Shown: one piece after another, positions 1-64,000 of the stretch | How positions within the stretch are numbered: position 1 is the first letter of the stretch | Layout: each line of letters begins with the position of its first letter | Origin: an uncultured Actinomycetes bacterium | GTDB taxonomy: Bacteria > Actinomycetota > UBA4738 > HRBIN12 | Reading direction: 5' to 3' | Assembly: GCA_963786805.1 (NCBI GenBank) | Contig: CAWBAK010000004.1 | Coordinates: 242,043-306,042, forward strand | Length of the DNA: 64,000 bases | Notes under the pieces: generated by a model | What the model saw: the letters and a program-made list of their open reading frames with translations, nothing else | Told to the model about the DNA's origin: nothing | Database searches by the model: none | Translations under genes and position numbers: made by a program

Positions 1-2010
1 GATCCCGCCGCCCACGCCTGCGGCGAGCAGGCGATCGGATAGCTCACCGGACGGTTCGGCGTCCGGCGGGTGAACCCACAGAACAGCTCGGGCAGGCGCA
101 GGTAGTCCGCCTGGACCGCCGCGTCGAACAGCGCCGTGGCCACGCGGTTCGTGGACCGGGCGAACTTGTAGCGCTTGAGTCCCGCGGCGATCAGGGCGTT
201 GTCGTGTGGCCACACGGATCCGTTGTGATAGCTCATCGGGTTGTAGGCAGCCGCCGCCTTGCTCATCGTGCGGATCCCCCAACCGGAGAACATGTCCGGT
301 GAGAGCAGGCGCTTTGCGAGCGCCTGGGCCTTGTCGTCGTCGACGATCCCGCAGTACAGGGCGTGCCCGGGATTGGACGTGATGCTTCGCACCTGCCGCT
401 TGTCGCCGTCCAGCGCCTCCGCGAAGAACTTCTCGTCCTCCATCCAGAAGGCTTCGTTGAACCGGCGCTTGAGCTCCGCGGCGCTGTCTTCCAACCGCTT
501 GGCGTCGTCGGCTCGGCCGAGCGCGCGGTAGACGTCGGCCATCCGGTCTTTGGCGAGGTACGCGTACGCCTGCACCTCGGACAGAGCGATCGGCGGCTCC
601 GCCAGCCGGCCGTCCGCGTGGACGACCGAATCATGTGAGTCCTTCCAGCCCTGGTTCCTCATCCCACGGGCAGACCGGGCCTGGTACTCGACGAATCCGT
701 CGCCATCGAGGTCGCCGTAGCGGTCGATCCACTCCACGGCGGCCTCGGCGGCGGGAAGCAGCTTCTCGGCGAACGCGAGGTCGCCGGTCCACCGGAAGTG
801 CTGCGCGTACAAGATCACGAACCACGGCGTCGAATCGACCGAGCCGTAGTACGGCGTGTGCGGGATGATCCCCGCCCGCGCGAGCTCGCCCTGCCGGATC
901 TCGTGCAGGATCTTGCCGGGCTCCTCGTCGCGCCAGTCGTCGACGACCGTTCCCTGCTTGGCGGCCAGGAGCTCGAGCGCATCCCGCGCCGGCCGTGTGT
1001 TCACCATGAGGAGCTGGTGCGAGGCGATCAGCGCATCGCGGCCGAACACCGTCACGTACCACGGGATGCCGGCCGCGAGCACGGCGCCGTCGTCCGTGTG
1101 CGTGTACAGGGCGCGGAGGTCGCGCAGGCTCCGGTTGAGCAGCTCGTTGAACAGCTCGTTGTCGGTGACGACCTGCGTGGATTCGCGCTCCCACTCCTCG
1201 TAGGAACGGCGGAGCTCGTGGACGGCGTGGTCGAAGTCGACCGAGGATGCCCGGCCGCCCTCGATGATCGGATCGATCGAGGAGCCGATCAGCTTGGTCT
1301 GGTACGGGCCGAGGTGCATCCGGAACACCGCGGTCGCGGCCTCGCCGTCGACGTCGATCCGATCCGGCCGGGACCCGAACTCGATCCGGGTCATGCGCCG
1401 AACCTTGTCGCGCCCGAGGTAGCTGAACTCGATCACGCCCTCCTCGACCACCGGCGGCTCCGGAGGGTCGGACGGCTCGCGCGTCATCCCTCGCACCTCG
1501 AAGATGTCCGCGAAGTCGGCGGCGTAGCGGAACTCAAGGTCGATCGAGACCGGGAACGGGTTGTAGTTCTTCACGCGGACCCGTTCGAACAGCCGCCCGC
1601 TGATCGCGCGGATCCGGCGGATGTTCAGGGTCTGCTGCGGAACGGACAGGATGCTCGCCGTCGTACAGGTCGGGATTCGTCAGGTCGACGTGGGACATGT
1701 AGCCGCGCTCGGACGACGAGGACAGCAGGACCGGGTCGCGGCCGTTGATCGTCAGCCGGAAGTGCGAGAGGAAACGCGTGTCCTTGGAGTAGAGCCCGAG
1801 CCCGTAGTTCCCTCCGTGGTCGAGGTTGCCCTCGAGGTCCGAGTACAGGAACGCGTCGTCTTCCTTGACCGCGAGCGTCTTGCTCGCGAGGTCGGTGACG
1901 AGGACGGGCGTCGCGCCGAGCTCGGGCCGGTCCGCGCCGGGACGTGCTTCGTCGTCCCGAAGACCCGTGTCCGACCGCGGTGGATCTGCGCGGTTCGGAT
2001 CGGCACTCAT
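1..2010 (-). pseudogene. Glycogen debranching enzyme (amylo-alpha-1,6-glucosidase, bacterial GDE family); partial at window edge; single-base insertion frameshift near 1653
   Basis: N-terminal ORF 1534..2010 reads ...RFLSHFRLTINGRDPVLLSSSSERGYMSHVDLTNPDLYDGE and then loses frame. The -1 frame continues with ILSVPQQTLNIRRIRAISGRLFERVRVKNYN. The same frame at the window edge reads ...SYPIACSPQAWAAG, the PQAW motif of the GDE C-terminal domain. Deleting one c in gacggcgagCatcctg restores DGEILSVPQQ. Confidence 0.8.
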
Positions 2011-2104
2011 CTGGGGGTCCGCCCGAGTCTAGGTTCGGCCTGTGCGGCGTTCAATGACATCGCTCACACCATCGTCGCAGGTAGCCCTCGAGATTAGGGC
2101 GAGG

Positions 2105-2983
2105 TCAGGCCCTGGATATCTCGACGCCCGTTGCGCGCACCGGCACCCGCAGGACACGCCATCCCTCACCGGGACCCGGGACCGGGTATCGGTCGCGCTC
2201 GAAGGCGAGCAACGTTGGCCCGCTCCCGGAGACGCACACCGGCACGTTGCCCGCCTGCAGCCGGTCGAACACCTCGCGTACGTCGGGGAAGCGCGCCAGC
2301 CGGGCATCCTGATGGATCCGGTCGCGCATGGCCAGGCGGAGGTGGTCCGGATCGCTCAGGAGACGGGAGAGGGTGAGCGCCGCGTGCCCGATGTTGAAGA
2401 CGGCGACCTCGCGGGAGACGGTCTCGGGCAGGTCCGCTCGGGCGTCCGATGTCGAAAGACGTGCCCGGTCGGGGATCAGAAGGACCGGCCGCAGGCCGGG
2501 GTGGGGCTGGAGCCGCTCGACGTCCTCCCCCGCGACGACGGTGAGACCCCCGAAGACGGCGGCGGCCGCGTTGTCCGGGTGCCCTTCGAGCTCCGATGCG
2601 ACGCGGAACGTCGTCTCCGGATGGTGATGCCCCTCGGCGATGTCGAGCAGCGCGTATCCGAGGGCGATGCCCGCGACCGCGGCCGCGGCGCTCGAGCCCA
2701 GCCCGCGCGCGAGCGGGATCCGGTTCTCCCCGTGCAGATGCAGGCGCGGCAGCGGATGCGTTCGCGTCTGCATGGCCATCGTCTCTACGTGGCGCATCGC
2801 ACGGCTCACCAAGTCGGTGCCGTCGGTCGGGAGCTCGTCCGCGCCCTCGCCCTCCCAGCTGACGCCGGGCTCGGCATCGGTGTCGACCGTGACCTCGTTG
2901 CACAGGTCGAGCGCGAGGCCGAAGCAGTCGAAGCCGGGCCCGAGGTTCGCCGACGTCGCCGGGACGCGCGCGGTCAGCTTCAT
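2105..2983 (-). CDS. thrB: Homoserine kinase
   Basis: 292-aa ORF with the GHMP kinase motif ANLGPGFDCFGLAL and ...GLGSSAA. It lies directly downstream of thrC in the same orientation. Confidence 0.93.
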   Translation of the reverse strand: MKLTARVPATSANLGPGFDCFGLALDLCNEVTVDTDAEPGVSWEGEGADELPTDGTDLVSRAMRHVETMAMQTRTHPLPRLHLHGENRIPLARGLGSSAAAAVAGIALGYALLDIAEGHHHPETTFRVASELEGHPDNAAAAVFGGLTVVAGEDVERLQPHPGLRPVLLIPDRARLSTSDARADLPETVSREVAVFNIGHAALTLSRLLSDPDHLRLAMRDRIHQDARLARFPDVREVFDRLQAGNVPVCVSGSGPTLLAFERDRYPVPGPGEGWRVLRVPVRATGVEISRA

Positions 2984-3020
2984 GTCGCCCTCGTTGCTCC
3001 GGCGCCGCGCGCCTCCGCGA

Positions 3021-4076
3021 TCAGAGACCGAGCTCCGTCGCGACGGCGTGCGCGTCCGCCGGCACCGACGGCGGATGGGCGGCCCCGGTGATCGCCCACT
3101 CGGGATCCTTCAGGCCGTGTCCGGTGAGGACGCAGACCACGGTCGCGCCCTTGGGCAGGTCGCCGCGCTCGGAGATCTGCAAGAGCCCCGCGACGCTGGC
3201 CGCGGAGGCGGGCTCCGCGAACAGTCCCTCGTGGGCGATCTTCCGGTACGCGGAGAGGATCTCGCGGTCGGTGACCGCGAGGATGGCACCCTCGGACTCC
3301 TTCGCCGCCGCCACCGCCTTGTCCCAAGACGCCGGATTCCCGATCCGGATCGCCGTCGCGATCGTCTGTGGGTCCTTCACGGGAGCCCCCGCGACGATCG
3401 GCGCGGCGCCGGCCGCCTGGAACCCGAACAGGCGGGGAGGCTCGTGGATGATCCCGTCGGCCAGGTACTCCGAGTACCCCATCCAGTGACTCGAGATGTT
3501 CCCGGCGTTGCCCACGGGCACGAAGTGCAGATCGGGAGCGCGGCCGAGCGCGTCGACGACCTCGAACGCGAGCGTCTTCTGTCCCTGCAGCCGGTACGGG
3601 TTCACCGAGTTCACGAGCGTGACCGGGTAGTGGGCAGCGAGATCCTGCGCGAGCTCGAGGGACTCGTCGAAGTTGCCCTGCACCTCGAGCACGCGCGCGC
3701 CGTGGACCAGCGTTCCGGCCATCTTGCCGAGCGCGACCTTCCCTTTGGGGACCAGGACCGCGCAGGTGAGCCCCGCCTTCGCCGCGTAGGCCGCGGCGCT
3801 CGCGCTCGTGTTCCCGGTCGACGCGCACACGACGGCCTTCGATCCCTCCTCGAGCGCCTTGCTGATGGCGAGCGTCATCCCCCGGTCCTTGAACGAGGCC
3901 GTCGGGTTCGCGCCTTCGTACTTGAGCCAGACCTCGCATCCGGTCGCCTGCGAGAGCGGCTCGGAGCGGACGAGCGGGGTGCCGCCCTCGCACAGCGTGA
4001 CGACCGGCGTCGCATCGTCGACCGGCAGGCGGTCGCGGTACTCCTCGATGACGCCGCGCCAGAGCCTGGCGGTCAC
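3021..4076 (-). CDS. thrC: Threonine synthase (PLP-dependent). GTG start overlaps the hom stop as GTGA.
   Basis: ORF 3021..4373 contains [32 protein letters not shown]...ASFKDRGMT...[14 protein letters not shown]. The N-terminal 99 codons of the track ORF are Arg-rich overlap with hom. A GTG at 4076 gives [13 protein letters not shown] and a 4-nt GTGA overlap with the hom stop. Confidence 0.9.
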
Positions 4077-5368
4077 GGCTCCTCGGCCTCCACGCGGAGC
4101 ACACTCCGGACCTCCTCGACCCCCGCGATCGCTTCGAGCTCGGAGACCGCCTGTTGGAACGCTCCTTCCTGCGCCCGGTGCGTGACGAACACGAGCTGCG
4201 CGTCCGCCCCGATCCCCTCCTGCCACACGCTCTTGATGGAGACCTCGTTTCGGCCGAGCGCGCCGGCGATCTCGGCGAGCACGCCGGGACGATCCTCGAC
4301 CCGAAGAAGGATGTAGTACTGCCCCGTCATCTCGGCCATCGGCCGGATCGTGCGCTCGTAGAAGCACGTGCACCCGACGCCACGGGCCTCGGCGATCAGG
4401 TTCCGCGCGACCGCGATCAGATCGCCGACGACCGCCGTCGCCGTCGGGTCGCCGCCGGCGCCGCGGCCGTAGAACATCAGCTCGCCCACCCTGGGGCCTT
4501 CGACGAACACCGCGTTGAACGCATCACGGACGCTGGCGAGCGGATGGGCCGCGGGGATCATCGCGGGATGGACGCGGACGGCGATCCGCTCGTCCTCGCC
4601 CATCTCCGCGATCGCGAGCAGCTTCACGACGTAGCCGAGCCGCCGGGCGTACTCGATGTCCTCGGAGCTCACCCGCGAGATCCCCTCGCGGTACACGTCG
4701 TCGGCGACGACGCGCGCGTTGAAGGCGATCGATGCGAGGATCGCGCACTTGGCGGCCGCGTCATGGCCGTCGACGTCGGCGGACGGGTCCGCCTCCGCGT
4801 AGCCCAGGTCCTGCGCCTCGCGCAGGACGTCATCGAACCCGCGTCCCTCCTCCGACATCTTCGTGAGGATGAAGTTCGTCGTGCCGTTCACGATGCCCAT
4901 CACCCGGCGCAGTCGTTCGCCGGCGAGCGATTCCTTCAACGGCCGGATGAGCGGGATCCCGCCGCCGACCGCCGCCTCGAAGTACAGGTCCAGGCCCTTG
5001 GCATCCGACGCGTCGAACAGCTCCCGCCCACGCGTGGCGAGGAGCTCCTTGTTCGCGGTCACGACGGGCTTGTCCCGATCGAACGCGCCTTTGATGAGCG
5101 CCCCGGCGGGCTCCACGCCTCCGAGGAGCTCGCAGACGATGTCGACGTCCGGGTCGTCGATCACCTCGAGCGGATCGGTCACGAACCGCGACCGATCGAG
5201 CGGAACGTTCCGCGGCTTCGCCGGATCTCGAACGGCGACCTTCGCCACCTCCAGGCGGCAGCCGGCGCGCCGGGCGATATCGTCGCGATGCTCGTCGAGC
5301 AGGCGGATGACGGCGGCGCCCACGTTGCCGCAGCCGAGCATCCCGACCTTCATGACCCGCTCGCTCAT
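4073..5368 (-). CDS. hom: Homoserine dehydrogenase
   Basis: [24 protein letters not shown]..., the NAD-binding and catalytic domains, and a C-terminal ACT domain. The start is chosen at the ATG preceded by GGGAGGGAAG. The upstream part of track ORF 4073..5770 is junk overlapping the GNAT gene. Confidence 0.9.
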
Positions 5369-5922
5369 CGTTCGGACGCTTCCCTCCCGTTCTCGTCCCC
5401 GCCCGCCTGCGCCGACTCCGGCCCAAGCCAGAGCGCCATCAGTATCTCGTCCTCGTAACCGTAGGACTTCTTCGAGTGGCGGACGAGCCTGCCCTCTTGG
5501 ACGAAGCCGAACCGGCGGTAGAGCGCGATCGCCGCGTCGTTGTTCGGGTAGACGCTCAGCTCGATGCGCTCGACGCGGTAGGAGCGAGCCCAGCGGAGCG
5601 CCTCGTCGAGAAGGGCGGACCCCAGGCCTCGACGCCGGTGGGTCGAGACGACGAGCATGTCGAGCGTCGCGACGTGGTGCGTCACCGGATGGTCGTCCCG
5701 CCGGATCGAGATGCTCCCCACCACCCGGTCGTCGTCGAGCGCGAGCAGGTGCGCGGCATCCTCGTGCCACGATCGCCGGAAGCGCTTCCGGAACAGGCGG
5801 TGGCTGTGCGTGACGGCCTCGGTCCGGATGAAGCGCATCTCGGCCGCCACCCCGCGATAGGCGTCGAGGAACGAACGTGCATCTCCGGGGCGCGCGGGAC
5901 GGATCTCGAACTCCCGGGTCAC
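5365..5922 (-). CDS. GNAT family N-acetyltransferase
   Basis: ...IRPARPGDARSFLDAYRGVAAEM...VATLDMLVVSTHRRRGLGSALLDEALRWAR...IELSVYPNNDAAIALYRRFGF shows the acetyl-CoA-binding R/Q-x-x-G-x-G/A motif. A GTG at 5922 overlaps the argS stop as GTGA. Confidence 0.7.
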   Translation of the reverse strand: MTREFEIRPARPGDARSFLDAYRGVAAEMRFIRTEAVTHSHRLFRKRFRRSWHEDAAHLLALDDDRVVGSISIRRDDHPVTHHVATLDMLVVSTHRRRGLGSALLDEALRWARSYRVERIELSVYPNNDAAIALYRRFGFVQEGRLVRHSKKSYGYEDEILMALWLGPESAQAGGDENGREASER

Positions 5923-7583
5923 CCGGTCCGCTCCATCGACTCCGGCGCCGAGACGCCGAGGAGACCGAGGAGGTTGGCGATCACCTGCTTCGACGCGGTG
6001 CAGAGCCACAGCCGAGCCTGCGTCAGCTCGGCGTCCTCCGACAGCACCGGGCACTCGGTGTAGAAGCGGTGGAACCTCGCCGCGAGGTCCTGCGCGGCGT
6101 GCGTGAGCCGATGCGGGGCGCGCAGGTCGGCGGCGGTGTGGATCTGTGCGGGCACGCCGGCGATCGCGCGGAGCAGGTCGAGCTCGGCCTCGTGGGTCAA
6201 CAGGGAGAGGTCGGCCTCGTCGACGGCCCGAAGGGCGACCCCGCGCTCGGCCGCCTTGCGCAGGATCGAGGCGATCCGCGCGTGGCCGTACTGCACGTAG
6301 TAGACGGGGTTGTCCATCGACTGGCGCTTCACCGCCTCGATGTCGAAGTTCATCGTCGAGTCGTTGCTGAACATCAACAGATGGAATCGCGCCGCGTCGG
6401 CGCCGACCTCATCGATCAGCTGATCGAGCGTGACGAAGTCCCCGGCGCGCTTGCTCATCGCCACCGGCTCGCCGCCGCGAAGGAACGAGACCCACTGATA
6501 GATGACGATCTCGACGGCGGAGGGGTCGTAGCCGAGCGCCTGCGCCGCCCCCCGGACCCGGACGACGTCCCCGTGGTGATCGGCGCCCCAGACGTAGACG
6601 AGGTGGTCGAACCCGCGCGAGAACTTGTCGATCAGGTACGCGCAGTCGGCGGCGAAGTACGTGTGCCGGCCGTCGGAGCGGACGAGCACGCGGTCCTTGT
6701 CGTCGCCGAACGCCGTCGAGCGGAACCACGTCGCGCCCTCGGCCTCATACGCGAGCCCGGCCGAAAGGAGCCGTTCCACCGCCTCGGCCACCTCTCCGCG
6801 CTCGACAAGCACGCTCTCGGAAGTGAAGACGTCGAAGCGGACGCCGAAGCGGTCGAGCGTCGCGCGGATCCATTCGAGGACGCGCTTCACGCCTTCTTCG
6901 CGAAGCCGGATCATGCGCTCGTCCGGCGGCAGGTCCGCCAGACCCGGTCCCTCTTCCTCGAGGATGGTCTTGGCCAGGTCCGTGACGTAGTCGCCGTGAT
7001 ACCCGTCCTCCGGCACCGGAGCGTCGAGCCCGACCAGAGACAGGTACCGGGCCTCGACGCTGGCGCCGAACCGGTCCATCTGTCCGCCGGCGTCGTTGAA
7101 GTAGAACTCGCGCTCAACCTCCCACCCGGCGAACTCGAGGAGCCCCGCGAGCGCGTCTCCGAGTGCCGCGTTCCGGGCGTGGCCGATGTGGAGAGGGCCC
7201 GTGGGGTTCGCGCTCAGGAACTCGACCTGCGCCCGCCGGCCGCTCGGCTCGGCCCGGCCGTAGGCGGCGCCCTTCTCGACCGTCTCCCGAAGCGCCGAGT
7301 GGAGCCAGATATCGGTCACCCGGAAGTTGATGAAGCCCGGCCCCGCCACCTCGGAGGACTCCACGAGGTCCGACTGCGGAAGGTTACGGACGATCAGCTC
7401 GGCGACCTCGCGCGGCGGCATCCCGACGAGCTTCGCGAGCGAGAGCGCGAGGCTCGTCGCGAAGTCGCCGTGTTCCTTCTGGCGTGGCTTCTCGAGCTTG
7501 ATCTCGAGCGGCGAACCGTCGGGCAGGAGGCCCGCCGCGACGACGGCCGAACGAAGCAGCTCGGAGAGTCGCTCCTCGATCAT
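5919..7583 (-). CDS. argS: Arginine--tRNA ligase
   Basis: 554-aa ORF with the class I HIGH motif (PTGPLHIGHARNAALGD) and DALR anticodon-binding features. Confidence 0.95.
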   Translation of the reverse strand: MIEERLSELLRSAVVAAGLLPDGSPLEIKLEKPRQKEHGDFATSLALSLAKLVGMPPREVAELIVRNLPQSDLVESSEVAGPGFINFRVTDIWLHSALRETVEKGAAYGRAEPSGRRAQVEFLSANPTGPLHIGHARNAALGDALAGLLEFAGWEVEREFYFNDAGGQMDRFGASVEARYLSLVGLDAPVPEDGYHGDYVTDLAKTILEEEGPGLADLPPDERMIRLREEGVKRVLEWIRATLDRFGVRFDVFTSESVLVERGEVAEAVERLLSAGLAYEAEGATWFRSTAFGDDKDRVLVRSDGRHTYFAADCAYLIDKFSRGFDHLVYVWGADHHGDVVRVRGAAQALGYDPSAVEIVIYQWVSFLRGGEPVAMSKRAGDFVTLDQLIDEVGADAARFHLLMFSNDSTMNFDIEAVKRQSMDNPVYYVQYGHARIASILRKAAERGVALRAVDEADLSLLTHEAELDLLRAIAGVPAQIHTAADLRAPHRLTHAAQDLAARFHRFYTECPVLSEDAELTQARLWLCTASKQVIANLLGLLGVSAPESMERTG

Positions 7584-7598
7584 CGGCGGGAACGCCGG

Positions 7599-7985
7599 TC
7601 AGGCATCCGCCCGGTCGATCGCCCGGCGAACCATCTCGACGAGGTCGGCGGGGTCGAAGGGCTTCGTGACGTGAGCGTGCACCTCGGCAGCGTAGCGGTC
7701 GCCCGATGCGCCGTCGCGGTCGGTGCCCGAAAGGACCAGCAGCGGTGTTTCGGTGAGGCCCGGCAGCGATCGAAGCCGCGTCACGAGCTCACGGCCGTCG
7801 ATGTCCGGCAGGCCGAGGTCGAGCACGACCGCATCGGGTGTCTCCGCGGAGGCGGCAGCGACTGCCTGGGCCCCGGTCAGGGCCGTGCGGACCGAGAACC
7901 CCGCGGCCACGAAATTGACCTCGAGCATCCGCACCAAGATCGCTTCGTCATCGACGAGCAACACGAGCGGCGACCTATCCGTCAC
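7599..7985 (-). CDS. Single-domain response regulator (CheY-like receiver only)
   Basis: 128 aa: LVLLVDDEAILVRMLEVNFVAAGF...DAVVLDLGLPDIDG...HAHVTKPFDPADLV. The phospho-acceptor Asp and the conserved Lys are present. There is no output domain. Confidence 0.8.
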   Translation of the reverse strand: MTDRSPLVLLVDDEAILVRMLEVNFVAAGFSVRTALTGAQAVAAASAETPDAVVLDLGLPDIDGRELVTRLRSLPGLTETPLLVLSGTDRDGASGDRYAAEVHAHVTKPFDPADLVEMVRRAIDRADA

Positions 7986-8043
7986 ACACCGAGCATAAGC
8001 GCCGTTCGGCGCGGCGGACCCGATTGCTAGACTCCCTGCGTCC

Positions 8044-8116
8044 GCCCTCGTAGCTCAGCGGATAGAGCACCGGCCTCCGGAGCCGGGGGCGCAGGTTCGA
8101 GTCCTGCCGAGGGCAC
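8044..8116 (+). tRNA. tRNA-Arg (anticodon CCG)
   Basis: GCCCTCGTAGCTCAGCGGATAGAGCACCGGCCTCCGGAGCCGGGGGCGCAGGTTCGAGTCCTGCCGAGGGCA folds as a cloverleaf with a 7-bp acceptor stem, T-loop GGTTCGAGTCC, and anticodon loop CTCCGGA (anticodon CCG). CCA is not encoded. Confidence 0.85.
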
Positions 8117-8181
8117 CCTCGCCCCAGCCGTGCACGCGAAGACCACCACCGTCCACATCGCACTGCTATCGTTCGCTGCCG

Positions 8182-9528
8182 ATGAACGCCGACGAGCTCC
8201 GAGTCGCGATCGCGGAAAACATGCCACGCAACGTGGACGAGCTGTCGCGTCTGGTGCGGATCCCGTCGATCGCGTTCCCGGACTACGACGGAGCGCCCGT
8301 GCGGGCGTCCGCCGAGACTACGGCCGAGATCCTCGAGGCCTCCGGGTTCGGCGACGTTCGGCTCATGGAACTCCCGGACGGCATCGAGCATCCGGCGGTG
8401 TTCGGCGAGGTCCGTGGGCCGGCCGGCGCGCCGACGGTCCTTCTGTATGCGCACCACGACGTGCAGCCCGAAGGCCCGCTCGAGCAATGGACGAGCCCGC
8501 CGTTCGAGCCGGAGGTCCGCGAGGGGCGTCTGTTCGGACGGGGAAGCTCCGACGACAAGTGCGGGATCGTGATGCACGCCGCCGCCTTGCGAGCCTGGGC
8601 AGGCGCACCCCCGGTGACCCTCAAGGTCATCGTCGAAGGCGAGGAGGAGGCGAGTACCGCCCACCTGCCCTTCCTGATCGAGGGCCACCAGGACATGCTC
8701 GCGGCCGACGTCGTCTCGGTTGCCGACGGTGGGAACTGGCGGACGGGGATCCCGGCCCTCGAGACGAGCATCCGCGGTGTCGTCGACTGTCGCGTGACGG
8801 TCCGCGTCCTCGATCTCGCCGTGCACTCGGGCTCGTTCGGTGGCGTGATCCCCGATGCCCTGTCCGCGCTCGCCCGGATCCTCGCGACCCTGCACGACGA
8901 GCAGGGCGATGTGGCGATCGGGGGCCTCATGACGTCGGTCTGGGACGGCGTCCAGATCAGCGAGGACGAGCTGCGCGAGGAGACACCGCTCCGGCCCGGC
9001 GTCCAGCTCATCGGCACGGGGACGATCGCGGAGCGGCTGTGGACGAAGCCGGCGGTCTCCGTCCTTGGCATCGACGCGCCCAGGGTCCGCGAGGCCTCCA
9101 ACCAGCTCGTTCCGGTCGCCACCGCCAAGGTGAGCCTTCGGATCCCGCCGGAGGAGGATCCTCCGAGGGCACGTGCTCTGCTCGCCCGGCACCTGGCCGA
9201 GCACGCTCCATGGGGCGTCGAGGTCTCGGTGGTGGAGGGTGACGCGGGGCAGGGGCTTCGGCTGCGGAGCGATGGGCCCGCGTTCGCCGCGATGGGTCGC
9301 GCGATGGCGCAGGCCTACGGCCGCGAGCCGGTCCAGATCGGATCGGGTGGATCCGTTCCGCTCGTCCCCATGCTGGCCCGGGCGTTGCCGCAAGCCGAGA
9401 TCCTGATCTACGGCGCATCCGACGAGAAGAGCCAGTACCACTCCGTCGACGAGAGCGTCGATCTCGGCGACTTCGAGCGCTCGATCCTGGCCGAGGCCCT
9501 GCTGTTCGGCGAGCTCGGCACGAGCTGA
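8182..9528 (+). CDS. M20 family metallopeptidase (dipeptidase/ArgE-DapE-ACY1-like)
   Basis: 448 aa with the LLYAHHDVQP metal-binding motif, GRGSSDDKCGIVMH, and an EGEEE..S metal ligand region. Confidence 0.85.
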   Translation: MNADELRVAIAENMPRNVDELSRLVRIPSIAFPDYDGAPVRASAETTAEILEASGFGDVRLMELPDGIEHPAVFGEVRGPAGAPTVLLYAHHDVQPEGPLEQWTSPPFEPEVREGRLFGRGSSDDKCGIVMHAAALRAWAGAPPVTLKVIVEGEEEASTAHLPFLIEGHQDMLAADVVSVADGGNWRTGIPALETSIRGVVDCRVTVRVLDLAVHSGSFGGVIPDALSALARILATLHDEQGDVAIGGLMTSVWDGVQISEDELREETPLRPGVQLIGTGTIAERLWTKPAVSVLGIDAPRVREASNQLVPVATAKVSLRIPPEEDPPRARALLARHLAEHAPWGVEVSVVEGDAGQGLRLRSDGPAFAAMGRAMAQAYGREPVQIGSGGSVPLVPMLARALPQAEILIYGASDEKSQYHSVDESVDLGDFERSILAEALLFGELGTS

Positions 9529-9547
9529 CGGTTCGACGGCTGCTACG

Positions 9548-10081
9548 GTGGAACTCGTGGACGAACCCGCCATCCCACCGCCGTCCGCCGGGCAGGAAGA
9601 GCCGGTCGCGCAGGCAGAGCCGGTCCCGCAGGCCGAGCCGGTCGCGCAGGCCGAGCCGGTCCAGATGGCGGAGCCGCCGCAGGAATCGATCACCCAGCCG
9701 GCGAAGCTGCTCCGGATCGCGAGCATGGTTCGCGAGCTCTTGGAGGAGACACGCCAGGCCTCCCTCGACGAGCCCGGCCGGCTGCGGCTGCGCGAGATCT
9801 ACGGCCGATCCGTGAAAGAGCTGGCCGAGGTCCTGTCGCCGGACCTTCGCGAGGAGCTCGAGTCCCTCATGCCCCCGATGGAGGGCGTTCCGTCGAACGC
9901 GGAGATCCGCGTCGCCCAGGCCCAGTTGGTCGGCTGGCTCGAAGGGCTGTTCCACGGGATCCAGGCCGCGCTGTTCGCGCAGCAGGCGGCGGCTCGAGCC
10001 CAGTTCGAGGAGCTCCGTCGCCGGGGCCTGCCGAGCGGCACCGATCCGCAAGGGCCCGACGCCCGCGGGCAGTACCTCTAG
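9548..10081 (+). CDS. bpa: Bacterial proteasome activator Bpa/PafE-like protein with C-terminal GQYL
   Basis: 177 aa with a low-complexity N-terminus of AEPVxQ repeats and a helical body. The extreme C-terminus is ...DARGQYL, the GQYL proteasome-gate-docking motif of Mycobacterium Bpa (Rv3780). Confidence 0.7.
   Translation: MELVDEPAIPPPSAGQEEPVAQAEPVPQAEPVAQAEPVQMAEPPQESITQPAKLLRIASMVRELLEETRQASLDEPGRLRLREIYGRSVKELAEVLSPDLREELESLMPPMEGVPSNAEIRVAQAQLVGWLEGLFHGIQAALFAQQAAARAQFEELRRRGLPSGTDPQGPDARGQYL
9590..9665 (+). repeat. Imperfect 18-bp tandem repeat (about 4 copies) encoding (A)EPV(A/P)Q within bpa
   Basis: gcagagccggtcccgcag / gccgagccggtcgcgcag / gccgagccggtcca... repeats are visible in the sequence. 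Confidence 0.6.
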
Positions 10082-11322
10082 CCTCGGACGAAGCGCCAGC
10101 TGGCCCGCCACGCGGGCAGACCGGTGCAGCTCCTTCCTCGGTCGTCGCCGCAGTCCACCGTGGGCTTACGCCACAGGGCGAGCGAGGCGAGGAACTCCAC
10201 GTCCCCGCACCGGCCGAACCGAAGCGTGTCGACCAGGTCCGCGAAGTCCCGGAGCCGGCGACGGATGAGCGCGCACGCGCGGCCGTTGCTTGGCGCGCCG
10301 CCGTACCAGAGCGCCGTCTCCGCCTGCACCTTCGCGCTCAGGCTCCACCGCATCCACATGAGCATGCAGTTGGGATGCGGGGCGTCGGCCGCGAGCATCC
10401 AGGTGTCGGCCCACCCGGTGATCCCCTCGGCCGGCACGACGGCACCGGCGGAGCGCCCGTTGAGCTCGAGGAGGCTCAGGACGATCGGCCAGCCCGTCCC
10501 GACGACGACTTCGCGCTGGCCGAACCCATCGACCGCGTCCGTGAACAAGCTCCAGTACAGGCCGACCCGTGAGTCGAGATCTCGCAGGAGCGCCGTCGCG
10601 GCGTCGAGCTGATCGGGCGACAATGCGAACGGATCTTCGATGCCGAGCTCGGGACGATGCGCCGCGAGGTACAGCGCCGCGTCCGCGATCGTCATCGGCG
10701 AGTCGAGCAGCGCGATCCGTCCCGCGTACGGGGTATCCGGCTCGTACACCACGTCCCAGCTCCTCGGCTCGGGATCCACGCGCTCGTGATCGAACACGAG
10801 GAGGTTCGGCCCGTAGAGCGCCGGGACGCCGAAGATGTTCCCGTCCACCACGTAGTGGCCGGCGTTCTCCTCGCGGAGCGGTTGGAGGACCTGATCCCAC
10901 GAGGGGAACAGCGCTGGGTCGACCGCGGCAACCGCTCTCGAGGCGATCAACTCCCCCGCCGCATCGCCCGGGACCGACGCGCCGTCGTACGGAGAGTCCT
11001 CCCGCGTAAGCAATGTCACCATCTCCGCCCCCGAGTCCATATACCGAACCTGGACGTCGCATCCCGTCGTCTCTTCGAACGGCGTCACCCAGTCGAACTC
11101 CGGGTCGCTGGATCCGTCCTCGACGTAGCCCGCGAGGGCGAGCACGCTCAACTCCCCCTCACCGTCGCCGATCTCGTCACGAACCTCGACCGGCTGGACG
11201 GGCTCCGGCTCGCTCCCATCGGAAGAACACGCAGTCCCGATGAGGACACCCGCGAGGACGAGCGCCGTCGCGCTCCGCATGCGTGCACGCTTCGGGGTCG
11301 CCGGTCTTCTCCTGCTCACCAT
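10078..11322 (-). CDS. ABC transporter substrate-binding lipoprotein (PotD/PotF-like polyamine family), copy 1
   Basis: 414 aa with a lipobox LAGVLIGTAC and a PotD-like periplasmic binding fold. It is a paralog of the 13116..14354 gene. Confidence 0.85.
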   Translation of the reverse strand: MVSRRRPATPKRARMRSATALVLAGVLIGTACSSDGSEPEPVQPVEVRDEIGDGEGELSVLALAGYVEDGSSDPEFDWVTPFEETTGCDVQVRYMDSGAEMVTLLTREDSPYDGASVPGDAAGELIASRAVAAVDPALFPSWDQVLQPLREENAGHYVVDGNIFGVPALYGPNLLVFDHERVDPEPRSWDVVYEPDTPYAGRIALLDSPMTIADAALYLAAHRPELGIEDPFALSPDQLDAATALLRDLDSRVGLYWSLFTDAVDGFGQREVVVGTGWPIVLSLLELNGRSAGAVVPAEGITGWADTWMLAADAPHPNCMLMWMRWSLSAKVQAETALWYGGAPSNGRACALIRRRLRDFADLVDTLRFGRCGDVEFLASLALWRKPTVDCGDDRGRSCTGLPAWRASWRFVRG

Positions 11323-11325
11323 GGG

Positions 11326-12150
11326 CTACGGCGGGGCCTCACGCGCGGCGGCACCCCCTCGGCGGGTCACGTCTCCGGCTCCGGCCATCCGCTGCGCGAT
11401 GTAGACGGGGATGAGCATCACGACGATCACGGCGAGCGCCACCACGTTCACGATCGGCCGGTTCCGTGGCAGGCGCAAGTTGTTGAAGATGAACTTCGGG
11501 ATCGTGGGCGTGCTGCCGGCCGTGAGGTTAGTCACGACGATCTCGTCGAAGGAGAGCGCGAACGCGAGGAGGGCACCCGCGACGACGGCGGTGCGGATCG
11601 CGGGGAACGTCACGTATCGGAACGTCTGCCAGCCGTCGGCGCCGAGGTCCATCGACGCCTCGATGAGCGAGGTCGGCGTCCGTCGCAGGCGGGCCAGCAC
11701 GTTGTTGTAGACGACCACGATGCAGAACGTCGCGTGACCGATCACGATCGTCTGCAGTCCGAACGGGATCCCGGATGTGTTGATCGTCGTGTTCAGCGCG
11801 ATCCCCGTCACGATGCCGGGCAACGCGATGGGCAGGATCAGCAGGAAGGAGACCGATTGGCGCCCGAAGAACTGGAAGCGGTGGACGGCGAACGCGGCGA
11901 GGCTCCCCAGCACCAGCGCGAACACCGTCGCGGTGGTCGCCACCTGCAGCGAGTTCGCCAGCGCTTCCCGGACCTTCGGCTCGCGCCACGCGATCCCGAA
12001 CCACTTGGTGGTGAAATCCTGGATCGGCCACGCCTGGCCGATGCTGTCGTTGAAGGCGTACAGAAGGACGATCGCGAGCGGCACGTACAGGAACGCGAGC
12101 GTGAACACCGTGCCCGCCTTGATAGCGATCCTCGCGGCGCGCGACTCCAC
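11326..12150 (-). CDS. ABC transporter permease (PotC-like)
   Basis: 274 aa, 6 TM, with an EAA-like loop ...EASMDLGADGWQTFRYVTFP. Confidence 0.85.
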   Translation of the reverse strand: MESRAARIAIKAGTVFTLAFLYVPLAIVLLYAFNDSIGQAWPIQDFTTKWFGIAWREPKVREALANSLQVATTATVFALVLGSLAAFAVHRFQFFGRQSVSFLLILPIALPGIVTGIALNTTINTSGIPFGLQTIVIGHATFCIVVVYNNVLARLRRTPTSLIEASMDLGADGWQTFRYVTFPAIRTAVVAGALLAFALSFDEIVVTNLTAGSTPTIPKFIFNNLRLPRNRPIVNVVALAVIVVMLIPVYIAQRMAGAGDVTRRGGAAAREAPP

Positions 12151-12152
12151 CG

Positions 12153-13046
12153 CTACAGCGCCTCGAAGGCCCCGGCCCTTTTGGCCAGGACCAGGTAGAC
12201 GGCCATGATCGCGAGCGGAACCATCGCGTACGCGGCGGCGAGGGGGATGTTGCCCGCCACCCCGACGTTGTCGAAGATCACGTTCCCGATGAACTGGGTG
12301 TTGCCCACGAGCTCAGGGGCGATGTAGTCGCCCAGGGTCAGCGAGAAGGCGAAGATCGAGCCCGCCACGATGCCCGGCAGGATCAGCGGGAACACGACAC
12401 CGCGGAAGGTCGTCCATCCCCTCGCACCCAGGTCCGACGAAGCCTCCAGCAACGACGACGGCAGGCGCTCGAGCGCGCCGTAGACCGGAAGCAGGGTGAA
12501 CGGCAACCAGAGATACACGAAGGTGAGCCACACGGACCAGTTGGACCTCCCGAGCTGCAGCGAGCCGATGCCGGTCGCCTCCACGAGCCAGTTCAGGAAT
12601 CCGTTCGGCGTCAGGATCAGCTTCCACGCGAACACGCGCACCAGGTAGTTCGCCCACAGCGGGATGATCACCGCGACGAGCAGCGCGTTCCTCATCCGAG
12701 GCGACGCCAGGCGAGCCGCGTAGTACGCGAGCGGGAACGACAGGATGACGTCCGCGAGCATCACGGCCGTGGCGATCCCGATCGTGCGGATCGTGATCGT
12801 TCGATAGACATCGACCTCCGCGAGGGTCTGGAAATTCGTGAGGCTGAACCCGCGGACGATCTCGGCGGTGAAGACGTCGAGATGCCAGAACGCCGAAACG
12901 AACAGGAACACGAGCGAGCCGAGGTAGACGATGAGGAACCAGGCGAGCGGCGCCCCGAGGGAGAGCCCGAGCTTCAGCGCCCGATGTCGGAACAAGAAGG
13001 CGGAGATCCGGCGAGCGGCGCCCGACTGCGTTCCCGCGACACTCAC
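12153..13046 (-). CDS. ABC transporter permease (PotB-like)
   Basis: 297 aa, 6 TM, with ...EASSDLGARGWTTFRGVVFP. Confidence 0.85.
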   Translation of the reverse strand: MSVAGTQSGAARRISAFLFRHRALKLGLSLGAPLAWFLIVYLGSLVFLFVSAFWHLDVFTAEIVRGFSLTNFQTLAEVDVYRTITIRTIGIATAVMLADVILSFPLAYYAARLASPRMRNALLVAVIIPLWANYLVRVFAWKLILTPNGFLNWLVEATGIGSLQLGRSNWSVWLTFVYLWLPFTLLPVYGALERLPSSLLEASSDLGARGWTTFRGVVFPLILPGIVAGSIFAFSLTLGDYIAPELVGNTQFIGNVIFDNVGVAGNIPLAAAYAMVPLAIMAVYLVLAKRAGAFEAL

Positions 13047-13115
13047 CGGGCACCCCCTCGATGGACGAGGGCCCCGGGGACGCGTTCCCCGGGGCCCGTC
13101 GCTGCGTTCCGGCGC

Positions 13116-14354
13116 CTAGGCGCCGCGGATCTCCGTCCAGGCCTGCGTCCACTCGGAGTAGTCGATGCAGACGTCACCGCGGTCGTCGCCGCAGCTGACC
13201 TGTGGCGTCTTCCACAGGTGGATGTCGTTGAGGAACTGCTCGTCGCCGCAGAACGAGTACTCGACCGAGTTCACGAGGTCCTCGCCGCCCTCCCCGAGAG
13301 TGTCCGCGATGAGCTGGCACGACTCGACGTTGGAGCCGGCGGCTCCGTAGTAGACACCCACCTCGGCCTGCACGTCGGGCTGGAGCGTCCACTCCATCCA
13401 CTTGAGCATGCAGTTGGGGTTCGGAGCGTTGGTCGAGATCATCCACGTGTCGGCCCAGCCGGTGACCCCCTCGGACGGGATGACCGCCGCCGCGGGGGCG
13501 TCCTTGGAATACGTGAAGTTCACCGGCCACGCCGTCCCGACCACCATCGACCCGTCCAGGAACCCGTCGATCTCGTCCGTGTACAGCGCCCAGTAGGCGG
13601 CGACGAGGTCGTGCTGCTGCTGCAGGAGCGCGACCGACGCGTCGAACTGCTCACGCGTGAGCTCGTACGGATCGGTGATCCCCAGGTCGGGATCGTGGGT
13701 CATGAGGTACATCGCCGCATCCGCGATGAAGATCGGGTCGTCGTACGCGGTGACCTGCCCGGCGTAGGGAGAATCGGCCTCGAACGTGACGTCCCAGCTC
13801 GTCGGGGCGGGAGTCACGACGTCCGTGTTGTACATCAGGAAGTTGGGGCCGTACATGTACGGAACCCCGTACATGTTCCCGTCCACGACGTAGTGGGCGT
13901 TGTTCGTCCCCGTGTCGGGATGGAGCGGTCCGATCACGTTGTCGAGATCGGGGAAGAGCGCGGGGTCGACCGCGCCCACGTCCTGGCCCGCGATCAGACG
14001 GTTGCTCGCGTTGCCCGAGGCCGAGACCCCGTCGTAGACGCTCCCGTCTCCCTGCCGCATCAGCGTGACCATCTCGTCGGAGGTGTCGGCGTACGTCACG
14101 TTCACCTGACACCCGGTGTCGTCTTCGAACGGGGTGACCCAGTCGTACTCCTCGTAGCCCTCGGTCGTCCCGTCCTCGGTGTATCCGTGCCAAGCGATCA
14201 GCTCGAGCGAACCCTCGAGCTCCCCGATCTCGTCGTACACGATCGCGGGCTCGACCGGGCCGCCGTCGCCGGCGCCCGGCTCGTCCTCGCCGCATGCCGC
14301 CGCGACGAGCGCCAGGACCCCGAGCACGGCGATCCACCTGCCTACCTTCTTCAT
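13116..14354 (-). CDS. ABC transporter substrate-binding lipoprotein (PotD/PotF-like), copy 2
   Basis: Track ORF 13116..14435. The likely start is at [22 protein letters not shown] (ATG at 14354, ATGA overlap with the ATPase stop). It is paralogous to 10078..11322. Confidence 0.85.
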
Positions 14355-15472
14355 GCGTCCCCCTCCCCTGGGTCCTTCGACCCGTCCGTTGCATCGCCGG
14401 CCGCGTCCACGGGCCGGTTCAGTCGCCGATCCCACACGAGGCGCACGGAGTTGCCCCTCACCTGCAGCGCCTCCATCGACGACGTCGTCAGGTTCTGCTG
14501 CATCACCACCAGCTCACCGCCGACGTCCAGCTGCACGATGTACCGGGTGATCGCACCCAGGTATACGACGTCGCGCACGCGTCCGGTTGCCGTGCACCGG
14601 TCCGCGCTCACCGGCGCGTCGACCTCGACCATGGCGATCTTCTCGGGCCGGATCGTGAACGCATGGGGATCTCCGGTCACGGCACGGGCCGCGTCGCCGG
14701 CGAGCACGTTGGACGTCCCGACGAACCCCGCGACGAACCCGGTGGCCGGACGCTCGTAGACCTCGGCCGGCGTGCCGATCTGCTCGACCCGTCCGCGATT
14801 GAAGACGGCGAGACGGTCGCTCATCGTGAGCGCCTCATCCTGGTCGTGGGTCACGTAGATGAACGTGAGGCCCACCTGCTGCTGGATCTCCTTGAGCTCG
14901 ATCTGCATCGCCTGCCGGAGCTTGAGGTCGAGCGCGCCGAGCGGCTCGTCGAGCAGAAGCACCTTCGGCCGGTTCACGAGCGCTCTCGCAAGGGCGACGC
15001 GCTGGCGCTGGCCACCCGATAGCTGCGACGGCTTGCGGTCGCCGAACCCCGTGAGCTGCACCATCTCCAGTGCGCCGGCGACGCGGGTGCGGCGCTCATC
15101 CGCTGGGACCTTCTTGACCTTCAGGCCGTACTCGACGTTCTGCTCCACCGTCATGTGGGGGAACAACGCGTAGTCCTGGAAGACCGTGTTCACGTCGCGC
15201 TCGTAGGGCGCGAGGCGGGTGACGTCCTCCCCGCCGAGCTCGACCCGGCCCTCGGTCGGAGCCTCGAATCCGGCGATCATGCGGAGGCAGGTCGTCTTGC
15301 CCGAGCCCGACGGCCCGAGCATCGAGAAGAACTCGCCTTCACGCACCTCCAGATCGACGCCGTCGACCGCCACGACGTCGCCGAACCGCTTGCGAACCGA
15401 GTCGAGCCGGACCGCGACAGCGGCGTCCGCGAGGGTCCGGGCATGCTCGATCTGCACTTCGGGCTGCGCCAA
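14351..15472 (-). CDS. ABC transporter ATP-binding protein (PotA-like)
   Basis: It carries Walker [10 protein letters not shown], signature [15 protein letters not shown], Walker B LLLDEP, and a C-terminal TOBE/MOP-like domain. A TTG start is proposed at 15472 after GGAGG. The upstream part of the track ORF is Arg-rich. Confidence 0.85.
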
Positions 15473-15611
15473 TGTGCCTCCGTGGGGTGGGTGCGCTCGC
15501 GAACCGCGCAATCTTGAACGGGAAACAGTCGCCCGGCAACCCATCGGCCTGTCGATGCGACGCCGCGTTCGTTCGCCGCGGTGGCGCGTTCTCGGGCAAC
15601 GGTGGCAAGGA

Positions 15612-16619
15612 TCAGCGGGGCCGGGCCTCATCGAGCCGGCGGGCTCCCAGGGCGGCCGCGAGGCCCGACGTGAGCTCGCCCACGACGCCGGGGCCCCGGT
15701 AGATGAGGGCCGTGTACACCTGGACGGTGCTCGCGCCCGCATCCAGGCAGGCGAGCGCGTCCGCCGCGGAGGACACGCCCCCGCACGCGGCCACCGGCAC
15801 CGTTCGTCCGATCGCCGCGACGACCTCCGAGACGATCTCGGGCGTCCGATCGAACAGCGCCCGTCCCGAGAGTCCCCCCTGGCCGGTCGAGAGCCTCGGC
15901 TCGAGGACCGACCGGGTGTTCGAGCACGTCAGGCCGTCGGCGCCGCCTTCGACCGCGATCTGGGCGAGCGCGAGGACCACCGCTCGTTCGACGTCCGTTC
16001 GGAACGGCGGCAGCTTCACGAACAGCGGGGTGCTGCGTCGCGCCCCGAGCTCGCGGAGCAGCGCGGCGAGGTGCGACTCGTTGTCCCGGTCGCGTCCCCA
16101 CGAGACGTTGGGGCAGCTGGTGTTGAGCTCGACCCCGTCCACGTAAGGCTCGAGGAGGCCGTGGGTCTGGATCACCTCCTCGACGGCCTCGTCCGCGACG
16201 CTCGCCAGGCGCGGCGACGTCCGCGGGGTGGCCGCGAGATGCCGCGCTGCGGCTTCGGCGCCGGGGTTGGGAAGGCCCATCGCGTTCGTCATCGATGCGC
16301 GATCGCGGTAACGCACGATGCGCGGTCTGGCGTTCCCGTACCTCGGACGCCGAGTGAACGTTCCCCCGACGACGTACCCGAAGCCGAGCCTGCCGAGCGG
16401 ACCGAGGTGCCGGCCCGTCTTGTCGAATCCGGCCGCCAGGGCGATCGGGTTCGCGAGGTCCAGACCGGCGAGCGACGTCCGCAGCGCCGGATCGCGAGCG
16501 CAGCCCCCGAGTCGTTCCCACGGGAACGGAAGACCGAGAAGGCGTTGTGCGAGGACGTGGGCGGCCTCGGGCGGAAGCGCGAAGAAGGCCGGCTTCGCGA
16601 CCATCCGGTACCAGCCCAT
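15612..16619 (-). CDS. pyrD: Dihydroorotate dehydrogenase (quinone), class 2
   Basis: 335 aa: ...LPNPGAE...ELNTSCPN...TCSNT...[34 protein letters not shown], with an N-terminal membrane-associated helix. Confidence 0.9.
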
Positions 16620-16628
16620 CGGCGACCT

Positions 16629-17195
16629 ATGCTACGCGCGATGTCCGACACGGGGTCCGCGCGGTCTGGCGACGACGCGTCCGATCTGGGGGGCGAGGAG
16701 CTGGCGAACCGCCTGCTCGCCGCCTCGGAGCTGCACGGCGACTTCCTGCTCTCCTCGGGACGGAGATCCTCGGTCTACTTCGACAAGTTCCGGTTCCTCA
16801 CCGAGCCGGAGCTGCTGCGGGCGACCGCTCGCGCGGTGGCCGGCGCGGTGCCCAAGGGCGTCACCCACCTCGCCGCGCCCGAAGGAGCGGCCACCTTGCT
16901 CGTGGCGGCCGTCGCGCTCGAGACCGGACTTCCCCTCGCGGTGGTCCGCAAGGAGCCCAAGGCCTACGGGACGATGTCACGCGTGGAGGGACATGCGCCC
17001 GCCGGCGCCGAGGTCGCGTTGATCGAGGACGTCTCAACGACCGGACACCAGGTGCTGAAGGCCGCGAAGGCGCTCGAGGCCGAGGGCTGCCGGATCGGGA
17101 TCATCGTGCTGGCGATCGACCGCGGGGGCGCGGCGCACCTCCGGGAAGCGGGGTATCTGGTGCGGGCGGTCGTCGAGGTGCAGTCGGCGGACTGA
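16629..17195 (+). CDS. pyrE: Orotate phosphoribosyltransferase
   Basis: 188 aa with the PRPP-binding motif VALIEDVSTTGHQV. It is divergent from pyrD with only a ~10-bp spacer. Confidence 0.88.
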   Translation: MLRAMSDTGSARSGDDASDLGGEELANRLLAASELHGDFLLSSGRRSSVYFDKFRFLTEPELLRATARAVAGAVPKGVTHLAAPEGAATLLVAAVALETGLPLAVVRKEPKAYGTMSRVEGHAPAGAEVALIEDVSTTGHQVLKAAKALEAEGCRIGIIVLAIDRGGAAHLREAGYLVRAVVEVQSAD

Positions 17196-17215
17196 GGATG
17201 CGCGGGCGTTCCGGC

Positions 17216-17980
17216 TCAGCCGACGCCGACCGGCCTGTCCGTCAGCACGGCGGGCATCTCGCACCGCCAGACCTGCAAGCGCCACAGCAGGCGGCTGCCA
17301 CGCGCATGGAGATGGAGGATGCCCTCCTTCATCATGCGAGCCACCGCTTTGGACTTGGCGACGACCTCGGGCAGCGGGAACTCTCGCTCCAGGAGGGATT
17401 GGAGGTTCGCGGCCCCGAAGATCCGCCGGGCGACCTCCAGGATGAGACCCTCCGCCTGGATCGTCCCGGTCGGCAGGTACAGGAGCCCACCCGGGCGAAG
17501 GCATCCGTGGTCGTGAAGGCTTTCGAGCATGGCGGCGGGAAGCTCGGCGCCGGTCGGACCGCCGGCACGGCCGCCGTCGGGGAACCACCCCGACACCTCT
17601 GCGATCTCGTCCGGGATACCGGAAACGTCGCCGATCACCACATCGGCCTGGATCCCTCGCACGGGCTCGAACAGGTCTCCGACGCGGAACTCGACCCGGT
17701 CCTCCAGCCCCAGGAGCTTCGCGTTCCTCCGCGCGACCTCGATCGCCGCCGGCGAGAGGTCGACGCCGTACACGCGCCCGGCCCCGAGCTTGGCGGCGAC
17801 GAAGGAGAGCACGCCGCTGCCACAACCGACATCGATCACGGTGTCTCCGGGCTGGATCTCGAGCGCTTCCGCCAAGGTTCGGCTGGTGTGGCTCGGCGCG
17901 AAGACTCCCGGGTCCACCTCGATCGTGAAGGGCCCGGTGCGGCCCTTCCATTCCGTCTGGTTCGCGATCTCGGGGCTCAT
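17216..17980 (-). CDS. Class I SAM-dependent methyltransferase
   Basis: Contains ...GDTVIDVGCGSGVLS...GVDLSPAAIEVARRNA... (motif I). The start is chosen at MSPEIANQTEW. The upstream part of the track ORF is Arg/Pro-rich junk. Confidence 0.7.
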   Translation of the reverse strand: MSPEIANQTEWKGRTGPFTIEVDPGVFAPSHTSRTLAEALEIQPGDTVIDVGCGSGVLSFVAAKLGAGRVYGVDLSPAAIEVARRNAKLLGLEDRVEFRVGDLFEPVRGIQADVVIGDVSGIPDEIAEVSGWFPDGGRAGGPTGAELPAAMLESLHDHGCLRPGGLLYLPTGTIQAEGLILEVARRIFGAANLQSLLEREFPLPEVVAKSKAVARMMKEGILHLHARGSRLLWRLQVWRCEMPAVLTDRPVGVG

Positions 17981-18023
17981 CGTGCTCCATGGTGCGGGTT
18001 GGGGAAGGGAACAGTCAACCAGT

Positions 18024-18515
18024 TCATGCCTGCGGGCGCTCGAACACGGCGTTTTCTCCCGGGAGAACCCTGCCGGCTTCGACCTCGGCGGCCAGGGTCT
18101 CGGCGGCCCCCGCCACCCGCTCGGTGTCGACCCCGTGGTGGCCCCTCGGGTACCGGCGAACCCGGCCGGCGCCACGCAGCAGCAGCCGGATCGCGCCGTG
18201 GGCGTTCCCCCGCATCAGATGGGTGTAGCCCGCTCCGAGCTGGGACAGGCCCTTGAAGAACTCCGCGTCCTCGGTGTCCCGCGACTGCTTCCAGGCCGTC
18301 TCCCAGGCCTCGTGCGCCGGGAAGTACCGGCCCGCCGCGAGGTGTTCGCGGGCCAGACGGTGGTTCTCCTCCCGCGGCAGGGAGTCGTAGTCCTCGAGCC
18401 GGAGCGTGTTCTCCGCACCCCAGGGCTGGGGTCGGCCGAGATCGTCCCGCGGCCGCTCCGGCTTGTGGCGCTTCTCGGTCGGCTTCCCGGCCTTGCCTCG
18501 GGCCTCTTCGGGCAT
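18024..18515 (-). CDS. DUF309 domain protein
   Basis: The C-terminal 163 aa of the track ORF reads ...AAGRYFPAHEAWETAWKQSRDTEDAEFFKGLSQLGAGYTHLMRGN..., typical of DUF309. The remainder of the 466-aa track ORF is Glu/Arg-rich antisense junk of the AI-2E gene region. Confidence 0.6.
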   Translation of the reverse strand: MPEEARGKAGKPTEKRHKPERPRDDLGRPQPWGAENTLRLEDYDSLPREENHRLAREHLAAGRYFPAHEAWETAWKQSRDTEDAEFFKGLSQLGAGYTHLMRGNAHGAIRLLLRGAGRVRRYPRGHHGVDTERVAGAAETLAAEVEAGRVLPGENAVFERPQA

Positions 18516-18551
18516 ACGGCCATGGTAGCCGGGCGTTGCTGGCGCCATCCG

Positions 18552-19836
18552 ATGACGGCCGATACGCTGGCCGGCATGGATCCGGCCAGCGTCGCGGAGG
18601 AGCTCCAGTCGCTCACCGAAGCGCAGGCACGGGGCGCCGAGGACGTCGGCGGCCCTCGTCTCGATCCCAACCGAGATCGCATGCCCGCGTGGATCCCGCG
18701 GCTGCTGCTCCTCGTCGTCCTGACCGCATTCGGCGCCTATGCGGCGTTCTCGGTGGTCCGCCGGTTGCGCGATCTCCTCGTGTGGCTCGTCGCCGCCCTG
18801 TTCCTCTCGTTCGCGCTGGAGCCGGCCGTGAACTGGCTCGTGGCCCGCGGGTGGCGCCGAGGCGCCGCGACGGCAGCGGTGCTGTTCGGGCTGGGACTGC
18901 TCGTGCTGATGATGATCGCCCTCATGGTGCCGCTGGTCATCGACCAGGTGCAGGAGCTCATCAACCGCCTCCCGGAGCTGCTCGCCAACGCGAGCGTCTA
19001 CACGGAGCGCTGGTTCAACGTCGAGCTCACCGGCCAGAAGATCCTCGACCGCATCGCCAACGCGCAGACGGACATCCGCGGGATCGCCGCGAACGTGGCC
19101 TCGATCGGGGCGTTCATCCTCAGCCTCGTGTTCCAGCTCCTCACGATCGGGCTCTTCACGTTCTACTTCGTCGCCGACGGTCCGAGGTTCCGCCGGGCCG
19201 TGTGCTCGATGCTCCCACCGCGCCGCCAACGCGAGATCCTCGCCGCCTGGGACATCGCGATCGACAAGACCGGCGGATACCTCTACTCGCGCCTCCTCCT
19301 CGCGGTGTTCAACGCGGGGATCACCTTCGTCGTGTTGCAGGCGCTCGGTGTGTCCATTCGCGGTTCCGCTCGCGCTGTGGCAGGGCCTGGTCTCACAGTT
19401 CATCCCCGTGGTCGGGACGTACATCGCCGCAGCCGTCCCGCTCCTCGTCGCGCTCCTGGAGGAACCCCTGACGGCAGCGCTCTTCCTCGGCTTCGTCCTC
19501 GTCTATCAGCAGATCGAGAACTACGTCCTCGCCCCTCGGATCACGGCCCGGACGATGCAGCTCCATCCCGCGGTCGCGTTCGGCGCCGCCCTCGCCGGCG
19601 GTTCGATCAGCGGCCTGCTCGGTGCGTTCATGGCCCTGCCGGCGGCGGCGGTCATCCAGGCGACGGTCTCGAGCTACCTGACGCGCCACGAGGTCGTCGA
19701 GTCCGAGCTCACGCGAGACGACGAGCTCCCCACCTACGTCGAGAGCGAGGCCGGCGGCGAGAAGGCCGAAGGCGTCCTGGGCCGGCTCAAGGCCCGGTGG
19801 CGCAGGAGCGACGACGATCGACAGATCGGCGGCTGA
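18552..19836 (+). pseudogene. AI-2E family transporter (PerM/YdiK-like), frameshifted near 19352
   Basis: MTADTLAGMDPAS...LFTFYFVADGPRFRRAV...FNAGITFVVLQALGV is followed by a +1 shift into ...PFAVPLALWQGLVSQFIPVVGTYIAA...QQIENYVLAPRITARTMQLHP. Removing a t in ggtgtgTccattc restores ALGVPFAVPLAL. Confidence 0.75.
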
Positions 19837-19947
19837 GGGCGGGAACGCTCCGGCCCCGCTGGTTCGTGTCGTTCCCGGGGTCGGCGTAGAGTAGCGCCCC
19901 TCGACGGACGGGGACGACGGCTCGTCGTACCCGGAAAGGAGCGCGCC

Positions 19948-22017
19948 ATGCCGACGGCGGTGTCCATCTCCGATCCCGACGACCTGTGCATCGCGACGAT
20001 CCGCACCCTGTGTATCGACGCCGTCCAACAGGCGAACTCGGGCCACCCCGGAACCCCGATGGCCATGGCGCCGGTCGCCTACACGCTGTGGCAGCGGTTC
20101 CTGCGCTTCGACCCCGACGACCCGATCTGGCCGAACCGAGACCGGTTCGTCCTTTCGATGGGGCACGCATCGACCTTGCTGTACTCGATGCTGCATCTGT
20201 CGAAGGTGAAGGCCGTGAACCCCGCCTACGAGACGCTCGGCGAGCTGTCGGTCAAGCTCGACGACCTGCGGGCGTTCCGCCAGCTGGACTCGAAGGCGCC
20301 GGGGCACCCGGAGTATCGATGGACCTCCGGGATCGAGACCACGACCGGACCGCTCGGGCAGGGAATCGCGACCTCGGTGGGGATGGCCATCGCCTCGCGC
20401 TGGCTGGCCGAGCGATACGACCGCCCCGGCTTCCCGCTGTTCGACTTCGACGTGTACGCGCTCGCCGGAGACGGCTGCATGATGGAAGGCGTCTCGTCCG
20501 AGGCCGCCTCGCTGGCCGGGCATCTGCGCCTGTCCAACCTGTGCTGGATCTACGACAACAACCACATCACGATCGAGGGGAACACCTCGCTCGCGTTCAC
20601 CGAGGACGTCGCGACGAGATTCATCGGCTACGGCTGGAACGTGACCCGCGTCGGCGACGCGAACGATCTCGAGATGCTCACGCGGGCGTTCGACACCTTC
20701 CGCGCCGAACGCGAACGGCCGACGCTCGTGATCGTCGACAGCCACATCGCCTACGGGTCTCCGACCAAGCAGGACACCCACGGTGCGCACGGCGAACCGC
20801 TCGGTGAGGAAGAGGTGCGGCTCACCAAGCGCGCGTACGGATGGCCGGAGCAGGAGACCTTCCTGGTTCCCGAGGGCGTCGACGAGCACTTCGAGAAGGG
20901 CATCCGAAGTCGCGGCAAGCAGCTGCGCGACGCGTGGTTCGAGATGTTCGCCGCGTATGAGGCCCAGCACCCCGACCTGGGCGACGAGATCCGGCGCATG
21001 CAGAGGCGGCAGCTCCCCGACGGATGGGACGGCGCGATCCCGACCTTCGAACCCGACGAGAAGGGACTCGCCGGACGCGACGCGTCCGCCAAGGTGCAAA
21101 ACGCGATCGCAGCGCATGTTCCGTGGCTGATCGGGGGATCGGCCGACCTGTCGCCTTCCACGAAGACGCGACTCACACTCGAGGACGCGGGGGACGTCGG
21201 ACCCGGCGAGCTCGGCGGGCGGAACCTGCACTTCGGGATCCGCGAGCACGCGATGGCCTCGATCCTCAACGGCCTCTCGCTGTCCAAGCTGAGGCCGTTC
21301 GGCTCGGGGTTCCTGATCTTCTCGGACTATGCGCGGGGGGCGATCCGGCTCTCGGCCCTGATGGAGATCCCGGTCATCCATATCTTCACGCACGACTCGA
21401 TCGGGGTGGGCGAGGACGGACCGACGCATCAGCCGGTTGAACAGTTGGCATCGCTCCGGGCGATGCCGGGGCTCATCGTGCTCCGGCCCGGGGACGCGAA
21501 CGAGATCGCGGAGGCCTGGCGCCTGATCATGGAGCTGCAACACGAGCCGGTGGCGCTGATCCTGTCCCGGCAGCCGATGCCGACGCTCGACCGCACGCGC
21601 TACGCCTCGGCCGAAGGCGTCCGCCGTGGCGGCTACGTCCTCGCCGATGCCGACGGCGCTCCCGAGGCCATCCTGATCGCGACCGGAAGCGAGGTGGCCC
21701 TCGCCGTCGGCGCGCACGAGCGCCTGGTCGCCGACGGCGTCCGCGCGCGCGTCGTGAGCATGCCGTCCTGGGAGCTGTTCGAGAGCCAGTCGCAGGAGTA
21801 TCGCGACGAGGTCCTTCCGCCCGAGGTGACGGCCCGCATCGCGATCGAGCAGGCGTCGACGCTCGGGTGGCACCGCTACGTCGGTCTGGACGGCGCGGTG
21901 ATCGGCATGGACACCTTCGGGGCGTCGGCGCCGCTCAAGGCGCTCCAGACGAAGTTCGGCTTCACTCCCGACGCGGTGGTCGCGGCCACCAAGTCGGCCG
22001 TGGAGCGATCCCGCTGA
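19948..22017 (+). CDS. tkt: Transketolase
   Basis: 689 aa, intact. It shows the ThDP motif GDGCMMEGVSSEAASLAGHL and transketolase pyrimidine-binding and C-terminal domains. Confidence 0.95.
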   Translation: MPTAVSISDPDDLCIATIRTLCIDAVQQANSGHPGTPMAMAPVAYTLWQRFLRFDPDDPIWPNRDRFVLSMGHASTLLYSMLHLSKVKAVNPAYETLGELSVKLDDLRAFRQLDSKAPGHPEYRWTSGIETTTGPLGQGIATSVGMAIASRWLAERYDRPGFPLFDFDVYALAGDGCMMEGVSSEAASLAGHLRLSNLCWIYDNNHITIEGNTSLAFTEDVATRFIGYGWNVTRVGDANDLEMLTRAFDTFRAERERPTLVIVDSHIAYGSPTKQDTHGAHGEPLGEEEVRLTKRAYGWPEQETFLVPEGVDEHFEKGIRSRGKQLRDAWFEMFAAYEAQHPDLGDEIRRMQRRQLPDGWDGAIPTFEPDEKGLAGRDASAKVQNAIAAHVPWLIGGSADLSPSTKTRLTLEDAGDVGPGELGGRNLHFGIREHAMASILNGLSLSKLRPFGSGFLIFSDYARGAIRLSALMEIPVIHIFTHDSIGVGEDGPTHQPVEQLASLRAMPGLIVLRPGDANEIAEAWRLIMELQHEPVALILSRQPMPTLDRTRYASAEGVRRGGYVLADADGAPEAILIATGSEVALAVGAHERLVADGVRARVVSMPSWELFESQSQEYRDEVLPPEVTARIAIEQASTLGWHRYVGLDGAVIGMDTFGASAPLKALQTKFGFTPDAVVAATKSAVERSR

Positions 22018-22112
22018 CGTACGCTGGAGACGTGGAACCCGGTTCCCCGCTCCCGGACGAAGATCGCGTCACGAAGTCGCGCGTCGACGTGCTGTCCTCG
22101 TTCGCGCGCAAG

Positions 22113-22862
22113 ATGCGTGGCCGGCGGGTGGTGCCCCACCCGGGCCCGACCGACGACGGGCCGCACAGCGAGCAGCGCATGAGCGGCAAGACCGGCGCCG
22201 TGCGCGCCGCGATCTTCGGAGTCAACGACGGACTGGTATCGAACCTCTCCCTGATCTTCGGGGTCGCCGGGGCCGGCGTCGACAACGAGGTCGTGATCTT
22301 GGCGGGTGTGGCCGGCCTGCTCGCCGGCGCGTTCTCGATGGCCGCCGGCGAGTACATCTCGGTGCGCGTGCAGCGCGAGGTGTTCGAGCGGCTGATCCAC
22401 CTGGAGGCGCACGAGATCGGCACGGAGCCCGAGGAGGAACGGGCCGAGCTGGCGGAGCTCTACGTTCGCAAGGGACTCTCCCGCGAGCTGGCCGACCGTC
22501 TCTCGGAGGAGATCATGAAGGATCCCGCGCTCGCGCTCGACACGCACGCGCGCGAGGAGCTCGGGCTGGATCCGGAGGAAGGTCTCGGCTCGCCGGAAGC
22601 CGCCGCCGGGGCGTCGTTCGTCATGTTCTCGATCGGCGCGTTCGTCCCCCTCGTCCCGTTCTTGTTCGGATCGGGCTCGGGGGCCGTCGCGGTCTCCGCG
22701 GGGCTCTCGGGCGCGTCGCTGTTCGGGGTCGGCGCGGCGATGACCTACCTGACGGGTCGCAGCCCGCTGCTCTCGGGTACGCGCATGCTGCTGATCGGAG
22801 CGGGGGCGGCGGCGATCACGTATCTGGTCGGGACGCTCCTCAATGCAAGCGTCGGCATCTAG
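22113..22862 (+). CDS. VIT1/CCC1 family (vacuolar iron transporter-like) membrane protein
   Basis: ...AAIFGVNDGLVSNLSLIFGVAGAG... and C-terminal TM helices. The start is chosen at MRGRRVV. Upstream track ORF sequence overlaps the tkt 3' end. Confidence 0.75.
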   Translation: MRGRRVVPHPGPTDDGPHSEQRMSGKTGAVRAAIFGVNDGLVSNLSLIFGVAGAGVDNEVVILAGVAGLLAGAFSMAAGEYISVRVQREVFERLIHLEAHEIGTEPEEERAELAELYVRKGLSRELADRLSEEIMKDPALALDTHAREELGLDPEEGLGSPEAAAGASFVMFSIGAFVPLVPFLFGSGSGAVAVSAGLSGASLFGVGAAMTYLTGRSPLLSGTRMLLIGAGAAAITYLVGTLLNASVGI

Positions 22863-22875
22863 GCGGGTTCGAGCC

Positions 22876-23554
22876 TCACTCGAGCGCCGACGCAGCCGCA
22901 CGATCGGCGACGACGAGCTGACGTTCCGCTCGGACCCGGCCGGCCGGGATCGAGCGATCCGCGGCAAGGAGCAGCGGCACGACGGCCGCCTTGTCCTCGC
23001 CGGTGACGAGCCACAACACGAACGGCTGCCGGTCGAGCAGCGGGAAGGTGAACGTCATGCGCCGCCGTCCTCGATAGTCGCCGGTCACGGCGACCTCGCG
23101 ATCCACCACGTCCAGCACGGGATCCCCGGGGACGAGCGACGCCGTGTGTCCGTCGTCGCCGAGCCCGAGGTGCACCAGATCGAACCGCTCGGGGAGCGAC
23201 GCCGCGTAGCGGTCGGCCGCCGCTTCCAAGTCGTCGTCGGTGACGGGCATCGGCCGGACCACGCTCCGCGCATCCGGCGGGAGGCTCGCGAGGAGGCCCG
23301 TCAGGTTCCGGTCGGGATGGCCGTCGGGCGCCACCCGCTCGTCGACCTGCCAGATCCCCGTCTGCTTCCACGGCACGTCGCGGGTCGCGAGATCGGCGAA
23401 CATCAGGGACGGACTGCGGCCACCGCTCACCGCCAGTCGCGAACGCGCCGCGCTCCTCGAGCGCCGACCGTGCGGTCTCGGCGACGACCTCCGCCGCGCG
23501 ACGAGCCGCGGCCTCGGCGTCGGGCACCACCTCGAGCTCGTAGGGACCGGCCAT
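22876..23554 (-). pseudogene. pgl: 6-phosphogluconolactonase, frameshifted near 23437
   Basis: The N-terminal frame reads MAGPYELEVVPDAEAAARRAAEVVAETARSALEERGAFA. The downstream frame reads (L)AVSGGRSPSLMF...VHLGLGDDGHTASLVPGDPVL..., the classic 6PGL motif. Removing an a in ttcgcgActggc rejoins them. Confidence 0.75.
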
Positions 23555-24033
23555 CACGCCTCGGCCGGCTCGCTCCCGGCTCCGATCACCTCCTCGAGCG
23601 CCCCCCAGAGCGACTCGTAGCGCCGGTCGCCGAGCTCGCGACGGGCTCGCGCTTCGACGGCCGCCACGGCGCGCCGGGCCTCGGCGACGTACCGGCGTCC
23701 CCGAGCCGTGAGCCGGACGACCTTGGCACGCGAGTCCTCGGGATCGGGGACGCGGCGGACGTACCCGCGGGTCTCCAGGTCGTCGACGAGCAGCATCATC
23801 CCCTGCTTCGTCATCCGGGCGCGCCGGGCGAGGTCCGTGAGCCGGGTCCCCCAACGCCGGTCGATGTGCATGAAGACCGCCGCGTGGCCCGCTCGCGCGT
23901 CGGGGAACCCGCGCTCGTCGAGGCTCGCGACGACCTCCGCGCCGAGCGTCCGCGATGCTTCGAGCAGGAGACGAGGCAGGTCCGGCTTCCCCACGACATC
24001 CATCGTCGCCTCGACGAGGACCTCCGTCAACAT
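23554..24033 (-). CDS. MarR family transcriptional regulator
   Basis: 159 aa with a winged HTH ...LTDLARRARMTKQGMMLLVDDLETRGYVRRVPDPEDSRAKVVRLTARG.... Its stop overlaps the pgl start (ATGA). Confidence 0.8.
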   Translation of the reverse strand: MLTEVLVEATMDVVGKPDLPRLLLEASRTLGAEVVASLDERGFPDARAGHAAVFMHIDRRWGTRLTDLARRARMTKQGMMLLVDDLETRGYVRRVPDPEDSRAKVVRLTARGRRYVAEARRAVAAVEARARRELGDRRYESLWGALEEVIGAGSEPAEA

Positions 24034-24066
24034 GATTGACCTCTCCGGGGACGGTACGCTCGGTCG

Positions 24067-24564
24067 ATGGACGTTCGCGAGATCCGGCCCGACGAGTACG
24101 AGGAAGCGGGGCGCGTCACGGCGCTCGCCTACCGTGAGTTCGTGCTGCCTGGGGAGGCCTCGTGGGAGGAGTACCTCGAGCACATCGCCGACGTGCGAGA
24201 CCGGGCCGGTCGATCGCTGGTCCTGGTCGCGGTCGAGGATGAACGCGTCCTCGGAAGCGCAACCCTGGAGCTCGGCGAGCGGATCGATGACGAGGACCCG
24301 CCGCTCGCGCCCGACGAGGCGCACATCCGCATGCTCGGCGTGGACCCCGATGCGCGCGGGCGCGGGGTGGCGAGCGCACTGATCGACGGCTGCTTCGATC
24401 GAGCGCGGCGGGCTGGGCGGTCGCGCATGACGCTCCACACCACGGAGCGCATGCCGATCGCGCGGCGCATGTACGAACGGATGGGCTTCCGACGGCTCGA
24501 AGACCGGGTCTTCCCCGACGGGTTCGTCCTGCTGACGTTCGAGAAGGCGATCCCGCCCGGCTGA
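24067..24564 (+). CDS. GNAT family N-acetyltransferase
   Basis: 165 aa: ...IRMLGVDPDARGRGVASALIDGCFDRARRAG.... It is divergent from marR. Confidence 0.85.
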   Translation: MDVREIRPDEYEEAGRVTALAYREFVLPGEASWEEYLEHIADVRDRAGRSLVLVAVEDERVLGSATLELGERIDDEDPPLAPDEAHIRMLGVDPDARGRGVASALIDGCFDRARRAGRSRMTLHTTERMPIARRMYERMGFRRLEDRVFPDGFVLLTFEKAIPPG

Positions 24565-24571
24565 GCCTCGA

Positions 24572-26540
24572 TCAGCCGCTTGCCGTGCGGACGATCTCAC
24601 CGCTCGCCAGGATGACGCCGTCTTCGCACTCGGCCTGGATCAGGCCGCTGCGGAACTGCTGCTCGTAGAGCCGGGCATACAGCCCGCCGCGCTCGAGCAG
24701 CTCCGCGTGGGTGCCGCGCTCGACGATCCGGCCGCGGTCCACCACGAAGATCACGTCGGCACTCAGGATCGTCGAGAGCCGGTGCGCGATCGCGATCGTC
24801 GTGCGCCCCTTCATCAGCGGCTCGAGCGCCGCCTGCACGAGCCGCTCCGACGTCGTGTCGAGCGAGGAGGTCGCCTCGTCCAGGATCAGGATGCGCGGAT
24901 CCTTGAGCAGGACCCGCGCGATGGCGAGGCGCTGCTTCTCCCCGCCGGAGAGTTTGTAGCCCCGTTCCCCGACGACCGTGTCGTACCCCTCGGGGAGCTC
25001 CGCGATCCGGTCGTGGATGTTGGCCGCGCGGGCGGCCGCCTCGAGCTCCTCTTGCGAGGCGTCCGGCTTCCCGTACAACAGGTTCCGACGGATCGTCGTG
25101 TGGAACAGGTAGGTCTCCTGCGTGACGACGCCGATCGCATCGCCGATCGACTCCAGCGCCATCTTGCGCACGTCGAGCCCGTCGATCTCGATCGCCCCTT
25201 CCTGCACGTCGTACAGGCGTGGGACCAGGTACGTGATCGTCGTCTTGCCGGCCCCGGACGGGCCGACGAGGGCCGCCAGCTGCCCCGGCCGGATCTCGCA
25301 GCGAGACGTTCTCGAGCGTCCATTCGCGCGGCACGACGTCCTGGGCGGCGAGGTCGGGCGGCGAGACCGGCGTCGCGCTCTCCTCCGGCGGCGAGTCGTA
25401 CCGGAACCAGACGTCTCGGAACGCCACGCTGCCGCGGACCTCCGTCGGTGCGACGTGCACGGCGTCGGGGGCGTCCCGGATCTCCTGCGGCAGGTCCAGG
25501 TACTCGAAGATCCGGTCGAAGAGTGCGAGCGAGGAATGCACCTCGGTCGAGACCTGCAGCATCGACCCGATCGGGAAGAACAGCCGGGATTGCAAGGTGG
25601 TGAACGCGACGATGTCGCCCGCGGTGAGCGAGCCTCCTCCGTCGCTCAGGACCCAGCCCGCCACCAGGTACACGAGCGCCGGCGTGATCGAGAAGAACGT
25701 CCCGACGACCGCGAAGAACGAGCGGCCGATCATCGTCTGGCGGATCTGGAGTCCGGTCAGGCGTTGGTTCTCGTCCTGGAACCGGTCCACCTCGTACCGC
25801 TGGCGGCCGAATGCCTTCGACAGCAGGATCCCCGAGACCGAGAGCGTTTCCTCGGTGACCGCCGTCAGGTCCGCGAGCGTCCTCGCGGTGCTGGTCGCGA
25901 CCTCGCGCCTCGCGCGGCCGACCTTCACGGTCAGCCACAGGAAGAACGGCATCAGCGCGAGCGAGAGCGCCGTGAGCTGCCACGACAGGATCGTCATCGC
26001 GATCAACGTGCTCGCGATCACGACGACGCTCGACAGGATGTTGGACGTCGTGTCCGTGACGACGCTCTGCACCCCGCCGACGTCGTTCGCCAGGCGCGAC
26101 TGGATCTCGCCGGTCCGGGTGGTGGTGAAGAACCGGAGCGGCATGGACTGCAGGTGCGAGTAGAGCCGGCTCCGCAGGTCCTGCATCACCCGGAGACCGA
26201 CCAGGTTCGCGAGGTAGGTCTGGCCGATCCCGATGATCCCGGTCACGATCGGGATCGCGACCATCAGCCCGACGTACCGGTACAGGAGGTCCAGGTCCGG
26301 ACACGAGACTCCCCCGCACGTGCCCGGCGGGTTCCCGAACAGCGCGTTGTCGAACACCGCCTTGATGAGCAGCGGGTTCACGACGCCGAGACCGGAGGTG
26401 ATCACGATCGCGAGGCCGACGAGCGCGACCTTCCCGCGGTAGGGACGGAACGTGGCGATCACGCGCCGCACCGTGTGCTTGCCGATGGGGCGATCGTCCT
26501 GCTCGTGGGGGACGCGGAACATCCGGCCGTGGCCTCGCAT
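24572..26540 (-). pseudogene. Fused ABC exporter (MsbA-like TMD plus NBD), frameshifted near 25298
   Basis: The 6-TM exporter domain is followed by ...[15 protein letters not shown]...WTLENVSL and a shift. The next frame carries [40 protein letters not shown]...[16 protein letters not shown]...[12 protein letters not shown]. Removing c in ctgCgagatc restores the frame. Confidence 0.8.
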
Positions 26541-26595
26541 GCCTCAAGGATAAGGGCCGCACGCGCATGCGATATTCCCGGACTAGGCTGTCCGC

Positions 26596-27081
26596 GTGGA
26601 CGCGTCGCTGCAGCTCGCGTTGCTCGGCCGCGCGTCGCTCGCCGCGTTGCTCGGCTTCGCGATCGGGCTCGAGCGCGAGTTCCGAGGCAAGTCGGCGGGC
26701 GACCGGACCTTCGCGCTCCTCGCGTTCGCGGCCGCGGCCGTGACCGGGATCGGGGCCGAGGTGCTCGGTCCCGACGGCGCGAGCCGCGTGATCCAGGGCG
26801 TCGTCACCGGCGTCGGGTTCCTCGGCGCCGGCCTGATCTTCCGGAGGGCGCCCGGCGACGTTCGCGGGCTCACGACGGCCGCGAGCTCATGGGCGGCGAC
26901 GGCGATCGGCGTGGTGGTCGGCATGGGCGCGTACGTGGTCGCGACGTTCGGCGCCGCCCTGGTCCTCGTCATCCTCGAGCTCGACCGGATCCCGGTGCTC
27001 CGGAAGATCCGCGCGCAGGCCGAGGCCGCGGGCCCGACGCAACACTCCCAGGAGATGGATCCGCCTACCCAGGACCCCTGA
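26596..27081 (+). CDS. MgtC/SapB family membrane protein
   Basis: 161 aa with the MgtC signature ...GFAIGLEREFRGKSAG... and 4-5 TM helices. Confidence 0.8.
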   Translation: MDASLQLALLGRASLAALLGFAIGLEREFRGKSAGDRTFALLAFAAAAVTGIGAEVLGPDGASRVIQGVVTGVGFLGAGLIFRRAPGDVRGLTTAASSWAATAIGVVVGMGAYVVATFGAALVLVILELDRIPVLRKIRAQAEAAGPTQHSQEMDPPTQDP

Positions 27082-27760
27082 GCCCGGCGAGCTCGACGGC
27101 GCGCTCGAACACCGCATCGAGCATCTCGGGAGTGAGCGTGCCCGTGAAGGTGTTGCGCTGGCTCGGGTGGTACGACCCGAGGAGCGTGAACGGACCGACC
27201 TCGACCTCCGCCCCGTGCGAGAACGCCGGTTTCGGGCGGCGCCGGTGGCCGAGGGTCGCGAGCGCGCGGAGGCCGCCGTTCCACGCGTACGCGCCGAGCG
27301 CGACGATCACGCGCAACTCGCGGAGCGCGGCGATCTCGCGTCCGAGGAACGGCAGACAGGTGTCGCGCTCCACGGTCGTCGGCTTGTTCTCCGGGGGCGC
27401 GCAGCGGTTCACCGCGCCGATGTACGTCGAGAGCAGACGCAGGCCGTCGTCGCGACCGGTCGACGTCGCTTGGTTCGACAGGCCCGTCCGGTGCAGGGAC
27501 GGGTACAGGAACGCCCCCGAGGGATCCCCCGTGAAGGTCCGTCCGGTCCGATTCCCGCCGTGCGCCGCGGGGGCGAGGCCGATGACGAGGATCCGCGCGT
27601 CGGGGTCGCCGAAACCGGGCACCGGACGGCCCCAGTACTCCTCGTCGGCGTAGCGCGCGACCTTCTCGCGAGCCACGTGCTCGCGCCACTCGACCAGGCG
27701 CGGACATGCGCGGCACACGACGATGTCGGCGCGGACGAGCTCGAGCTCCCGTTGAGCCAC
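27065..27760 (-). CDS. Uracil-DNA glycosylase, family 4 (Fe-S type)
   Basis: 231 aa with the N-terminal Cys cluster CRACPRL and the active-site motif ...GLAPAAHGGNRTGRTFTGD... and ...YHPS.... Confidence 0.85.
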   Translation of the reverse strand: MAQRELELVRADIVVCRACPRLVEWREHVAREKVARYADEEYWGRPVPGFGDPDARILVIGLAPAAHGGNRTGRTFTGDPSGAFLYPSLHRTGLSNQATSTGRDDGLRLLSTYIGAVNRCAPPENKPTTVERDTCLPFLGREIAALRELRVIVALGAYAWNGGLRALATLGHRRRPKPAFSHGAEVEVGPFTLLGSYHPSQRNTFTGTLTPEMLDAVFERAVELAGLRGPG

Positions 27761-27769
27761 CGATCGATG

Positions 27770-28207
27770 CTACGGCCGTGGCGGCGCTGCGCTCCGCGAG
27801 CGACGTCCGCGCCGAAGCTCGCGGAAGCGTTCGGTCACCTCGTCGAAGGCCTCGAGCGGAGCCATCAGGTCGCCGACGAGCCCGATCAGTCCCTCGAAAC
27901 TCCCCGGATGGGTCGCTGCGAGGCGCACCCGCTGCGCGCGCTCGATCGCATCGTCGAGGCCCCGGCTCGCCCGGGTCCAGACGTCCTGCAGCTCCGGGGC
28001 TCGCCAGGACTCCATCTCCGCCCGGACCTCGCTCAGGCCCTCCTCGAACTCGAGCAGCGTCTCGGCCAGCGGCCGCCCCGGGAGACGCGTGCCGGGCACC
28101 GAGGAAAGGAGCGCCGACTTTGCGCGCTCGAGCCCGGGGAGCCACTCCTCGAAGGCGGCGCGGCTGGCCTCGAGGTGCGCGGGAAGTCCTCGCCGCCGGA
28201 AGACCAT
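27770..28207 (-). CDS. Hypothetical protein
   Basis: 145-aa ORF with non-biased composition (helical, E/L-rich). No family recognised. Confidence 0.45.
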   Translation of the reverse strand: MVFRRRGLPAHLEASRAAFEEWLPGLERAKSALLSSVPGTRLPGRPLAETLLEFEEGLSEVRAEMESWRAPELQDVWTRASRGLDDAIERAQRVRLAATHPGSFEGLIGLVGDLMAPLEAFDEVTERFRELRRGRRSRSAAPPRP

Positions 28208-28212
28208 CGCCC

Positions 28213-28986
28213 TCAGGCGCGGCCGAGCGCGGCGAGCGCCATCGCGGGGTCGTTGGACGCGATCGCGTCGACCCCCCGGTCGACGAGCGTTCGGACCAAG
28301 TCCGGGTCGTCGACGGTCCAGGTTCCGACGAGCGATCCCGCCGCATGCGCCTCTTCGACGAACGCGTCCCCGGCCGCGAGCAGAGAGGTCACGCCCGGCA
28401 GCACCATCTCGTGTCCCTCCTGCCGAGCGTGCGCGAGCGCGTCTCGCGGCGGCACGAGCTCCGTCGTCAGGAAGCCGGTGGGCACGCGGGGAGCGATCGA
28501 CCTCGACGCCCCGATCGAACGCGGGTTGAACGAGATCAGAAGGACCGGTCCGTCGAAGCCGCGGCGCTCGATCTCTGCGTGCGTCACCTCAACGAGCGTC
28601 TCCCCGTCGGCCTGGAAGCCCGGCTCGCCCGGGATGTTCTTGATCTCGATCGCCAGCGCCGCCCGCCCGCTCAACAGGTCGAGCACGTCGCCGAACGTCG
28701 GGACAGGTTCGGGCGCATCGGATGACCCGGCGTTCAGCGCCACGAGCTCGGCCGAGGTCATCTCGTGGACGGCGCCGGTCCCGTCGGTCGTTCGCTCCAC
28801 CGTGGAGTCGTGCATCACGACGACGACGCCGTCGAGTGACAGACGAACATCGAACTCGACGATGGGGGCGCCGAGCCGCACCGCCTCCTCGAAGGACGAC
28901 AAGGTGTTCTCCGGCATCGTCGAGGACGCGCCACGGTGCGCGACGATGGCGGGGAAGGCGTCGCGAGGGAAACCGTGATCTCGCAC
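28213..28986 (-). CDS. Glycerophosphodiester phosphodiesterase (GDPD/UgpQ family)
   Basis: ...AIVAHRGASSTMPENTLSSFEEAVRLGAPIVEFDVRLSLDGVVVVMHD... shows the GDPD catalytic His/Glu/Asp pattern. A GTG start at 28986 sits 8 nt downstream of the nth stop. Confidence 0.8.
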   Translation of the reverse strand: MRDHGFPRDAFPAIVAHRGASSTMPENTLSSFEEAVRLGAPIVEFDVRLSLDGVVVVMHDSTVERTTDGTGAVHEMTSAELVALNAGSSDAPEPVPTFGDVLDLLSGRAALAIEIKNIPGEPGFQADGETLVEVTHAEIERRGFDGPVLLISFNPRSIGASRSIAPRVPTGFLTTELVPPRDALAHARQEGHEMVLPGVTSLLAAGDAFVEEAHAAGSLVGTWTVDDPDLVRTLVDRGVDAIASNDPAMALAALGRA

Positions 28987-28994
28987 CCGACTCG

Positions 28995-29654
28995 TCAGAC
29001 GAGGCTCGACGGACAGAGGTTGTTCACCGGGCAGATCTCGCACTTGGGCCGCCGAGCGACGCAGACCTTGCGTCCGTGGTCGATCAGTACGTACGTGAAG
29101 TCGAACCATCGTTCCTTCGGGATACGCTGCATCAGGTCCTGCTCGATCTTGTCCGGGTCCGACTGCTGCGTGAAACCCAGCCGATCCGAGACGCGTTTCA
29201 CGTGCGTGTCGACGGCGATCCCGACGACGGTGCCGTACGCGTTCCCGAGGACGATGTTCGCCGTCTTGCGGGCGACACCGCGCAGGGTGACGAGGTCCTC
29301 CATCGTGTCGGGGACCCTGCCGTCGTAGACCTCGACGATCCGGCGGCAGGCCTCCCGGATCGAGGTCGCCTTCTGGTTGAAGAATCCCGTCGGCTTGATG
29401 TCGAGCTTCAGTTCGTCTTCGGGGACCCGCAGGTAGTCCTCGCAGGTCCGGTACTTGGCGAACAGGGTCTCCGTCACCTCGTTCACCTTCTCGTCGGTGC
29501 ACTGCGCCGAAAGGATCGTGGCGACGAGCATCTCGAGCGGGTTCGAGAACCGCAGGGCCACCTTCGCGTCCGGGTAGGTCTCCGAGAGGATGCGGATGAT
29601 CTCGGGAGCCCGTTGCTCGATCGGATCGTCCCGCGTCAGGCGCCGCTTCCCCAC
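28995..29654 (-). CDS. nth: Endonuclease III
   Basis: 219 aa with a HhH-GPD motif ...LVTLRGVARKTANIVLGNAYG...VDTHVKRV and the 4Fe-4S cluster C-x6-C-x2-C-x5-C (CVARRPKCEICPVNNLC). Confidence 0.9.
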   Translation of the reverse strand: MGKRRLTRDDPIEQRAPEIIRILSETYPDAKVALRFSNPLEMLVATILSAQCTDEKVNEVTETLFAKYRTCEDYLRVPEDELKLDIKPTGFFNQKATSIREACRRIVEVYDGRVPDTMEDLVTLRGVARKTANIVLGNAYGTVVGIAVDTHVKRVSDRLGFTQQSDPDKIEQDLMQRIPKERWFDFTYVLIDHGRKVCVARRPKCEICPVNNLCPSSLV

Positions 29655-29664
29655 CCTCCGCTCC

Positions 29665-30399
29665 TCACTCCGCGAACGGCAAGACGAGGTCGAACGCGTC
29701 GCCGTCGCGGTAGACGTCCCAGATACCGTCTCGCAGAACGTGGATGGCTTGCCGGCCCATCACTCGCCACGCACTGCCGTCACCCACGATCGCGGTGTCC
29801 TCGTCCAGCCCGAGGAACGTCTGTCCGGGCGCGACCGATCCAACGATGAACGCACTCGCGCCCGGCACCCAGGTGTCGACGATGTCCCAGTGGGGGCCGA
29901 ACACCGTGTTCCGCACGAACCCCATGCCGGGTGCCCAGATGGCATCCATGTCGGCGGCGTCGCTGTCGAACGTCGTCTCGGTCAGGTACGCGATCCCCGC
30001 GCTGCAACCGGCGTACGGCAGCCCGTCGCGCATCGCCGCCGTGAGCGCACCCCAGAACGGCGTGTCGCGAACGATCTCGGCGAGTCGCGCGGGGTTCCCG
30101 CCCGAGAAGAAGATCAGCGCGGCGTCGTCCAGTTTGGCAACGACCTCGTCGCGGTGGGCGTCCGCGCGCGTCTTGAGCGAGAGCACCTCCGCCGGGACGC
30201 CGAGCGCCGAGTAGTGCTCGAGCCCCTTGGCTCCCCACGCGGCGAAGGACGCATCCCCCTCGTGCGCTGCCGCGGTGGGAACGACCAGGGCGAGCCCTTC
30301 GGGGCTCCGGGAGCGCTCGAGGAGCCACCGCTCGACCGGCTCGGACCAGGGGTCGAACTCCCCCGATCCCAGGAGGGCCAACACCAGCGGTTCGGTCAC
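29665..30399 (-). CDS. Peptidase S51 family (dipeptidase E/cyanophycinase-like, type 1 glutamine amidotransferase-like fold)
   Basis: ...ALIFFSGGNPARLAEI...AGCSAGIAYLTE.... A GTG start at 30399 overlaps the upstream stop (GTGA). Confidence 0.65.
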   Translation of the reverse strand: MTEPLVLALLGSGEFDPWSEPVERWLLERSRSPEGLALVVPTAAAHEGDASFAAWGAKGLEHYSALGVPAEVLSLKTRADAHRDEVVAKLDDAALIFFSGGNPARLAEIVRDTPFWGALTAAMRDGLPYAGCSAGIAYLTETTFDSDAADMDAIWAPGMGFVRNTVFGPHWDIVDTWVPGASAFIVGSVAPGQTFLGLDEDTAIVGDGSAWRVMGRQAIHVLRDGIWDVYRDGDAFDLVLPFAE

Positions 30400-31106
30400 G
30401 GATGCTGCTCGCCCAGACGGAACGCCTCGGCGGACATCTGCCGCCACCAGACCTCTTCCCCGACCGCTTCGAAGATGCCTCCGACCTGACTGACGTGCTC
30501 GAGGATCGCCTTCACCTTCAGCCCGTTGATCTCCGGCGGCAGCCGGTAGTCGATCGAAAGCTTCTCTTCGGGGGTGATCACCGGCGTGCCGGGCCGGAAC
30601 ACGTTGAAGGGTTCCCAGATCGGGAGGAACTCGTCCGCCCACTCCTGCGTAACCGTCGCGTAGTGGACCTTCGAGCCCGGCTTACCGGCCTCGCGCAGCG
30701 CCTGCGTCGCCCACGCGGAGATGTCCTTGTGCGCGGCGTGATCGGTCATGCCGTCCGGACCGAACGTGAGGATCGTGTCGGGCTGGATCTCCGCGACGAG
30801 CTCGCGGACACGCTCGTACCCCTTCTCGGGCAGACCCGTGTCCATGTCGACATCCGGAAGGTCGAGCCATACGTGCTCCTTCACCCCGAGGATCGCGAGG
30901 CACCGCTCGAGCTCCGCGGTCCGGACCTCGCCCATCGTGTCGGAGGGCCAGATCTCCTCGTCCATCGAGCCGCCCTCGCCCCGGGTCGCGGTGACACAGA
31001 CGACGCGGGAGCCGTTTCGGACCGCCCGAGCCATGATCCCGGCCGTCAGGTAGGCCTCGTCGTCGGGATGAGCCCAAACCCCGAGGATCGTCCCCAGCTC
31101 GTCCAT
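30396..31106 (-). CDS. PIG-L/LmbE family deacetylase (MshB/Mca-like)
   Basis: MDELGTILGVWAHPDDEAYLTAGIMA... (the AHPDDE zinc-binding motif) ...TFGPDGMTDHAAH.... The upstream part of the track ORF overlaps a Pro/Arg-rich region. Confidence 0.8.
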   Translation of the reverse strand: MDELGTILGVWAHPDDEAYLTAGIMARAVRNGSRVVCVTATRGEGGSMDEEIWPSDTMGEVRTAELERCLAILGVKEHVWLDLPDVDMDTGLPEKGYERVRELVAEIQPDTILTFGPDGMTDHAAHKDISAWATQALREAGKPGSKVHYATVTQEWADEFLPIWEPFNVFRPGTPVITPEEKLSIDYRLPPEINGLKVKAILEHVSQVGGIFEAVGEEVWWRQMSAEAFRLGEQHP

Positions 31107-31221
31107 GTCCCACCTCCCGGGTCGCGAGCGCTCGAATCCTAGCCGGGTCCCGACCGAAGGAGAGCGGCCCCCGGGAACCGGGGGCCGCCCAAGACCCGCG
31201 CGAGGGAGGGGGCGCGGGCGA

Positions 31222-31410
31222 TCAGGTTCGGTCGCTACGAAGCCGTTTGCCACGGTGGTTCGGGAACACGACCTCGGCGTGCTGCCAGCATCGGTCGGTC
31301 GTGTTGTAGACCGACAGGCGTGTCCGGCAGCCGGGCTCCGAGCAGAGCCGATCCGGGGACGCGGGATCCGAGGGCTGCGGTAGATGGCCCGGTCGCGTTC
31401 CCTTGGTCAC
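31222..31410 (-). CDS. Small hypothetical protein with a C-x2-C...C-x2-H zinc-ribbon-like motif
   Basis: A GTG at 31410 is preceded by GGAGGA with a 7-nt spacer. The 62 aa are VTKGTRPGHLPQPSDPASPDRLCSEPGCRTRLSVYNTTDRCWQHAEVVFPNHRGKRLRSDRT. It lies immediately downstream of rsrA. Confidence 0.4.
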   Translation of the reverse strand: MTKGTRPGHLPQPSDPASPDRLCSEPGCRTRLSVYNTTDRCWQHAEVVFPNHRGKRLRSDRT

Positions 31411-31463
31411 GGCGTCGTCCTCCGCCGGTGATTCGACGCGACCTTCGGGCGGGTTCGAACCGC

Positions 31464-31724
31464 CTACGAGAGCGGGCGGGGTGGGTCCGACGCCTCGACC
31501 ATGGAGCGGATCCGTTCCATCAGCTCGGCCGGAACCTCGTCGCACCCGCACTTGGCGCGCAGCATCTCCTTCAGCCGGCGCTGGAACTCGGAGTGCCCGC
31601 TGCAGGGGGTGCACTCCCCCAGGTGCCGCTCGACCTCCACGCGCTCGAACCCCACGAGCTCCCCGTCGAGGTAGAGCTCGATCTGGCGCAGCGCGTGCTC
31701 GCATTCAATCGGTGACAAGTCCAC
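31464..31724 (-). CDS. rsrA: Anti-sigma factor RsrA/RshA (zinc-associated, ZAS family)
   Basis: 86 aa: ...[16 protein letters not shown]...[29 protein letters not shown] carries the HxxxCxxC ZAS motif plus additional Cys. It is immediately downstream of and overlapping the ECF sigma gene. Confidence 0.8.
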
Positions 31725-32292
31725 GCTCCCTGACTGTTTCCCACAACGCCTTCTGGAGGGCTTTCCTTCCCCGATGGAGCCGGGACATCACGGTCCCGAT
31801 CGGGATGCCCAGGATCTCCGCGATCTCTTTGTAGCTGAAACCTTCGACGTCGGCGAGCAGGACCGCCATCCGGAAGTTCTCCGGCAGGTCCTCGAGCGCT
31901 CGCTGCACGTCCTCGTCGGGGATCTTCTCGAGCACTTCTGTCTCAGCCGATGCCTCGACGCCGGACTCCCCGAGCTTGTCGTAGAGGTACCAGTCCTCGA
32001 CCTCGCCGTCCTGGACGGTGACGGGCTCGCGTTGCTTCTTCCGGTACGAGTTGATGAACGTGTTCGTGAGGATGCGGTACATCCACGCCCGCAGGTTCGT
32101 CCCCTCCTGGAAGCCGCCGAACCCTCGGTACGCGCGCAGGTACGTTTCCTGCACGAGGTCGTCGGCATCCTGCGGATTGCGGGTCAAGCGCAGTGCGGCC
32201 CCGTACAGGCTCTGGAGCAGCGGGAGCACGTCCCGCTCGAACCGCTCGCGCAGCGCGGCGTCCTGTGGCGGCGCCGCCTGACTACTTGCCAT
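31705..32292 (-). CDS. sigH: ECF RNA polymerase sigma factor SigR/SigH-like
   Basis: 195 aa with the sigma-70 region 2 ...[40 protein letters not shown] and region 4 ...[30 protein letters not shown]. Confidence 0.9.
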
Positions 32293-32400
32293 CGCGATCG
32301 CTCCCCAACCTGACCTTCGGCATCTCCCGCGGCGGTCGATCCGGGCCGTCAGTATCCCGCATCCCGGCCGCCTGCCACCCGGCGGTCGTCCGACGCGCGG

Positions 32401-34458
32401 GTGACACCCGTGCCTGTCGTCTCCGAACGGGGATGGGAAGATGGAACGAGGTCCATGGCGAACAACAACGAGCGGCGCGGCCGGTGGCAGGGGTTCGATC
32501 TCGGAGGGGGCTCATCCGGCGAACCCCGTCGGATGCGCACGTCCCCGTTCGTGTGGATCATCGGGTTCCTCGTCATCCTCGTGCTGTTCAACTACCTCGC
32601 GTCGCCGCGGCCGGAGACGATCGACTACTCGGTGTTCCTCCAGCACGTCCAGGGCGATCGGATCGAGGGGACGCTCGAGATCTCGCAGACGTCCGTGGCC
32701 GGCGAGTTCCGCGGTCCCGACGGCGATCCGGTGAACTTCACGACGACCATCCCGCCGATCCTGCAGGGGACGTCGACGCTGACCGAGCTCCTGGATGAGA
32801 ACGGCGTCGAGTACACGGGCGTCACCCCGAGCCCGCTCTCGAGCATCCTGATCGGGTGGGTGGTGCCGCTCCTGCTCTTCGGGCTCCTCTGGTTCTTCCT
32901 CGTGCGGCGGATGAGCGGCGCGCAGACGGGGGCCGCCCTGAACCTCGGCCGAAACAAGGTCCGGATCTACGACCGCAAGGAGCTGAAGACGACGTTCGCC
33001 GACGTCGCCGGCGTCGACGAGGCGAAGGAGGAGCTGAAGGAGATCGTCGAGTTCCTGAGCAATCCGAAGAAGTACCAGCGCCTGGGCGGCCGCATCCCCA
33101 AGGGCGTCCTGCTCCTCGGACCTCCCGGGTGCGGCAAGACGCTCCTGGCCCGCGCCGTCGCCGGAGAGGCGAACGTGCCCTTCTTCTTCATGAGCGGTTC
33201 GGAGTTCGTGGAGATGTTCGTGGGGCTCGGCGCGGCGCGGGTGCGCGAGCTGTTCCAGCAGGCGAAGGAGAAGGCGCCGGCGCTGGTCTTCCTCGACGAG
33301 ATCGACACGATCGGCAAGGGCCGCGCCGGCGCGATGGGTGCGGGCTTCGGCGCGCACGACGAGCGGGAGCAGACGCTGAACCAGCTCCTCGTCGAGATGG
33401 ACGGCTTCGACGCGAGCAAGGGCGTCATCATCATGGCGGCGACGAACCGGCCGGACGTCCTGGACCCGGCGCTCGTGCGGCCCGGGCGGTTCGACCGACA
33501 AGTCGTGGTCGACCAGCCCGACCTCAAGGGCCGCGAGGAGATCTTGAAGGTGCACGTCCGAGGCGTGGCACTGGACCCGAACGTCGACCTTCGGATCCTC
33601 GCCTCGCGCACCCCCGGGTTCACGGGTGCCGACCTCGCGAACGTCGTGAACGAGGCGGCGCTGCTCGCTGCGCGCAAGGAGAAGGACGCCGTCACGATGG
33701 TCGAGCTCGAAGAGGCGATCGATCGCACGGTGGCCGGGTTGGAGCGCAAGAGCCGCGTGATGTCCGAGAAGGACAAAGAGCGCGTCGCCGTCCACGAGAT
33801 GGGCCACGCGCTCGTCGCCCTCACCGCGCCGACCTCGGACCCGGTGCACCGGGTCTCGATCATCCCGCGCGGCGCCGCGGCACTCGGCATGACGATGCAG
33901 CGGCCGCTCGAGGACCGATACCTGCTGACCGAGCCGGAGCTGAAGGATCGGCTGGCGGTCCTCCTCGGGGGACGCACCGCCGAGGAGATCGTGTTCGACA
34001 AGGTGGTCTCCACCGGCGCGCAGAACGACCTCGAGCGCGCCACCGAGATCGCACGCGCCATGGTCGCCGAGTACGGCATGAGCCCGAAGATCGGTCCCCT
34101 GTCCTTCGGCAAGGACGGGTTCCGCGGCGGCGGCATGCTGTTCCCCGGCTCGCGTCCGGAGCTGTCGGACGAGCTCGCCTCGCTCATCGACGAGGAGGTC
34201 TCGCGACTCGTGAACGAAGCGCACGGCCGGGCGACCGAGGCGCTCACGAAGACAGCGGATTCCTCGAGACAGATGTCCAAGATCCTGATCCAAACCGAGG
34301 TGATCGACGGCGCCGACCTCACGGCGTACTTCGACGGGACGAAGCCGATCCCGACCGCCGAGGAGGTGAGCCGGGACGTCGCCGGGAACGGTCAGCGAGG
34401 CTCGACGGCGGAAGACACGCCTGCCGGGCCCGACGTCGTCCTGCAGCCGCCCGCCTAG
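32401..34458 (+). CDS. ftsH: ATP-dependent zinc metalloprotease FtsH
   Basis: 685 aa, intact. It has N-terminal TM helices, the AAA+ Walker A GPPGCGKT, Walker [31 protein letters not shown], and a HEMGHAL zinc site. An alternative start is MANNNERRG at 32455. Confidence 0.92.
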
Positions 34459-35381
34459 GGCGCGGCGTGATCGGGCTCGACGAGCAGGTCGAACCGGTCG
34501 CGGAAGCGCTCGAGGAACCGGTAGTAGTTCCGCTTGGACAACCGGTCCCGCTCGGCGGGTGGAGTCTCGGCCCACATCTGGTGGACGTGTTTGGTGACCG
34601 GCACGTCGACCACACGAGCGCGGAACCCGGCGTCCTTGAGACGGAAGGAGAGCTCGATGTCGGCCGTCCGATACCAGCGGAACTTCTCATCGAACAGCCC
34701 GACGTCGCGCAGCACATCGCGCCGGAACGCCATCAGGTAGCCCTCGATCGCATCGACGTCCTTATCCGGACCGACCCCGTCGCTCTCGTGGAACTCGTGC
34801 AGATCGCGGGTCGAGATGCCGAACGGACCGCTCACGCCGACGACGGGGTCTGCCAACGCCGCCTCGATCGGCCCGAACACGTCGCCCTGCGGCTCCACCG
34901 ACCCGTCGACCACGAGCACGACGCGACCACGGGACCGTTTGAGGCCCGCGTTCCGGGCGGTGGCCCAACCGGTTCCACGCTCTAACGAGAGGACCTCGAC
35001 ATCGTCGCCGTACGCCTCCTGCGGGGTCTCCGTGAGATCGACGACGACGTACTGCACGGTCCGCGAGCCGGCATTCGCCCGGAACGCAAGCAGCGCGCGG
35101 ACCACGTCCTCGGGCCATCCCTCGACCACCCAATGCACGCTGACGTTCGCCGTGGGCGGATCCTGCAGCACGCTCTCGATCCGGTCTGGGCTCAGGCGTT
35201 CCGTCTGCGGCGCTTCGACCGCCACGGGCTGGAGCTCGGGTCCCTGCGGGCCGTCGGTCACCTGGTAGCCGAGCTGTGCGATCCGTTCGCGGAGCGCGTC
35301 GGCGCCCTCGAAGTCCTTGGCCTGCCGTCGCTCATCGCGCTCGGTCGCAAGACGGCGGATCTCGTCGGGGATCTCAGGCAA
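34455..35381 (-). CDS. Glycosyltransferase family 2-like protein with a CysS-C-terminus-like N-terminal segment
   Basis: 308 aa. The GT-A core reads ...VVVDLTETPQ...LERGTGWATARNAGLKRSRGRVVLVVDGS.... The N-terminal 40 aa (ERRQAKDFEGADALRERIAQLGYQVTDGPQGP) closely resemble the extreme C-terminus of cysteinyl-tRNA synthetase. Confidence 0.7.
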   Translation of the reverse strand: MPEIPDEIRRLATERDERRQAKDFEGADALRERIAQLGYQVTDGPQGPELQPVAVEAPQTERLSPDRIESVLQDPPTANVSVHWVVEGWPEDVVRALLAFRANAGSRTVQYVVVDLTETPQEAYGDDVEVLSLERGTGWATARNAGLKRSRGRVVLVVDGSVEPQGDVFGPIEAALADPVVGVSGPFGISTRDLHEFHESDGVGPDKDVDAIEGYLMAFRRDVLRDVGLFDEKFRWYRTADIELSFRLKDAGFRARVVDVPVTKHVHQMWAETPPAERDRLSKRNYYRFLERFRDRFDLLVEPDHAAP

Positions 35382-35453
35382 CGCGATCGGACCTTCGCGA
35401 GAGGAGCGTGATCCCGCTGCCGGTCCGGCCGCCGGCCGGCCGGAGGGGACGGA

Positions 35454-35873
35454 CTAGACCGGCTCCTTGGTGACCGCGCGCAGACGTCCGGCGACGGCCT
35501 CGAGTGTCTTCAGCGCGATCGACGGATGCTCCATCAGCAGGCCGCGGAACACCCATCCGGTGATGCCCACCAGACGAACCGGTGTCAGCGCCGTCACGGT
35601 GGCGGTGCGGGGTCCACCGTCCAGGAGGGCCACCTCGCCGAAGAAGTCCCCGGGCCCGAGCTTGGCCTTGGTCTTGCCGCCGATCGAGACCTTGCATTGC
35701 CCCTCGAGGATCAGGAACAGGCCCACGCCGCGTTCGCCCTCGCGCGCGATGACGGTCGCCTCCCGGTGCGAGACCTCCTTGGCAGCGCGGCCGATGATCG
35801 TGAGCTCGCGCTTGGTGCATTCGGAGAAGATCGGCACCTGGGCGAGCCGCGTCGTCGCGTCCTGCTGGGCCAC
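35454..35873 (-). CDS. Cyclic nucleotide-binding domain protein (stand-alone cNMP-binding/Crp effector domain)
   Basis: 139 aa: ...VIAREGERGVGLFLILEGQCKVSIGGKTKAKLGPGDFFGEVALLDGGPRTATVTA... shows the cNMP-binding beta-roll and the FGE(L/V)AL phosphate-binding cassette. There is no DNA-binding domain. Confidence 0.7.
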   Translation of the reverse strand: MAQQDATTRLAQVPIFSECTKRELTIIGRAAKEVSHREATVIAREGERGVGLFLILEGQCKVSIGGKTKAKLGPGDFFGEVALLDGGPRTATVTALTPVRLVGITGWVFRGLLMEHPSIALKTLEAVAGRLRAVTKEPV

Positions 35874-35980
35874 CTGAGTCCCCTCCTCTTCCCCGTGGAC
35901 TGCCGGCCGGCGGTCTGCCCGGCGCGTCGGGCACCGTATCCTACCCGGGCTCCCGCGAGCGGCGCGAGTAGGATGCGGCG

Positions 35981-36172
35981 GTGAGCGGACGGCGGCGGAT
36001 CGCGGCGATCGTCCTGCTGTTCTTCATCGGATTCGGGCTCATCGCGCTCGCGAGCAGCCTCGGAGCGACCTGGCCCCTCCTGCTGACCCCACTCCCCTAC
36101 GCCACGATCGCATGGATCGTCGTGCACGCAGAGGACGACGCAGGAACGGCCCAAACGGCCGAGGCGGACTAG
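35981..36172 (+). CDS. Small hydrophobic membrane protein (hypothetical)
   Basis: 63-aa ORF with two predicted TM segments (IAAIVLLFFIGFGLIALASSLG; WPLLLTPLPYATIAWIVV). It is followed by a strong hairpin terminator. Confidence 0.4.
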   Translation: MSGRRRIAAIVLLFFIGFGLIALASSLGATWPLLLTPLPYATIAWIVVHAEDDAGTAQTAEAD

Positions 36173-36184
36173 CGCGGGAACGAC

Positions 36185-36218
36185 GAAGGGGCGCCTTGCG
36201 GCGCCCCTTCTGCTTTCG
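36185..36218. terminator. Bidirectional intrinsic terminator hairpin (11-bp perfect GC-rich stem)
   Basis: GAAGGGGCGCC-ttgc-GGCGCCCCTTC is followed by TGCTTTCG on the + strand. It is placed between the 3' end of the small membrane ORF (+) and the 3' end of tRNA-Met (-). Confidence 0.5.
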
Positions 36219-36292
36219 TCGCGGGGACGGGATTTGAACCCGTGACCTCTGGGTTATGAGCCCAGCGAGCTACCGGACTGCTCCACCCCGCA
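36219..36292 (-). tRNA. tRNA-Met (anticodon CAT), initiator-like
   Basis: The reverse complement TGCGGGGTGGAGCAGTCCGGTAGCTCGCTGGGCTCATAACCCAGAGGTCACGGGTTCAAATCCCGTCCCCGCGA gives a cloverleaf. The anticodon loop is CTCATAA. It has three consecutive G-C pairs in the anticodon stem (GGG/CCC) and a weak 1:72 pair, as in bacterial tRNA-fMet. It is near-identical in its core to the mycobacterial initiator tRNA. Confidence 0.85.
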
Positions 36293-36338
36293 CGACGATG
36301 CTACCGGAGGCGGCTTCGCTCCGACAAGGCGACGAGGC

Positions 36339-36746
36339 TCAGCCCACGCGAACGGCGGCTCGCATCCCGTACGCGTAGTGACCGGGGAGGTGGCAGCCGA
36401 TGATGAGCTCGCCCGCCTCCGTGAACGTGTACGTCGTCGTCGCGGTCTCTCCCGCGGCAACCGTCATCTCACCCGGCCGCGGGGGGTGATAGGCCTCCGT
36501 CCCGCGCTCGTGCGCGAGCTGCACGCCCTCGTCGCCGAGGATGAACTCGTGGTCGATGGGATCCGCGTTCTCGACGACGAACGTCACCGTGGTCCCGGCC
36601 TCGAACTCGAACGCCTCGGGGTGGAAACGCGAGTAATCGACGCGGACCCGGACGGTCTGCTCGCTCGGCTCACCGCCACTCGCGGGAGCGCACGCGGCGA
36701 GGGTGACGGCGAGCAAGCCCACCGCCACCCATCGACGCATCGTCAT
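36339..36746 (-). CDS. Cupredoxin-like copper-binding lipoprotein (plastocyanin/azurin family)
   Basis: 135 aa with a signal peptide plus lipobox (LLAVTLAAC). It carries type-1 copper ligands H...C-x2-H-x4-M (IDHEF...IIGCHLPGHYAYGM). Confidence 0.75.
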   Translation of the reverse strand: MTMRRWVAVGLLAVTLAACAPASGGEPSEQTVRVRVDYSRFHPEAFEFEAGTTVTFVVENADPIDHEFILGDEGVQLAHERGTEAYHPPRPGEMTVAAGETATTTYTFTEAGELIIGCHLPGHYAYGMRAAVRVG

Positions 36747-36748
36747 GA

Positions 36749-37831
36749 TCAGATCGCGGGCCGGTGGAACCGCCGACGCTCGAGCGCGCCGACGAGTCCG
36801 AGCAGCACCAGCATGGCGGCCGCGACCCACAACGCGGTGCCGAACGGCCCGATGCCCGCGTCGCCTCCGCGTGTCGCCCCGGGCATGCCCGCCGCTCGAA
36901 GCGACGGCTGCCCGGCACCGCTCGCGTCGATCGCGAGGTCGTACGTGAGGTCTCCGGCACGGGAGTCCAGACGCAGGTAGGTCAGCCACATGCCGCTCCG
37001 CGGCAGCCAGTTCATGCCCTCGTCGGACCTCAGGTCGGCGAGCAGCGTCGTCGACGCCGGCTGGCTCCGCTCCAGGACGAGCCCCGGCGAGGTTCCCGTG
37101 CCTTCCAGGAACGCCGCGGACGACGGAGCGACGGCGCCGGGCAGGATGGCCGGGACGAGATCGGTCAACAGGTACACATCGGCCTCGATGGGCGCGTCGG
37201 CGGTGGCGCCGAGTCCCAGGATCCGCAGCGGCACCCACGGGTTCGTCGTCGGGATGACGACGTGCACCGGAGTGCCGTCGCCGACGTCGAGCCCCTGCTC
37301 CGCGGCGCGACTCGCGTCGAACCGCACGGCCATGAAGATCGGGCTCCGCTCGGCGTAGAAGTCGAGCACCTCGGGAGCGTCGGGCGGGAGGAAGAAGCCA
37401 TGCTCGCGAGCCCAGTTGCCGACCGCCGTGCCTCCACCTTCGAGGACGACGATGTCGAGCGCGTCGATCTTGGTCTTCAGGATCACGTTCGCGCGATCTG
37501 CGGCAAGGAACGCCGCCCCGGCCTCGAGCGCCGCAGGCTGCGGCTGCGTCTCCTGGACGAGGCGCTGGAGCGTCCACTCGCCGCCTCGGATCACCTTGGA
37601 GGGAACGCCGGGGAGCGGGATGATCGAGCCGAACTCGCCTTTCCCGCCGGCGAACTCGAACGACGTGACGTAGTGCTCGACGCCGCGGTGATAGGCAGCC
37701 ATCGTGGTGGTGCGAACGAGCGTCACCGTCCCGTTCGAGTTGACGAGGCCACCGCACGCGAGCGCGGAGCCGGTGAACAGGAGCAGGGACGCCAGCGTTG
37801 CGGTGAGGACGAGCAGCGTTCGCCGGAGCAT
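36749..37831 (-). CDS. DUF2330 domain-containing secreted/membrane-anchored protein
   Basis: About 360 aa, taken from the C-terminal part of track ORF 36749..38503. It has a signal peptide MLRRTLLVLTATLASLLLFTGSALA, a conserved DUF2330-like body, and a C-terminal TM anchor (LWVAAAMLVLLGLVGAL). Confidence 0.65.
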   Translation of the reverse strand: MLRRTLLVLTATLASLLLFTGSALACGGLVNSNGTVTLVRTTTMAAYHRGVEHYVTSFEFAGGKGEFGSIIPLPGVPSKVIRGGEWTLQRLVQETQPQPAALEAGAAFLAADRANVILKTKIDALDIVVLEGGGTAVGNWAREHGFFLPPDAPEVLDFYAERSPIFMAVRFDASRAAEQGLDVGDGTPVHVVIPTTNPWVPLRILGLGATADAPIEADVYLLTDLVPAILPGAVAPSSAAFLEGTGTSPGLVLERSQPASTTLLADLRSDEGMNWLPRSGMWLTYLRLDSRAGDLTYDLAIDASGAGQPSLRAAGMPGATRGGDAGIGPFGTALWVAAAMLVLLGLVGALERRRFHRPAI

Positions 37832-37907
37832 CCGGGACCTCCCAGCGGTCGGGGGCGAGCGATGGGGCTTGGACGACTCGCCGCTCGGGATGGGTTCCCC
37901 GGAACCG

Positions 37908-40796
37908 CTACGGAGTCGGGCTGGGGCTCGGGCTCCCGGTCGCCTCGTCGCCGCCGAGCAGAGCCTGTGCCTGTTCGATCGCCGCCTGCGCCAGCTCGAT
38001 CTCGGACTGGTACGTCGCGAGGTCGCCTTCCCGGAGCGCCGCGTCCGCGAGGGTGAAGTGCTGGGCAGCCTCCTGCAGGAGCGCCTGCACCTGTTCGTCG
38101 ACGGTACCGGTCGGCGGCGGCTGCGGCTCGCCGTCCGGCGGCGGGACTTCGGCTCGCCGAGGGCGTCCGTCAGAGCCTGCGACAACGTGTCGCCGATCCC
38201 GATCGCGTTCCCGTTGACCACGATGACGCGCCGAAGCTCGGGGATGGCGTTGTCCTGGTTCGACTGGACGTACACGGGCTGCACGTACAGCAGCGCGTCG
38301 TCGACGGGGACGACGAGGAAGTCCCCGAAGCGGATCTGTCGACCCGGACTGCCCCAGCAGGGTGCGCTCGCTGGCGAACTGCGTGTCGGCGTTGATCCGC
38401 GCGAACACCTGGGTCGGACCGTCGACGTTGCGCGCCGGACGGGAACTCGTAGCTGACCATCTGGCCGTAGTCCTCGCCCGGATCGGACTTCGCCGTCAGC
38501 CACGCGACCATGTTCTGCCGGTCAAGCGGCGTGAACGGCAGGATCAGCGAGAAGGTCTCTTCGGTCTCCCCCGGGAGCCGCATGAGCACGTAGTAGGGAC
38601 GCATCGGCGGCAGCTCGTGCGTCCTGCTCCTCCGGGTCAGCCGAGGCTTCGGCCGGATCGCCCGGGAGCGCCCAGAAGTCGGCCCTGCGGTAGAAGACGT
38701 CGGGATCGGTCACGTGATAGCTCGTGAACTGCTCGGCCTGGACCTGGAACAGGTTCTCGGGGTAGCGGAAGTGCGCGAGCAGGTCGGGTGTGGCCTCCGA
38801 CATCGGTGTGAACAGGCTCGGGGAAGGCGTTCCCCCAGACCTGGATGATCGGATCGCTCTCGTCGGAGACGTAGTAGGTCGTCGTGCCCTCGTACGCGTC
38901 GACGACCACCTTCACCGAGTTCCGGATGTAGTTCGCCGACCCGGTCAAGCTCGGGAACGTCGCGTCCTCAGGCTGCGAGGCGACGTCCTGGAGCACCACC
39001 GGCTGTGAGTACGGATAGTCGGTCGTCGTCGTGTAGCCGTCCCAGATCCACACGAGGCGACCGTCCACGATCGCCGCGTACGGATCGGCGTCGAACTGCA
39101 GGAACGGGGCCGCCTTCGGCACCCGCTCCTGGATGTTCCGGAAGATCATGATCCGGCTGTCGCCCTGGACCAGGTTCGAGATCAGCAGGTTGACGTCGCG
39201 GAAGCGCCAGGCGAACAGCGCGCGCTGGACGATGCCGCCGACGGGGATCCCGCCGCCGCCGTCGTAGTTGAACGACACCTGCTCCTGGTCGTCCTGCGGC
39301 GTGCCCTGGTAGTCGAGCTCTCGGGCCCCCGAGTTGACGAGGACGAACGGCACGTCCGAGCTCTCGCCGAAGTACACGCGCTGGCCGTTGCCGAGGAGTT
39401 CCGGCTCGCCGCTCGGCGGGATGTCGCGAAGGGTGAACAGCGGCTGGCCCTCGCTCGTCGCCGTGTTGACCTGCGAGGCCACGGTACCGAACCCGTGCGT
39501 GTACACGAGATGAGTGTTCTGCCACGTGCCCCCGCCGGGGATCTGGTTCTGCGCGATCTCGCGCGCCGAAACCATGACGAGGCGGCGCTCTCCGTCGATC
39601 GTGTACCGGTCCACGTCGATGTCGTGGAACTCGTAGTAGGCGCGGATCCGCTGGAGCGCCCGATAGTTGTCGATCAGGATGTTCGGGCGCCACAGGCGGA
39701 TGTTCTGGATCGTCGTCGCGTTCGCCTCGACGTCCTCGGCCGTCACGACACCGGAGAGCGGCTGCTGGCGCGACTCGATCAGGTCGAGCGCGAAGGCCGC
39801 TCGAGTCGCCTCGATGTTGCGAACGATGAATTCCTGCTCGCGCTGGGCCTCCTGCGGGTTCACGCGGAACCGTTGGACGAACGCCGGATAGGCCGCGCCC
39901 GCCGAGATCGAGACGAGGGCGAGCAGGCCGACCGCGATCACCGGCAACGCCCATCCCCGCATCCGGATGTTGACGAGGAACAAGATCGCGCACGCGATCG
40001 CGATGAACACGAGGATCCGGAGCGCCGGCAGGTGCGCGTTCACGTCGGTGAACGACGCGCCCGCGACCACGCCCCGCGACGACGTCAGCAGGTCGAACTG
40101 CCCGAGGTAGTAGCCCCACGCCTTCGTCAGCATGATGAGGCCCAGCAGGACCGAAAGGTGGGCCTTGACCTGCGGCGTCACCTTCTCGGAGAAGACGATC
40201 GCGTTCGGCCGGATGCCGCCCCACAGGTAGTGGGCGAGGGCGGTGATGAGCAGCACCCCGACGAGCGCCGAGAACAGCCACCCCTGGAGGAACTCGAGCC
40301 ACGGGAGCGAGAAGACGTAGAACGCGGCATCCCGGCCGAACACCGGCTCAGGTCTCCCGAACGTCACGCCGCCGGAGTTCTGCCACAGCAGGAAGGTCCT
40401 CCACTGCGCGGAGACGCCGAGGCCGACGAAGAACGCGATCACGGCGGCGAAGACCGGCAGGAGCCACCAGGCGTACGGCTCGAATTGCATCCGGTAGCGC
40501 TCGACGATCTCCTGCTCGGGGGTCAGCGCACGGTACCGGGGCGTGATCCGCCGCACGATCCACAGGTTCACGTACAGGAGCACGAAGAACGTCACTCCGA
40601 ACAGCAGCCCCAGCACGATCTTGGTCCGGAACACCTTCCAGAAGACCTGCGAGTACCCGACCTCGCGGAACCACAGGACGTCGACGAAGAACCCCGAGAG
40701 CGCCGTGAACGCGACGACGATCCCGGCGAGGATGGCGATGACGATGAAGGCCAACCTGCGGCGACCGGAAGCTGCTGCCGGGATGCGAGTGACCAT
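37908..40796 (-). pseudogene. UPF0182 family membrane protein (homolog of mycobacterial Rv3193c), disrupted by about 5 frameshifts in its C-terminal third
   Basis: The N-terminal 719 aa (ORF 38637..40796) are intact, with 7 TM helices (...VLWFREVGYSQVFW...) plus an extracellular domain. After ...VWGNAFP the reading frame changes at about 38821, 38625, 38433, 38338 and 38147. The conserved segments SLFTPMSEATPDLLAHFRYPENLFQVQ, MRPYYVLMRLPGE...YEFPSG, RNVDGPTQVFARINADTQFASERTLLGQSGS, QIRFGDFLVVPVDDALLYVQPVYVQS...ALTDALGEP and VPPPDGEPQPPPTGTVDEQVQALLQEAAQHF...SPSPTP are recovered in successive frames. Confidence 0.8.
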
Positions 40797-40871
40797 GCCT
40801 CTTATCGGGTCGGGTTGTCGGGTCTGGCCGGCGTCAGGGTATCACCGGGCCTTCGGAACCGAGCCGTTCCG

Positions 40872-41846
40872 TCACTCGTTGCCCTGCAGGTACGCGAGCG
40901 CCTCGGCGAAGGTCTCGACCGGCACCAGCTCGATCTCGGGATCGCCTGCGGAGCGCGCCTCCTCGACGTTGGAGCTCGGGAGCATGAGGACGGTTGCGCC
41001 CGCGCTCTCCGCGGCGATGACCTTGTCCGCGGCACCACCGATCGGGAAGACCGTGCCGTCGATGCCGAGCTGTCCGGTGCTGGCGATCGTCCGCCCACCG
41101 GTCAGATCGCCGGGAGTGAGGAGGTCGTACAGCGCGAGCGCCCACGCGAGTCCGGCGGACGGGCCGCCGATCGCACCGCTTTGGATACGCACGTCGAACG
41201 GGAAGCTCTCGATCATCGAGACGCCGACCAGCGGTCGCTCGCTGCCGCCGCACGGCTCGCGGACCAGGGACACCGTCTCGGGTTCACCGTCCACGGTCAC
41301 GTCGAACGTGAGCCGCGCCCCCGACGCCGTCCCTCGGATCGTACGACGCGCGTCCCCGACGTCGTCCACCTCGGTTCCGTCGATCGCCTGCACGATGTCC
41401 CCGGGAAACAGCTCGCCGTCGGCCGCGCATCCTTCGACCACGCTCTCGATCAGGACGCCGTCGCCGTGTTCCTCCGGGTAGTCCGTCAGCTCGTCCAGCA
41501 CGACGAACGCGGCATCGAGCTTGCTCTGGTCCATCTGCGAGATCGACCGCTCGCGCTCCTGCTCGGGCGTCTCGCCCGGCGCGAAGAGCTCGTCACGAGG
41601 AACCACCGACACGACCGGGTCCAGCCACGCGACGACGATCCCGTACGCGGTGAGCTGGTCGAAGCGAACGGAGGTGAGCACGAAGCTCCCCTCGGACTCG
41701 TAGCGCGGGCGATCGTCGAACCGGATGAGCGGCTGCACGGCTTTCGCGGGTCCCGGGCCGATCGAGTAGTAGGGCAGGTAGATCGTGAACGCCGCGAGCG
41801 CGGCGGCGAGCGGAACGACCAGCCAGACCCGTCGCAGGAAACGCAT
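40872..41846 (-). CDS. YlbL-like secreted PDZ domain plus Lon-protease (S16) C-terminal domain protein
   Basis: 324 aa with an N-terminal signal/anchor, a PDZ region, and a Lon proteolytic-domain motif ...GGPSAGLAWALALYDLLTPGDLTGGRTIASTGQLGIDGTVFPIGG...KVIAAESAGATVLMLP. Its position next to the UPF0182 gene mirrors Rv3194c-Rv3193c. Confidence 0.8.
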   Translation of the reverse strand: MRFLRRVWLVVPLAAALAAFTIYLPYYSIGPGPAKAVQPLIRFDDRPRYESEGSFVLTSVRFDQLTAYGIVVAWLDPVVSVVPRDELFAPGETPEQERERSISQMDQSKLDAAFVVLDELTDYPEEHGDGVLIESVVEGCAADGELFPGDIVQAIDGTEVDDVGDARRTIRGTASGARLTFDVTVDGEPETVSLVREPCGGSERPLVGVSMIESFPFDVRIQSGAIGGPSAGLAWALALYDLLTPGDLTGGRTIASTGQLGIDGTVFPIGGAADKVIAAESAGATVLMLPSSNVEEARSAGDPEIELVPVETFAEALAYLQGNE

Positions 41847-41908
41847 CCACCGATGGTACGTGCTGGTTTCGGGGGAACCGGTCCGGGTAGGCTGCGGTCT
41901 GATCCGCG

Positions 41909-42235
41909 TTGGGTTACTTCATCGTCGTCGTGGTGTCCGTCCTCGTCGGAAGCGGCGTCTACGCGGCCACGCTCCGAGCTGCGCGTGAAGAGACCGTCGC
42001 CGCCGGGTTCGAGGGCCGTTCGACCGAGTCCTCCGGCGCGGCCGACGTCCCCGCTGCCGGCCCCGGCTACACGTACCTGCGCGTCGGGGTCCGCGGGCCG
42101 TCTTGGCAGGACCGGGTCGTGGGGTTCGTCGGCCTCCTGGTTCTGCTCGGCGTGTCGACGGTGACGCTCGCGTTCGGGATCTACCAGCTCGGGCACATCC
42201 TCAACGTGACGATCGAGAACTTCTTCACGAAGTGA
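41909..42235 (+). CDS. Putative small membrane protein (TTG start)
   Basis: 108-aa ORF with two hydrophobic helices (YFIVVVVSVLVGSGVYAA; VVGFVGLLVLLGVSTVTLAFGIY). It has no clear SD and overlaps an antisense Arg-rich ORF. Support is weak. Confidence 0.3.
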   Translation: MGYFIVVVVSVLVGSGVYAATLRAAREETVAAGFEGRSTESSGAADVPAAGPGYTYLRVGVRGPSWQDRVVGFVGLLVLLGVSTVTLAFGIYQLGHILNVTIENFFTK

Positions 42236-42242
42236 CGCGAGG

Positions 42243-43104
42243 TCACGAGACCTCGGGCGTGATGTCGCGGAGCTCTCGGACGAGCATCTCCGACAGCTGG
42301 TCGTCGTCCCGAAGGCGGCCCTCGAGGTTGTACGCGCCCGCGAACTCGCCGAGACCGTTCCGCGTGGGATCGTCGAGGACCCCGGTCGGCGCATCCGAGT
42401 AGATCCCCCGCGCGGCGAGACGGCGCTGGATCTCTTGCACGAGCTCGGGGGTCGCAGGCATGAGCGGGTCGTTTCGAACCAGGACCTCTCGGTCGTAGAC
42501 GGTGAACACTCGAGCCAGCTCCGTGACGGCCTGCGGATGTTCATCGACCCGAACGTCGACGTACCGATCGCTGCGGCCCTCGTACCCTCCGCCCTCGCGG
42601 ACGACCAGCAGCGCGGCAGATTGCCGCCCGCGGCGATCGCCGCCGGCGTCGTCACCGGCGACGAGCGCGGCGAGCAGCCGGTCGACGAGGTCGCCCGTCG
42701 TACCGGTGAACGCATCGCCCATCGCCGCGACCACCTTCTCGCCCACGAGGATGTTCCCCTGGCAGGCGAAGCCCGGCCCGGTCAGCCCGCCGGCCCACTC
42801 GAGGCAGTCCTGCTCCCGTGAACGTGGCCGGCAGACCCTTCCCGTCGACGAAACCCGCCTGGCGGTCGGCCCGGCCCTCGTCGCCGTGGATCAGCTGGGC
42901 GAGGACCTCGGGGGCGGGTGAACCGGACTCCATCAGGTGCAGTCCCTGCGGACCGAAGTCGGTGTTCGCCCACGCCTGTGTCGCGACGGCTCCGACGCCG
43001 GCCCTCGCGTACGGCACCACGGCGCCGACGGCCAGGAACTTCGATGCGACGGCAACACCCCAGTCGCCGGCTTCGGTGTCGGCGGCCACGATCGAGAACG
43101 TCAC
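42243..43104 (-). pseudogene. DUF1028 family protein (Ntn-hydrolase-like), frameshifted near 42816
   Basis: N-terminal frame: (V)TFSIVAADTEAGDWGVAVASKFLAVGAVVPYARAGVGAVATQAWAN...GFVDGKGLPATFT. Downstream frame: EQDCLEWAGGLTGPGFACQGNILVGEKVVAAMGDAFTG.... Removal of one g from cacgGGag joins them. A GTG start overlaps the mreB stop. Confidence 0.7.
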
Positions 43105-44108
43105 CGGCGTCTCACGAGCTGGAACGAGCTTCGGTAGTCGTCGAGGTGCTCGAGCATCGCTCCGGCTCCGATCACGACGGTTTCCAGTGGCCGTTCCGTG
43201 AGATGGACCGGAACCTCGCACTCCTGTGAAAGGAGAAGGTCGAGCCCGCGCAGCAGCCCGCCTCCCCCGGTCAGGAACATCCCCGTCTGGAGCACGTCGT
43301 GGGTGAGCTCGGGTGGCCCCTCGGCGAGCGCTCGTCGGGCGGCCTCCACGATCTTGCCGATCGGGGCGGAGATCGCCTGGCGGATCTCGTCCTCGCTCAG
43401 CCGGATGTCGATGGGAGCGCCGGAGCTGAGCTCGCGGCCCGTGACGACCGCGACCGCTCCGCGCGGGACCGGGAACGCCGAGCCGATGGCGATCTTGATC
43501 TCCTCGGCCGCCTTCTCGCCCACCGCGACGCCGTAGCCGCTCCGAACGTGCTCCTGGATCGCCGCGTCGAGGTCGAACCCTCCCACTCGGATGGACAGGC
43601 CCGAGACGACGCCTCCCATCGAGACGATCGCGAGCTCCGTCGTTCCGCCACCGATGTCGACGATGAGGTTCCCGACCGGTTCGTGGATCGGGAGGCCCGC
43701 TCCGATCGCGGCGGCCAGCGGCTGCTCGACGAGGACGACGCCCTTGCCGCCCGCGAAGCGCACGGCCTCGTCCACCGCTCGGCGCTCGACCTCGGAGCTC
43801 TCGCTGGCGATGCAGGTCAGGACACGGGGCTTGGGGAACCGCGAAACCCCGACGCGCCGCAGCACGAACTCGATCATCCGCTGGGTGATGTCGAACTCGG
43901 TCATCACGCCATGCCGGAGGGGGCGGACGGCGACGACGTTGCCCGAACGGCCTCCGACCATCCGCCAGGCCGCTTCCCCCATCGCCTCGACGTCGCCGGT
44001 CGTGGCGTTCATCGCGACGACGGTCGGCTCGTCGAACACGATGCCCTCGCCCTGACGGTAGACGAGCGTGTTCGCGGTACCGAGATCGATGGCGAGGTCG
44101 CGCGCCAC
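43101..44108 (-). CDS. mreB: Rod shape-determining protein MreB (actin-like ATPase)
   Basis: 335 aa: MARDLAIDLGTANTLVY...DIGGGTTELAIVSMGGVV... shows the actin-fold phosphate 1/2 and adenosine motifs. Confidence 0.9.
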   Translation of the reverse strand: MARDLAIDLGTANTLVYRQGEGIVFDEPTVVAMNATTGDVEAMGEAAWRMVGGRSGNVVAVRPLRHGVMTEFDITQRMIEFVLRRVGVSRFPKPRVLTCIASESSEVERRAVDEAVRFAGGKGVVLVEQPLAAAIGAGLPIHEPVGNLIVDIGGGTTELAIVSMGGVVSGLSIRVGGFDLDAAIQEHVRSGYGVAVGEKAAEEIKIAIGSAFPVPRGAVAVVTGRELSSGAPIDIRLSEDEIRQAISAPIGKIVEAARRALAEGPPELTHDVLQTGMFLTGGGGLLRGLDLLLSQECEVPVHLTERPLETVVIGAGAMLEHLDDYRSSFQLVRRR

Positions 44109-44164
44109 TCAGGGACCTCCGCCGGGAACGACCGTGATCGGGCGACCTTCGCCCGGTACGAGCG

Positions 44165-44599
44165 TCACGACCCCATCACCCACTCGGACTCGCCTGTGAC
44201 CAAGTGCTCTTTCTTCCAGATCGGGACGTCGTGCTTCAGGCGCTCGATCGCGTGGCGGCACGCCTCGAACGCCTCGGCGCGATGCGCCGCGCTGACCGCG
44301 ATCGCGACCGACGTCTCGCCGACCGCGAGCTCGCCGAAGCGATGGAGCAGCGCGACCCTGCGCAGCGGCCACCGCTCGAAGAGCTCGTCGGCGAGCTCCT
44401 CCAGGCGAGCGACCGCGAGCTCCTCCCAGGCCTCGTAGCTCAGCGCCGTCACCTCGCCGGCGTCCGAACGGTCGCGAACCGTACCCAGGAAGACGCAGGT
44501 TCCGCCCGCGCCGGGGTCGCCGACGAAACCGACCGCCTCCTCGGCTCCGATCGTTGCGGCGGTGACGCGGACGAGCAGGTCCTCACGCACGCGGCTCAT
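44165..44599 (-). CDS. moaE: Molybdopterin synthase catalytic subunit MoaE
   Basis: 144 aa: ...GTCVFLGTVRD...ALLHRFGELAVGETSVAIAVSAAHRAEAFEACRHAIERLKHDVPIWKKE, the typical MoaE C-terminus. The upstream part of the track ORF is junk. Confidence 0.85.
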   Translation of the reverse strand: MSRVREDLLVRVTAATIGAEEAVGFVGDPGAGGTCVFLGTVRDRSDAGEVTALSYEAWEELAVARLEELADELFERWPLRRVALLHRFGELAVGETSVAIAVSAAHRAEAFEACRHAIERLKHDVPIWKKEHLVTGESEWVMGS

Positions 44600-44617
44600 C
44601 CTAGCGACCGCCGTAGG

Positions 44618-45827
44618 ATGGGCGGCGTGAGCCAGACCCCCGAGGAGAACCCGTTCGGCGTCCCGATGGGCGACATCTGGAACGACGTGCCCCTGTTCCG
44701 CGAGATCCAGCGGGTCCTGCTCTCCTCGAGCGGTCCCGTGAACTGGGAGCTCGCGCGGCAGGTCGGGATCGCCGCGGCCTCGTGGGGTGCGGGCGACACG
44801 GCGCCGACCGCCGAGGACCAACGGATGTTCGACGAAGCCGTTCGCGTCGCGGAGCTGCAGGTCGGCGCGTTCACCGGCCTCGAACCCCCCGGCGATCTCC
44901 CGAAGGTCCAAGCCGTGCGCCGCGGGCAGTGGGTGCAACAGAACCTCGAGGGTCTCCGCGACGTCCTCGAGCCCGCCGCGGCGAAGATCGGCGAGGCCGT
45001 CGCGCGTGCGCAGCGCGAGGTGCCGCCCGACGCGCCGGATGCTGCGGCGCGCGATGCCCGGCATGACCCAGCTGCTCGGCCAGCTCTCGCCCCTGCTGCT
45101 CGGTGCCCAGGTCGGCAGCGTCCTCGGCGGGCTCGGTCAGCAGGTCCTCGGCCAATACGACATCGCCGTGCCGAGAGCCGAGGGCTCCGCCGCGCTCCTG
45201 TTCGTCGTGCCGAACATCGCGCAGTTCGAGAAGGATTGGAGCCTCGACGCCACCGAGTTCCGTACATGGATCGCGATCCACGAGGTCACCCACCGGTTCG
45301 AGTTCGCGCGCCCGTGGGCGCTCGCACGCTTCCGCGAGCTGCTGAACGACTACACCTCGACGTTGCAGCTGGACGTCGAGGGGTTGCAGCGACGGCTCGA
45401 GATGCTGGACCCGTCCAACCCGGAGGCGATGCAGGAGATGCTCGGATCCGGCGAAGGGCTGTTCGGCGCCGTGCTCGACGACGAGCAGCGCCTGAAGCTG
45501 AACCGGATCCAGGCCTTCATGAGCGCCGCCGAGGGCTACGGCGACCACGTGATGCACACGCTCGGCGCGCAGCTCCTCTCCTCGTACGCGCGGATCGAGG
45601 AAGCGATGCGCCGCTATCGCGAGACCGAGGAGACGGATCCGGTCCTCGAGCGGCTGCTCGGGATCGAGGTCAAGCGGGAGCAGTACCGGCTGGGCAAGGC
45701 GTTCTGCGACACCGTGGTCGAGCTCACGGACGAGGCCACCCTCACGCGGATGTGGGATTCGGCCGACGCCATGCCCTCGCTCCCCGAGATCGAGGAGCCG
45801 CGGCTCTGGCTCGCACGGAGCGCCTGA
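44618..45827 (+). pseudogene. Zinc-dependent metalloprotease (DUF2342/putative F420-associated hydrolase family, HExxH), frameshifted near 45038
   Basis: Frame A: MGGVSQTPEENPFGVPMGDIWNDVPLFREIQRVLLSSSGPVNWELARQVGIAAASWG...AKIGEAVARAQREVPPDAP. Frame B continues MLRRAMPGMTQLLGQLSPLLLGAQVGSVLGGLGQQVLGQYDIAVP...WIAIHEVTHRFEFARPW.... Removal of g in gcgccgGatgctg restores it. Confidence 0.7.
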
Positions 45828-45904
45828 CGCCCGTCGGCGCCTGACGGCGGGTCGCGCCCGGCGTATCGGCGTGACCCCGCGATCCTTCGCTATCCTTCGC
45901 CGCG

Positions 45905-46678
45905 ATGGCCGTCGGCGAGCTCGTCTTCGCGAACGTGGTGGACGACCGGGTGTGGGAGGCCGAGCGGGAGCGCGGCGCCCCGGGCATCTATCTCCTCGGG
46001 GCTCCCGGGCTGGCGCTCCCGTTCCGCGTCTACCGGGCCTGGAAGGTGCCGACGGGCCTGGTGACCGAGGAGGTCCAGTTCTACGGACCGTCGGGCCGCC
46101 TCGTGTATCGGTGGGGTCCCGAGGTCCGCCGGATGCTCGGAAGCATGGACCTCACGGTCGCGGTCGACCGCATCGAGGACGCCGTGTTCGACGACACCGG
46201 TCAGCACCTCGTGTCGTTCGTGATCGACGGCGAGAACGTCGGCGAGATCGAGGTGCCGGTCTACGTCCAGACCGCCCCGGCCAAGCTGCCGAAGGAGGTC
46301 GAGGAGGGCTTCCGCAAGTCCGACGTCGTCTGGGTCGGCGTCGAGGTGAACGGGGTCCGCAGGATGGTCCCCGCGTGGTTCGCCTACAGGAACGGGAAGG
46401 TCTACGTGCTTTCCAAGCGCGAGCCGGGCCCGGAGGAGCAGACGATCCCCGGCCTTCCGAACGCGCCCGACCTCATCATGGTCACTCGACGGAAGGGCCG
46501 CGAGACCGCCCTCGGCGAGTACCACGCCGCCGTGCGTTTGCTCGAAGGGGCGGAGTGGGAGGAGGCGGCGAAGGCGCTCGTCGACCGCCGTCGCAGCCGC
46601 CCAGGGCCGCCCGCCGACGCGTTGAGCCGTTGGCGCGGCACCTGCGACATCGCCGAGCTCACGCCCGTCGTCGGCTGA
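45905..46678 (+). CDS. Hypothetical protein
   Basis: 257-aa ORF with non-biased, protein-like composition. No family recognised. Confidence 0.5.
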   Translation: MAVGELVFANVVDDRVWEAERERGAPGIYLLGAPGLALPFRVYRAWKVPTGLVTEEVQFYGPSGRLVYRWGPEVRRMLGSMDLTVAVDRIEDAVFDDTGQHLVSFVIDGENVGEIEVPVYVQTAPAKLPKEVEEGFRKSDVVWVGVEVNGVRRMVPAWFAYRNGKVYVLSKREPGPEEQTIPGLPNAPDLIMVTRRKGRETALGEYHAAVRLLEGAEWEEAAKALVDRRRSRPGPPADALSRWRGTCDIAELTPVVG

Positions 46679-46741
46679 GCTTCTCGGATCGCTCGGCGCC
46701 GCCCGAGGGGCCGTCGATAGCCCCTCGGGAGCGCATCGCCT

Positions 46742-49700
46742 CTATGACGTCACCGTAGGACAGATGTTGGTACTCGCGGGATTGAGGATCTTGACGCATG
46801 TGATCCGACCCTGGACCGACGGTGAGATGGGCGTGTTGGTCTCGACGTAGTCGGCGAGGACCTCGTCCATCGTCTTGATCGAGGGCGTGTTCAGCACGCT
46901 GACCAGGTGCGGGTACCCGTCGCCGGCCATCGCCATGAAGTCGTTGATCGCGACCGTGTACGGACCACCGGCACTCGTGAGGTCGATCGGGGCCCCGGTA
47001 CAGGTGCCGTCCGGTGCCTGCCTCACCGCACCCGTCACCCGGCTGCCGACCGTTGCACTGATGTCGTACGTGAAGCAGAGGCCGGAGACCTGCGGGAAGC
47101 GGCCGTTCGCCGTCGGCATCGAGGAGACACCGTTCTCGAGCATCGTCTTCAACACCGCGCCGGAGACGGGAGCCGTCGCCACGACGTTCCCGAACGGCAA
47201 CACGGTCAGCACCTGGCCGAGCGTGATCGGGTAGGGCGGCGGCGTGAACGCCGGACAGAAGTCGCTCGCGTTGTCGGTCGTCGGACACGTGAGGTCCGCA
47301 CGCAAGCCCCCGGAGTTGGTGATCGCGAAGTCCACCGTGAACCCGGGGAACGCGGTCCGCATCGAATCGGTCACGACGTTGCCGAGCAGCGATTCGCACA
47401 GCCGGCTGTCGACGCGGCCGCACTTGTCCGAACGCGGGATCGCCACCGTGGAGGTGCCGATCACCGGGCTGAGGAGCGGTGCGAGCTCGGCGTTCAGCTC
47501 GTCGACCCGCGCCTGGATGGCCGGGTCGGGCGTCACCCCGATGGTCCACGGCTTGTGGAAGTCGGCCGTCTTGTAGACCACCGCCTTCGTGCTCGTGTCG
47601 ACCACGAGGCGAACGCGGGTGAACCGCACGCCCTTGCTCAGGTTCTCGGTGACGAGGATGCCGTTCGGCCGCGTCGAGACCACCTGGAAGTTCGTGTGAT
47701 CGCCGAGCACGGCGTCCACGCCGGTGAGGGCGTCGGCCAGATCGACGACCGGACCCGTCGGGCTCGTGAGCGTTCCGGCCGTCGCCCCGTCGTGGCCCAT
47801 GACGACGATCGTGTTCACGCCGTTGCTCCGCAGGCGGTTGACCTCCGCCTGAACGCGGGGCAGACGAGCCTCGACATGGAACGGGTCGAGCCCGCCCGGG
47901 AAGATGAGCGACACGAGGTCCTCGTTCGAGAACCCGACGAGGCCGAGCTTGACGCCCGCGAAGTTGAACACCGTGGACGGTGACCACTCGGGCGGCGTCT
48001 TGCCATTGGCATTCAGCAAGTTCGCCGAGACGATGGGGAAGTCCGCCAGCGGGATCAGCGTGTTCCTCAGGTACGCAGAACCCTTGTCGAAGTTGTGGTT
48101 GCCCAGCCCGTCGGCCGAGAAGCCCATCATGTTCATGAACTCCATCGTCGGGATGTCTCCGAAGAAGCTCGAGATCGGAGGCGTCGCTCCGACCGAGTCA
48201 CCCGCGGCGACCGTGATCGACCCGTCGGGCGCTTCGCTTCGGTACAGGTCGAACCACGGTTTCAGGAACGCCGAGCCGCCGATCGGGAAGACCGGGTTCG
48301 CCGAACCCCCTCCCGCGAGGGTATCGGCCGCTTCCGCGAGCGGCACCAGCTGGCCGTGGTAGTCGCTGATATCGAGGATCGTGATCGTCTTCCACCGGCC
48401 GGGCGTCGGGAAGAGCTCCGTCAGGATCCGGCCACGCGCGTTCTGCGGCCCCGGGATGTCCATCAGGAACGCGATCGTCGGCGCCACGTCGACGACACGG
48501 ATGCCCTCGACCGGGTCCTGCCTGCGGATCCCGGGTCCCGAGGCGACGAACGTCCCGTGCATGTTCACGTTGTGCTCGAGGTCGACCAGCTCGGGGAAGT
48601 AGCCGTGCTGCCCGAAGAACTGCGAGAAGGCGATCGTCTGTCCGCGTGTCGCCGCGTCGAACTGATACGGGGGCCGCAGGACGACCACGACGTCGCCGCT
48701 CCGGTTCGGATGCAGCGAGTCGCTGCCGTCGACGTCCCGGAGCTCTTCCTTCAAGAGCACGTCCTCGACGACCTGCGCCCCGGGATTCGCCGGGTCGGTC
48801 AGGCTCTCGAAGGCTGCGACGATCTGGCTCCGTACCAAGTCGTAGTCGGCAGCCGGAACCTGCGGGGTGTTCAGGACGTTGGTTGGGGGGCCGGTCTGAG
48901 CCGGGTCTCTGCCGGCGAGGTTCAGATAGATCTGCGCCGCCCCTCCGGCGTAACAGGCCTTCGCGAGCGTGGCACCGGAGGCAGCCTTCCGGCAGTTGCC
49001 CGTCTGCTCCGCCCCCTGGAGCCCCGCGTCCACCAGGACCTTGCTCGCGTTGACCGCGTACCACTGCGGCGCGAAGCCGTGATCGGAGCTGGCGAACACC
49101 GTCGCGTTCGTGCCCATCAGCTGCCGGGCGAGGCCGAGCGTTCCGTCGGCCTCGTGATACGCCGCCTCGATGTACCCCTCCCGCTCGTCGATCCGGCCAT
49201 CGGGGATGTCGTCGTTCGTGAGGTCGTCGAAGTACGGGTTCGGATCGCCATCCATGTCCGTCGGCGTGACGAGACCCATGAACTGGTGCGAGAACTCATC
49301 GGTGACCGGGCTGCCGGCCATCAGCAGGTCCGGTTGCACGCCGAGACCGGGGATCGTGCCGCCGCCGAACTTCGGAACCGGAGCGGTGCCGAGTATGTAC
49401 CTCAGGTAGGCCCAGTGCGCGTCGGCCCAGAACAGGCCCTGCTCGACATAGGTGTCCTCGTCGACGATGCCACCCTCGAGCGGGGCGAAGTCCGCCGCGG
49501 TCGAGGTGGGGAAGGTCGCGTTCAAGGTCTCCTCGAACGCCAGCGAACCCGCGGCCCCCAGGGCGTTGTACGAGGCGTTCGCGCGCGCGATCGAGGTGAA
49601 GTACACGCGGAACTTGGACAGGTCCGGTTCGATCTCGATCGCCTTGACGTAGAACCCGGCGGTCTTGCCCGTGAGGTCTCCGGTCAGCGTCACCTTGACG

Positions 49701-50635
49701 TCCGCCCACTCGTTCTCGGACAGGGTCGCGACGGCTGCCGTTCCGTTCTTGCCTGCCGTCGACGGAACGACCAACACGCTGTCGTAGTTCGTGGCGGAGT
49801 CGTCGGATGAGTCGAAGATGTAGAGGTCGAAGAAGCGATCGACGTTGTTCCCCCCGGGGAACGCCGTGTTCGCGAGCTTGAACTGCTCCTGCATCGCCGG
49901 GCTGAAGCTTGCCGGGACGTTCGTCCACCCCGCTGCCGGGTCGAGATCGACCCGCTGGTAGGCCGTCCCCCCGGTCGTGGTAGCACCGGGCGCCACGTCC
50001 GGGATGAACTGCCGGATGAGCGCCGGCTGACCCGGCAGGTCGTAGTTCAGCAGGACACCGCGGTTGGAGAAGAACGACCGGAAGTCGACGACCGGTCCCT
50101 GGATCGCGGGCACAAGCGCCCTCGACCCGACCCATTCGACCGAGACGACCTTCTTCCCCGCTCGCTCGGCCGCCTGAAGGATGTGGTCCGCCTGGAGGAT
50201 CCCGGTCCCCGCGAAGCTCGACGAGTTGTTGAAGTTCCCCTCGCCCGTTCGGTGGAAGGTGTTGTTCGTCGAACCGTGCTCGCCGGGATAGGCGCCGGTG
50301 GCGAGCGAGTGCCAACCGACGCCGGTGTTCGGCGGGAAGGCCTGGGTCAGCCCATTGTCACCGCGGACCCCGTTCGCCATCAGGTTCGCGTAGGTCGGCA
50401 TGAGCCCGTCCGCTGCATACGTCTCCATGAGGTCCGGACGCATGCCGTCGGACGCGAAGAAGATCACCTTGTCGGCCTTGGGGCGGCCTCCGCCGGATGG
50501 CTTCCCCTGCTTCAGGGCGCCGGCGGGCACGGCGACGACGAACGCCGCGATGACTGCGAGCGCGACCAGGATCGATCGGGTACGGGAACGGACGACCATC
50601 GCGAGCTCCTTCCGCGGGCCTGAGCCCTCCGACAA
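46742..50635 (-). CDS. Secreted bifunctional nucleotide pyrophosphatase/phosphodiesterase (alkaline-phosphatase-like core) fused to UshA-type 5'-nucleotidase/2',3'-cyclic-nucleotide phosphodiesterase
   Basis: 1297 aa, single intact ORF, with signal peptide [28 protein letters not shown]. The N-terminal half has the NPP/AlkP-core motifs ([13 protein letters not shown]...; ...FASSDHGF...). The C-terminal half has the calcineurin-like metallophosphatase motifs ([26 protein letters not shown]) and a 5'-nucleotidase C-terminal substrate-binding domain. Confidence 0.85.
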
Positions 50636-50727
50636 CGGATGCCGACCCAGACCGCGTTGCGAGGTCGTACGGGGGGTCGACCGACGCGGGCGAAGCCTAG
50701 AACACGCGTTCGTCCGGGTCGAATCGC

Positions 50728-51753
50728 CTAGTCGGAGCGGTTCATCACGCGACCCAGCGCCTTCGCGAGCAGCTCGAGCTCGCGGCCGAGATCGAGCATC
50801 TCATCGGGCGTCAGGGCCTGCGGGCCGTCGCAGAGCGCGCTCTCCGGATCGGGGTGCACGTCGATCATGACCGCGTCGGCGCCGGCGGCGATCGCCGCGC
50901 GCGCCATCGGCGCCACGAGTGACTTCTTCCCCACCGCGTGCGAGGGGTCAACGATCACCGGAAGGTGGGATTCGGCCTGGGCGACGGCCATCCCTGCGAG
51001 GTCGAGCGTGTTGCGCGTCGAAGGCTCGAACGTGCGGATCCCGCGCTCGCACAGGATGATCTCGGAGTTCCCGCGCTGGGCGACGTACTCGGCCGCCTGG
51101 AGCCACTCGTCGATCGTCATCGCGAGGCCGCGCTTCAGCATCACCGGCTTGCGGGCGAGCCCGACCTCCTTGAGGAGCTCGAAGTTCTGCGCGTTCCGCG
51201 TGCCGACGCGGATGCAGTCGGCGACCTCCGCGACGAGCTCGACCTGTGAGACGTCGACGACCTCGACGACGATCGGCAGTCCCGTCTGTCTCCGGCACTC
51301 CTGGAGGATGTCCAGTCCGCGTTCGCCCATCCCCTGGAACGAGTAGGGCGAGGTCCGAGGCTTGTAGACGTCGCCTCGCAGGATCGTCGCGCCGGCGGCC
51401 TTCGCGGCCTTCGTCGAGATCAGCGCCTGCTCGTCGCTCTCGACGGCGCACGGCCCGGCGATGATCGTGAAGCTTCCTCGGCCGACCGGCGTCGCCCCGA
51501 CGTTCACGGTCGTGGGCACCGGATGCAGGTCCGCGGCGACCATCTTGTAGGGCTTGCCGATCTGGATGACGTGGTCGACGCCGGGCATCTGCTTCCAGTC
51601 GAAGGCCTGGAACCGCTCCGTGTCGCCGACGAGGCCGATGATGGTGTGGACGGTCCCGTGCGAGACGAAGGCCTCGCCTCCGGCGGCGCGGACGCGCTCG
51701 GCGACGGCCTCGATGTCGGCCGGTGTCGCCTCCCGTCTCATCACCACGACCAT
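50728..51753 (-). CDS. aroG: 3-deoxy-7-phosphoheptulonate (DAHP) synthase, type I-beta with N-terminal ferredoxin/ACT-like regulatory domain
   Basis: 341 aa. The N-terminal roughly 70-aa regulatory domain is followed by the KDSA/DAHPS TIM barrel (...[10 protein letters not shown]...[13 protein letters not shown]...[11 protein letters not shown]...). A strong SD AAGGAGCGGAGG precedes the ATG. Confidence 0.9.
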
Positions 51754-51780
51754 CGGTCTGCCTCCGCTCCTTGGGACCGC

Positions 51781-51816
51781 CCGAGAGACGAAGAACCCCG
51801 GGCTCCGGGCCCGGGG
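51781..51816 (-). terminator. Intrinsic terminator / attenuator in the aroG leader (GC hairpin CCCCGGGC-uccgg-GCCCGGGG followed by a U-rich tract)
   Basis: On the minus strand the hairpin at 51816..51796 is followed by UUCUUCGUCUCUCGG (51795..51781). It is located between the leader-peptide stop (51843) and the aroG SD. See finding. Confidence 0.55.
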
Positions 51817-51842
51817 TCGTCTTCTGCCTTGCGGCTCAGGCG

Positions 51843-51896
51843 ACTACGCCGGGCCCGGCCCGCCGTAGAACCACCCGAAACCGAAGGATGCCTGCA
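51843..51896 (-). CDS. Putative aromatic-amino-acid leader peptide (17 aa: MQASFGFGWFYGGPGPA)
   Basis: ATG at 51896, stop TAG at 51845..51843. The peptide has Phe-Gly-Phe-Gly-Trp-Phe-Tyr in 7 consecutive codons. It is immediately followed by a terminator hairpin and then the DAHP synthase gene. The 3' codons (GGCGGGCCGGGCCCGGCG) can pair alternatively with the 5' arm of the terminator. Confidence 0.5.
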
Positions 51897-51999
51897 TCGG
51901 ACCGCCATGGTGCCAGCGAACGACGGGCCTGGCAACCACCCCGAGGCGGCTCGGCACGCTCGATCGCGCGCGGGCAGGCGCCGACCCGCGAGGGTTACG

Positions 52000-52626
52000 A
52001 TGCGCGGCGTGTCCGTCACGATCGTCGATCACCCACTCGCCGGGCACCTGCTGACGCAGCTGCGGGACCAGGACACGGCGCCGCCGGTGTTCCGAACGCT
52101 GGCCAAACGCCTCGCGCTGGCGCTCGCGCTCGAGGCGATCCGCGATCTGCCCACGACCGAAGTCGAGGTGCAGGGCCCGCTGGAGCGTGCGAAGGGGCGG
52201 ATCCTGGGCGACCTCGTCGCGGTCCCGATCCTTCGTGCCGGCCTCGGGATGCTCGAGGCGGTCACCGAACTGTTCCCCGAGGTGGCCGTCGGCTACATCG
52301 GGCTCGAGCGCGACGAGGCGTCCCTGCAACCGCAGTCGTACTACCGGAAGCTCCCCCAGGTCGCCGGACGGCACGTCCTCGTCCTGGACCCGATGCTCGC
52401 GACGGGCGGATCGGGTTCGGCGGCGACCGCCGCCGTCCGCGAGGGCGACCCGGCCTCGATCCGGTTCGTCTGCGTCGTCTCGGCGCCCGAGGGCATCGCG
52501 AGGATGGAGGCCGACCACCCGGACGTGCCGATCTTCACCGCCGCCGTCGACCGGCAGCTGAACGAGCACGGCTACATCCTGCCCGGGCTGGGCGACTTCG
52601 GCGATCGGCTGTTCGGGACCGAGTAG
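52000..52626 (+). CDS. upp: Uracil phosphoribosyltransferase
   Basis: 208 aa with the PRPP-binding motif ...VLVLDPMLATGGS.... The start is at ATG 52000. The upstream part of the track ORF is junk. Confidence 0.9.
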   Translation: MRGVSVTIVDHPLAGHLLTQLRDQDTAPPVFRTLAKRLALALALEAIRDLPTTEVEVQGPLERAKGRILGDLVAVPILRAGLGMLEAVTELFPEVAVGYIGLERDEASLQPQSYYRKLPQVAGRHVLVLDPMLATGGSGSAATAAVREGDPASIRFVCVVSAPEGIARMEADHPDVPIFTAAVDRQLNEHGYILPGLGDFGDRLFGTE

Positions 52627-52656
52627 AGGCGGAACCGCGCGGACCGGACAGCGACG

Positions 52657-53632
52657 TCAGGAGCCGCCCGCGCCCTCGTAGGCCCGTCCAGCCGCTTCCG
52701 GCGGGCGCACCCGCCCGACGAATCCGGCGATCGCCACGATCGTGACGACGTACGGGATCATCCGGATGAACTGGGGTGGCAACGCGGAGATCACCGGCGC
52801 GTTGTTCAGGCGCAAAGGGATCGCAAACGTGAAGCCGAAGAGCCACGCGAAGAACATCAGGCGGACCGGATTCCAGTTCGACAGGATCAGCGCGGCGAGG
52901 GCGATGAAGCCGAGAAAGAGCGTCTGGCCCTCCCGCCAGTTGCCGATCACCTCCGACGCGAGGAAGGCACCGGACATCCCGGCGAACGCCCCGGACAGCA
53001 TGACTCCCTGATACCGGTAGACGGAAACGCTCACGCCGAGCGAACGCGTCGCCTCGGGGTTCTCGCCGCACGACCGGAGACGAAGACCCCAGCGCAGCCT
53101 GTTCAGCGCGAACCACACGGGGACCACCATCAACGCCGCGATGAGCACCACGGGGGATAACCCTTGGAACGCCCGCCCGAGCCCGCTCGGCAGCGACGAC
53201 AGCCCGGGGATGTCCAGGCGGTCCAGGTGCGGTCCGCCGGGGTCGGACTGCGTCGACTGGCCGTCGAAGAACGCGGACGAAAGGAACCGCGCCAAGCCCA
53301 CAGCCACCAGGTTGATCACCACGCCCGACACGATGTGGTCGACCCGGAACGAGATCGTCGCCAGCGCGTGAACGCCCGCGAACAGGGCACCGCAGAACGC
53401 GCCGAACAGCAAGCCGAGCGAGTGGTCCCCAAGGCAGGCCGAGCTCCAACGAGTCGGTGAAGAACCGCGCCCCGAACGCCCCGGTGACCGTTCCGATGAT
53501 CATCAGGCCTTCGAGGCCGATGTTGACGATGCCCGAGCGTTCGCTGAACAGACCGCCGAGGCCGGTCAGATAGAGGATGGTGAAGTAGGTGAACGAGATC
53601 TGGACGGCCACGGCGATGTCGGTGAAGGGCAT
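52657..53632 (-). pseudogene. Nucleoside ABC transporter permease (BMP-system YufQ/NupC-like), frameshifted near 53422
   Basis: N-terminal frame: MPFTDIAVAVQISFTYFTILYLTGLGGLFSERSGIVNIGLEGLMIIGTVTGAFGARFFTDSLELGLPWGP. Downstream frame: SLGLLFGAFCGALFAGVHALATISFRVDHIVSGVVINLVAVG.... Removal of a c (ccaCtcg) rejoins them. Confidence 0.75.
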
Positions 53633-54879
53633 CAGCCTTCCCTCTCGTCTGCCGGCTGGAACGCCTCGGAACCCGACGGCTCGGGTTCCGTACCCGGCGG
53701 CGTTCCTGCGTCACCCGGACCCGACGAGTCCTCGAGCGCGCCCGCCTCTCCGGCCCGCTGCAACTGCCTGGCCGCCAGCCGGCGCTTCGCGATCTGGTAC
53801 GTGATGACCACCGAGAGGATCAGGATCCCCTGCAGGATGATGATGAACTCGCGCGGCACCTCGCTTTGGATCTGCAGCGCCACCTCGCCTCGCGAGAGGA
53901 TCCCCCACAGGATGGCCGCGAACACGATCCCGATCGGGTTGTTCTGACCGAGGAACGCGACGGCGATCCCCGTGAAGCCCAGCGCGGTGATGTAGTTCTG
54001 CGGCAAGTGCCCCTTGTCCGCGAGGATCTGCTGCATCCCCACCAGACCGGCAAGCGCGCCCGAGATCAGGAACAGCTTGAGCTGGGTTGCGCCGATCGAG
54101 ATCCCTCCGGCTCGCGCGGATCCCGGTGAGGATCCCACGGCGCGCGCCTCGTACCCGAGACGCATCCTCCTGATGAGGAACCACACCAGCACGGCGGCGG
54201 CGATCGCCAGGAAGAGCAGCCACGACAGATGGGCGCCGGGGGTGACGCCGAAGAACTCGCCGATGTCGCCGATCAACGCACCGTCGGGGAACTGATCCGT
54301 CCGCAGGTCGACGTTCTGACCTCCGGGCCGTTCGCTGACCCTCAGCGGGAAGTTGATCGCCCAGGCCAGGAGGCTCACCGCGATCCCGTTGAGCATGATC
54401 GTCGTCACGACTTCGTGAGCGCCGGTCTTGACCTTCAAGATGGCCGGGATCGCGGCCCACACCATCCCTCCCAGCATCGCGGCGGCCAGCACCGCCGTCA
54501 CGAGGAGAGGTCCGGGGAGGAATCCCAGCTCGAGCGCGGCCCAAGCCGCGGTCACCATGGCGACCAGGTACTGGCCTTCGATGCCGATGTTGAACATGCC
54601 GCCCTTGAAGCAGACGGCCACCGCCAGCGCCGAGAAGATCAACGGGGTGGCGATCGCCAGGACGTATCCGATCCCGTCGACCGTTCCGAGCGACGCCTCC
54701 AGGATCGACGAGTAGACCCCGATCGGAGTCTCCCCGTACGCGACGATCAGGACCGATCCGATGAGGACGGCGATCCCGAGCGACGTGAGGAGTGCCAGGA
54801 TCTGGCCGACGAGGCCCTCGAGCCACGGCGGGCGCGCACGCGAAAGCGAAGCCGGGACCGCCCCCGCCTCACTTGGCAC
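53632..54879 (-). CDS. Nucleoside ABC transporter permease (BMP-system YufP/NupB-like)
   Basis: 415 aa, about 10 TM, branched-chain amino acid/sugar permease (BPD-2) fold. Confidence 0.85.
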   Translation of the reverse strand: MPSEAGAVPASLSRARPPWLEGLVGQILALLTSLGIAVLIGSVLIVAYGETPIGVYSSILEASLGTVDGIGYVLAIATPLIFSALAVAVCFKGGMFNIGIEGQYLVAMVTAAWAALELGFLPGPLLVTAVLAAAMLGGMVWAAIPAILKVKTGAHEVVTTIMLNGIAVSLLAWAINFPLRVSERPGGQNVDLRTDQFPDGALIGDIGEFFGVTPGAHLSWLLFLAIAAAVLVWFLIRRMRLGYEARAVGSSPGSARAGGISIGATQLKLFLISGALAGLVGMQQILADKGHLPQNYITALGFTGIAVAFLGQNNPIGIVFAAILWGILSRGEVALQIQSEVPREFIIILQGILILSVVITYQIAKRRLAARQLQRAGEAGALEDSSGPGDAGTPPGTEPEPSGSEAFQPADEREG

Positions 54880-56412
54880 TTAGGCGACCTCCTCCCTCGC
54901 TCCGCCGAGCATCCCGAGCCCGATCTGTTCCGGCGCCGCATCGGGTGAGAACTCGCCCGTGATCCTGCCCTCGTACAGGGTCACGATCCGATCCGACAGC
55001 GCGTAGATCTCGTCGAGCTCGGCCGAGATCAGCAGGATGCCGCGCCCCGCAGCCTTCTGCTCCAAGATCTGCGTCCAGACGAACTCGATCGCGCCGACGT
55101 CGAGGCCGCGCGTCGGTTGTGCGGCGATCAACAGCTTGGGATCGGTCTCGAGCTCCCGCGCGAGGATGAGTTTCTGCTGGTTCCCGCCCGACAACGTCGA
55201 AGCGTTCACGTCGATGCTCCGGGTCCGAACGTCGAACAACGTCACCAGCCGGCCTGCGAGCTCCTTGATCTTGCGGATCAGGAGAACGCCCAGCCGCGTG
55301 GAGAACTCCGCGTCGTCCTGGCGCCCGAGGACGGCGTTCTCCCACAACGTCATGTCGAGAACCAGTCCCTGGCCGTGGCGATCCTCGGGGATGTAGCCGA
55401 CACCGATGTTCCGGATCTCGCCGACGGATCGCCCGGCGATGTCCTTGCCTTCGAGCTGGATCGTGCCGGCCTCGGGTTTGCGAAGTCCGAACAGCGCCTC
55501 CGCCAGCTCACGCTGGCCGTTGCCCTCGACGCCCGCCACCCCAAGGATCTCTCCGGCTCGGACCTCCAGGGTGATCCCGTTCAGCTTCCCCTCACCGGCG
55601 AGATCCTCGACCCGGAGCACGGGCTCACCGACCTCCACCTGCGGCTTCTCCAATCGGAACAGGACCGGTCGGCCCACCATCATCTCGGCGAGCTTGGCCT
55701 TGGATGTCTCGGCCGGGGTCGTCTCGCCGACCACCCGTCCCCGTCGCAGCACCGTGATCCGATCCGCGATCTCGAGCACCTCGTCCAGCTTGTGGCTGAT
55801 GAACACGATCGTCCTGCCCGCCTCTCGGAGCTTGCGAAGGTTCCCGAAGAGATCCTTGGATTCCGCCGGCGTGAGGACCGCCGTCGGCTCATCCAGGATC
55901 AGGATCTCGACGCCGCGGTACAGCGCCTTCAGGATCTCGACGCGCTGCTCCTCACCGACGGACAGGTCCTCGACCAACGCGGTCGGCTTGACGCGGAACC
56001 CGTACTGATCGGCGAGCTGCGCGACCTTCTTGCCGGCCTCGTCGATGTCGAGGAGGGGACCTCCTTCCTCGCCCAGGATGATGTTCTCCGTGACGGTGAA
56101 GCGGTCAACCAGCACGAAGTGCTGGTGGACCATGCCGATCCCGAGCGCGATCGCGTCACGCGGCGACCCGATCCGCGCTTCTTTCCCTCGAACGCGGATC
56201 GTCCCTCCGTCGGTCGGGTAGATGCCGTACAGGACGCGCATCAGCGTGGACTTCCCGGCCCCGTTCTCCCCGATGAGCGCGTGGACCTCGCCGGGTCGCA
56301 GCTCGAGGCTCACCTCGTCGTTGGCGAGGACGCCCGGGAACCGCTTCGTGATCTTCTCGAGCTCGACGAGGGGCGGGGAGCCCTTGCCCCCCGCCCCATC
56401 GCCCTCGCTCAT
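54880..56412 (-). CDS. Nucleoside/sugar ABC transporter ATP-binding protein with duplicated NBDs
   Basis: 510 aa with two nucleotide-binding domains (Walker A GENGAGKST and GVEGNGQRELAE..., signature LSVGEEQRVEILKAL / LSGGNQQKLILAREL). Confidence 0.9.
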   Translation of the reverse strand: MSEGDGAGGKGSPPLVELEKITKRFPGVLANDEVSLELRPGEVHALIGENGAGKSTLMRVLYGIYPTDGGTIRVRGKEARIGSPRDAIALGIGMVHQHFVLVDRFTVTENIILGEEGGPLLDIDEAGKKVAQLADQYGFRVKPTALVEDLSVGEEQRVEILKALYRGVEILILDEPTAVLTPAESKDLFGNLRKLREAGRTIVFISHKLDEVLEIADRITVLRRGRVVGETTPAETSKAKLAEMMVGRPVLFRLEKPQVEVGEPVLRVEDLAGEGKLNGITLEVRAGEILGVAGVEGNGQRELAEALFGLRKPEAGTIQLEGKDIAGRSVGEIRNIGVGYIPEDRHGQGLVLDMTLWENAVLGRQDDAEFSTRLGVLLIRKIKELAGRLVTLFDVRTRSIDVNASTLSGGNQQKLILARELETDPKLLIAAQPTRGLDVGAIEFVWTQILEQKAAGRGILLISAELDEIYALSDRIVTLYEGRITGEFSPDAAPEQIGLGMLGGAREEVA

Positions 56413-56429
56413 GGTTCCGCCGCTCCGGC

Positions 56430-57551
56430 TCAGGCCGGCACGTCCGGGACGACGATGGTCCCGTCGATGATCTGCGCCTTGAAGTCATCGAGCTGCGTGA
56501 CGATGTCATCGGTCAGCTGCTCGGGGTTCGACGTCGCGAAGTCGAGACCCTCCTCGGCCATGCCGAAGACCAGGCTCCCTCCGAACGACCCGTCGCCGAC
56601 ACCCGCGATCGCGGTGTACACGGCCGTGTCGACCCGCTTCAGCATCGAGGTCAGGATCAGCGGCTGCTGCTCCGGGCTCGCCGTCAGGTACTGGTCCGAG
56701 TCGACGCCGATCGCGAGCTTGTCGGCCGCGACCGCGGCGTTGAACAGACCGGCGCCCGATGCCCCGGCGGCGTGGTAGATGATCTCGGCGCCGTCGTCGT
56801 ACATGGCGGTGGAGAGGGCTTCTCCGCGCACCGGGTCGTTGAATGCGGTCGTGTCGTCGCCGATGTACTCGACGAGCACCTCGATGTTCGGGTTGATCTC
56901 CGCCGCACCGGCCTCGTACCCGGCCTGGAACTTCTCGATCAGCGTGCCGGTCTGGCCGCCGAGGAAGCCGATGGTGTCGCAGCCGCACTTCAGTGCCGCG
57001 GCCGCCCCGACCAGGAAGGAGCCCTCGTGCTCCTTGAAGGTGTAGTCGGCCACGTTCGGGAGATCGGCCACGTCGTTCGTGAGGAACGAGCAGAACTCCA
57101 GCGGGCAGGTCGCGAATCCGTCCACGATCATGAAGCTCGTGTCCGGGTAGTCCACGCCGATCGCGTTGATCCCCTCCGAGAACGCGAACCCGACCCCGAT
57201 GACCAGGTCGAAGCCGGCATCGGCGAGCGCCTGCGCGTTCTGGTCGCGATCGGATCCCGTCGAGTTCGCCTCGTTCGTGACGACGTTCTCCTCGCACACC
57301 AAGCCGTCGGCGACCGCCTGGTCGAGCCCGGCCTTGGCGGCGTCGTTGAACGACTTGTCACCGAGGCCACCGATGTCGAACGCCATCCCTACTTGGATGT
57401 CGGCATTGCACTCCACTCCGGTTTCGCCGGTCGGCCCGGTGGTGTCGGTGGTCCCGGTAGCTCCGGTACCCCCACCGTCATCTCCACACGCCGCCGCGAC
57501 GACCCCGAGCACGGCAACGAGGATCAGGAGCCTCGTTCGCAATGAACCCAT
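56430..57551 (-). CDS. BMP family (PnrA/Med-like) nucleoside-binding ABC substrate-binding lipoprotein
   Basis: 373 aa with a signal peptide plus lipobox (LGVVAAAC) and a basic-membrane-protein fold (...GMAFDIGGLGDKSFND...GVGFAF...). Confidence 0.85.
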   Translation of the reverse strand: MGSLRTRLLILVAVLGVVAAACGDDGGGTGATGTTDTTGPTGETGVECNADIQVGMAFDIGGLGDKSFNDAAKAGLDQAVADGLVCEENVVTNEANSTGSDRDQNAQALADAGFDLVIGVGFAFSEGINAIGVDYPDTSFMIVDGFATCPLEFCSFLTNDVADLPNVADYTFKEHEGSFLVGAAAALKCGCDTIGFLGGQTGTLIEKFQAGYEAGAAEINPNIEVLVEYIGDDTTAFNDPVRGEALSTAMYDDGAEIIYHAAGASGAGLFNAAVAADKLAIGVDSDQYLTASPEQQPLILTSMLKRVDTAVYTAIAGVGDGSFGGSLVFGMAEEGLDFATSNPEQLTDDIVTQLDDFKAQIIDGTIVVPDVPA

Positions 57552-57662
57552 GCCGTTCCCCCCTCCTACTGCTGTGGACGCCCGCGCCGGGCACGGTTCG
57601 AGATTGTCCGCGCAAGGTCACGAGCCGGTCAAACCGGGATACGGTGGCGGACCGGTGTCGGG

Positions 57663-58088
57663 ATGACCGAAGGCGACCGCCTGGCCGAGGTTCGGGAGCG
57701 GTTCGAGCGCTCCAGGTTCCACACGTCCTTCCTGGGTGCCCGGCTCGGGCGGGTCCGGCCGGGGGAAGTGGACGTGGAGCTGGAGGTCGGTTCCGAGCAC
57801 CTGAACCTGTTCGGGACGATGCACGGCGGGATGATCGCCACCCTCGCCGACACCGCCACGGGTCTGGCGATGCTCACAACGCTTCAACCCGGGACGACGC
57901 ACCTGACGGCCTCGCTCGGCGTGACGTTCCTCGCGCCCGGGCGAGCCGGGGTCGTCACCGCGCGAGGGCGGGTGCTGAAGGCCGGACGGCGCTTCGGGTA
58001 CGCCGAGGCCGATGTGGTGAACGAGGCGGGGGACCTCCTCGCCCGGGCCACGGCGACCTTCACGATCCTGCCCGAGCGCGATCAGTAG
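57663..58088 (+). CDS. PaaI/YbgC-type hotdog-fold thioesterase
   Basis: 141 aa: ...NLFGTMHGGMIATLADTATGLAM.... Confidence 0.8.
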   Translation: MTEGDRLAEVRERFERSRFHTSFLGARLGRVRPGEVDVELEVGSEHLNLFGTMHGGMIATLADTATGLAMLTTLQPGTTHLTASLGVTFLAPGRAGVVTARGRVLKAGRRFGYAEADVVNEAGDLLARATATFTILPERDQ

Positions 58089-58465
58089 TCGACGTCCATG
58101 TCCTGCATCACGCGGGCGAACTCCGTGAGCGCGCCCTGCAGCTGCATCAGGAGCGTCATCGAGCCGTTGATCCTGATCTTCCCCGTCATGAACGCGCTCA
58201 CCGGGTTCAGCTCACTCCGGGCGAGGGCGGCCGCCGTCTCGTAGTCCTGCTCGATCGTGGCATCGGCCTTGTCGGCATCGCCGGATCCGAGCTCGACCTT
58301 CCCGCCCGAGAAGCGGAGCCAGTACCGCTTCTGCCCCTCCGGCGTGGCGATCACGTTCTGGATCGTCGCGTTCGCGTTCTCCGAGGCCTTGGCGAAGGCC
58401 TCGGACGCGTTCAGGCGCTGCTCGAGCTCGGTGGTCCACTCGTCGGAGAGGAACTGAACGGGCAC
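58082..58465 (-). CDS. SCP2 sterol-binding domain protein
   Basis: 127 aa: ...GKVELGSGDADKADATIEQDYETAAALARSELNPVSAFMTGKIRINGSMTLLMQL, the typical SCP2 C-terminus. Confidence 0.75.
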   Translation of the reverse strand: MPVQFLSDEWTTELEQRLNASEAFAKASENANATIQNVIATPEGQKRYWLRFSGGKVELGSGDADKADATIEQDYETAAALARSELNPVSAFMTGKIRINGSMTLLMQLQGALTEFARVMQDMDVDY

Positions 58466-58534
58466 GTCGGCCTCCAGTGTCGGCGGTTGGTTCCCGGAGT
58501 CTAGAGCCCGCCACCCGCCACCGAACGGTTCGCC

Positions 58535-59183
58535 TCAAGCGTCCTCGAACAGTTGCGGCTCGGTGAGATGGCGGACGTCGTTCAGGAACCGGACCTCGCG
58601 CCGGTCGCCGTCGACCCCGATCACGCTGATCGACGTGTTCTCCGGAAGGAAGAACATCTCCTGCTCGAGTCGGAGCAGTGGCGCCACGTAGGCGTTCACG
58701 ACCCCGCCGTGACAGAACACGTACACGTTTCCCCGCGGATGCTCGGAGAGGGCGCGCTCCACACCGGCCAAGACGCGCGCCCGGAAGGCCTCCAGGTCCT
58801 CGGATCCCAGGAGCGTGCCGCCAGAAGGCTTCGTGATTGCGGAAGCTGTGGAGCAAGGCCTCATCGCCCCCGAGGATCTCTTCGAAGGTCCGGTTCTCCC
58901 AGTCGCCGATGAACGCCTCGGTCAGGTCCATGTCGTATCCGACACCGATGCCCGCCTTGTCCGCGTACGCGAGGGCGGTCTCGCGGGCGCGTCGAAGCGG
59001 CGAGCTCACGATCGCGGCCGGCGGGTCCATCTGGAGCAGCCGCCGCGCGAGGCGTTCGGCCTGGTCCCGTCCCTCCGCCGCGAGCGGCGGATCGTACTGA
59101 TCGCCGCGCGGCGTCGAGGCGAAATCGTCGTTGTCCAGGTCCGAGCGTCCGTGCCGGATCAGGTACAGGACCCGAGCCGTCAT
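58535..59183 (-). pseudogene. Histidine phosphatase family protein (phosphoglycerate-mutase-like), frameshifted near 58807
   Basis: N-terminal frame: MTARVLYLIRHGRSD...PPLAAEGRDQAERLARRL...SSPLRRARETA... (the RHG catalytic motif). Downstream frame: (G)SEDLEAFRARVLAGVERAL...VYVFCHGGVVNAYVA.... Removal of one g from ctggGatcc joins them. Confidence 0.7.
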
Positions 59184-59452
59184 CGCCGGCGGCCCCGCGT
59201 GCGGTTGAGCTCGACGCGCCAGCACCCCTCGTGCCAGTGGCGTCGCTCGTCGGGTGCGTCCTGCGGCACGACGACGAGGTGCCAGGTGCCCGGCCGGATC
59301 TCCAGGTCGCATCCGGGGCACCGGTACGGTTTGTCGCCGGTGAGCCGCCGCACGTCGAACCCCGGCGCGAGCGCCCACGTCGGCGCCGCCGACTGCGGCA
59401 TCCCCGACTGCGGGGGCGGGTCCTCGGGCGCTCGCCGGTTCTTCCTCGGCAT
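59180..59452 (-). CDS. Small hypothetical zinc-ribbon-like protein (90 aa)
   Basis: MPRKNRRAPEDPPPQSGMPQSAAPTWALAPGFDVRRLTGDKPYRCPGCDLEIRPGTWHLVVVPQDAPDERRHWHEGCWRVELNRTRGRRR carries a CPGC...HWHEGC motif. The ATG overlaps the stop of the upstream hydrolase (TGATG) and its own stop overlaps the phosphatase ATG (ATGA), suggesting translational coupling. Confidence 0.45.
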   Translation of the reverse strand: MPRKNRRAPEDPPPQSGMPQSAAPTWALAPGFDVRRLTGDKPYRCPGCDLEIRPGTWHLVVVPQDAPDERRHWHEGCWRVELNRTRGRRR

Positions 59453-60142
59453 CAGCGCGCCTTCTTCTTCGCGGCGGCGGCGACCCGCAGGACGAACGGG
59501 GCGGCGCGTTCGGCGAGCGCCATGCCGATCTCGCGATCGTCCGCCTTGGCGCCGCCCACCTTGAAGGAGTGGCCACCGCCGTCCACGGGCTCGAGCGTGG
59601 CGCGGTCGCCGAGCTTTCGCACGACCTTCGCCAGCAGCGCCGGTGTCGCGAAGGGATCCTTCGTCCCCTGCACGAAGAGCATCGGCACCGTGATCCGGTA
59701 CAGGTGTTCGTCGCGGATCCGTTCCGGCTTGCCCGGGGGATGCAGCGGATAGCCGAGGAACACGAGCCCGTCGGCCGGCATGCCGTCGGCGACGCACATC
59801 GAGGCGATGCGCCCGCCGAGTGACTTCCCGCCGGCCAGCACCGCGCGGCCCCCCGCCTTCGACGTCGCCGCCGCGAAGACGGCGAGCCACGCATCGCCGA
59901 AGGACGCGCTCGGGGTCGGGCGCACGCTTCCCCCGCTCCACGTAGGGGAAGTTGAACCGGAGGGTCGAGACCCCGGCGTCCGCGATCGCACGGCCGAACC
60001 CTGCCATGAACGGATGGTCCATCCCCGCGCCGGCCCCGTGGGCCAGGACCAGGGTCGCGACCGACCCCTTCGGCGCGATCCACGCGGTGCTCACGTTCGT
60101 GCCGCCGACGTCGACCGTGCCCCGTACCTCCGGCGATGCCAT
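59452..60142 (-). pseudogene. Alpha/beta hydrolase (COG3571-like predicted hydrolase), frameshifted near 59914
   Basis: N-terminal frame: MASPEVRGTVDVGGTNVSTAWIAPKGSVATLVLAHGAGAGMDHPFMAGFGRAIADAGVSTLRFNFPYVERGKRAPDP. Downstream frame: SASFGDAWLAVFAAATSKAGGRAVLAGGKSLGGRIASMCVADG... (the GxSxG nucleophile elbow) ...PMLFVQGTKDPFATP...GGGHSF. Removal of a c from the gaCCCCgag run restores it. Confidence 0.65.
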
Positions 60143-60159
60143 GCCTAGAATCCTCGCAG

Positions 60160-60877
60160 ATGGCCGGAACCCTCTATCTGGGAACGTCGGGCTTCGCCTA
60201 CGACGAGTGGAAGCACGGCGTCTTCTACCCCGAGGGGCTGAAGAACCGCGAGATGCTCTCGTACTACGCGAGCCGGTTCCCCTCGGTCGAGATCAACTAC
60301 ACGTTCCGGCGCTTCCCGACCGAGAAGTCCATGGAAACGTGGAAGAGCCGAGACGCCGGAGGGGTTCCGGTTCACGCTCAAGGCGAACCAACGCATCACG
60401 CACTTCAAGACGGCTGCGCCGACGTGGACGAGGACGTCCGGGACTTCCTGGATCGCGCGAGGCTGCTCGGCGACCGGCTCGGGACGATCCTGTACCAGTG
60501 TCCTCCCACGCTGCAGTACGACCGGGCGCTGATCGAGGCGTTCGTCGGGTACCTGCCTCCGCAGCCGACGGCGGCGATGGAGTTCCGGCACCCCTCGTGG
60601 ATCGAGGCGAAGGAGCTGCTGTCCGAGCAGGGCATCGCCTGGTGCGTCGCCGAGACCGACGAGAAGGATCCCGGGCCCGAACGACCTGTCGTGGGAGCCG
60701 TTCGGGTTCCTCCGTCTGCGCAAGACGGAGTACGACGACGACGAGCTGTCCGCCTGGGCCGAACGCATCCGTCCCGTCCTCGACTCCGGCAACGACGTCT
60801 ACTGCTACTTCAAGCACGAGGACGAGGGCCACAGCACGAAGATGGCCGACCGCCTGCGCGCGACGCTCGCCGGCTAG
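60160..60877 (+). pseudogene. DUF72 family protein, with four single-base insertions (three within about 70 nt)
   Basis: Frame 1: MAGTLYLGTSGFAYDEWKHGVFYPEGLKNREMLSYYASRFPSVEINYTFRRFPTEKSMETWKSR. Then TPEGFRFTLKANQRITHFK in frame +1, about 5 codons in frame +2, then back to DVDEDVRDFLDRARLLGDRLGTILYQCPPTLQYDRALIEAFVGYLPP...EFRHPSWIEAKELLSEQGIAWCVAETDEKD. A fourth shift at about 60671 leads to ...PGPNDLSWEPFGFLRLRKTEYDDDELSAWAERIRPVLDSGNDVYCYFKHEDEGHSTKMADRLRATLAG*. Confidence 0.7.
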
Positions 60878-63361
60878 GTCGCGGGCGCGAGGCGAGCCTC
60901 GAGCGCGCGCTCGAGCTCCGCGATCCGCTCGGGATCGTCGACCTTGCGGCCGAGCTCGTCGCGGACGTAGAACGCGTCCACCACTCGCTCCCCGTACGTC
61001 GCGACCTTCGCGAGATGCACGTCGAGCTCGAGCTCGGCCAGCGTGCTCGTCACGTCGAACAGGAGGCCGATCCGATCGGGCGCCCCGACCTCGATCACCG
61101 TGAAGAAATCCGACGCGCCGTTGTCGACCGCGACGCGCACCGGAACGTCGTGACGCGGCGGCGGGTAGTGCTTGCGCTTCTCGCCGACCCGGTACGCGAG
61201 CGAGAGCCGGCCCTCGATCGCCCGCCGGAGCGTCCCGCGGAACTCGCGCCACCGCTCCTCCCCCACCTCGGCCTCGAACGCGCCCTCGACCTCGAAGACG
61301 TCCACGGCGACACCGTCGTCCGTCGTGAAGACCTGCGCGGTCAGGATCGACAACCCCGCGAGCGACAGCGCCCCGGCGATCATCGAGAGCAGCCCGGCGC
61401 GGTCGGCCGCCACGATGGTCACCGCGTACGTGCCCGGACGCGCGCCCGGCTCGGCATGGGTCCGAACGTCTCGGACCGTGATCGCCGGCGCGATCAGCGG
61501 GTACTGCCGCGCGATCCGTTCGGCCGGGAGCGCGAGCAGGTAGCTCCGGGGCATCCGCTCCAGGAAACGGTCGACGGCTTCGGCGGTCTCGGTTCCGAGT
61601 GCAGCTCTGATCGCGTCGACGCGTTCGGTCAAGCGCTCGGAGGTCTCCGCGCCGACATCGCCGCGCTCGAGCACGTGCTGAACCTTGGCGACGAGCTCGC
61701 GGACGAGCGTCGCCCGCCATGCGGTCCACGCGAGCGGTCCGGTCGCGCCGGCGTCGGCGATCGTCAGGAGGTAGAGCGCCGCGAGCCGTTCTGGATCGCC
61801 CACGCGCGCCGCGACCTCGAGCACGAGGTCCTCGTCGTCCAGGTCGCGGCGCGTCGCTGTGTCCGAGAGCAGGAGGTGCTCCGCGACCAGGAAGCCGGCG
61901 AGCGCCGAGGTCCCGTCGGGCACCCCCATCTGCGCGAGCGTCTCCTCCGCGATCGCGGCGCCGGCCGGAACGTGACCTCCACCGCCCGTCTTGCCGATGT
62001 CGTGGAGCAGCGCCCCGAGGCGGAGGGCCTGTGGGTCGCTCACGACGCGCACCGCCTCGGCGACGAGCGGCTCGGCGGCGTCGGGATCCTCGAGCAGGCG
62101 ATCCATCCCCTCGAGCGCGCTGCAGGAGGTGCACGTCGACGGAGAACCGGTGGTAGGGGTCGCGCTGGGGGCGGCATCGGACGGCCGACCACGCGGGAAG
62201 GAACCGGACGAGCGGCGCCCACCCGGTCGAGCGTCTCGAGCGCGCGGACGCCCTTCGGTCCCGGTGGCGAGGAGGTCCAGGAAGGCGTCGCGCACGTCGT
62301 CGGTCCAGTCGACGCGCTCGGGCAGCGCGGCGGCGTCGATCTGGTCGAGCGTTCCGGCCGGCATCACCCCGTGTTCGCTCGCCACCTGGACGAACGCGCG
62401 CAACACGCCCGCGGGTGTTGCTTCGATCGTCGACGGCCTCCGACGTCCCTCGCAGGTACCGGTCGAGGGCCGAGCGGGAGACGTGCTCGACCTGTCGCGC
62501 ATGCTCGAACACCGCGCGCATCAGCCCGTCGACGGCCGGGAGGGCCGGCTCGTCCTCGAACCCGAGGTGGCGGGCGACCGTCGGCTGCTGCTCGAGCACG
62601 ATCCGGTCGGTCGCGCGTCCGGTCTCGATGTGCAGGGCGCTGCGAACGCGCTCGAGGAACTCGTCCGCGGCGTCGACGGAACCGCGCTCGGCGGCGCGGA
62701 GCAGTCCCACGTCCTCGAGCGGCTCTCCGACGGCGGTCTCGAGCCACCGGAGCAGCTGGACGTCGCGGAGTCCTCCGGCGCCCTCCTTCAGGTCGGGCTC
62801 CAGGAGCGAGGAGACGGAACCGTGACGATCGGAGCGCGCGTCCGCGTCCGCGCGCAGCTGTTCGGCGAAGGCGCGGGGATCGCGCCGAACGTCATCGAGC
62901 ACCCGCCGTCGGGTGTCGTCCCACACCCGTTCGTCCCCGGCGAGGAGTCGGCCGTCGAGCATCGCCGTTCGAACGTCGAGCCGTTCGGCCGCGAGCGCCT
63001 CGGATGCCTCGGGCGTTCGGACACCGTGCCCGATCTGCAGTCCCGCGTCCCACAACGGGTACAGGAGCGACTCGGCGAGCTCGGATACCTCCTCGGGACG
63101 GTCGCCCTCGTGGGCGATCAGCAGATCGATATCGGAGTGCGGCGAGAGACGTCCCCGGCCGTAGCCGCCGAGCGCGACGAGGGCGACCCCCGCGGGCGGC
63201 GCGGCCGCTTCGAAGAGCGCTCGCAGACACCGATCCACCAGCTCGGCGCGCCGGCCGGCGGACCAACGGCCGTGATGACCGCGCGAGTAGGCGCGCTCGA
63301 GGGCGCCGAGCTCCTCGAGCAGCCGAGCGACGGGCGCCGGACGTTCGGCGTTGTCGGCCAT
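60874..63361 (-). pseudogene. glnD: [Protein-PII] uridylyltransferase/uridylyl-removing enzyme GlnD, with about 4 frameshifts in the central region
   Basis: The N-terminal NTase domain is intact: (...LGGYGRGRLSPHSDIDLLIAHEGD...LWDAGLQIGHGVRTP...). Shifts follow at about 62427, 62253, 62211 and 62118. Conserved segments appear in three frames (IEATPAGVLRAFVQVASEHGV.. / GVRALETLDRVGA / LVRFLPAWSAVRCRPQRDPYHRFSVDVHLLQ). An intact C-terminal region then follows, with the HD domain (LGALLHDIGK) and two ACT domains, to the stop at 60874. Confidence 0.8.
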
Positions 63362-63365
63362 CGCC

Positions 63366-63734
<369 letters not shown>

Positions 63735-63744
63735 CTAGCTTATG

Positions 63745-64000
63745 TCAGCGCGAAGCGTCTTCCCGCAGAAGCTTCTCGAAGAGGTGGAAGCTCCGGCGCT
63801 CGCGCATCCCCACCCTCTCGTAGAGCCGCGTCGCACCCGTCGGGTTCTCCGAGTCGACGTTCAACAGGACCGATCCCACCCCGAGCTCGGCGAACCCCTC
63901 GAAGCTGCGGAGCAGCAGGGCCTTCGCGATACCCCTGCCTCGCCAGGCGCGACGGACGGCGACGACGTCGATCCAGCCGGCACCCTCGACGAGGCGGCCG
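63745..64000 (-). CDS. GNAT family acetyltransferase, C-terminal part (gene continues beyond the window edge)
   Basis: Minus-strand translation: ...GWIDVVAVRRAWRGRGIAKALLLRSFEGFAELGVGSVLLNVDSENPTGATRLYERVGMRERRSFHLFEKLLREDASR*. Confidence 0.6.
   Translation of the reverse strand, partial: GRLVEGAGWIDVVAVRRAWRGRGIAKALLLRSFEGFAELGVGSVLLNVDSENPTGATRLYERVGMRERRSFHLFEKLLREDASR

Follow-up and report, generated by a model that had tools for sequence, protein, structure and literature searches.

The closest described counterpart of the gene presented here is the proteasome activator Bpa (PafE) of Mycobacterium tuberculosis. In this protein, the helix H0 and a GxxxGxxxG motif in helix H4 are described as determinants of dodecamer packing (PMC13066552), and mutagenesis has attributed the recruitment of HspR to residues H131, F138 and R145 (PMC11953334). 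The linker to the docking motif corresponds to residues 155-166, and the terminal Y173 and L174 contact R26 and K52 of PrcA (PMC11953334; bioRxiv 10.1101/249060). The initial 35 residues show disorder in cryo-EM and emanate from the ring face toward the 20S (PMC11953334). Constructs devoid of this tail, spanning residues 31-146 and 36-139, are still dodecameric and substrate-binding (PMC13066552, PMC11953334), and the published Bpa work that we consulted on the tail assigns no function to it. The bpa gene has been reported only in actinobacteria carrying prcAB, and invariably at a great distance from the Pup-proteasome locus (Delley et al. 2014, PMC4254994).

The window analysed here, meaning the whole stretch of 64,000 nucleotides from an uncultured Actinomycetes bacterium, carries a gene of this family. 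We are highly confident that it is an ordinary and intact Bpa/PafE copy from an uncultured soil actinobacterium, which is the best explanation of the gene. As an uncharacterised addition to a well-known family, it is recognisable by automatic annotation; the main worth of the finding is a correct annotation, and it leaves the current understanding of these activators unchallenged.

Identity, extent and surroundings of the gene

The mechanical open reading frame at 9548..10081 (+) encodes 177 aa from a GTG and closes with ...DARGQYL ahead of a TAG. In Pfam-A, its product belongs to the family BPA (PF10759, formerly DUF2587, 'Bacterial proteasome activator') with 176.7 bits and E=3.3e-52, far above the gathering score of 29.5 bits, the match spanning positions 7-139 of the 161 in the profile. 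With phmmer against all PDB chains, M. tuberculosis Bpa provided the sole matches (6bgl, 5lzp, 8rgx, 5lfp, 5lfj, 5iet and 5ieu), with E-values from 3.6e-42 to 5e-38; the alignment with 6bgl_B (E = 3.6e-42) pairs query residues 46-176 with residues 39-173. Identity to the mycobacterial protein amounts to 57% across the aligned region and to 60% within the helical core. More than 8000 homologues were present in a large protein collection, all with PF10759, some of them named 'proteasome activator' by NCBI. NCBIfam is without a Bpa model, and its lone match to the Bpa-like protein was an insignificant mevalonate-kinase one. Neither a second bpa copy nor another GQYL protein was found in the 64-kb window.

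A preliminary description, made from the letters of this DNA, had proposed a Bpa/PafE-type activator and had made that proposal depend on a profile search against Bpa/DUF2587 and on similarity of the helical core to Bpa. Both speak in its favour. The helical body and disordered N-terminus that it predicted agree with an AlphaFold2 model of the 177-aa translation, which was built on a shallow alignment and places helices at residues 51-70, 75-95, 100-106 and 117-159. In this model, pLDDT falls below 50 at residues 1-43 and in the last ten or so residues, and no helix is placed at residues 160-173, where pLDDT is low. A Foldseek search of the modelled monomer against the PDB returned no Bpa chain and nothing at E <= 0.001. 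The GQYL motif that the same description emphasised stands at the extreme C-terminus, a position where 143 of the 145 retrieved homologues share it, and the 16 nearest sequences all keep RGQYL (16/16). The glycines of the GxxxGxxxG motif are G129, G133 and G137 in the 177-aa numbering, and the segment QPAKLLRI is likewise invariant. The counterparts of mycobacterial H131, F138 and R145 are H136, F143 and R150 (H133, F140 and R147 when the protein is counted as 174 aa), all of them invariant.

The most likely start of translation is the GTG at 9557, nine nucleotides inside the mechanical frame, which would give a protein of 174 aa beginning with MDEPAIPP. This choice follows from three agreeing observations. 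An ATG occupies the counterpart of position 9557 in the close relatives L082-L084 and in L081, which is more distant; a Shine-Dalgarno-like GGTGGAG is kept a few bases 5' of that ATG in L081-L084; and the NCBI/ENA protein P0001, of 174 aa, shows 100% identity to the product read from 9557. The reading frame first described thus exists with the ending then given, but its start at 9548 probably has to yield to the internal one. The features of the locus are collected in Table 1.

Table 1. Features of the bpa locus, with positions counted from the first letter of the window.
Feature	Position	Strand	Basis and remarks
M20-family metallopeptidase/dipeptidase-like gene	8182..9528	+	28 nt upstream of bpa; Pfam Peptidase_M20 and M20_dimer; NCBIfam PRK07907, 543.9 bits
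Putative Shine-Dalgarno-like site GGTGGA	9547..9552	+	4 nt upstream of GTG 9557; GGTGGAG in L081-L084
bpa/pafE coding sequence, 174 aa and stop (probable start)	9557..10081	+	Pfam BPA; PDB matches to M. tuberculosis Bpa; identity to P0001; ATG of relatives
Acidic, proline-rich N-terminal tail, predicted disordered	9557..9685	+	43 residues with 9 D/E, 0 K/R and 11 P; pLDDT <50
Tandem repeat of 18 bp (hexapeptide)	9593..9682	+	QEEPVA, QAEPVP, QAEPVA, QAEPVQ and a degenerate MAEPPQ
Helical core (H0/H1-H4, predicted four-helix bundle), predicted ring-former	9698..10024	+	AlphaFold2 helices with pLDDT 80-94; 60% identity to the M. tuberculosis core; near-invariant in relatives
GxxxGxxxG motif (GWLEGLFHG) in H4, putative inter-protomer packing	9932..9958	+	Invariant in 16/16 sequences
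Flexible linker from H4 to the docking motif (GLPSGTDPQGPDAR)	10025..10066	+	Low pLDDT; length and sequence vary among relatives
C-terminal GQYL, HbYX-type putative 20S-docking and gate-opening motif	10067..10078	+	Direct reading; followed by TAG at 10079-10081
ABC-transporter solute-binding protein gene, convergent	10078..11322	-	Pfam SBP_bac_8; stop overlaps the bpa stop

The action of selection on the gene was evaluated by a codon comparison with L082, a near relative in which the gene order is unchanged and the M20 neighbour is 92% identical. Across the 131 codons of the core and C-terminus, 16 differences are synonymous and 1 is non-synonymous, so that purifying selection acts strongly on both helical body and docking motif. 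The 43 codons of the tail hold 10 non-synonymous and 10 synonymous differences; constraint is relaxed there while the acidic, proline-rich composition stays.

The order M20 - bpa - ABC transporter - DHODH is kept in the clade of the window (L001-L014, L081 and L082-L084) and is missing, as regards the M20-bpa block, from Acidimicrobiia, Mycobacteriales, Streptomyces and the other loci examined. The ABC solute-binding gene, with an NCBIfam YdcS match below the cut-off, has the same arrangement in L081 and L082. Several clade members show a gap of about 800 bp between the M20 gene and bpa. Because the adjacency is confined to the clade and such gaps occur, we read it as lineage synteny rather than an operon of functional meaning; a link in function between M20 peptidase and bpa, for example in the salvage of proteasome peptides, is conceivable but unsupported. 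Co-transcription of M20 and bpa is possible, and a scan for promoters and terminators around bpa found no promoter and no relevant terminator. Further out lie housekeeping genes for ArgRS, a response regulator, tRNA-Arg, DHODH and transketolase. Among the matches listed, the nearest genomes are soil MAGs of uncultured 'Actinomycetes/Actinomycetota bacterium'.

Other features of the window deserve mention in their own right. The only Rfam/ARAGORN matches are a tRNA-Arg(CCG) at 8044-8117 (+), between the response-regulator and M20 genes, and a tRNA-Met(CAT) at 36218-36292 (-). An open reading frame of 1297 aa at 46742-50635 (-), unrelated to bpa, joins an N-terminal type I phosphodiesterase/nucleotide pyrophosphatase to a C-terminal 5'-nucleotidase, and its product is probably a multifunctional nucleotidase, either secreted or located at the surface. 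The gene of an AI-2E family transporter at 18576-19722 (+) carries a frameshift near 19351: with the intact 420-aa orthologue of L081 as tblastn query, the match runs in frame 3 for residues 1-262 and passes to frame 1 for residues 262-385. This may be either a pseudogene or an indel error of the assembly. A UPF0182 gene at 36752-40841 (-) also looks frameshifted. The open reading frame 38637-40796 covers positions 3-632 of the 770 in the Pfam profile, and the C-terminal part (PRK00068 821-911) is found in another frame at the start of the open reading frame 36749-38503, fused to a DUF2330 match. Three further open reading frames match only the C-terminal part of a domain (ABC_tran at 24572-25207, DUF1028 at 42243-42746 and His_Phos_1 at 58535-58864). 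These split and partial-domain frames suggest that the assembly of the window carries multiple indel errors; bpa is intact.

Two Bpa homologues are binned in non-actinobacterial phyla, L015 (QHTE01000124.1, 63% identity) as 'Candidatus Rokuibacteriota' and L076 (JBLNEK010000275.1, 54%) as 'Candidatus Sericytochromatia', and both end in the C-terminal region of the family. Both lie on short contigs, of 3.4 kb and 27 kb respectively, with 64-67% GC. Mis-binned actinobacterial contigs are the likeliest reason for this placement, and horizontal transfer may be another.

The N-terminal tail and its hexapeptide repeat

The preliminary description had noticed an imperfect 18-bp repeat at the N-terminus and had regarded it as a candidate for length polymorphism. 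The repeat is real and far beyond chance. TRF reported a period of 18 bp at 9592-9661, with 3.9 copies, 92% matches and a score of 112, and the self-identity of the repeat at a lag of 18 reaches 48/52, the top value for any in-frame lag across all 64 kb of the window (99.9th percentile, 33).

The copy number was compared in proteins sharing at least 88-95% identity with the query, whose tails differ by whole six-residue units. Four hexapeptide units are present in P0001 and P0121, three in P0125, P0003 and P0141, and about 2.5 in P0129, P0131 and P0008, which supports the suspected length polymorphism among lineages that are closely related. Insertions and deletions in the tails of relatives are always in-frame and comprise whole or half units. 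At about 70-85% identity, relatives have one AEPV within a tail of the form PQPP...AEPVE...PQESIT, and the tandem (Q)AEPVx array of 2.5-4 units is confined to the immediate clade of the window. Among homologues called full-length, the tail measures 17-46 residues, and a single truncated entry has 9.

The repeat is an expansion, specific to this clade, of one ancestral AEPV motif within a tail under relaxed constraint. Replication slippage of the ancestral AEPV, in a disordered region tolerating changes of length, would be the simplest and most likely explanation of the repeat, and its copy number would most likely drift with little functional consequence. The natural series of 2.5-4 copies among near-identical proteins offers ready variants with which the relevance of the Bpa tail could be tested.

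The predicted 20S partner, alternative readings and a possible mechanism

The preliminary description had also taken the gene to imply a 20S proteasome encoded elsewhere in the organism. A Pfam scan of about 57 open reading frames found no prcA/prcB, Pup, Dop, PafA or ARC in the 64-kb window, and tblastn with M. tuberculosis PrcA and PrcB, as queries exactly matching the PDB sequences, had no match in the window, nor in any of the 80 related bpa loci listed. The missing prcAB is expected, since bpa is not linked to the Pup-proteasome locus (PMC4254994). A 20S proteasome elsewhere in the source genome is plausible, because of the strict co-occurrence published for the two (PMC4254994) and the purifying selection acting on the core and GQYL. 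The gene very probably marks this uncultured soil Actinomycetota lineage as proteasome-bearing, with a degradation route independent of ATP and Pup.

Several other readings of the locus have to be weighed against that of an ordinary activator. The most radical would deny the gene altogether and attribute its frame either to chance in GC-rich DNA or to the shadow cast by a gene of the opposite strand, where long open reading frames of 367 aa (9008..10111) and 583 aa (7975..9726) do cover the same region. Yet the codon-position GC of the bpa frame (0.81/0.46/0.90) is that usual for true genes in this window of 69% GC, with the third position bearing the coding signature, and a codon-bias filter did not select the antisense frames, which are high-GC artefacts. 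Thousands of homologues, the Pfam match and relatives with solved structures already refute this reading, to which we give practically no credence. Alternatively, bpa could be an orphan relic of a lineage that lost its 20S, now decaying or repurposed for another partner. The window indeed yielded no proteasome genes, and neither did the surroundings of bpa in the listed loci of relatives; however, bpa is reported only together with prcAB and always unlinked from it (PMC4254994), and the strongly constrained core and invariant RGQYL argue that a 20S partner exists. We regard a relic as highly improbable and retain an activator with a probable partner elsewhere in the genome.

Another alternative concerns the tail, which would form a functional and tunable module, an acidic brush turned toward the 20S alpha-ring to modulate docking, gate access or substrate selection, its copy number tuning activity between lineages. 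The acidic and proline-rich composition and the AEPV motif persist in many relatives despite sequence drift, the tail indels are all made of in-frame whole or half units, and the disordered 35 residues of the mycobacterial protein lie on the 20S-facing side of the ring (PMC11953334). Against this stand the equal numbers of non-synonymous and synonymous differences in the tail (10:10), its variation in length among full-length homologues, the retention of dodecamers and substrate binding by the mycobacterial constructs without a tail (PMC13066552, PMC11953334), and the Bpa work consulted, which gives the tail no function. A functional module therefore seems unlikely. That the (Q)AEPVx expansion would be adaptive, as a slippage-tunable regulator of 20S docking or substrate access whose copy number sets the strength of proteasome activation, is in our estimate very doubtful. 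Slippage in a tolerant, disordered tail is the reading that we prefer.

A mode of action for an ordinary activator can be proposed after the ring, GQYL and substrate binding of M. tuberculosis Bpa (PMC11953334, PMC13066552, bioRxiv 10.1101/249060). Twelve four-helix-bundle protomers would make up a wide-pored dodecameric ring, packed via H0 and the GxxxGxxxG motif of H4. The flexible linkers would then allow the GQYL tails to enter the inter-subunit pockets of the 20S alpha-ring, where the docked Tyr and Leu would contact R26 and K52 of PrcA, the alpha-subunits would rotate and the gate would open. Substrates in an unfolded or partly unfolded state (in mycobacteria, for instance, HspR) might bind to the aromatic and basic His/Phe/Arg lining of the ring, from which they would be threaded in and degraded without ATP or Pup.

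Comparison with described activators

Bpa/PafE of M. tuberculosis (Rv3780; PDB 5LFJ, 5LFP, 5IET, 5LZP, 6BGL and 8RGX) and the protein of the window share their Pfam family and their length of 174 aa and, at 57% identity, what is predicted to be the same architecture of a disordered acidic N-terminal tail, a helical core with GxxxGxxxG, a flexible linker and a terminal GQYL. The His, Phe and Arg in contact with the substrate are also conserved. The two differ in the N-terminal tail, which in the window is built of tandem (Q)AEPVx hexapeptides and is unrelated in sequence to the mycobacterial one, and in the H2-H3 loop, which is 2 residues shorter. The genomic setting, in which an M20 peptidase gene precedes bpa and an ABC transporter gene converges on it from downstream, is unlike that of M. 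tuberculosis. The mycobacterial protein has been characterised by experiment.

The AAA+ proteasome interactors of actinobacteria, Mpa/ARC and Cpa, are ATPases of about 600 aa and larger, and Mpa/ARC takes Pup-tagged substrates; the Bpa of the window, with its 174 aa, lacks an ATPase domain and has no homology with them. The resemblance to the eukaryotic activators 11S/PA28/PA26 and PA200/Blm10 is one of functional analogy, as ATP-independent rings or domes whose C-terminal tails open the 20S gate. These eukaryotic activators share neither sequence nor fold homology with Bpa, a dodecamer in which four-helix bundles surround a pore of about 40 A and which uses an HbYX-type GQYL.

Follow-up and report, generated by a model that had tools for sequence, protein, structure and literature searches.

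The UPF0182 family membrane protein gene at 37908..40796 (minus strand) of the window, by which we mean the whole 64-kb stretch of DNA that was analysed, is interrupted by five frame breaks. These breaks are very probably consensus errors of a long-read-only metagenome assembly, most likely a Nanopore assembly of the Flye/Medaka type, and in the organism the gene most likely encodes one intact membrane protein of 960 aa. The insertions that cause the breaks are private to this assembly, and without them the ORF is perfect, orthologous, and under purifying selection; the same insertion signature is found throughout the window and tracks assembly technology in related loci. We regard the breaks as an assembly artefact and not a real feature of the organism, and the broken-gene reading is unsupported. 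The initial annotation had left the choice between assembly error and real lesion open; the evidence given below favors the former, in the form of an insertion-only process that has affected at least 12 genes.

The UPF0182 locus

As assembled, the gene covers 2889 nt, including the stop codon and six spurious bases. The ORF listing shows a 719-aa ORF (38637..40796, minus strand) beyond which overlapping ORFs occupy the two remaining frames, and the translations of these frame pieces are consecutive parts of one protein. The 719-aa ORF was at first taken to be intact. This is correct for codons 1 to 659 (38818..40796, minus strand), which the ORF list, Pfam, and a GC3-based frame HMM, written for this analysis and independent of the alignments, all place in the true frame, and which include six strongly hydrophobic N-terminal segments and the beginning of a large soluble domain. 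It is not correct for the last 60 codons and stop (38637..38816, minus strand), which are out-of-frame read-through and not real protein: the Pfam match stops at residue 662, and the HMM switches frame at 38816/7. The gene as assembled thus specifies just 659 correct residues. The 770-position profile PF03699 is matched in pieces over the three frames as written, with positions 3-632 in the long ORF, 636-687 in the ORF at 38522..38803, and 689-745 in the ORF at 38170..38604. The exact 719-aa product (P0001) is present in NCBI/ENA on a 734,269-bp contig, and the breaks are therefore part of the deposited assembly. A contig of this length, 734 kb, is typical of long-read MAGs.

The genes on either side are intact, as had been noted at the outset. 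The PDZ-Lon (YlbL/Rv3194c-like) protease gene (40872..41846, minus strand) encodes 324 aa with Pfam Lon_C and PDZ domains, is of equal length in relatives, and has a product that was found identical on two independent Logan contigs. The DUF2330 gene (36749..37831, minus strand) encodes 360 aa, compared with 359-362 aa in relatives, and the cupredoxin-like gene (36339..36746, minus strand) encodes 135 aa, the same as in relatives. The order PDZ-Lon, UPF0182, DUF2330, cupredoxin is common to all close relatives, and the synteny first proposed, with PDZ-Lon upstream and DUF2330 and cupredoxin downstream, is likewise borne out. PDZ-Lon lies directly upstream of the UPF0182 gene in the window and in L001, L056, L058, L059, and L070, which is the arrangement of Rv3194c-Rv3193c; the comparison here was made with these relatives and not with M. 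tuberculosis itself. The UPF0182 locus thus appears to be orthologous with the Rv3193c-type locus.

Five private insertions

Break positions were taken from a DNA alignment to six relatives (L001, L056, L057, L058, L059, and L060). Within the coding sequence, the frame-disrupting differences between the window and all six relatives number exactly five, and every one is an insertion in the window. In the order of the minus-strand gene, the first is a G at 38817, in CCCCGA[G]CCTG (gene sense), which is missing from L001, L056, L057, L058, and L060. The second is one extra base in GACGC[A]CGAGCTG at 38615..38618, where adjacent substitutions make the placement ambiguous. The third is a G at 38433, in CCGGC[G]CGCAACG, and the fourth is an A at 38339, in GGGTCG[A]CAGATCCG; at both sites L058 and L060 have the same context minus the extra base. 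The fifth is the dinucleotide AA at 38148..38149, in GAGCCG[AA]GTCCC, identified by alignment to the relatives. At sites 3, 4, and 5, some relatives have flanks identical to those of the window and differ only in the extra base or bases.

Along the gene the reading frame runs 0, +1, +2, 0, +1, 0. The five insertions total +6, so that the last segment is back in the original frame; one break, which the initial annotation had described as being of opposite sign, is in fact the 2-base AA insertion at 38148-38149, and all five are insertions. The first break truncates the product at a stop codon at 38637-38639. The switch points of the frame HMM (38816/7, 38618/9, 38430/1, 38337/8, and 38146/7) lie no more than 3 nt from the alignment positions. 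HMM and alignment are in accord on five frame breaks in the last third of the gene, between 38148 and 38817, as first described.

Several local causes were considered for these sites and set aside. Homopolymer slippage is ruled out, since runs of five or more identical bases in 38100..38850 occur only at 38568 and 38832, neither of which is an insertion site. A search of the five sites for a shared motif, whether a methylation or a slippery sequence, revealed none. A collapsed repeat or a GC-skew anomaly had been suggested as something to look for; the interval 37500..41000 contains no direct, inverted, or tandem repeat of note, and neither GC content nor skew is anomalous there. An insertion hot spot was also rejected: a related protein (P0080) ends early, some 10 codons before the position of the first break in the window, on a contig (L070) that belongs to another long-contig MAG full of frameshifts, and the other Nanopore loci break elsewhere.

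The corrected gene

Deleting the six bases yields an ORF of 2883 nt that encodes 960 aa with no internal stop, a length that agrees to the nucleotide with the genes of L001, L056, and L057. The corrected protein matches PF03699 with 929.5 bits over positions 3-770 of 770, compared with 3-632 for the long ORF as written, and the proposed UPF0182 (Rv3193c-type) identity holds over the full length of the profile. All six independent relatives, at 81-95% nucleotide identity, have a single open frame of 942-968 aa with all of the insertions absent; L001, L056, and L057 are 93-95% identical in nucleotide sequence, L058 is 90% identical (91% in amino acids), and L059 and L060 are about 81% identical (86% in amino acids). 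The closest intact orthologues (P0002-P0007), which come from independent metagenome assemblies, are 942-960 aa long with 97% amino acid identity, and the nearest GTDB species representative has 83% identity at the protein level. The reconstruction of the C-terminal third through alternate frames, offered in the initial annotation and checked here by alignment to orthologues, proves to be right because the orthologues contain every segment that was recovered.

Selection was compared between the two parts of the gene by the Nei-Gojobori method with the three closest relatives. In the shifted part the dN/dS ratio comes to 0.065-0.070, as against 0.087-0.088 in the intact part; it is no higher past the first break than before it, which indicates that selection has not been relaxed there. 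A search of the corrected gene for nonsense substitutions found none. Judging from these features, a real pseudogene old enough to have collected five indels would not be expected to look like the corrected gene. The 3' third shows more synonymous divergence from the closest relatives (dS of 0.26-0.28) than do the first two thirds (0.15-0.165).

A Kyte-Doolittle scan of the corrected protein locates six strong hydrophobic segments, all of them within residues 15-301, with the remainder soluble. The full match to PF03699 places the protein in the UPF0182 family, as known from Rv3193c of M. tuberculosis and MSMEG1959 of M. smegmatis, and its hydrophobic N-terminal segments and large soluble remainder may reflect the layout of that family. 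Family members are described as having about seven transmembrane helices at the N terminus, with a large extracytoplasmic domain after them (bioRxiv 10.1101/2025.11.14.688347), and Rv3193c is given as an orthologue of a UPF0182 protein (PMC6479280).

Insertions elsewhere in the window

Applied to the full 64 kb, the frame HMM reports 16 same-strand frame switches without a stop codon, 11 of them outside the UPF0182 gene. The net shift is +1 in 15 of the 16 and +2 in the remaining one. For most of the eleven switches outside UPF0182, the two pieces continue a single Pfam profile, and at least 11 genes in addition to UPF0182 are split. Adding six further insertions found by alignment in GlnD and DUF72 to the 16 HMM events gives a window total of at least 22 frame-breaking insertions in 12 genes, with no unambiguous frame-breaking deletion.

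Some of these breaks could be placed by alignment. The DUF1028 gene (42243..43112, minus strand) has a private +1 insertion at 42812..42814 that divides it into two frames (Pfam positions 1-95 and 97-193) and that is absent from L001, L056, and L058. Four private +1 insertions are found in GlnD (60875..63383, minus strand), at 62119, 62213, 62251, and 62428, by alignment to L061, L062, and L063; without them GlnD is one long ORF with an HD motif. Four more, at 60346, 60409, 60417, and 60680, are found by alignment in the DUF72 gene (60160..60874, plus strand; Pfam 1-142 and 154-216). When the GlnD and DUF72 insertions are deleted, full ORFs with canonical motifs result. Single private +1 insertions were aligned in an Abhydrolase_11 gene at 59896 (minus strand; Pfam 3-56 and 74-173) and in a histidine phosphatase gene at 58809 (minus strand; His_Phos_1 1-108 and 116-193). 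The Zincin_2 gene (44615..45813, plus strand) has a break of net +1 mod 3 at 45032..45051 (Pfam 1-91 and 95-344), in an indel-rich stretch where single events are not separable.

The other net +1 switches come from the HMM and Pfam. They are found in a glycogen-debranching-type gene at 1653..1654 (minus strand; GDE_N_bis 1-71 and 76-189), an AI-2E transporter gene at 19357..19358 (plus strand; Pfam 4-218 and 221-326), an ABC transporter gene at 25298..25299 (minus strand), where the switch falls between the ABC_membrane and ABC_tran halves, and a BPD_transp_2 permease gene at 53434..53435 (minus strand; Pfam 5-45 and 57-268). In a 6-phosphogluconolactonase-type gene the switch, at 23407..23408 (minus strand), is near the 5' end and is called by the HMM only, with Pfam matching just the downstream piece.

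A metagenome scan with the GlnD N terminus recovered three close relatives at 91-95% nucleotide identity, and a comparison of 57983..64000 with these three GlnD-region relatives gave twelve private +1 insertions, one deletion, and one +3 event. The UPF0182 gene had been singled out as the densest concentration of frame breaks in the window. It does have the most events, but GlnD, with four in 310 bp, and DUF72, with four in 335 bp, are both denser. The UPF0182 clustering is tighter than a uniform distribution would give, with P ~2e-4 for 5 of the 16 HMM events falling within 670 bp, or 1e-3 when 22 events are counted. All of the insertions fall outside long homopolymers, and in 9 of the 16 unambiguous ones the two flanking bases are identical and differ from the inserted base (P = 0.004). 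This non-homopolymer placement and the tight clustering bear on the error process and not on the biology.

Dependence on sequencing technology

A scan of GTDB species representatives yielded 54 loci with UPF0182 genes, to which six further loci were added for a total of 60. Fourteen of these are from Nanopore-only Microflora Danica (MFD) MAGs of related Actinomycetota, and the other 46 are mostly on contigs with MEGAHIT- or SPAdes-type names. The MFD MAGs were assembled with Flye and given a single round of Medaka (PMC12313526), and Nanopore MAGs with less than about 40x coverage are known to keep indels that lead to frameshifted gene calls (PMC9262707). Frame breaks split the UPF0182 gene at 3 of the 14 Nanopore loci, against none of the other 46 (Fisher p ~0.011, computed by hand), with one break in L016, two in L039, and four in L053. 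Event rates per kb from the HMM are 0.21 for the Nanopore loci, 0.25 for the window, and 0.022 for the 46 other loci, where the events are mostly false positives at a low-complexity tail. In the Nanopore loci 48 of 63 events are in the +1 direction, compared with 2 of 13 in the other loci, and 40% of the gaps between Nanopore-loci events are shorter than 700 bp, where a Poisson distribution would give 14%. The window and the Nanopore loci are alike in rate, sign, and burstiness, and the window therefore fits an error profile that is tied to the technology and is seen again in unrelated species.

The window also resembles the frameshifted gene calls of Nanopore-only MAGs in that split ORFs continue the same family, contiguity is high, and the breaks are absent from short-read assemblies of relatives. 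It differs from the emphasis of the Nanopore indel literature, which stresses homopolymer indels, whereas nearly all of the changes here are insertions outside long homopolymers, often between two identical bases.

A direct short-read comparison is available just upstream of the UPF0182 gene. The Logan short-read contig L069 (ERR11592904), which carries the exact PDZ-Lon protein of the window, is 99.46% identical to 40539..43505; on it the DUF1028 gene is intact at 286 aa, and the inserted base at 42813 of the window is absent. Run ERR11571147 likewise includes a contig at 99.5% identity. For the UPF0182 3' third, no short-read contig of >99% identity was found, the closest relatives there being 93-95% identical. 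With the corrected C-terminal 319 aa as a protein query, no match exceeded 92% identity, although this search was non-exhaustive and also missed the known full-length relatives at 97%.

The source assembly is probably long-read-only and of modest coverage. The error process operates across the whole window, at roughly one frame-breaking insertion per 3 kb, and inserts bases without deleting them. Its errors fall in local bursts, of which the UPF0182 3' third is one, and such bursts probably mark places where the consensus was set by mixed strains or by reads that were few or poor.

Alternative explanations

The mixing of strains deserves separate mention. If co-assembled strains differ most in the 3' third of the gene, mixing of their haplotypes by the assembler or polisher could account for the extra bases. 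Such mixing would be one form of artefact, differing in what caused the clustering, and as a source of the local burst it is plausible: dS is raised in this third, substitutions flank insertion 2, and public metagenomes contain several closely related populations at 94-99.5% identity. Haplotype mixing leaves unexplained why the errors are almost exclusively insertions and why they are spread through the window, and on sequence alone it looks the same as low coverage; we consider it somewhat unlikely, while giving it more weight than any of the readings that follow.

The UPF0182 gene could instead be a genuine pseudogene, in a lineage or strain that truly gained five insertions during a genome decay that also struck about a dozen genes of the window. 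The breaks are indeed in the deposited sequence, where the first truncates the product at 38637-38639, and many further genes of the window are broken. No same-strain short-read sequence was found for the 3' segment, and since the closest relatives of this segment are just 93-95% identical, there is a small chance that a real lesion arose very recently in this strain alone. Against decay, the shifted part has a dN/dS as low as that of the intact part (~0.07) with no nonsense mutation, and decay would bring deletions, stops, and missense changes where we find 22 insertions and no clear deletion. Every event is private to one assembly, one of the window insertions is missing from the 99.5%-identical short-read contig, and the signature, which unrelated Nanopore MAGs share, is lacking where related organisms were assembled from short reads. 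Decay would also mean that conserved genes, glnD among them, are dead, and UPF0182 proteins have been described as universally conserved in Actinobacteria (bioRxiv 10.1101/2025.11.14.688347). These points together make a genuine pseudogene very improbable.

Decayed genes of the Mycobacterium leprae type offer a useful comparison. They are the pseudogenes of reductive genome evolution, and the window is like them in having many broken genes in one region with intact neighbors. It is unlike them in showing no nonsense substitutions, no relaxed dN/dS, and no clear deletions, and in having changes that are private to one assembly.

Real insertions could also have arisen in an uncultured Actinomycetota population with a mutation process that is +1-only, non-homopolymer, and bursty, and that knocked out UPF0182, GlnD, and some ten more genes of this 64-kb stretch so recently that substitutions would not yet show relaxed selection; we hold this to be less probable still than ordinary decay. 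Programmed ribosomal frameshifting or transcriptional slippage that would bypass the breaks and give a full-length protein from the sequence as written fits the fact that six bases are a multiple of three and leave the last segment in frame 0, but it has next to no likelihood, as neither a slippery run nor a homopolymer or shared motif occurs at the five sites, reading in the first shifted frame terminates ahead of the second site, the inserted bases occur in no relative, and like breaks are found in a dozen unrelated genes.

Implications

With consensus error as the preferred reading, the main consequence is a practical warning for this contig and for similar long-read-only MAGs. Further frame-break findings from the window should be weighed in the same way, and the insertion-only, non-homopolymer, bursty signature may be of interest to those who polish high-GC Nanopore MAGs. 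The finding carries little biological weight, the gene being a conserved UPF0182 gene of the ordinary kind, from a family for which a preprint proposes a role in FtsH regulation (bioRxiv 10.1101/2025.11.14.688347). About one third of the genes here are split by spurious insertions, and so the 719-aa product, the apparent pseudogenes, and any "missing" functions should not be read as the biology of this organism.

Frame breaks in the window

All of the detected frame breaks are insertions; among the same-strand frame switches called by the GC3-based hidden Markov model over the whole window, 15 of 16 have a net size of +1 and the remaining one of +2. A foreign base was flanked by two identical bases in 9 of 16 insertions (binomial P = 0.004), a count that took in only the unambiguously placed insertions of the window, with changes such as CC to CGC, GG to GAAG, and TTT to TCTT. 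Such a pattern may have been left by the basecaller or the polisher in high-GC DNA.

Two neighboring genes are each interrupted by four private +1 insertions, i.e., extra bases absent from the aligned relatives. In DUF72 (60160..60874, plus strand) they lie at 60346, 60409, 60417, and 60680, spanning 335 bp, and in GlnD (60875..63383, minus strand) at 62119, 62213, 62251, and 62428, spanning 310 bp. Some of these insertions are overlooked by ORF inspection because the out-of-frame stretches they leave are short and free of stops; full ORFs were regained for both genes once the inserted bases were deleted. The Zincin_2 break (45032..45051) lies in a stretch rich in indels, with −1, −1, and −3 in the window relative to the close relative L056 and +14 relative to the more distant L059, and the break is thus not reducible to one event.

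A short-read contig from a public run (L069; Logan ERR11592904_7914) is 99.46% identical to window positions 40539..43505 but does not have the bases that are extra in the window at 42813, within DUF1028, and at 41896, in an intergenic region. The contig carries one additional C at window position 43310, in the 3′ part of MreB, that is absent from the other relatives.

Divergence within the UPF0182 gene

Compared with the three closest relatives, the 3′ third of the UPF0182 gene (37908..38817) has a dS of 0.26 to 0.28 and the remainder (38818..40796) one of 0.15 to 0.165, with similar dN/dS in the two parts. Recombination or strain mixing could account for the raised dS, or this segment could simply evolve faster by nature. 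The coding sequence also contains a perfect 17-nt inverted repeat, GGATCGTCGTCGCGTTC / GAACGCGACGACGATCC, at 39707..39723 and 40707..40723 (spacing, 983 nt), probably a chance product of biased coding sequence.

Split genes and relatives in public collections

In L070, a long-contig MAG with 70% amino acid identity (GCA_942491705.1, CALOBP010000006.1), UPF0182 is in two pieces of 729 and 252 aa (10001..12921), broken about 10 codons upstream of the first break in the window's gene; its DUF2330 is broken into 117 and 244 aa and its nucleotidase into four pieces. UPF0182 is also split, but at positions other than these, in three Nanopore Microflora Danica MAGs (L053, L039, and L016).

A scan of genome contigs with the UPF0182 protein did not find the window's source genome among the GTDB species representatives. 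Although identity in this protein reaches only 83% for the nearest representative, several metagenomes hold contigs that are 97 to 99.5% identical, and the source MAG may have been excluded by quality filters, possibly owing to its many broken genes.

Follow-up and report, generated by a model that had tools for sequence, protein, structure and literature searches.

A predicted secreted two-site enzyme joining an NPP-type module to a 5'-nucleotidase in soil Actinomycetota and Chloroflexota

The window (the whole stretch of 64,000 nucleotides of DNA analysed here, from an uncultured Actinomycetes bacterium) contains a gene for a single polypeptide in which a module related to the nucleotide pyrophosphatases/phosphodiesterases (NPPs) is fused to a 5'-nucleotidase. 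The explanation that we favour, and consider probable from the sequence, is that the product is a secreted enzyme with two sites that would break nucleotides down sequentially to nucleoside and Pi, and that no dedicated locus surrounds it. Two points are new: an insertion of ∼260 aa lies in the pocket position of the N-terminal module, and this module exists in stand-alone form but is mostly found fused.

The fusion gene is genuine and widespread

The features described below are collected in Table 1. The gene had initially been described as an ORF of 1297 aa, and such an ORF does exist (46742..50635, minus strand), but its likely start is the ATG at 50599, which follows the ribosome-binding site GGAAGGAG and gives a product of 1285 aa. 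This product is identical to the public NCBI/ENA protein P0001. Close relatives keep the ribosome-binding site as GGAAGGAG or GGGAAGGAG, and the third-position GC of the gene, 0.89, is like that of other real genes in the window. Neither a promoter nor a PHO-type motif was found for the fusion gene.

Table 1. Features of the fusion gene and its neighbours in the window
Feature	Position	Strand	Remarks
Secreted NPP-like/5'-nucleotidase fusion CDS	46742..50599	−	stop codon included; 1285 aa
Ribosome-binding site	50605..50612	−	5 nt before the ATG
Signal peptide, residues 1–28	50516..50599	−	Sec-type, without lipobox; read from the sequence by eye
NPP-type alkaline-phosphatase-superfamily module, residues 29–735	48395..50515	−	PF01663, residue conservation, Foldseek
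Insertion within NPP module, residues 165–425	49325..50107	−	∼260 aa; beta-sandwich and helical bundle
5'-nucleotidase module, residues 736–1285	46745..48394	−	2z1a/CD73 alignment, PF02872, motifs
DAHP synthase, type I-beta with ferredoxin-like domain	50728..51753	−	PF00793, PF18152; NF006421 453 bits, above cut-off
upp, uracil phosphoribosyltransferase	52000..52626	+	PF14681; TIGR01091 above cut-off
BMP-system permease 2, two frames	52657..53632	−	1-bp insertion near 53419
BMP-system permease 1	53632..54879	−	PF02653 146 bits
BMP-system tandem ABC ATPase	54880..56412	−	PF00005, two stretches
BMP/PnrA-family substrate-binding lipoprotein	56430..57551	−	lipobox AAAC; PF02608 192 bits

The initial annotation took this fusion architecture to be uncommon. 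In fact soil Actinomycetota and Chloroflexota commonly carry it: a relative of the protein is encoded in at least 154 species-representative genomes, and the same ∼1250-aa architecture, with both domains, recurs in more than 120 metagenomic protein clusters (∼1230–1280 aa; 66–77% identity). A literature search found no published description of an NPP/5'-nucleotidase fusion. The enzyme families are known, and the fusion is a variant of their architecture that is itself uncharacterised.

Given at least three frame disruptions nearby in the assembly, it might be argued that an assembly or sequencing indel had joined two adjacent genes. However, the search of related genomes that had been proposed as a check finds the fusion continuous in more than 100 independent assemblies, among them those of the cultured hosts Kribbella, Jiangella, Intrasporangium and Terrabacter, with the sequence conserved across the junction. 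Because these clusters and genomes carry both domains, and because the junction is conserved, we conclude that the ORF is not mis-joined, and we attach practically no probability to an artefact. The wider impression of a window riddled with frameshifts is only partly correct: three frame disruptions are confirmed in ∼22 kb, but the suspicious ORF overlaps at 8–17 kb are separate intact genes.

The claim that the protein is secreted is supported. An equivalent N-terminus, with its signal peptide, is found in every relative examined, five close Cys pairs are conserved in the homologue alignment, and inspection of the sequence finds no C-terminal sortase or anchor motif. The product is thus probably a Sec-secreted, disulfide-stabilised protein of ∼133 kDa, predicted to bear two separate hydrolytic sites on one chain.

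The N-terminal module belongs to the NPP branch

Where a match to PF01663 or PF00245 had been anticipated, PF01663 is found at 109 bits (Pfam cut-off 23), in two stretches. The catalytic set comprises D51, T92 (the nucleophile), N113, D434, H438, D506, H507 and H665, all eight of which are invariant in 32 homologues, and the catalytic blocks align with T90, D257/H258 and H363 of the Xanthomonas NPP. The top Foldseek matches are ENPP1/3, Xac NPP, PafA and SPAP. In profile comparisons the NPPs (E = 4e-16) come before PafA (5tj3, 5e-12) and PhnA (1e-8), with the nucleotide-acting NPP1, NPP3 and Xac NPP as the best sequence matches; ENPP6 and ENPP7 are also among the matches. The AF2 model of this half is of low confidence exactly at residues 85–135, around the nucleophile. 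Taken together, these comparisons identify the module as a divergent member of the NPP branch, with a predicted complete two-metal site and a Thr as its predicted nucleophile.

The insertion of ∼260 aa is modelled with confidence in the predicted structure; it has no match to a Pfam family, and no solved structural relative of it was found. It had been overlooked in the initial annotation. The insertion lies at the site that forms the nucleotide pocket in canonical NPPs, and the base-stacking position of the NPPs (Xac F91) is occupied by Gly93. As modelled, the substrate pocket is rebuilt by a domain without a known fold relative, and since both the pocket segment and the stacking Phe are replaced, the substrate of this module may not be a nucleotide.

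The N-terminal module is also found alone, at ∼700 aa and without a nucleotidase nearby, although the larger share of its diversity is joined to a 5'-nucleotidase: among ∼25 representatives at 50% identity that cover the whole module, ∼15 are fused, PKD-linker variants included, and ∼8 stand alone.

The C-terminal module is a 5'-nucleotidase

The second module is joined directly to the first. Its residues 739–1268 align as a whole 5'-nucleotidase in PDB and NCBIfam comparisons (T. thermophilus 5'-nucleotidase 2z1a, E = 7e-31; also CD73). Of the two Pfam families expected here, PF02872 is matched at 101 bits (cut-off 23.6), but PF00149 (Metallophos) is absent even at E ≤ 10. All metallophosphoesterase motifs are nonetheless present (D746xH748, G799-D800, GNHNFD at 833–838, GH at 935–936 and DH at 967–968), and the nucleotide-binding C-domain has R1066, GGLR at 1097–1100, F1136, F1221 and a GDG motif. 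By these residues the module is a complete member of the CD73/UshA family of 5'-nucleotidases, with a predicted His-Asp dyad, all metal ligands and an Arg/Phe nucleotide clamp. The initial annotation was therefore right to see an NPP-type module and a complete 5'-nucleotidase, whose active sites prove to be intact, yet its naming of the latter as UshA is mistaken, given a score of 103 bits against an equivalog cut-off of 600.

Linkage to upp and the BMP importer is a feature of one clade

The initial annotation also read the fusion gene, upp and a four-gene BMP importer as one dedicated module for scavenging extracellular nucleotides, by degradation outside the cell, import of nucleosides and salvage of uracil. 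The neighbours that it named (upp, the BMP lipoprotein, the ATPase and two permeases) are all present, but its description has to be amended in that upp starts at 52000, permease 2 is split between two frames, and a DAHP synthase went unmentioned. The latter gene lies directly upstream of the fusion gene on the same strand, between it and upp, and belongs to aromatic-amino-acid biosynthesis, outside nucleotide scavenging. The upp gene is divergent from the DAHP synthase gene and convergent with the ABC operon.

There is something to be said for a dedicated module. All of its components lie within 11 kb, the closest solved relatives of the BMP lipoprotein are the nucleoside receptors PnrA/TmpC (E = 8e-38), BmpA and BmpD, and the substrates of such an importer would be the products of the fusion enzyme. 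Eight related loci (L013, L034, L035, L037, L039, L066, L073 and L077) have the same gene set beside the fusion gene, and in a sibling clade upp points in the same direction as the BMP operon. Against this, a DAHP synthase gene intervenes between the fusion gene and upp, which is on the opposite strand, and the ABC operon, convergent with upp here, has the reverse orientation in the sibling clade, so that the arrangement is under no operon constraint. The permease 2 gene carries a frameshift in the present assembly, while L013, L037 and L077 have it as a single frame. Furthermore, the linkage is limited to one clade, whose members have the whole block of housekeeping genes in common, with MreB, Zincin_2 and Lon/PDZ on the far side of the fusion gene, and it therefore amounts to block synteny. 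Of the 51 loci in which 3 kb or more of upstream sequence is available, 8 have upp near the fusion gene, and of the 35 with 7 kb or more, 5 have a BMP gene; the other loci, including those of Kribbella, Jiangella, Intrasporangium, Gaiellaceae and Chloroflexota, have neither within 10 kb. No neighbour is conserved across the whole fusion family, and even the commonest flanking cluster, that of the DAHP synthase, accompanies only 12 of 80 loci. We consequently regard a dedicated module as unlikely. The fusion gene is probably a self-contained unit, whose proximity to upp and the importer reflects the inherited gene order of one clade, though the upp and BMP genes could well use the enzyme's products.

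Proposed activity and its alternatives

The most economical reading of the two predicted active sites is a two-step route from nucleotide diesters and pyrophosphates to nucleosides. Outside the cell, the N-terminal module would cut phosphodiester or pyrophosphate bonds in nucleotide-containing compounds, yielding 5'-NMPs; likely substrates would be oligonucleotide 3' ends, NTP/NDP, NAD, NDP-sugars, and cyclic or linear dinucleotides. The 5'-nucleotidase module would then take the phosphate off the 5'-NMP, releasing nucleoside and Pi, and the fusion would keep the two steps on a single exoenzyme that diffuses freely.

Two other activities of the N-terminal module have to be weighed against this route. 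Were it a phosphomonoesterase of the PafA/PhoK (SPAP) type, the protein would serve phosphate acquisition as a double phosphatase of broad range, and no sequential pathway would exist. PafA and SPAP do rank among the best fold matches, at TM-scores close to those of the NPPs, PafA models match weakly (NF042991, 1e-6, besides 5tj3), the nucleotide pocket of canonical NPPs is not retained, and NCBI names the relatives 'alkaline phosphatase family protein'. However, NPP diesterases come ahead of PafA in the sequence profiles, and the segment preceding the insertion, where PafA has K162/R164, shows no Lys/Arg pair conserved across the wider family. A second monoesterase would also be largely redundant beside a 5'-nucleotidase, yet the fusion is the module's dominant form, and we consider this reading rather unlikely. 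Alternatively, the module might act like NPP2/6/7 on phosphodiesters other than nucleotides, for example phospholipid head groups, glycerophosphodiesters or teichoic-acid-like polymers, the two halves then being independent phosphate-releasing activities on one secreted carrier. PF01663 does take in lipid and choline phosphodiesterases, and the ENPP6 and ENPP7 matches, the novel insertion in place of the nucleotide pocket and the stand-alone modules are consistent with this. We nevertheless think it very improbable, given that the best sequence matches act on nucleotides and that the module is preferentially fused to a nucleotide-specific partner. Such a preference argues for a shared substrate stream.

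Comparison with known systems

The N-terminal module shares its superfamily fold, Pfam family and extracellular location with the NPPs (Xanthomonas axonopodis NPP, ENPP1/ENPP3, snake-venom phosphodiesterase), and matches them exactly in the ligands of the two metals, the Thr nucleophile and the Asn; three catalytic blocks also align. Identity over the structural alignment is, however, only ∼12%, Gly replaces the base-stacking Phe beside the nucleophile, and the ∼260-aa domain takes the place of a pocket segment of ∼45 residues. The protein also has no SMB or nuclease-like accessory domains, and it is fused to a 5'-nucleotidase. In the alignment over both domains, the C-terminal half has every metal ligand, the His-Asp dyad and the Arg/Phe clamp in common with the 5'-nucleotidase family, to which E. 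coli UshA, T. thermophilus 2z1a, human CD73 and H. influenzae NadN belong. It is not an UshA orthologue, and its catalytic domain is divergent enough to escape PF00149; it differs from the family in having GNHNFD for GNHEFD, extra conserved disulfide pairs, and a place as the C-terminal half of a larger protein.

PafA/PhoK (SPAP), widespread environmental phosphate-scavenging enzymes, belong to the same fold branch as the N-terminal module, are likewise secreted and also use a Thr as nucleophile. As monoesterases of ∼520–560 aa they stand alone, with neither the insertion nor the nucleotidase fusion, and the PafA equivalog model scores 27.5 bits on the fusion protein against a cut-off of 650.

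Bacillus subtilis YfkN and YhcR are large, extracellular hydrolases of nucleotides and nucleic acids, built of several domains that include 5'-nucleotidase modules; they have been associated with phosphate limitation and with the recovery of phosphate from extracellular DNA (PMC11458576). They share a principle with the fusion, in that one secreted protein joins an upstream diesterase activity on nucleic acids or nucleotides to a module of the 5'-nucleotidase family. YfkN-family models match the C-terminal half at 138 bits (NCBIfam cut-off 1646). The partner module is CpdB-type metallophosphoesterase in YfkN, and OB-fold plus staphylococcal-type nuclease in YhcR. These partners belong to a different superfamily from the N-terminal module, and both Bacillus proteins are sortase-anchored, whereas the fusion protein has no anchor.

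In mammals, ENPP1 and CD73 convert ATP, cGAMP or NAD to AMP and then to adenosine, as two separate membrane-associated proteins that serve signalling. The fusion combines members of these two enzyme families, with the same proposed order of action outside the cell, a likeness that is one of analogy only: what mammals divide between two proteins is here one secreted polypeptide of soil bacteria, with a presumed nutritional role.

Gene model and flanking genes

At the window's G+C content of about 70% spurious long ORFs are common, and we therefore judged reading frames by their third-position GC (GC3). The ORF at 46742..50635 (–) has a GC3 of 0.89, matching the other real genes of the window. 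It contains an internal Met codon at 50599 (–) with GGAAGGAG ahead of it, and a start at this position yields a 1285-aa product that is identical to a protein already in NCBI/ENA (our P0001), encoded on a 734-kb contig. The gene for this fusion protein and the other features discussed here are listed in the table.

Features of the window, in window coordinates
Feature	Position	Strand	Remarks
Sugar-type ABC system with adjacent dihydroorotate dehydrogenase gene	11329-15928 and 15615-16631	–	intact ORFs
Zincin_2 metallopeptidase	~44600-45827	+	frame break ~45020-45105, +2 to +3
267-codon ORF	45875-46678	+	GC3 0.93
Fusion gene	46742-50599	–	1285 aa
DAHP synthase	50728-51753	–	absent from the initial annotation
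upp	52000-52626	+	
BMP-type ABC permease 2	52657-53632	–	1-bp insertion near 53419 (53410-53425)
BMP-type ABC permease 1	53632-54879	–	
BMP-type ABC ATPase	54880-56412	–	
BMP binding lipoprotein	56430-57551	–	PF02608, 192 bits; lipobox present
His_Phos_1 protein	~58547-59190	–	break ~58807

Convergent with the fusion gene lies a 267-codon ORF with a strong coding signal, for which no Pfam match was found at E ≤ 0.001. The separate ABC system of sugar type, which comprises two BPD_transp_1 permeases, an SBP_bac_8 protein and an ATPase with a TOBE domain, is encoded by intact ORFs that overlap stop-to-stop only.

A consensus scan detected no promoter. It also showed no terminator between the DAHP synthase gene and the fusion gene, so that read-through from the former into the latter is possible. 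Alignments of the regions upstream of fusion genes show just a –10-like TAGGCT/TACGCT and a ribosome binding site, and no Rfam families beyond tRNAs were detected in the window or the sibling loci. In the sibling clade (loci L023, L034, L035, L039 and L073 of other genomes) a strongly conserved leader of ~180 nt precedes the fusion-gene ATG, reading GCATTTGACT...ATCG..TGCGGTAG and then continuing in G/C-rich blocks. We rejected a regulatory RNA as an explanation of this leader, given that it has no Rfam match, that its RNAalifold covariation term is unfavourable, and that it is missing from the window's own region upstream of the fusion gene. It may be a promoter or operator.

The fusion protein is secreted and carries two enzyme modules

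Residues 1-28 form a Sec-type signal peptide, in which a basic n-region is followed by a hydrophobic core and the cleavage site reads AGA. An equivalent signal peptide is present in all relatives examined, in agreement with the initial annotation of the protein as secreted. The sequence contains neither a lipobox nor a C-terminal sorting motif. Its ten cysteines are arranged as five pairs of neighbouring residues conserved among family members, a pattern to be expected of an extracellular enzyme. The mature protein has a mass of ~133 kDa and a calculated pI of 4.7.

The N-terminal module (residues 29-735) matches PF01663 (Phosphodiest) in two stretches with 109.3 bits against a cut-off of 23, and stand-alone and fused relatives likewise score above threshold. 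The bimetallo site, Thr nucleophile and phosphoryl-binding Asn that mark the family are all present, and D51, T92, N113, D434, H438, D506, H507 and H665 are invariant among 32 homologues. Aligning a profile of the module, stand-alone relatives included, to the Xanthomonas nucleotide pyrophosphatase/phosphodiesterase (Xac NPP) pairs all three catalytic blocks: T92 with T90, SDHGF with SDHGM (D257/H258) and GQHGY with GSHGY (H363). The profile E-values place NPPs first (4e-16), followed by PafA (5e-12) and then phosphonoacetate hydrolase (1e-8). An AlphaFold model of the module (pTM 0.77, with low pLDDT at residues 85-135) has an AlkP-core fold closest to that of the NPPs; Foldseek matched it to ENPP1/3, Xac NPP and snake-venom PDE, with a probability of 1.0 and a target-normalised TM of 0.62-0.66 against 380-aa NPPs. 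Thus, by sequence, catalytic residues and fold, the N-module is a member of PF01663.

The canonical NPP nucleotide pocket, however, is not found in this module. Where NPPs have T-F-P-N-H at the nucleophile, with an aromatic residue after the Thr, the N-module has an invariant T-G-V-G-W. The segment between the 'WPG' and DxxxH blocks, which lines the nucleotide pocket of NPPs and is short in those enzymes, is here a stretch of ~260 residues (165-425). This insertion is modelled with confidence but has no recognised family and no solved structure.

The C-terminal half matches PF02872 (5_nucleotid_C) with 101 bits against a cut-off of 23.6, and in NCBIfam and PDB searches residues 739-1268 align end to end with whole 5'-nucleotidases, the best alignment being to the Thermus thermophilus structure 2z1a (E 7e-31), followed by CD73, NadN and UshA. 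The initial annotation had called for PF01663 or PF00245 in the N-terminal half, and for PF00149 and PF02872 in the C-terminal half; PF01663 and PF02872 were recovered, but PF00149 (Metallophos) gave no match even at E ≤ 10. It does match one relative (P0132), and in the fusion protein all the metallophosphoesterase motifs (DxH, GD, GNH(E)xD, GH and GxH) are present and at least 90% conserved, at D746xH748, G-D800, GNHNFD (833-838), G-H936 and D-H968. These motifs, together with R1066, GGLR1100, F1136, F1221 and GDG of the C-domain, align with the metal ligands, catalytic dyad and nucleotide clamp of 2z1a and CD73; R1066, R1100, F1136 and F1221 correspond to the Arg residues and Phe clamp that hold the nucleotide in those enzymes. 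Residues 736-1285 are therefore a complete 5'-nucleotidase, a family member by sequence, catalytic residues and fold. They are not an UshA orthologue, since the NCBIfam UshA equivalog NF007109 scores 103 bits against a cut-off of 600.

The fusion is widespread

Among 5.8 billion proteins searched, more than 120 clusters are 66-77% identical to the fusion protein, all ~1190-1376 aa long and all with both Pfam domains. When one genome per species was scanned, 154 genomes proved to encode a relative. Sequence conservation continues unbroken across the module junction. The same fusion is thus readily found in related genomes, and its halves are not separate genes in all relatives; a mis-joined ORF is ruled out by the two-domain clusters, the 154 genomes and the conserved junction, and we give next to no credence to the reading of the fusion as an artefact of this kind. 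Nor, judged from the sequence databases, can the architecture be called uncommon, as the initial annotation had it.

Among the best 80 of the 154 genomes, assigned to lineages by record title, ~51 are Actinomycetota (Gaiellaceae, Kribbella, Jiangella, Intrasporangium, Terrabacter, Micromonosporaceae, Ilumatobacteraceae, Nocardioidaceae and Mycobacteriales), 26 are Chloroflexota (Anaerolineales, Limnocylindria, Caldilineaceae, Thermomicrobiales and Chloroflexia), and three have an odd or unclear assignment. Database entries are named 'alkaline phosphatase family protein', '5'-nucleotidase C-terminal domain-containing protein' or a combination of two COGs, and we found no description of the fusion architecture in the searchable literature. 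We conclude that the protein represents an uncharacterised variation on the architecture of known enzyme families and contains an inserted domain that had gone unrecognised.

A search with the N-terminal half against 1.84 billion representatives at 50% identity gave 388 hits at E ≤ 1e-30. About 25 of the representatives cover the whole module: ~15, with lengths of 1170-1401 aa, include the 5'-nucleotidase (in one case together with a PKD linker), ~8 stand alone at 630-715 aa, and two are of intermediate length. We also considered a split form, in which a stand-alone N-module gene lies beside a 5'-nucleotidase gene, and rejected it, as no adjacent nucleotidase gene was present at the two loci examined. 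One stand-alone form, which has 708 aa, is 55% identical and carries the insertion, is encoded at L081 (361-2487); the gene adjoins a type II secretion operon (secretin, T2SS C/M/K), and its host is presumably Gram-negative. With stand-alone forms existing alongside mostly fused ones, the protein is a genuine fusion between a 5'-nucleotidase and a distinct NPP subfamily, and the fused state is dominant. This dominance is the best available argument that both activities serve one substrate stream.

The fusion family can be multi-copy, given that one Anaerolineales MAG (SMAG_U7981, DATDRQ01) carries two copies (L011 and L043). In a neighbour-joining tree without support values the window protein groups with those of L001 and L037, as synteny predicts. 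The gene order of DAHP synthase and fusion gene is common to the window, L001, L037, L013 and L077, and the fusion proteins of L013 and L077 fall into a distant clade of this unbootstrapped tree despite equal synteny. Chloroflexota copies are ~70% identical to the window protein and the nearest syntenic relatives 66-72%, the housekeeping neighbours in these nearest relatives being 87-90% identical. The pattern of sequence similarity suggests fast evolution, paralogy (as with L011 and L043 in one MAG) or transfer between phyla; the discord of L013 and L077 with the window, L001 and L037 may reflect paralogue replacement or transfer between phyla.

No support for a dedicated scavenging locus

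The initial annotation had assigned the fusion gene, upp and the BMP importer to a single nucleotide-scavenging locus. The upp and BMP-type ABC genes do lie close to the fusion gene, occupying 52000-57551, and sequence comparison clearly places the BMP binding protein among the nucleoside receptors, with a PnrA/TmpC match at E 8e-38 and further matches to BmpA and BmpD. For the BMP system the NCBIfam 'B6 transporter' models stay well short of their cut-offs, and homology indicates a nucleoside as the importer's probable ligand. With a binding protein of this type, a functional hand-off of the fusion enzyme's products to the importer is plausible. The set of binding protein, tandem ATPase and two intact permeases is not complete in the window, permease 2 being split.

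We searched 80 related loci with the window's neighbouring proteins. Of the 51 loci that extend 3 kb or more upstream, 8 have upp near the fusion gene; of the 35 that extend 7 kb or more, 5 have a BMP binding protein, as does L077 with 6.5 kb. DAHP synthase occurs in 13 of the 80 searched. Every locus with upp, BMP or DAHP synthase belongs to one group of uncultured Actinomycetota, whose members further have MreB, Zincin_2 and a Lon/PDZ protease in common on the opposite flank of the fusion gene, indicating that a whole housekeeping block is syntenic there. No upp or BMP gene was found within 10 kb of the fusion gene in Kribbella, Jiangella, Intrasporangium, Terrabacter, Gaiellaceae or Chloroflexota. 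Unsupervised clustering of all flanking ORFs placed no neighbour in more than 12 of the 80 loci, and no pst/pho or other phosphate-related genes were among the 14 most frequent flanking clusters. Within the window the genes show three transcription directions, with an aromatic-amino-acid gene, DAHP synthase, interposed, and in a sibling sub-clade the ABC operon runs the other way round with respect to the fusion gene.

The genes thus show neither linkage across lineages nor operon-like co-orientation. With linkage confined to one syntenic clade, mixed strands, an interposed gene and an inverted operon in siblings, the fusion gene, upp and BMP importer are not supported as a dedicated foraging module, and we regard that reading as improbable. 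The closeness of genes in a single window had exaggerated the 'locus', a signal that largely disappeared once synteny was compared. At four loci (L035, L039, L066 and L073) upp immediately precedes the BMP binding-protein gene and points the same way as that gene and the rest of the ABC operon; relative to these the BMP operon of the window is inverted, and it is convergent with upp. The upp-BMP pair may constitute a salvage unit in its own right, separate from the fusion gene.

Frameshifts in the window

The window had been described as riddled with frameshifts. Three disruptions were verified, but the suspicious same-strand ORF overlaps at 8-17 kb proved to be separate intact genes. In permease 2 the insertion splits the gene into two frames, reading ctcGctcgg in the window versus atc-ctcgg in the intact orthologues of L013, L037 and L077, outside any homopolymer; either an error of assembly or recent pseudogenisation could account for it. 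The Zincin_2 gene has intact orthologues of ~400 aa at eight related loci, with ~24 residues unaligned at the break. The Pfam match of the His_Phos_1 protein covers profile positions 1-109 of 194, and the L066 orthologue continues in a different frame of the window. There is just one break per gene, flanked on either side by sequence of high identity and normal codon bias, and this looks more like assembly errors than old pseudogenes. At about one break per 7 kb, an intact ORF of 3.9 kb is unremarkable.

Proposed function and comparison with known systems

Taking together a protein with secretion signals, two complete and conserved active sites of the NPP and 5'-nucleotidase families, and a conserved fusion that is the dominant state, we propose a sequential nucleotide route. 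The NPP-like site would cut a phosphodiester or pyrophosphate bond of a nucleotide-containing substrate to release a 5'-NMP, which the 5'-nucleotidase would convert to nucleoside and Pi; the fusion would hold both activities together on a diffusible exoenzyme, and the inserted domain (residues 165-425) would shape or cap the substrate site. We consider this route probable, with moderate confidence. The initial annotation's view of the enzyme was largely right, in that both families were named, the sites are intact and a two-step route is economical; its errors were the UshA identity and the supposed rarity.

With the canonical pocket replaced, what is least certain is which substrate the N-module acts on, a diester or a monoester, and one with a nucleotide or a different head group. 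One alternative is that the N-module is a PafA-like monoesterase: in Foldseek searches the NPP-like monoesterases PafA and SPAP match the model about as well as the NPPs do. The profile ranks NPPs ahead of PafA, and we judge a monoesterase unlikely. The replaced pocket also bears on a diesterase acting on something other than nucleotides; the prevailing fusion to a 5'-nucleotidase favours a nucleotide stream, and such a diesterase seems to us very improbable.

More tentatively, and on balance doubtfully, the sequential route could extend to a whole class. The window protein would then be the type example of widespread, unstudied soil exoenzymes, in which an NPP-like diesterase with a pocket rebuilt by a new-fold domain is hard-wired to a 5'-nucleotidase, so that one secreted molecule takes nucleic-acid-derived or dinucleotide substrates to nucleoside and phosphate; the inserted domain would be a polymer- or substrate-binding cap, possibly with hand-over from site to site. 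If this is true, soil Actinomycetota and Chloroflexota could owe a significant and so far uncounted share of their mineralisation of organic phosphorus to this class. Surveys of soil phosphorus cycling count genes of the phoA/phoD/phoX/pafA type, and a secreted two-site enzyme that is frequent in these two phyla but annotated under the generic database names given above would be missed or mis-binned. The fusion also suggests, clearly and in a testable way, what substrate stream an otherwise opaque NPP subfamily may serve. We see its relevance, of moderate interest, in soil organic-phosphorus cycling and in the enzymology of the alkaline-phosphatase superfamily.

Among known systems, the large Bacillus exoenzymes YfkN and YhcR resemble the fusion enzyme in combining diesterase or nuclease modules with modules of the 5'-nucleotidase family, YhcR joining a nuclease to one such module. 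Both have been tied to the recovery of phosphate from extracellular DNA (PMC11458576). YfkN differs in consisting of tandem metallophosphoesterase/5'-nucleotidase modules, which only the C-terminal half of the fusion protein matches, whereas its N-terminal half belongs to a different superfamily; YfkN-type PRK09419 models score at best 138 bits against a cut-off of 1646, and the protein falls outside the UshA, YfkN and PafA equivalog families of NCBIfam. In mammals, ENPP1 and CD73 are two separate proteins that act as a two-enzyme pair, and by analogy the window enzyme would be like that pair in one chain.

Follow-up and report, generated by a model that had tools for sequence, protein, structure and literature searches.

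The closest precedent for the element described here, compared by description, is aroR-aroF of Corynebacterium glutamicum, in which the aroR leader lies upstream of aroF (Neshat et al. 2014, J Biotechnol 190:55, as described in PMC4046766 and PMC11802643). In these descriptions, the aromatic residues of aroR are given as Phe-Tyr-Phe, with no Trp (PMC4046766), and read-through rises on limitation of Phe, not of Tyr (PMC11802643). An earlier reading of the present DNA had invoked a Corynebacterium aroR leader, and this precedent does exist (PMC4046766; PMC11802643). Like aroR, the present leader is a short actinobacterial ORF with clustered aromatic codons directly upstream of a gene for 3-deoxy-7-phosphoheptulonate synthase (DAHPS), and we propose for it the logic of aroR, where stalling of the ribosome increases transcription of the gene. 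C. glutamicum AroF (cg1129) is a type I-alpha DAHPS. The present DAHPS, in contrast, is of type I-beta, its host belongs to a different and uncultured lineage, and the leader stop codon lies inside a helix. Moreover, unlike the Phe-Tyr-Phe of aroR, the leaders described here hold 3–8 aromatic codons, with Trp in 77 per cent of them (among the matches listed).

In Escherichia coli, the trpL and pheL leaders use a 1:2 anti-antiterminator, a 2:3 antiterminator and a 3:4 terminator, with regulatory codons that lie within segment 1 or immediately precede it, and the helices predicted here follow the same plan. The present leader departs from trpL and pheL in having no match to the Rfam Trp_leader or Phe_leader families, in its apparently leaderless start without a Shine–Dalgarno sequence, and in the position of its stop codon, which falls within segment 2 and itself pairs (GUAG with CUAC). 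It would also sense a mix of three amino acids instead of a run of one, and would control the entry enzyme of the common pathway instead of a terminal branch.

Attenuator leaders with leaderless starts are known from Streptomyces (trpL, leuL, ilvL and others), and all eight attenuator leaders of Streptomyces lividans are leaderless (PMC8079986). The ilvB leader of C. glutamicum is likewise translated without a ribosome-binding site (Morbach 2000, as cited in PMC4046766). With the Streptomyces and ilvB leaders, the present element shares a high-GC actinobacterial setting, a short peptide (12–29 codons in those leaders), hairpins and an often weak U-tract; a start at or next to the 5' end of the transcript, as in those leaders, is suggested here by promoter spacing. 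It differs in its target, as none of the eight S. lividans leaders serves the common aromatic pathway. Comparative and transcriptomic surveys of actinobacterial attenuators report none for that pathway (PMC1262725; PMC8079986), and in the searchable literature we found no DAHPS leader peptide besides aroR.

Layout of the leader and its downstream gene

We analysed a 64-kb stretch of DNA, hereafter the window, in which the leader and the DAHPS gene occupy the following positions, given in the order of transcription.

51930..51935, minus strand: -35-like hexamer TTGCCA of the putative leader promoter (TTGnCA in 48 aligned orthologues)
51907..51912, minus strand: -10-like hexamer CACCAT (cAnnAT, often after TGn), ending 9 nt before the leader ATG
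51844..51897, minus strand: leader ORF of 17 codons plus TAG, MQASFGFGWFYGGPGPA, read in the sequence, with conserved ATG, frame and stop
51865..51885, minus strand: aromatic block, codons 5–11 (F G F G W F Y), from conservation and ribosome-masked folds
51858..51877, minus strand: region 1, the 5' strand of the 1:2 (anti-antiterminator) hairpin, CGGGUGGUUCUACGGCGGGC, from minimum-free-energy folds and pair conservation
51837..51854, minus strand: region 2, GCCCGGCG-UAG-UCGCCUG, whose partner is either region 1 or the 5' arm of the terminator
51796..51816, minus strand: predicted terminator hairpin (regions 3 and 4), CCCCGGGC-CCGGA-GCCCGGGG, a perfect GC stem of 8 bp
51784..51795, minus strand: T-rich tail TTCTTCGTCTCT, an imperfect U-tract, read in the sequence
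51761..51765, minus strand: Shine–Dalgarno sequence GGAGG of the DAHPS gene, read in the sequence
50728..51753, minus strand: DAHPS gene, type I-beta 3-deoxy-7-phosphoheptulonate synthase of 341 aa, from NF006421, TIGR01361 and PDB alignment

The leader runs from its ATG (51897..51895) to its TAG (51846..51844) on the minus strand, and five of its 17 codons are aromatic (F5, F7, W9, F10 and Y11), all of them inside seven codons. Region 2 is composed of the last three codons, the stop codon and the 7 nt after the stop. The hairpin lies 27 nt past the leader stop and about 40 nt upstream of the DAHPS gene, which starts with ATG at 51753, about 90 nt beyond the leader stop codon. Directly after the stem, the tail has only UU, followed by C and G interruptions. 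The ORF, the perfect GC hairpin and the U-rich tail are thus where the sequence-only reading had placed them on the minus strand, with one correction: the loop it gave as UCCGG is the plus-strand reading, and the coding strand reads CCGGA. The features inside its proposed span were all located, but the functional unit is larger than that span and takes in promoter-like -35 and -10 hexamers upstream.

Profile searches assign the downstream protein to NF006421 (453 bits) and, over residues 73–322, to TIGR01361. Residues 1–337 align full-length with PDB 1rzm/3pg9 (E 5e-99), with the N-terminal stretch of about 70 residues included. We take 1rzm/3pg9 to be the DAHPS of Thermotoga maritima, whose N-terminal extension is presumably an allosteric regulatory domain that binds Tyr and Phe. 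The gene had earlier been labelled aroG, a name that does not suit it: with its full-length match to 1rzm/3pg9, the enzyme is a type I-beta DAHPS and not of the E. coli AroG type.

On the other side of the leader lies upp (uracil phosphoribosyltransferase), on the plus strand. Because upp and DAHPS diverge, nothing upstream reads into the hairpin, and a role for it as terminator of a preceding gene is excluded.

Within the window, the two parts of the element are rare. The G+C content is 66–71 per cent, and aromatic codons are therefore rare outside genes. Among 177 ATG-initiated ORFs of 10–30 codons on both strands, the leader is the only one with more than three aromatic residues per seven codons: the maximum in any seven codons is at most two in 175 of them, three in one and five in the leader. 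A perfect 8-bp hairpin followed by at least five T in 10 nt occurs in only two places in the whole 64 kb, and a terminator scan of 51000..52800 found one site where 0.2 were expected. An Rfam search of 51400..52300 at E ≤10 returned no relevant family (noise only: HOXB13-AS1 and a Gammaretrovirus signal), and no covariance-model match to the amino-acid leader families, the T-box or riboswitches. In the whole window, the Rfam gathering score was reached only by two tRNAs.

Conservation of the leader, its codons and its putative promoter

We scanned genomes, one per species, and compared the loci by DAHPS protein identity. The element lies upstream of DAHPS in all 47 genome loci at or above 72 per cent DAHPS identity (range 72–98 per cent), every one of them in a metagenome-assembled genome of an uncultured actinomycetote. 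Each of the 47 has an ATG-initiated ORF of 16–21 codons (mostly 16–17), with 3–6 aromatics per seven codons and a P-[A/G/E]-stop ending, after which come a hairpin of the form CCCCGGG...CCCGGGG and a tail rich in T. A longer variant of the element occurs at 59 per cent DAHPS identity (locus L049), and at DAHPS loci of 58 per cent identity or less (Acidimicrobiia, Frankiales and others) the element is absent.

A metagenome scan with a pattern taken from the most conserved block gave at least 120 matching loci. In 82 of the 120 matches listed, DAHPS lies 100–130 nt downstream; five matches are on contigs too short for this check, and 33 have no aromatic ORF. We rejected these 33, which also have no DAHPS, as members of the family: with neither an aromatic ORF nor a covariance-model hit, they are chance matches. 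The pooled set comprises at least 129 orthologous loci from uncultured Actinomycetota, with at least 118 distinct sequences and at least 107 distinct peptides; conservation of the short ORF and its aromatic codons in relatives, which had been proposed as a check, thus extends to at least 129 loci.

Wherever the contig permits the check, the element in the pooled loci is directly upstream of DAHPS. The usual divergent neighbour is upp, and the downstream gene varies; in three loci (L016, L022 and L026) the leader stays by DAHPS with no upp present, and in two others (L006 and L019) upp lies farther away. The element is therefore dedicated to DAHPS. An assignment to upp was rejected on the same ground, and also because the ORF, promoter and terminator all face DAHPS. 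A covariance model (R1) built from 48 sequences, with 119 positions and 24 pairs, gives the copy in the window 101 bits and also detects the 21-codon variant of locus L044, at 69 bits. By R1, the 64-kb window holds no second copy; a 15.5-bit hit at 60422..60547 was rejected, as it falls inside long ORFs and has neither leader nor terminator.

The ATG and the TA of the stop are invariant alignment columns, and the stop is TAG in 117 of the 118 distinct sequences among the matches listed. Apart from one leader of 21 codons, those in this set have 16, 17 or 18, and each insertion or deletion is therefore a whole codon. Phe is present in all 118, Tyr in 117 and Trp in 91 (77 per cent; absent in 23 per cent), and the number of aromatic codons per leader is 3–8 (mean 5.1), again among the matches listed. 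In the 96 seventeen-codon leaders among these matches, positions 4, 5 and 7–11 are aromatic in 48–95 per cent, and the core reads W8 (73 per cent), F9 (82 per cent) and Y11 (83 per cent).

Upstream of the ORF, TTGnCA is invariant in the 48 aligned orthologues, as are A37, A40 and T41 of the -10-like region. Among the matches listed, 114 of 116 leaders have an nAnnAT hexamer that ends 7–11 nt, most often 9 nt, upstream of the ATG, and each of these 114 -10-like hexamers has TTGnCn upstream, at a spacing of 17 nt in 65, 18 nt in 48 and 19 nt in one. The bases between the -10-like hexamer and the ATG are variable. A simple sigma-70 promoter scan did not call the -10-like hexamer, which starts with C instead of T. 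We infer from conservation and spacing that the hexamer pair is the leader promoter. As the -10-like hexamer lies only 7–11 nt before the ATG, there is no room for a Shine–Dalgarno sequence, and the leader is probably leaderless, or nearly so, judging from this spacing.

Alternative RNA helices and the predicted effect of the ribosome

Without constraints, the window leader folds into two hairpins, the 1:2 hairpin and the terminator. In the former, the end of the aromatic block and codons 12–14 (CUAC-G-G-CGGGC) pair with codons 15–17 and the stop (GCCCG-G-CGUAG). The stem is extended where GG(U) in codon 8 meets (G)CC in the TCGCC that follows the stop, and this GG:CC pairing is present in 47 of 48 sequences. 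Codon 8, which is CGG or GGG in leaders without Trp, varies in its first base only (TGG, CGG, GGG) because its GG is held by the GG:CC pairing. The upper 1:2 stem (CUAC:GUAG and CGGGC:GCCCG) is paired in 85–100 per cent of the 48-sequence alignment, with one compensatory pair (GC in 27, UG in 12, UA in 2).

The terminator has seven invariant G-C pairs and an eighth that is CG in 23 and UA in 7. A flanking pair, A-U in 33 and G-C in 7, extends the stem into the tail, and compensatory changes keep the stem while the loop differs in length by several nt. Of the 10 nt that follow the stem, 5.5 on average are T (118 leaders, among the matches listed), in DNA of 66–71 per cent G+C. In the antiterminator, GCCCGG of codons 15–17 pairs with CCGGGC of the terminator 5' arm, for a total of about 14 pairs in the window, and the CCCGG core of region 2 is invariant. 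When the partners are slid by 1–3 columns, pairing falls from about 75 per cent to 30–54 per cent, for terminator and antiterminator alike. Conserved pairs were counted on structures mapped from the window fold instead of on an RNAalifold consensus. RNAalifold broke the consensus of the trimmed alignment into fragments, since some rows carry the 3' arm one column out of register.

With no variation in the helix cores, covariation is confined to a few flanking pairs. One base, the next after CCCCGGG, faces two partners: a base of the 3' arm in the terminator and the base 5' of the leader CCCGG in the antiterminator. Where this base is U (20 pooled sequences among the matches listed), the leader supplies A in 18 and G in 2, the 3' arm supplies A in 16 and G in 4, and both helices stay paired in 20 of 20. 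A C at this position goes with a leader G in 73 sequences (among the matches listed). The association of U with A has a Fisher P-value of about 4e-10, which is uncorrected and ignores shared ancestry; several distinct peptide groups contribute to it. The covarying leader base also sets residue 15 as Asp (GAC) or Gly (GGC).

To follow the ribosome, we folded a transcript that begins 2 nt upstream of the ATG and stops where the 3' arm ends, with a footprint from -15 to +12 of the A-site masked at each codon. The readout was the probability that the two terminator arms pair, together with partner-specific probabilities; the total paired probability of the 5' arm is a weaker and uninformative measure, because the palindromic arm pairs with itself. 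In the window, the terminator probability is 1.00 without a ribosome and 0.98–1.00 with the A-site on codons 2–4; it is 0.85 at F5, 0.51 at G6 and at most 0.02 at F7, G8, W9 and F10, recovers to at least 0.95 at Y11 and at every later sense codon, and drops to 0.64 with the A-site on the stop codon. A ribosome stalled on the aromatic codons is thus predicted to yield the antiterminator, and one past codon 11–12, or none at all, the terminator.

Across 38 seventeen-codon orthologues, the mean is lowest (0.23–0.26) at codons 7–8 and at least 0.95 from codon 12; moving the footprint edge by ±3 nt shifts the profile of these orthologues by one codon, and the permissive stretch still coincides with the aromatic block. 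At equilibrium, the terminator is lost at some aromatic codon in 69 per cent of leaders, versus 15 per cent when the segment beyond the aromatic block is shuffled (maximum for a single replicate, 27 per cent). Complete three-state behaviour was found in 27 of 48. Without a ribosome, the terminator probability is at least 0.8 in 32 of the 38 orthologues, and 6 of the 38 do not favour the terminator. In about 30 per cent of orthologues, the equilibrium model gives no antiterminator. Those of the 48 that lack the complete three-state behaviour keep the terminator at equilibrium; when their transcripts are cut short of the 3' arm, the 5' arm is, by the weaker measure of total pairing, for the most part paired with upstream sequence. 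An independent leader (L063) likewise gave no antiterminator in the equilibrium mask model.

Three expectations of the sequence-only reading can be set against these folds. It had expected mutually exclusive terminator and antiterminator structures, which the masked folding of the window produced. The antiterminator it drew, between the last ORF codons and the terminator 5' arm, is the GCCCGG pairing of the masked folds, which the covariation supports. Finally, it had a ribosome at the stop codon allow the terminator to form, and in the masked folds a ribosome near or at the stop, or none, leaves the terminator intact.

Proposed mechanism and alternative explanations

We consider it highly probable, on the folding models and the comparative data, that the element is a ribosome-mediated leader-peptide transcription attenuator of the type I-beta DAHPS that senses aromatic aminoacyl-tRNA. 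This was the interpretation first put forward for the locus, and the conserved ORF, the alternative helices and the covariation, all computational, support it. The features of leader-peptide attenuators that were found in silico are an aromatic-rich ORF with conserved start, frame and stop, a terminator, an antiterminator and a 1:2 hairpin, that is, three alternative helices; covariation, folds that switch with the position of the ribosome, and linkage to DAHPS alone complete the list. That transcription starts close to the leader ATG, that the ORF is translated, that the polymerase does terminate and that amino acid supply governs the outcome are inferences drawn from them.

Transcription would start at the conserved promoter a few nt before the leader ATG, and the 17-codon ORF would be translated without a Shine–Dalgarno sequence. 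With charged Phe-, Tyr- and Trp-tRNA plentiful, the ribosome would pass the aromatic block and reach TAG, where it would cover region 2, or region 1 would re-pair with region 2 after release. With region 2 so occupied, regions 3 and 4 would form the hairpin, and RNA polymerase would stop in the T-rich tail without reaching DAHPS. Scarcity of any one of these charged tRNAs would instead stall the ribosome at codons of about 5–11, where it would cover region 1; region 2 could then pair with the terminator 5' arm to form the antiterminator, and the polymerase would read into DAHPS. In the absence of translation, the 1:2 hairpin would form, making termination the default.

The same leader-peptide sensor might instead act through loading of Rho, through the stability of the RNA or through DAHPS translation, and the hairpin would then cause pausing or have a structural role. 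The imperfect U-tract, the chief weak point of the attenuator reading, would be compatible with this, and a review-type source loosely terms aroR a 'translational regulatory leader peptide' (PMC7356990). We nevertheless regard it as unlikely, since the hairpin and T-rich tail are conserved as a unit, at 5.5 T per 10 nt despite 66–71 per cent G+C, and since the A-U/G-C compensatory pair prolongs the stem into the tail. Translational coupling or reinitiation is also unlikely with the leader stop about 90 nt from the DAHPS start. We tried and rejected a translational layer, in which the pyrimidine-rich tail or a downstream C[CT]GGG box would sequester the DAHPS Shine–Dalgarno sequence: sequestration is no greater than in shuffles (unpaired 0.39 in the real sequences versus 0.34 in the shuffled ones; P-value = 0.33).

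Could the ORF encode a functional micropeptide, with the hairpin simply its terminator and the aromatics serving the peptide instead of tRNA sensing? The peptide pattern xxF-G-F-W-F-x-Y-x-G-x-x-P-A is conserved, as such an explanation would have it. However, F, Y and W interchange freely at the aromatic positions, which also shift, and TTC/TTT and GGC/GGT synonyms are present, whereas the C-terminal codons are fixed even at synonymous sites (GGG in 35 of 38, CCG in 38 of 38). The peptide tail is therefore set by RNA pairing and not by peptide function, and residue 15 (Asp or Gly) tracks the terminator base. Together with the complementarity of the ORF 3' end to the terminator arm, well above shuffled expectation, and the strict linkage to the first gene of the aromatic pathway, this leaves a micropeptide very improbable. 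A codon pattern of this kind is what one would expect if selection acted on codon class and on the structure of the RNA, and not on the peptide product.

The near-invariant P-[A/G]-TAG ending, the frequency of Trp and the folds that favour the terminator with a ribosome at the stop codon would also accord with a TnaC-like nascent-peptide sensor, in which a W...G-x-x-P-A/G-stop peptide and a free aromatic amino acid would stall the ribosome at TAG, so that region 2 would be covered and termination enforced. We give this little credence: Trp is missing in 23 per cent of leaders (among the matches listed), the conserved bases are explained by helices (GUAG:CUAC, and CCCGG with GGG or with the terminator arm), and the mechanism is not needed for the data. 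Least probable of all is an RNA that binds a ligand or a protein, or else a DNA operator (the inverted repeat of a repressor), with an incidental ORF, for although the inverted repeat of the hairpin is perfect and rich in palindromes, and boxes like CCCGGG recur, no Rfam family matches, a variable loop with a compensatory stem fits RNA and not an operator of fixed spacing, and the ATG, frame, whole-codon insertions and deletions and aromatic enrichment are conserved.

The attenuator that we favour would work by a textbook mechanism with an actinobacterial precedent, and it leaves the current understanding of attenuation unchanged. What it would add is an unannotated family of cis-regulatory RNAs, with more than 100 members and no Rfam entry, to the few leader-peptide attenuators of Actinomycetota, and only a second example of ribosome-mediated attenuation of the enzyme that opens the common aromatic pathway, as opposed to one in a terminal branch. 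The three-way covariation is a clean natural example of alternative RNA helices, and the cassette of promoter, leader and terminator, about 150 nt long, could serve as a part responsive to aromatic amino acids in high-GC hosts. More tentatively, and with considerable doubt, one may conjecture that the leader is a three-input OR gate, with Trp, one or two Phe and a Tyr codon (W8-F9-x-Y11) in the stretch where a stall frees the antiterminator, and that attenuation of type I-beta DAHPS also arose repeatedly outside Actinomycetota (candidate loci L063 and L075). If so, a shortage of any one aromatic amino acid would open the common pathway, and the repeated origin would amount to a widespread unrecognised control of entry into the shikimate pathway. 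For the lineage itself, which is common in soil and uncultured, the attenuator together with the N-terminal extension of its DAHPS, which we assume to bind Tyr and Phe, suggests that feedback on DAHPS may operate at two levels.

Sequences flanking the proposed attenuator hairpin

Three features of the window are considered here:

51796..51825, both strands: attenuator hairpin and the A-rich run (AGAAGACGA) before it
51777..51783, minus strand: conserved box of the form C[CT]GGG, here CGGGCGG, 3' of the T-rich tail
36186..36215: perfect GC-rich hairpin with T-rich tails on both strands, core GGGGCGCC / GGCGCCCC

Because an A-rich run precedes the attenuator hairpin, the plus strand of 51796..51825 also reads as a hairpin with a T-rich tail (TCGTCTTCTG) behind it. 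Since no plus-strand gene reads into this hairpin, the run probably does nothing more than extend the stem through A-U pairing. By appearance, the hairpin at 36186..36215 is a candidate bidirectional terminator, and it adjoins a tRNA gene (36219..36292, minus strand).

Of the 118 distinct leaders (among the matches listed), 87 carry the C[CT]GGG box behind the T-rich tail; in orthologues, it lies 9–14 nt 3' of the terminator 3' arm. It could pair with that arm, in which case the T-tract would become a loop; the decision to terminate precedes transcription of the box, which is thus made too late to influence it.

In one subclade of orthologues (loci L016, L023, L026, L027, L032, L037, L042, L043, and L045), the motif (G)TTCGAC(C) occurs as a direct repeat of two or three copies in the stretch that separates the terminator from the start of DAHPS. 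Sites of the copies are the T-tract, the spacer, and the position directly 3' of the DAHPS Shine-Dalgarno sequence.

Aromatic leaders and leader-like ORFs at divergent DAHPS loci

Three further loci carry DAHPS genes of lower identity:

L049:2322-2470, uncultured Actinomycetes: divergent relative of the element (DAHPS 59% identical)
L075 (contig CAYWNO010000041.1), about 100–175 nt before the DAHPS match at 2501: short aromatic ORF (DAHPS 47% identical to that of the window)
L063:1263-1477, contig JADFWI010000588.1: aromatic leader region 5' of a type I-beta DAHPS gene (52% identical)

The L049 leader has 26 codons (MATRSGWFCVFYGAGRRPAGTRLQRT), and its terminator (CCCCGGGC...GCCCGGGG) is the same as that of the element; on the sense strand, the covariance model gives it a score of only 16.6 bits.

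At L075, the ORF (MVNIGFAFYNWFSNFNYFFFYFKY; 12 of 24 residues aromatic) lies upstream of DAHPS, with a long A/U-rich hairpin after it, and could represent either a further leader-type element or an effect of composition. The contig is AT-rich and binned as Methanosarcinales, an archaeal assignment that makes the case odd.

L063 comes from a low-GC metagenome-assembled genome labeled Proteobacteria. Its apparently independent aromatic leader (MGIFYFGYYYWFFGPVGPGRVRRTRQ) precedes a 13-bp terminator (GCCGTGGGCAGGC / GCCTGCCCGCGGC + TTTCTTGTTT), after which a second hairpin with a T-tract lies upstream of DAHPS. The equilibrium ribosome-mask model yielded no antiterminator at this locus; the leader segment GCCCAGGGC has a potential 8/9 pairing with a terminator arm.
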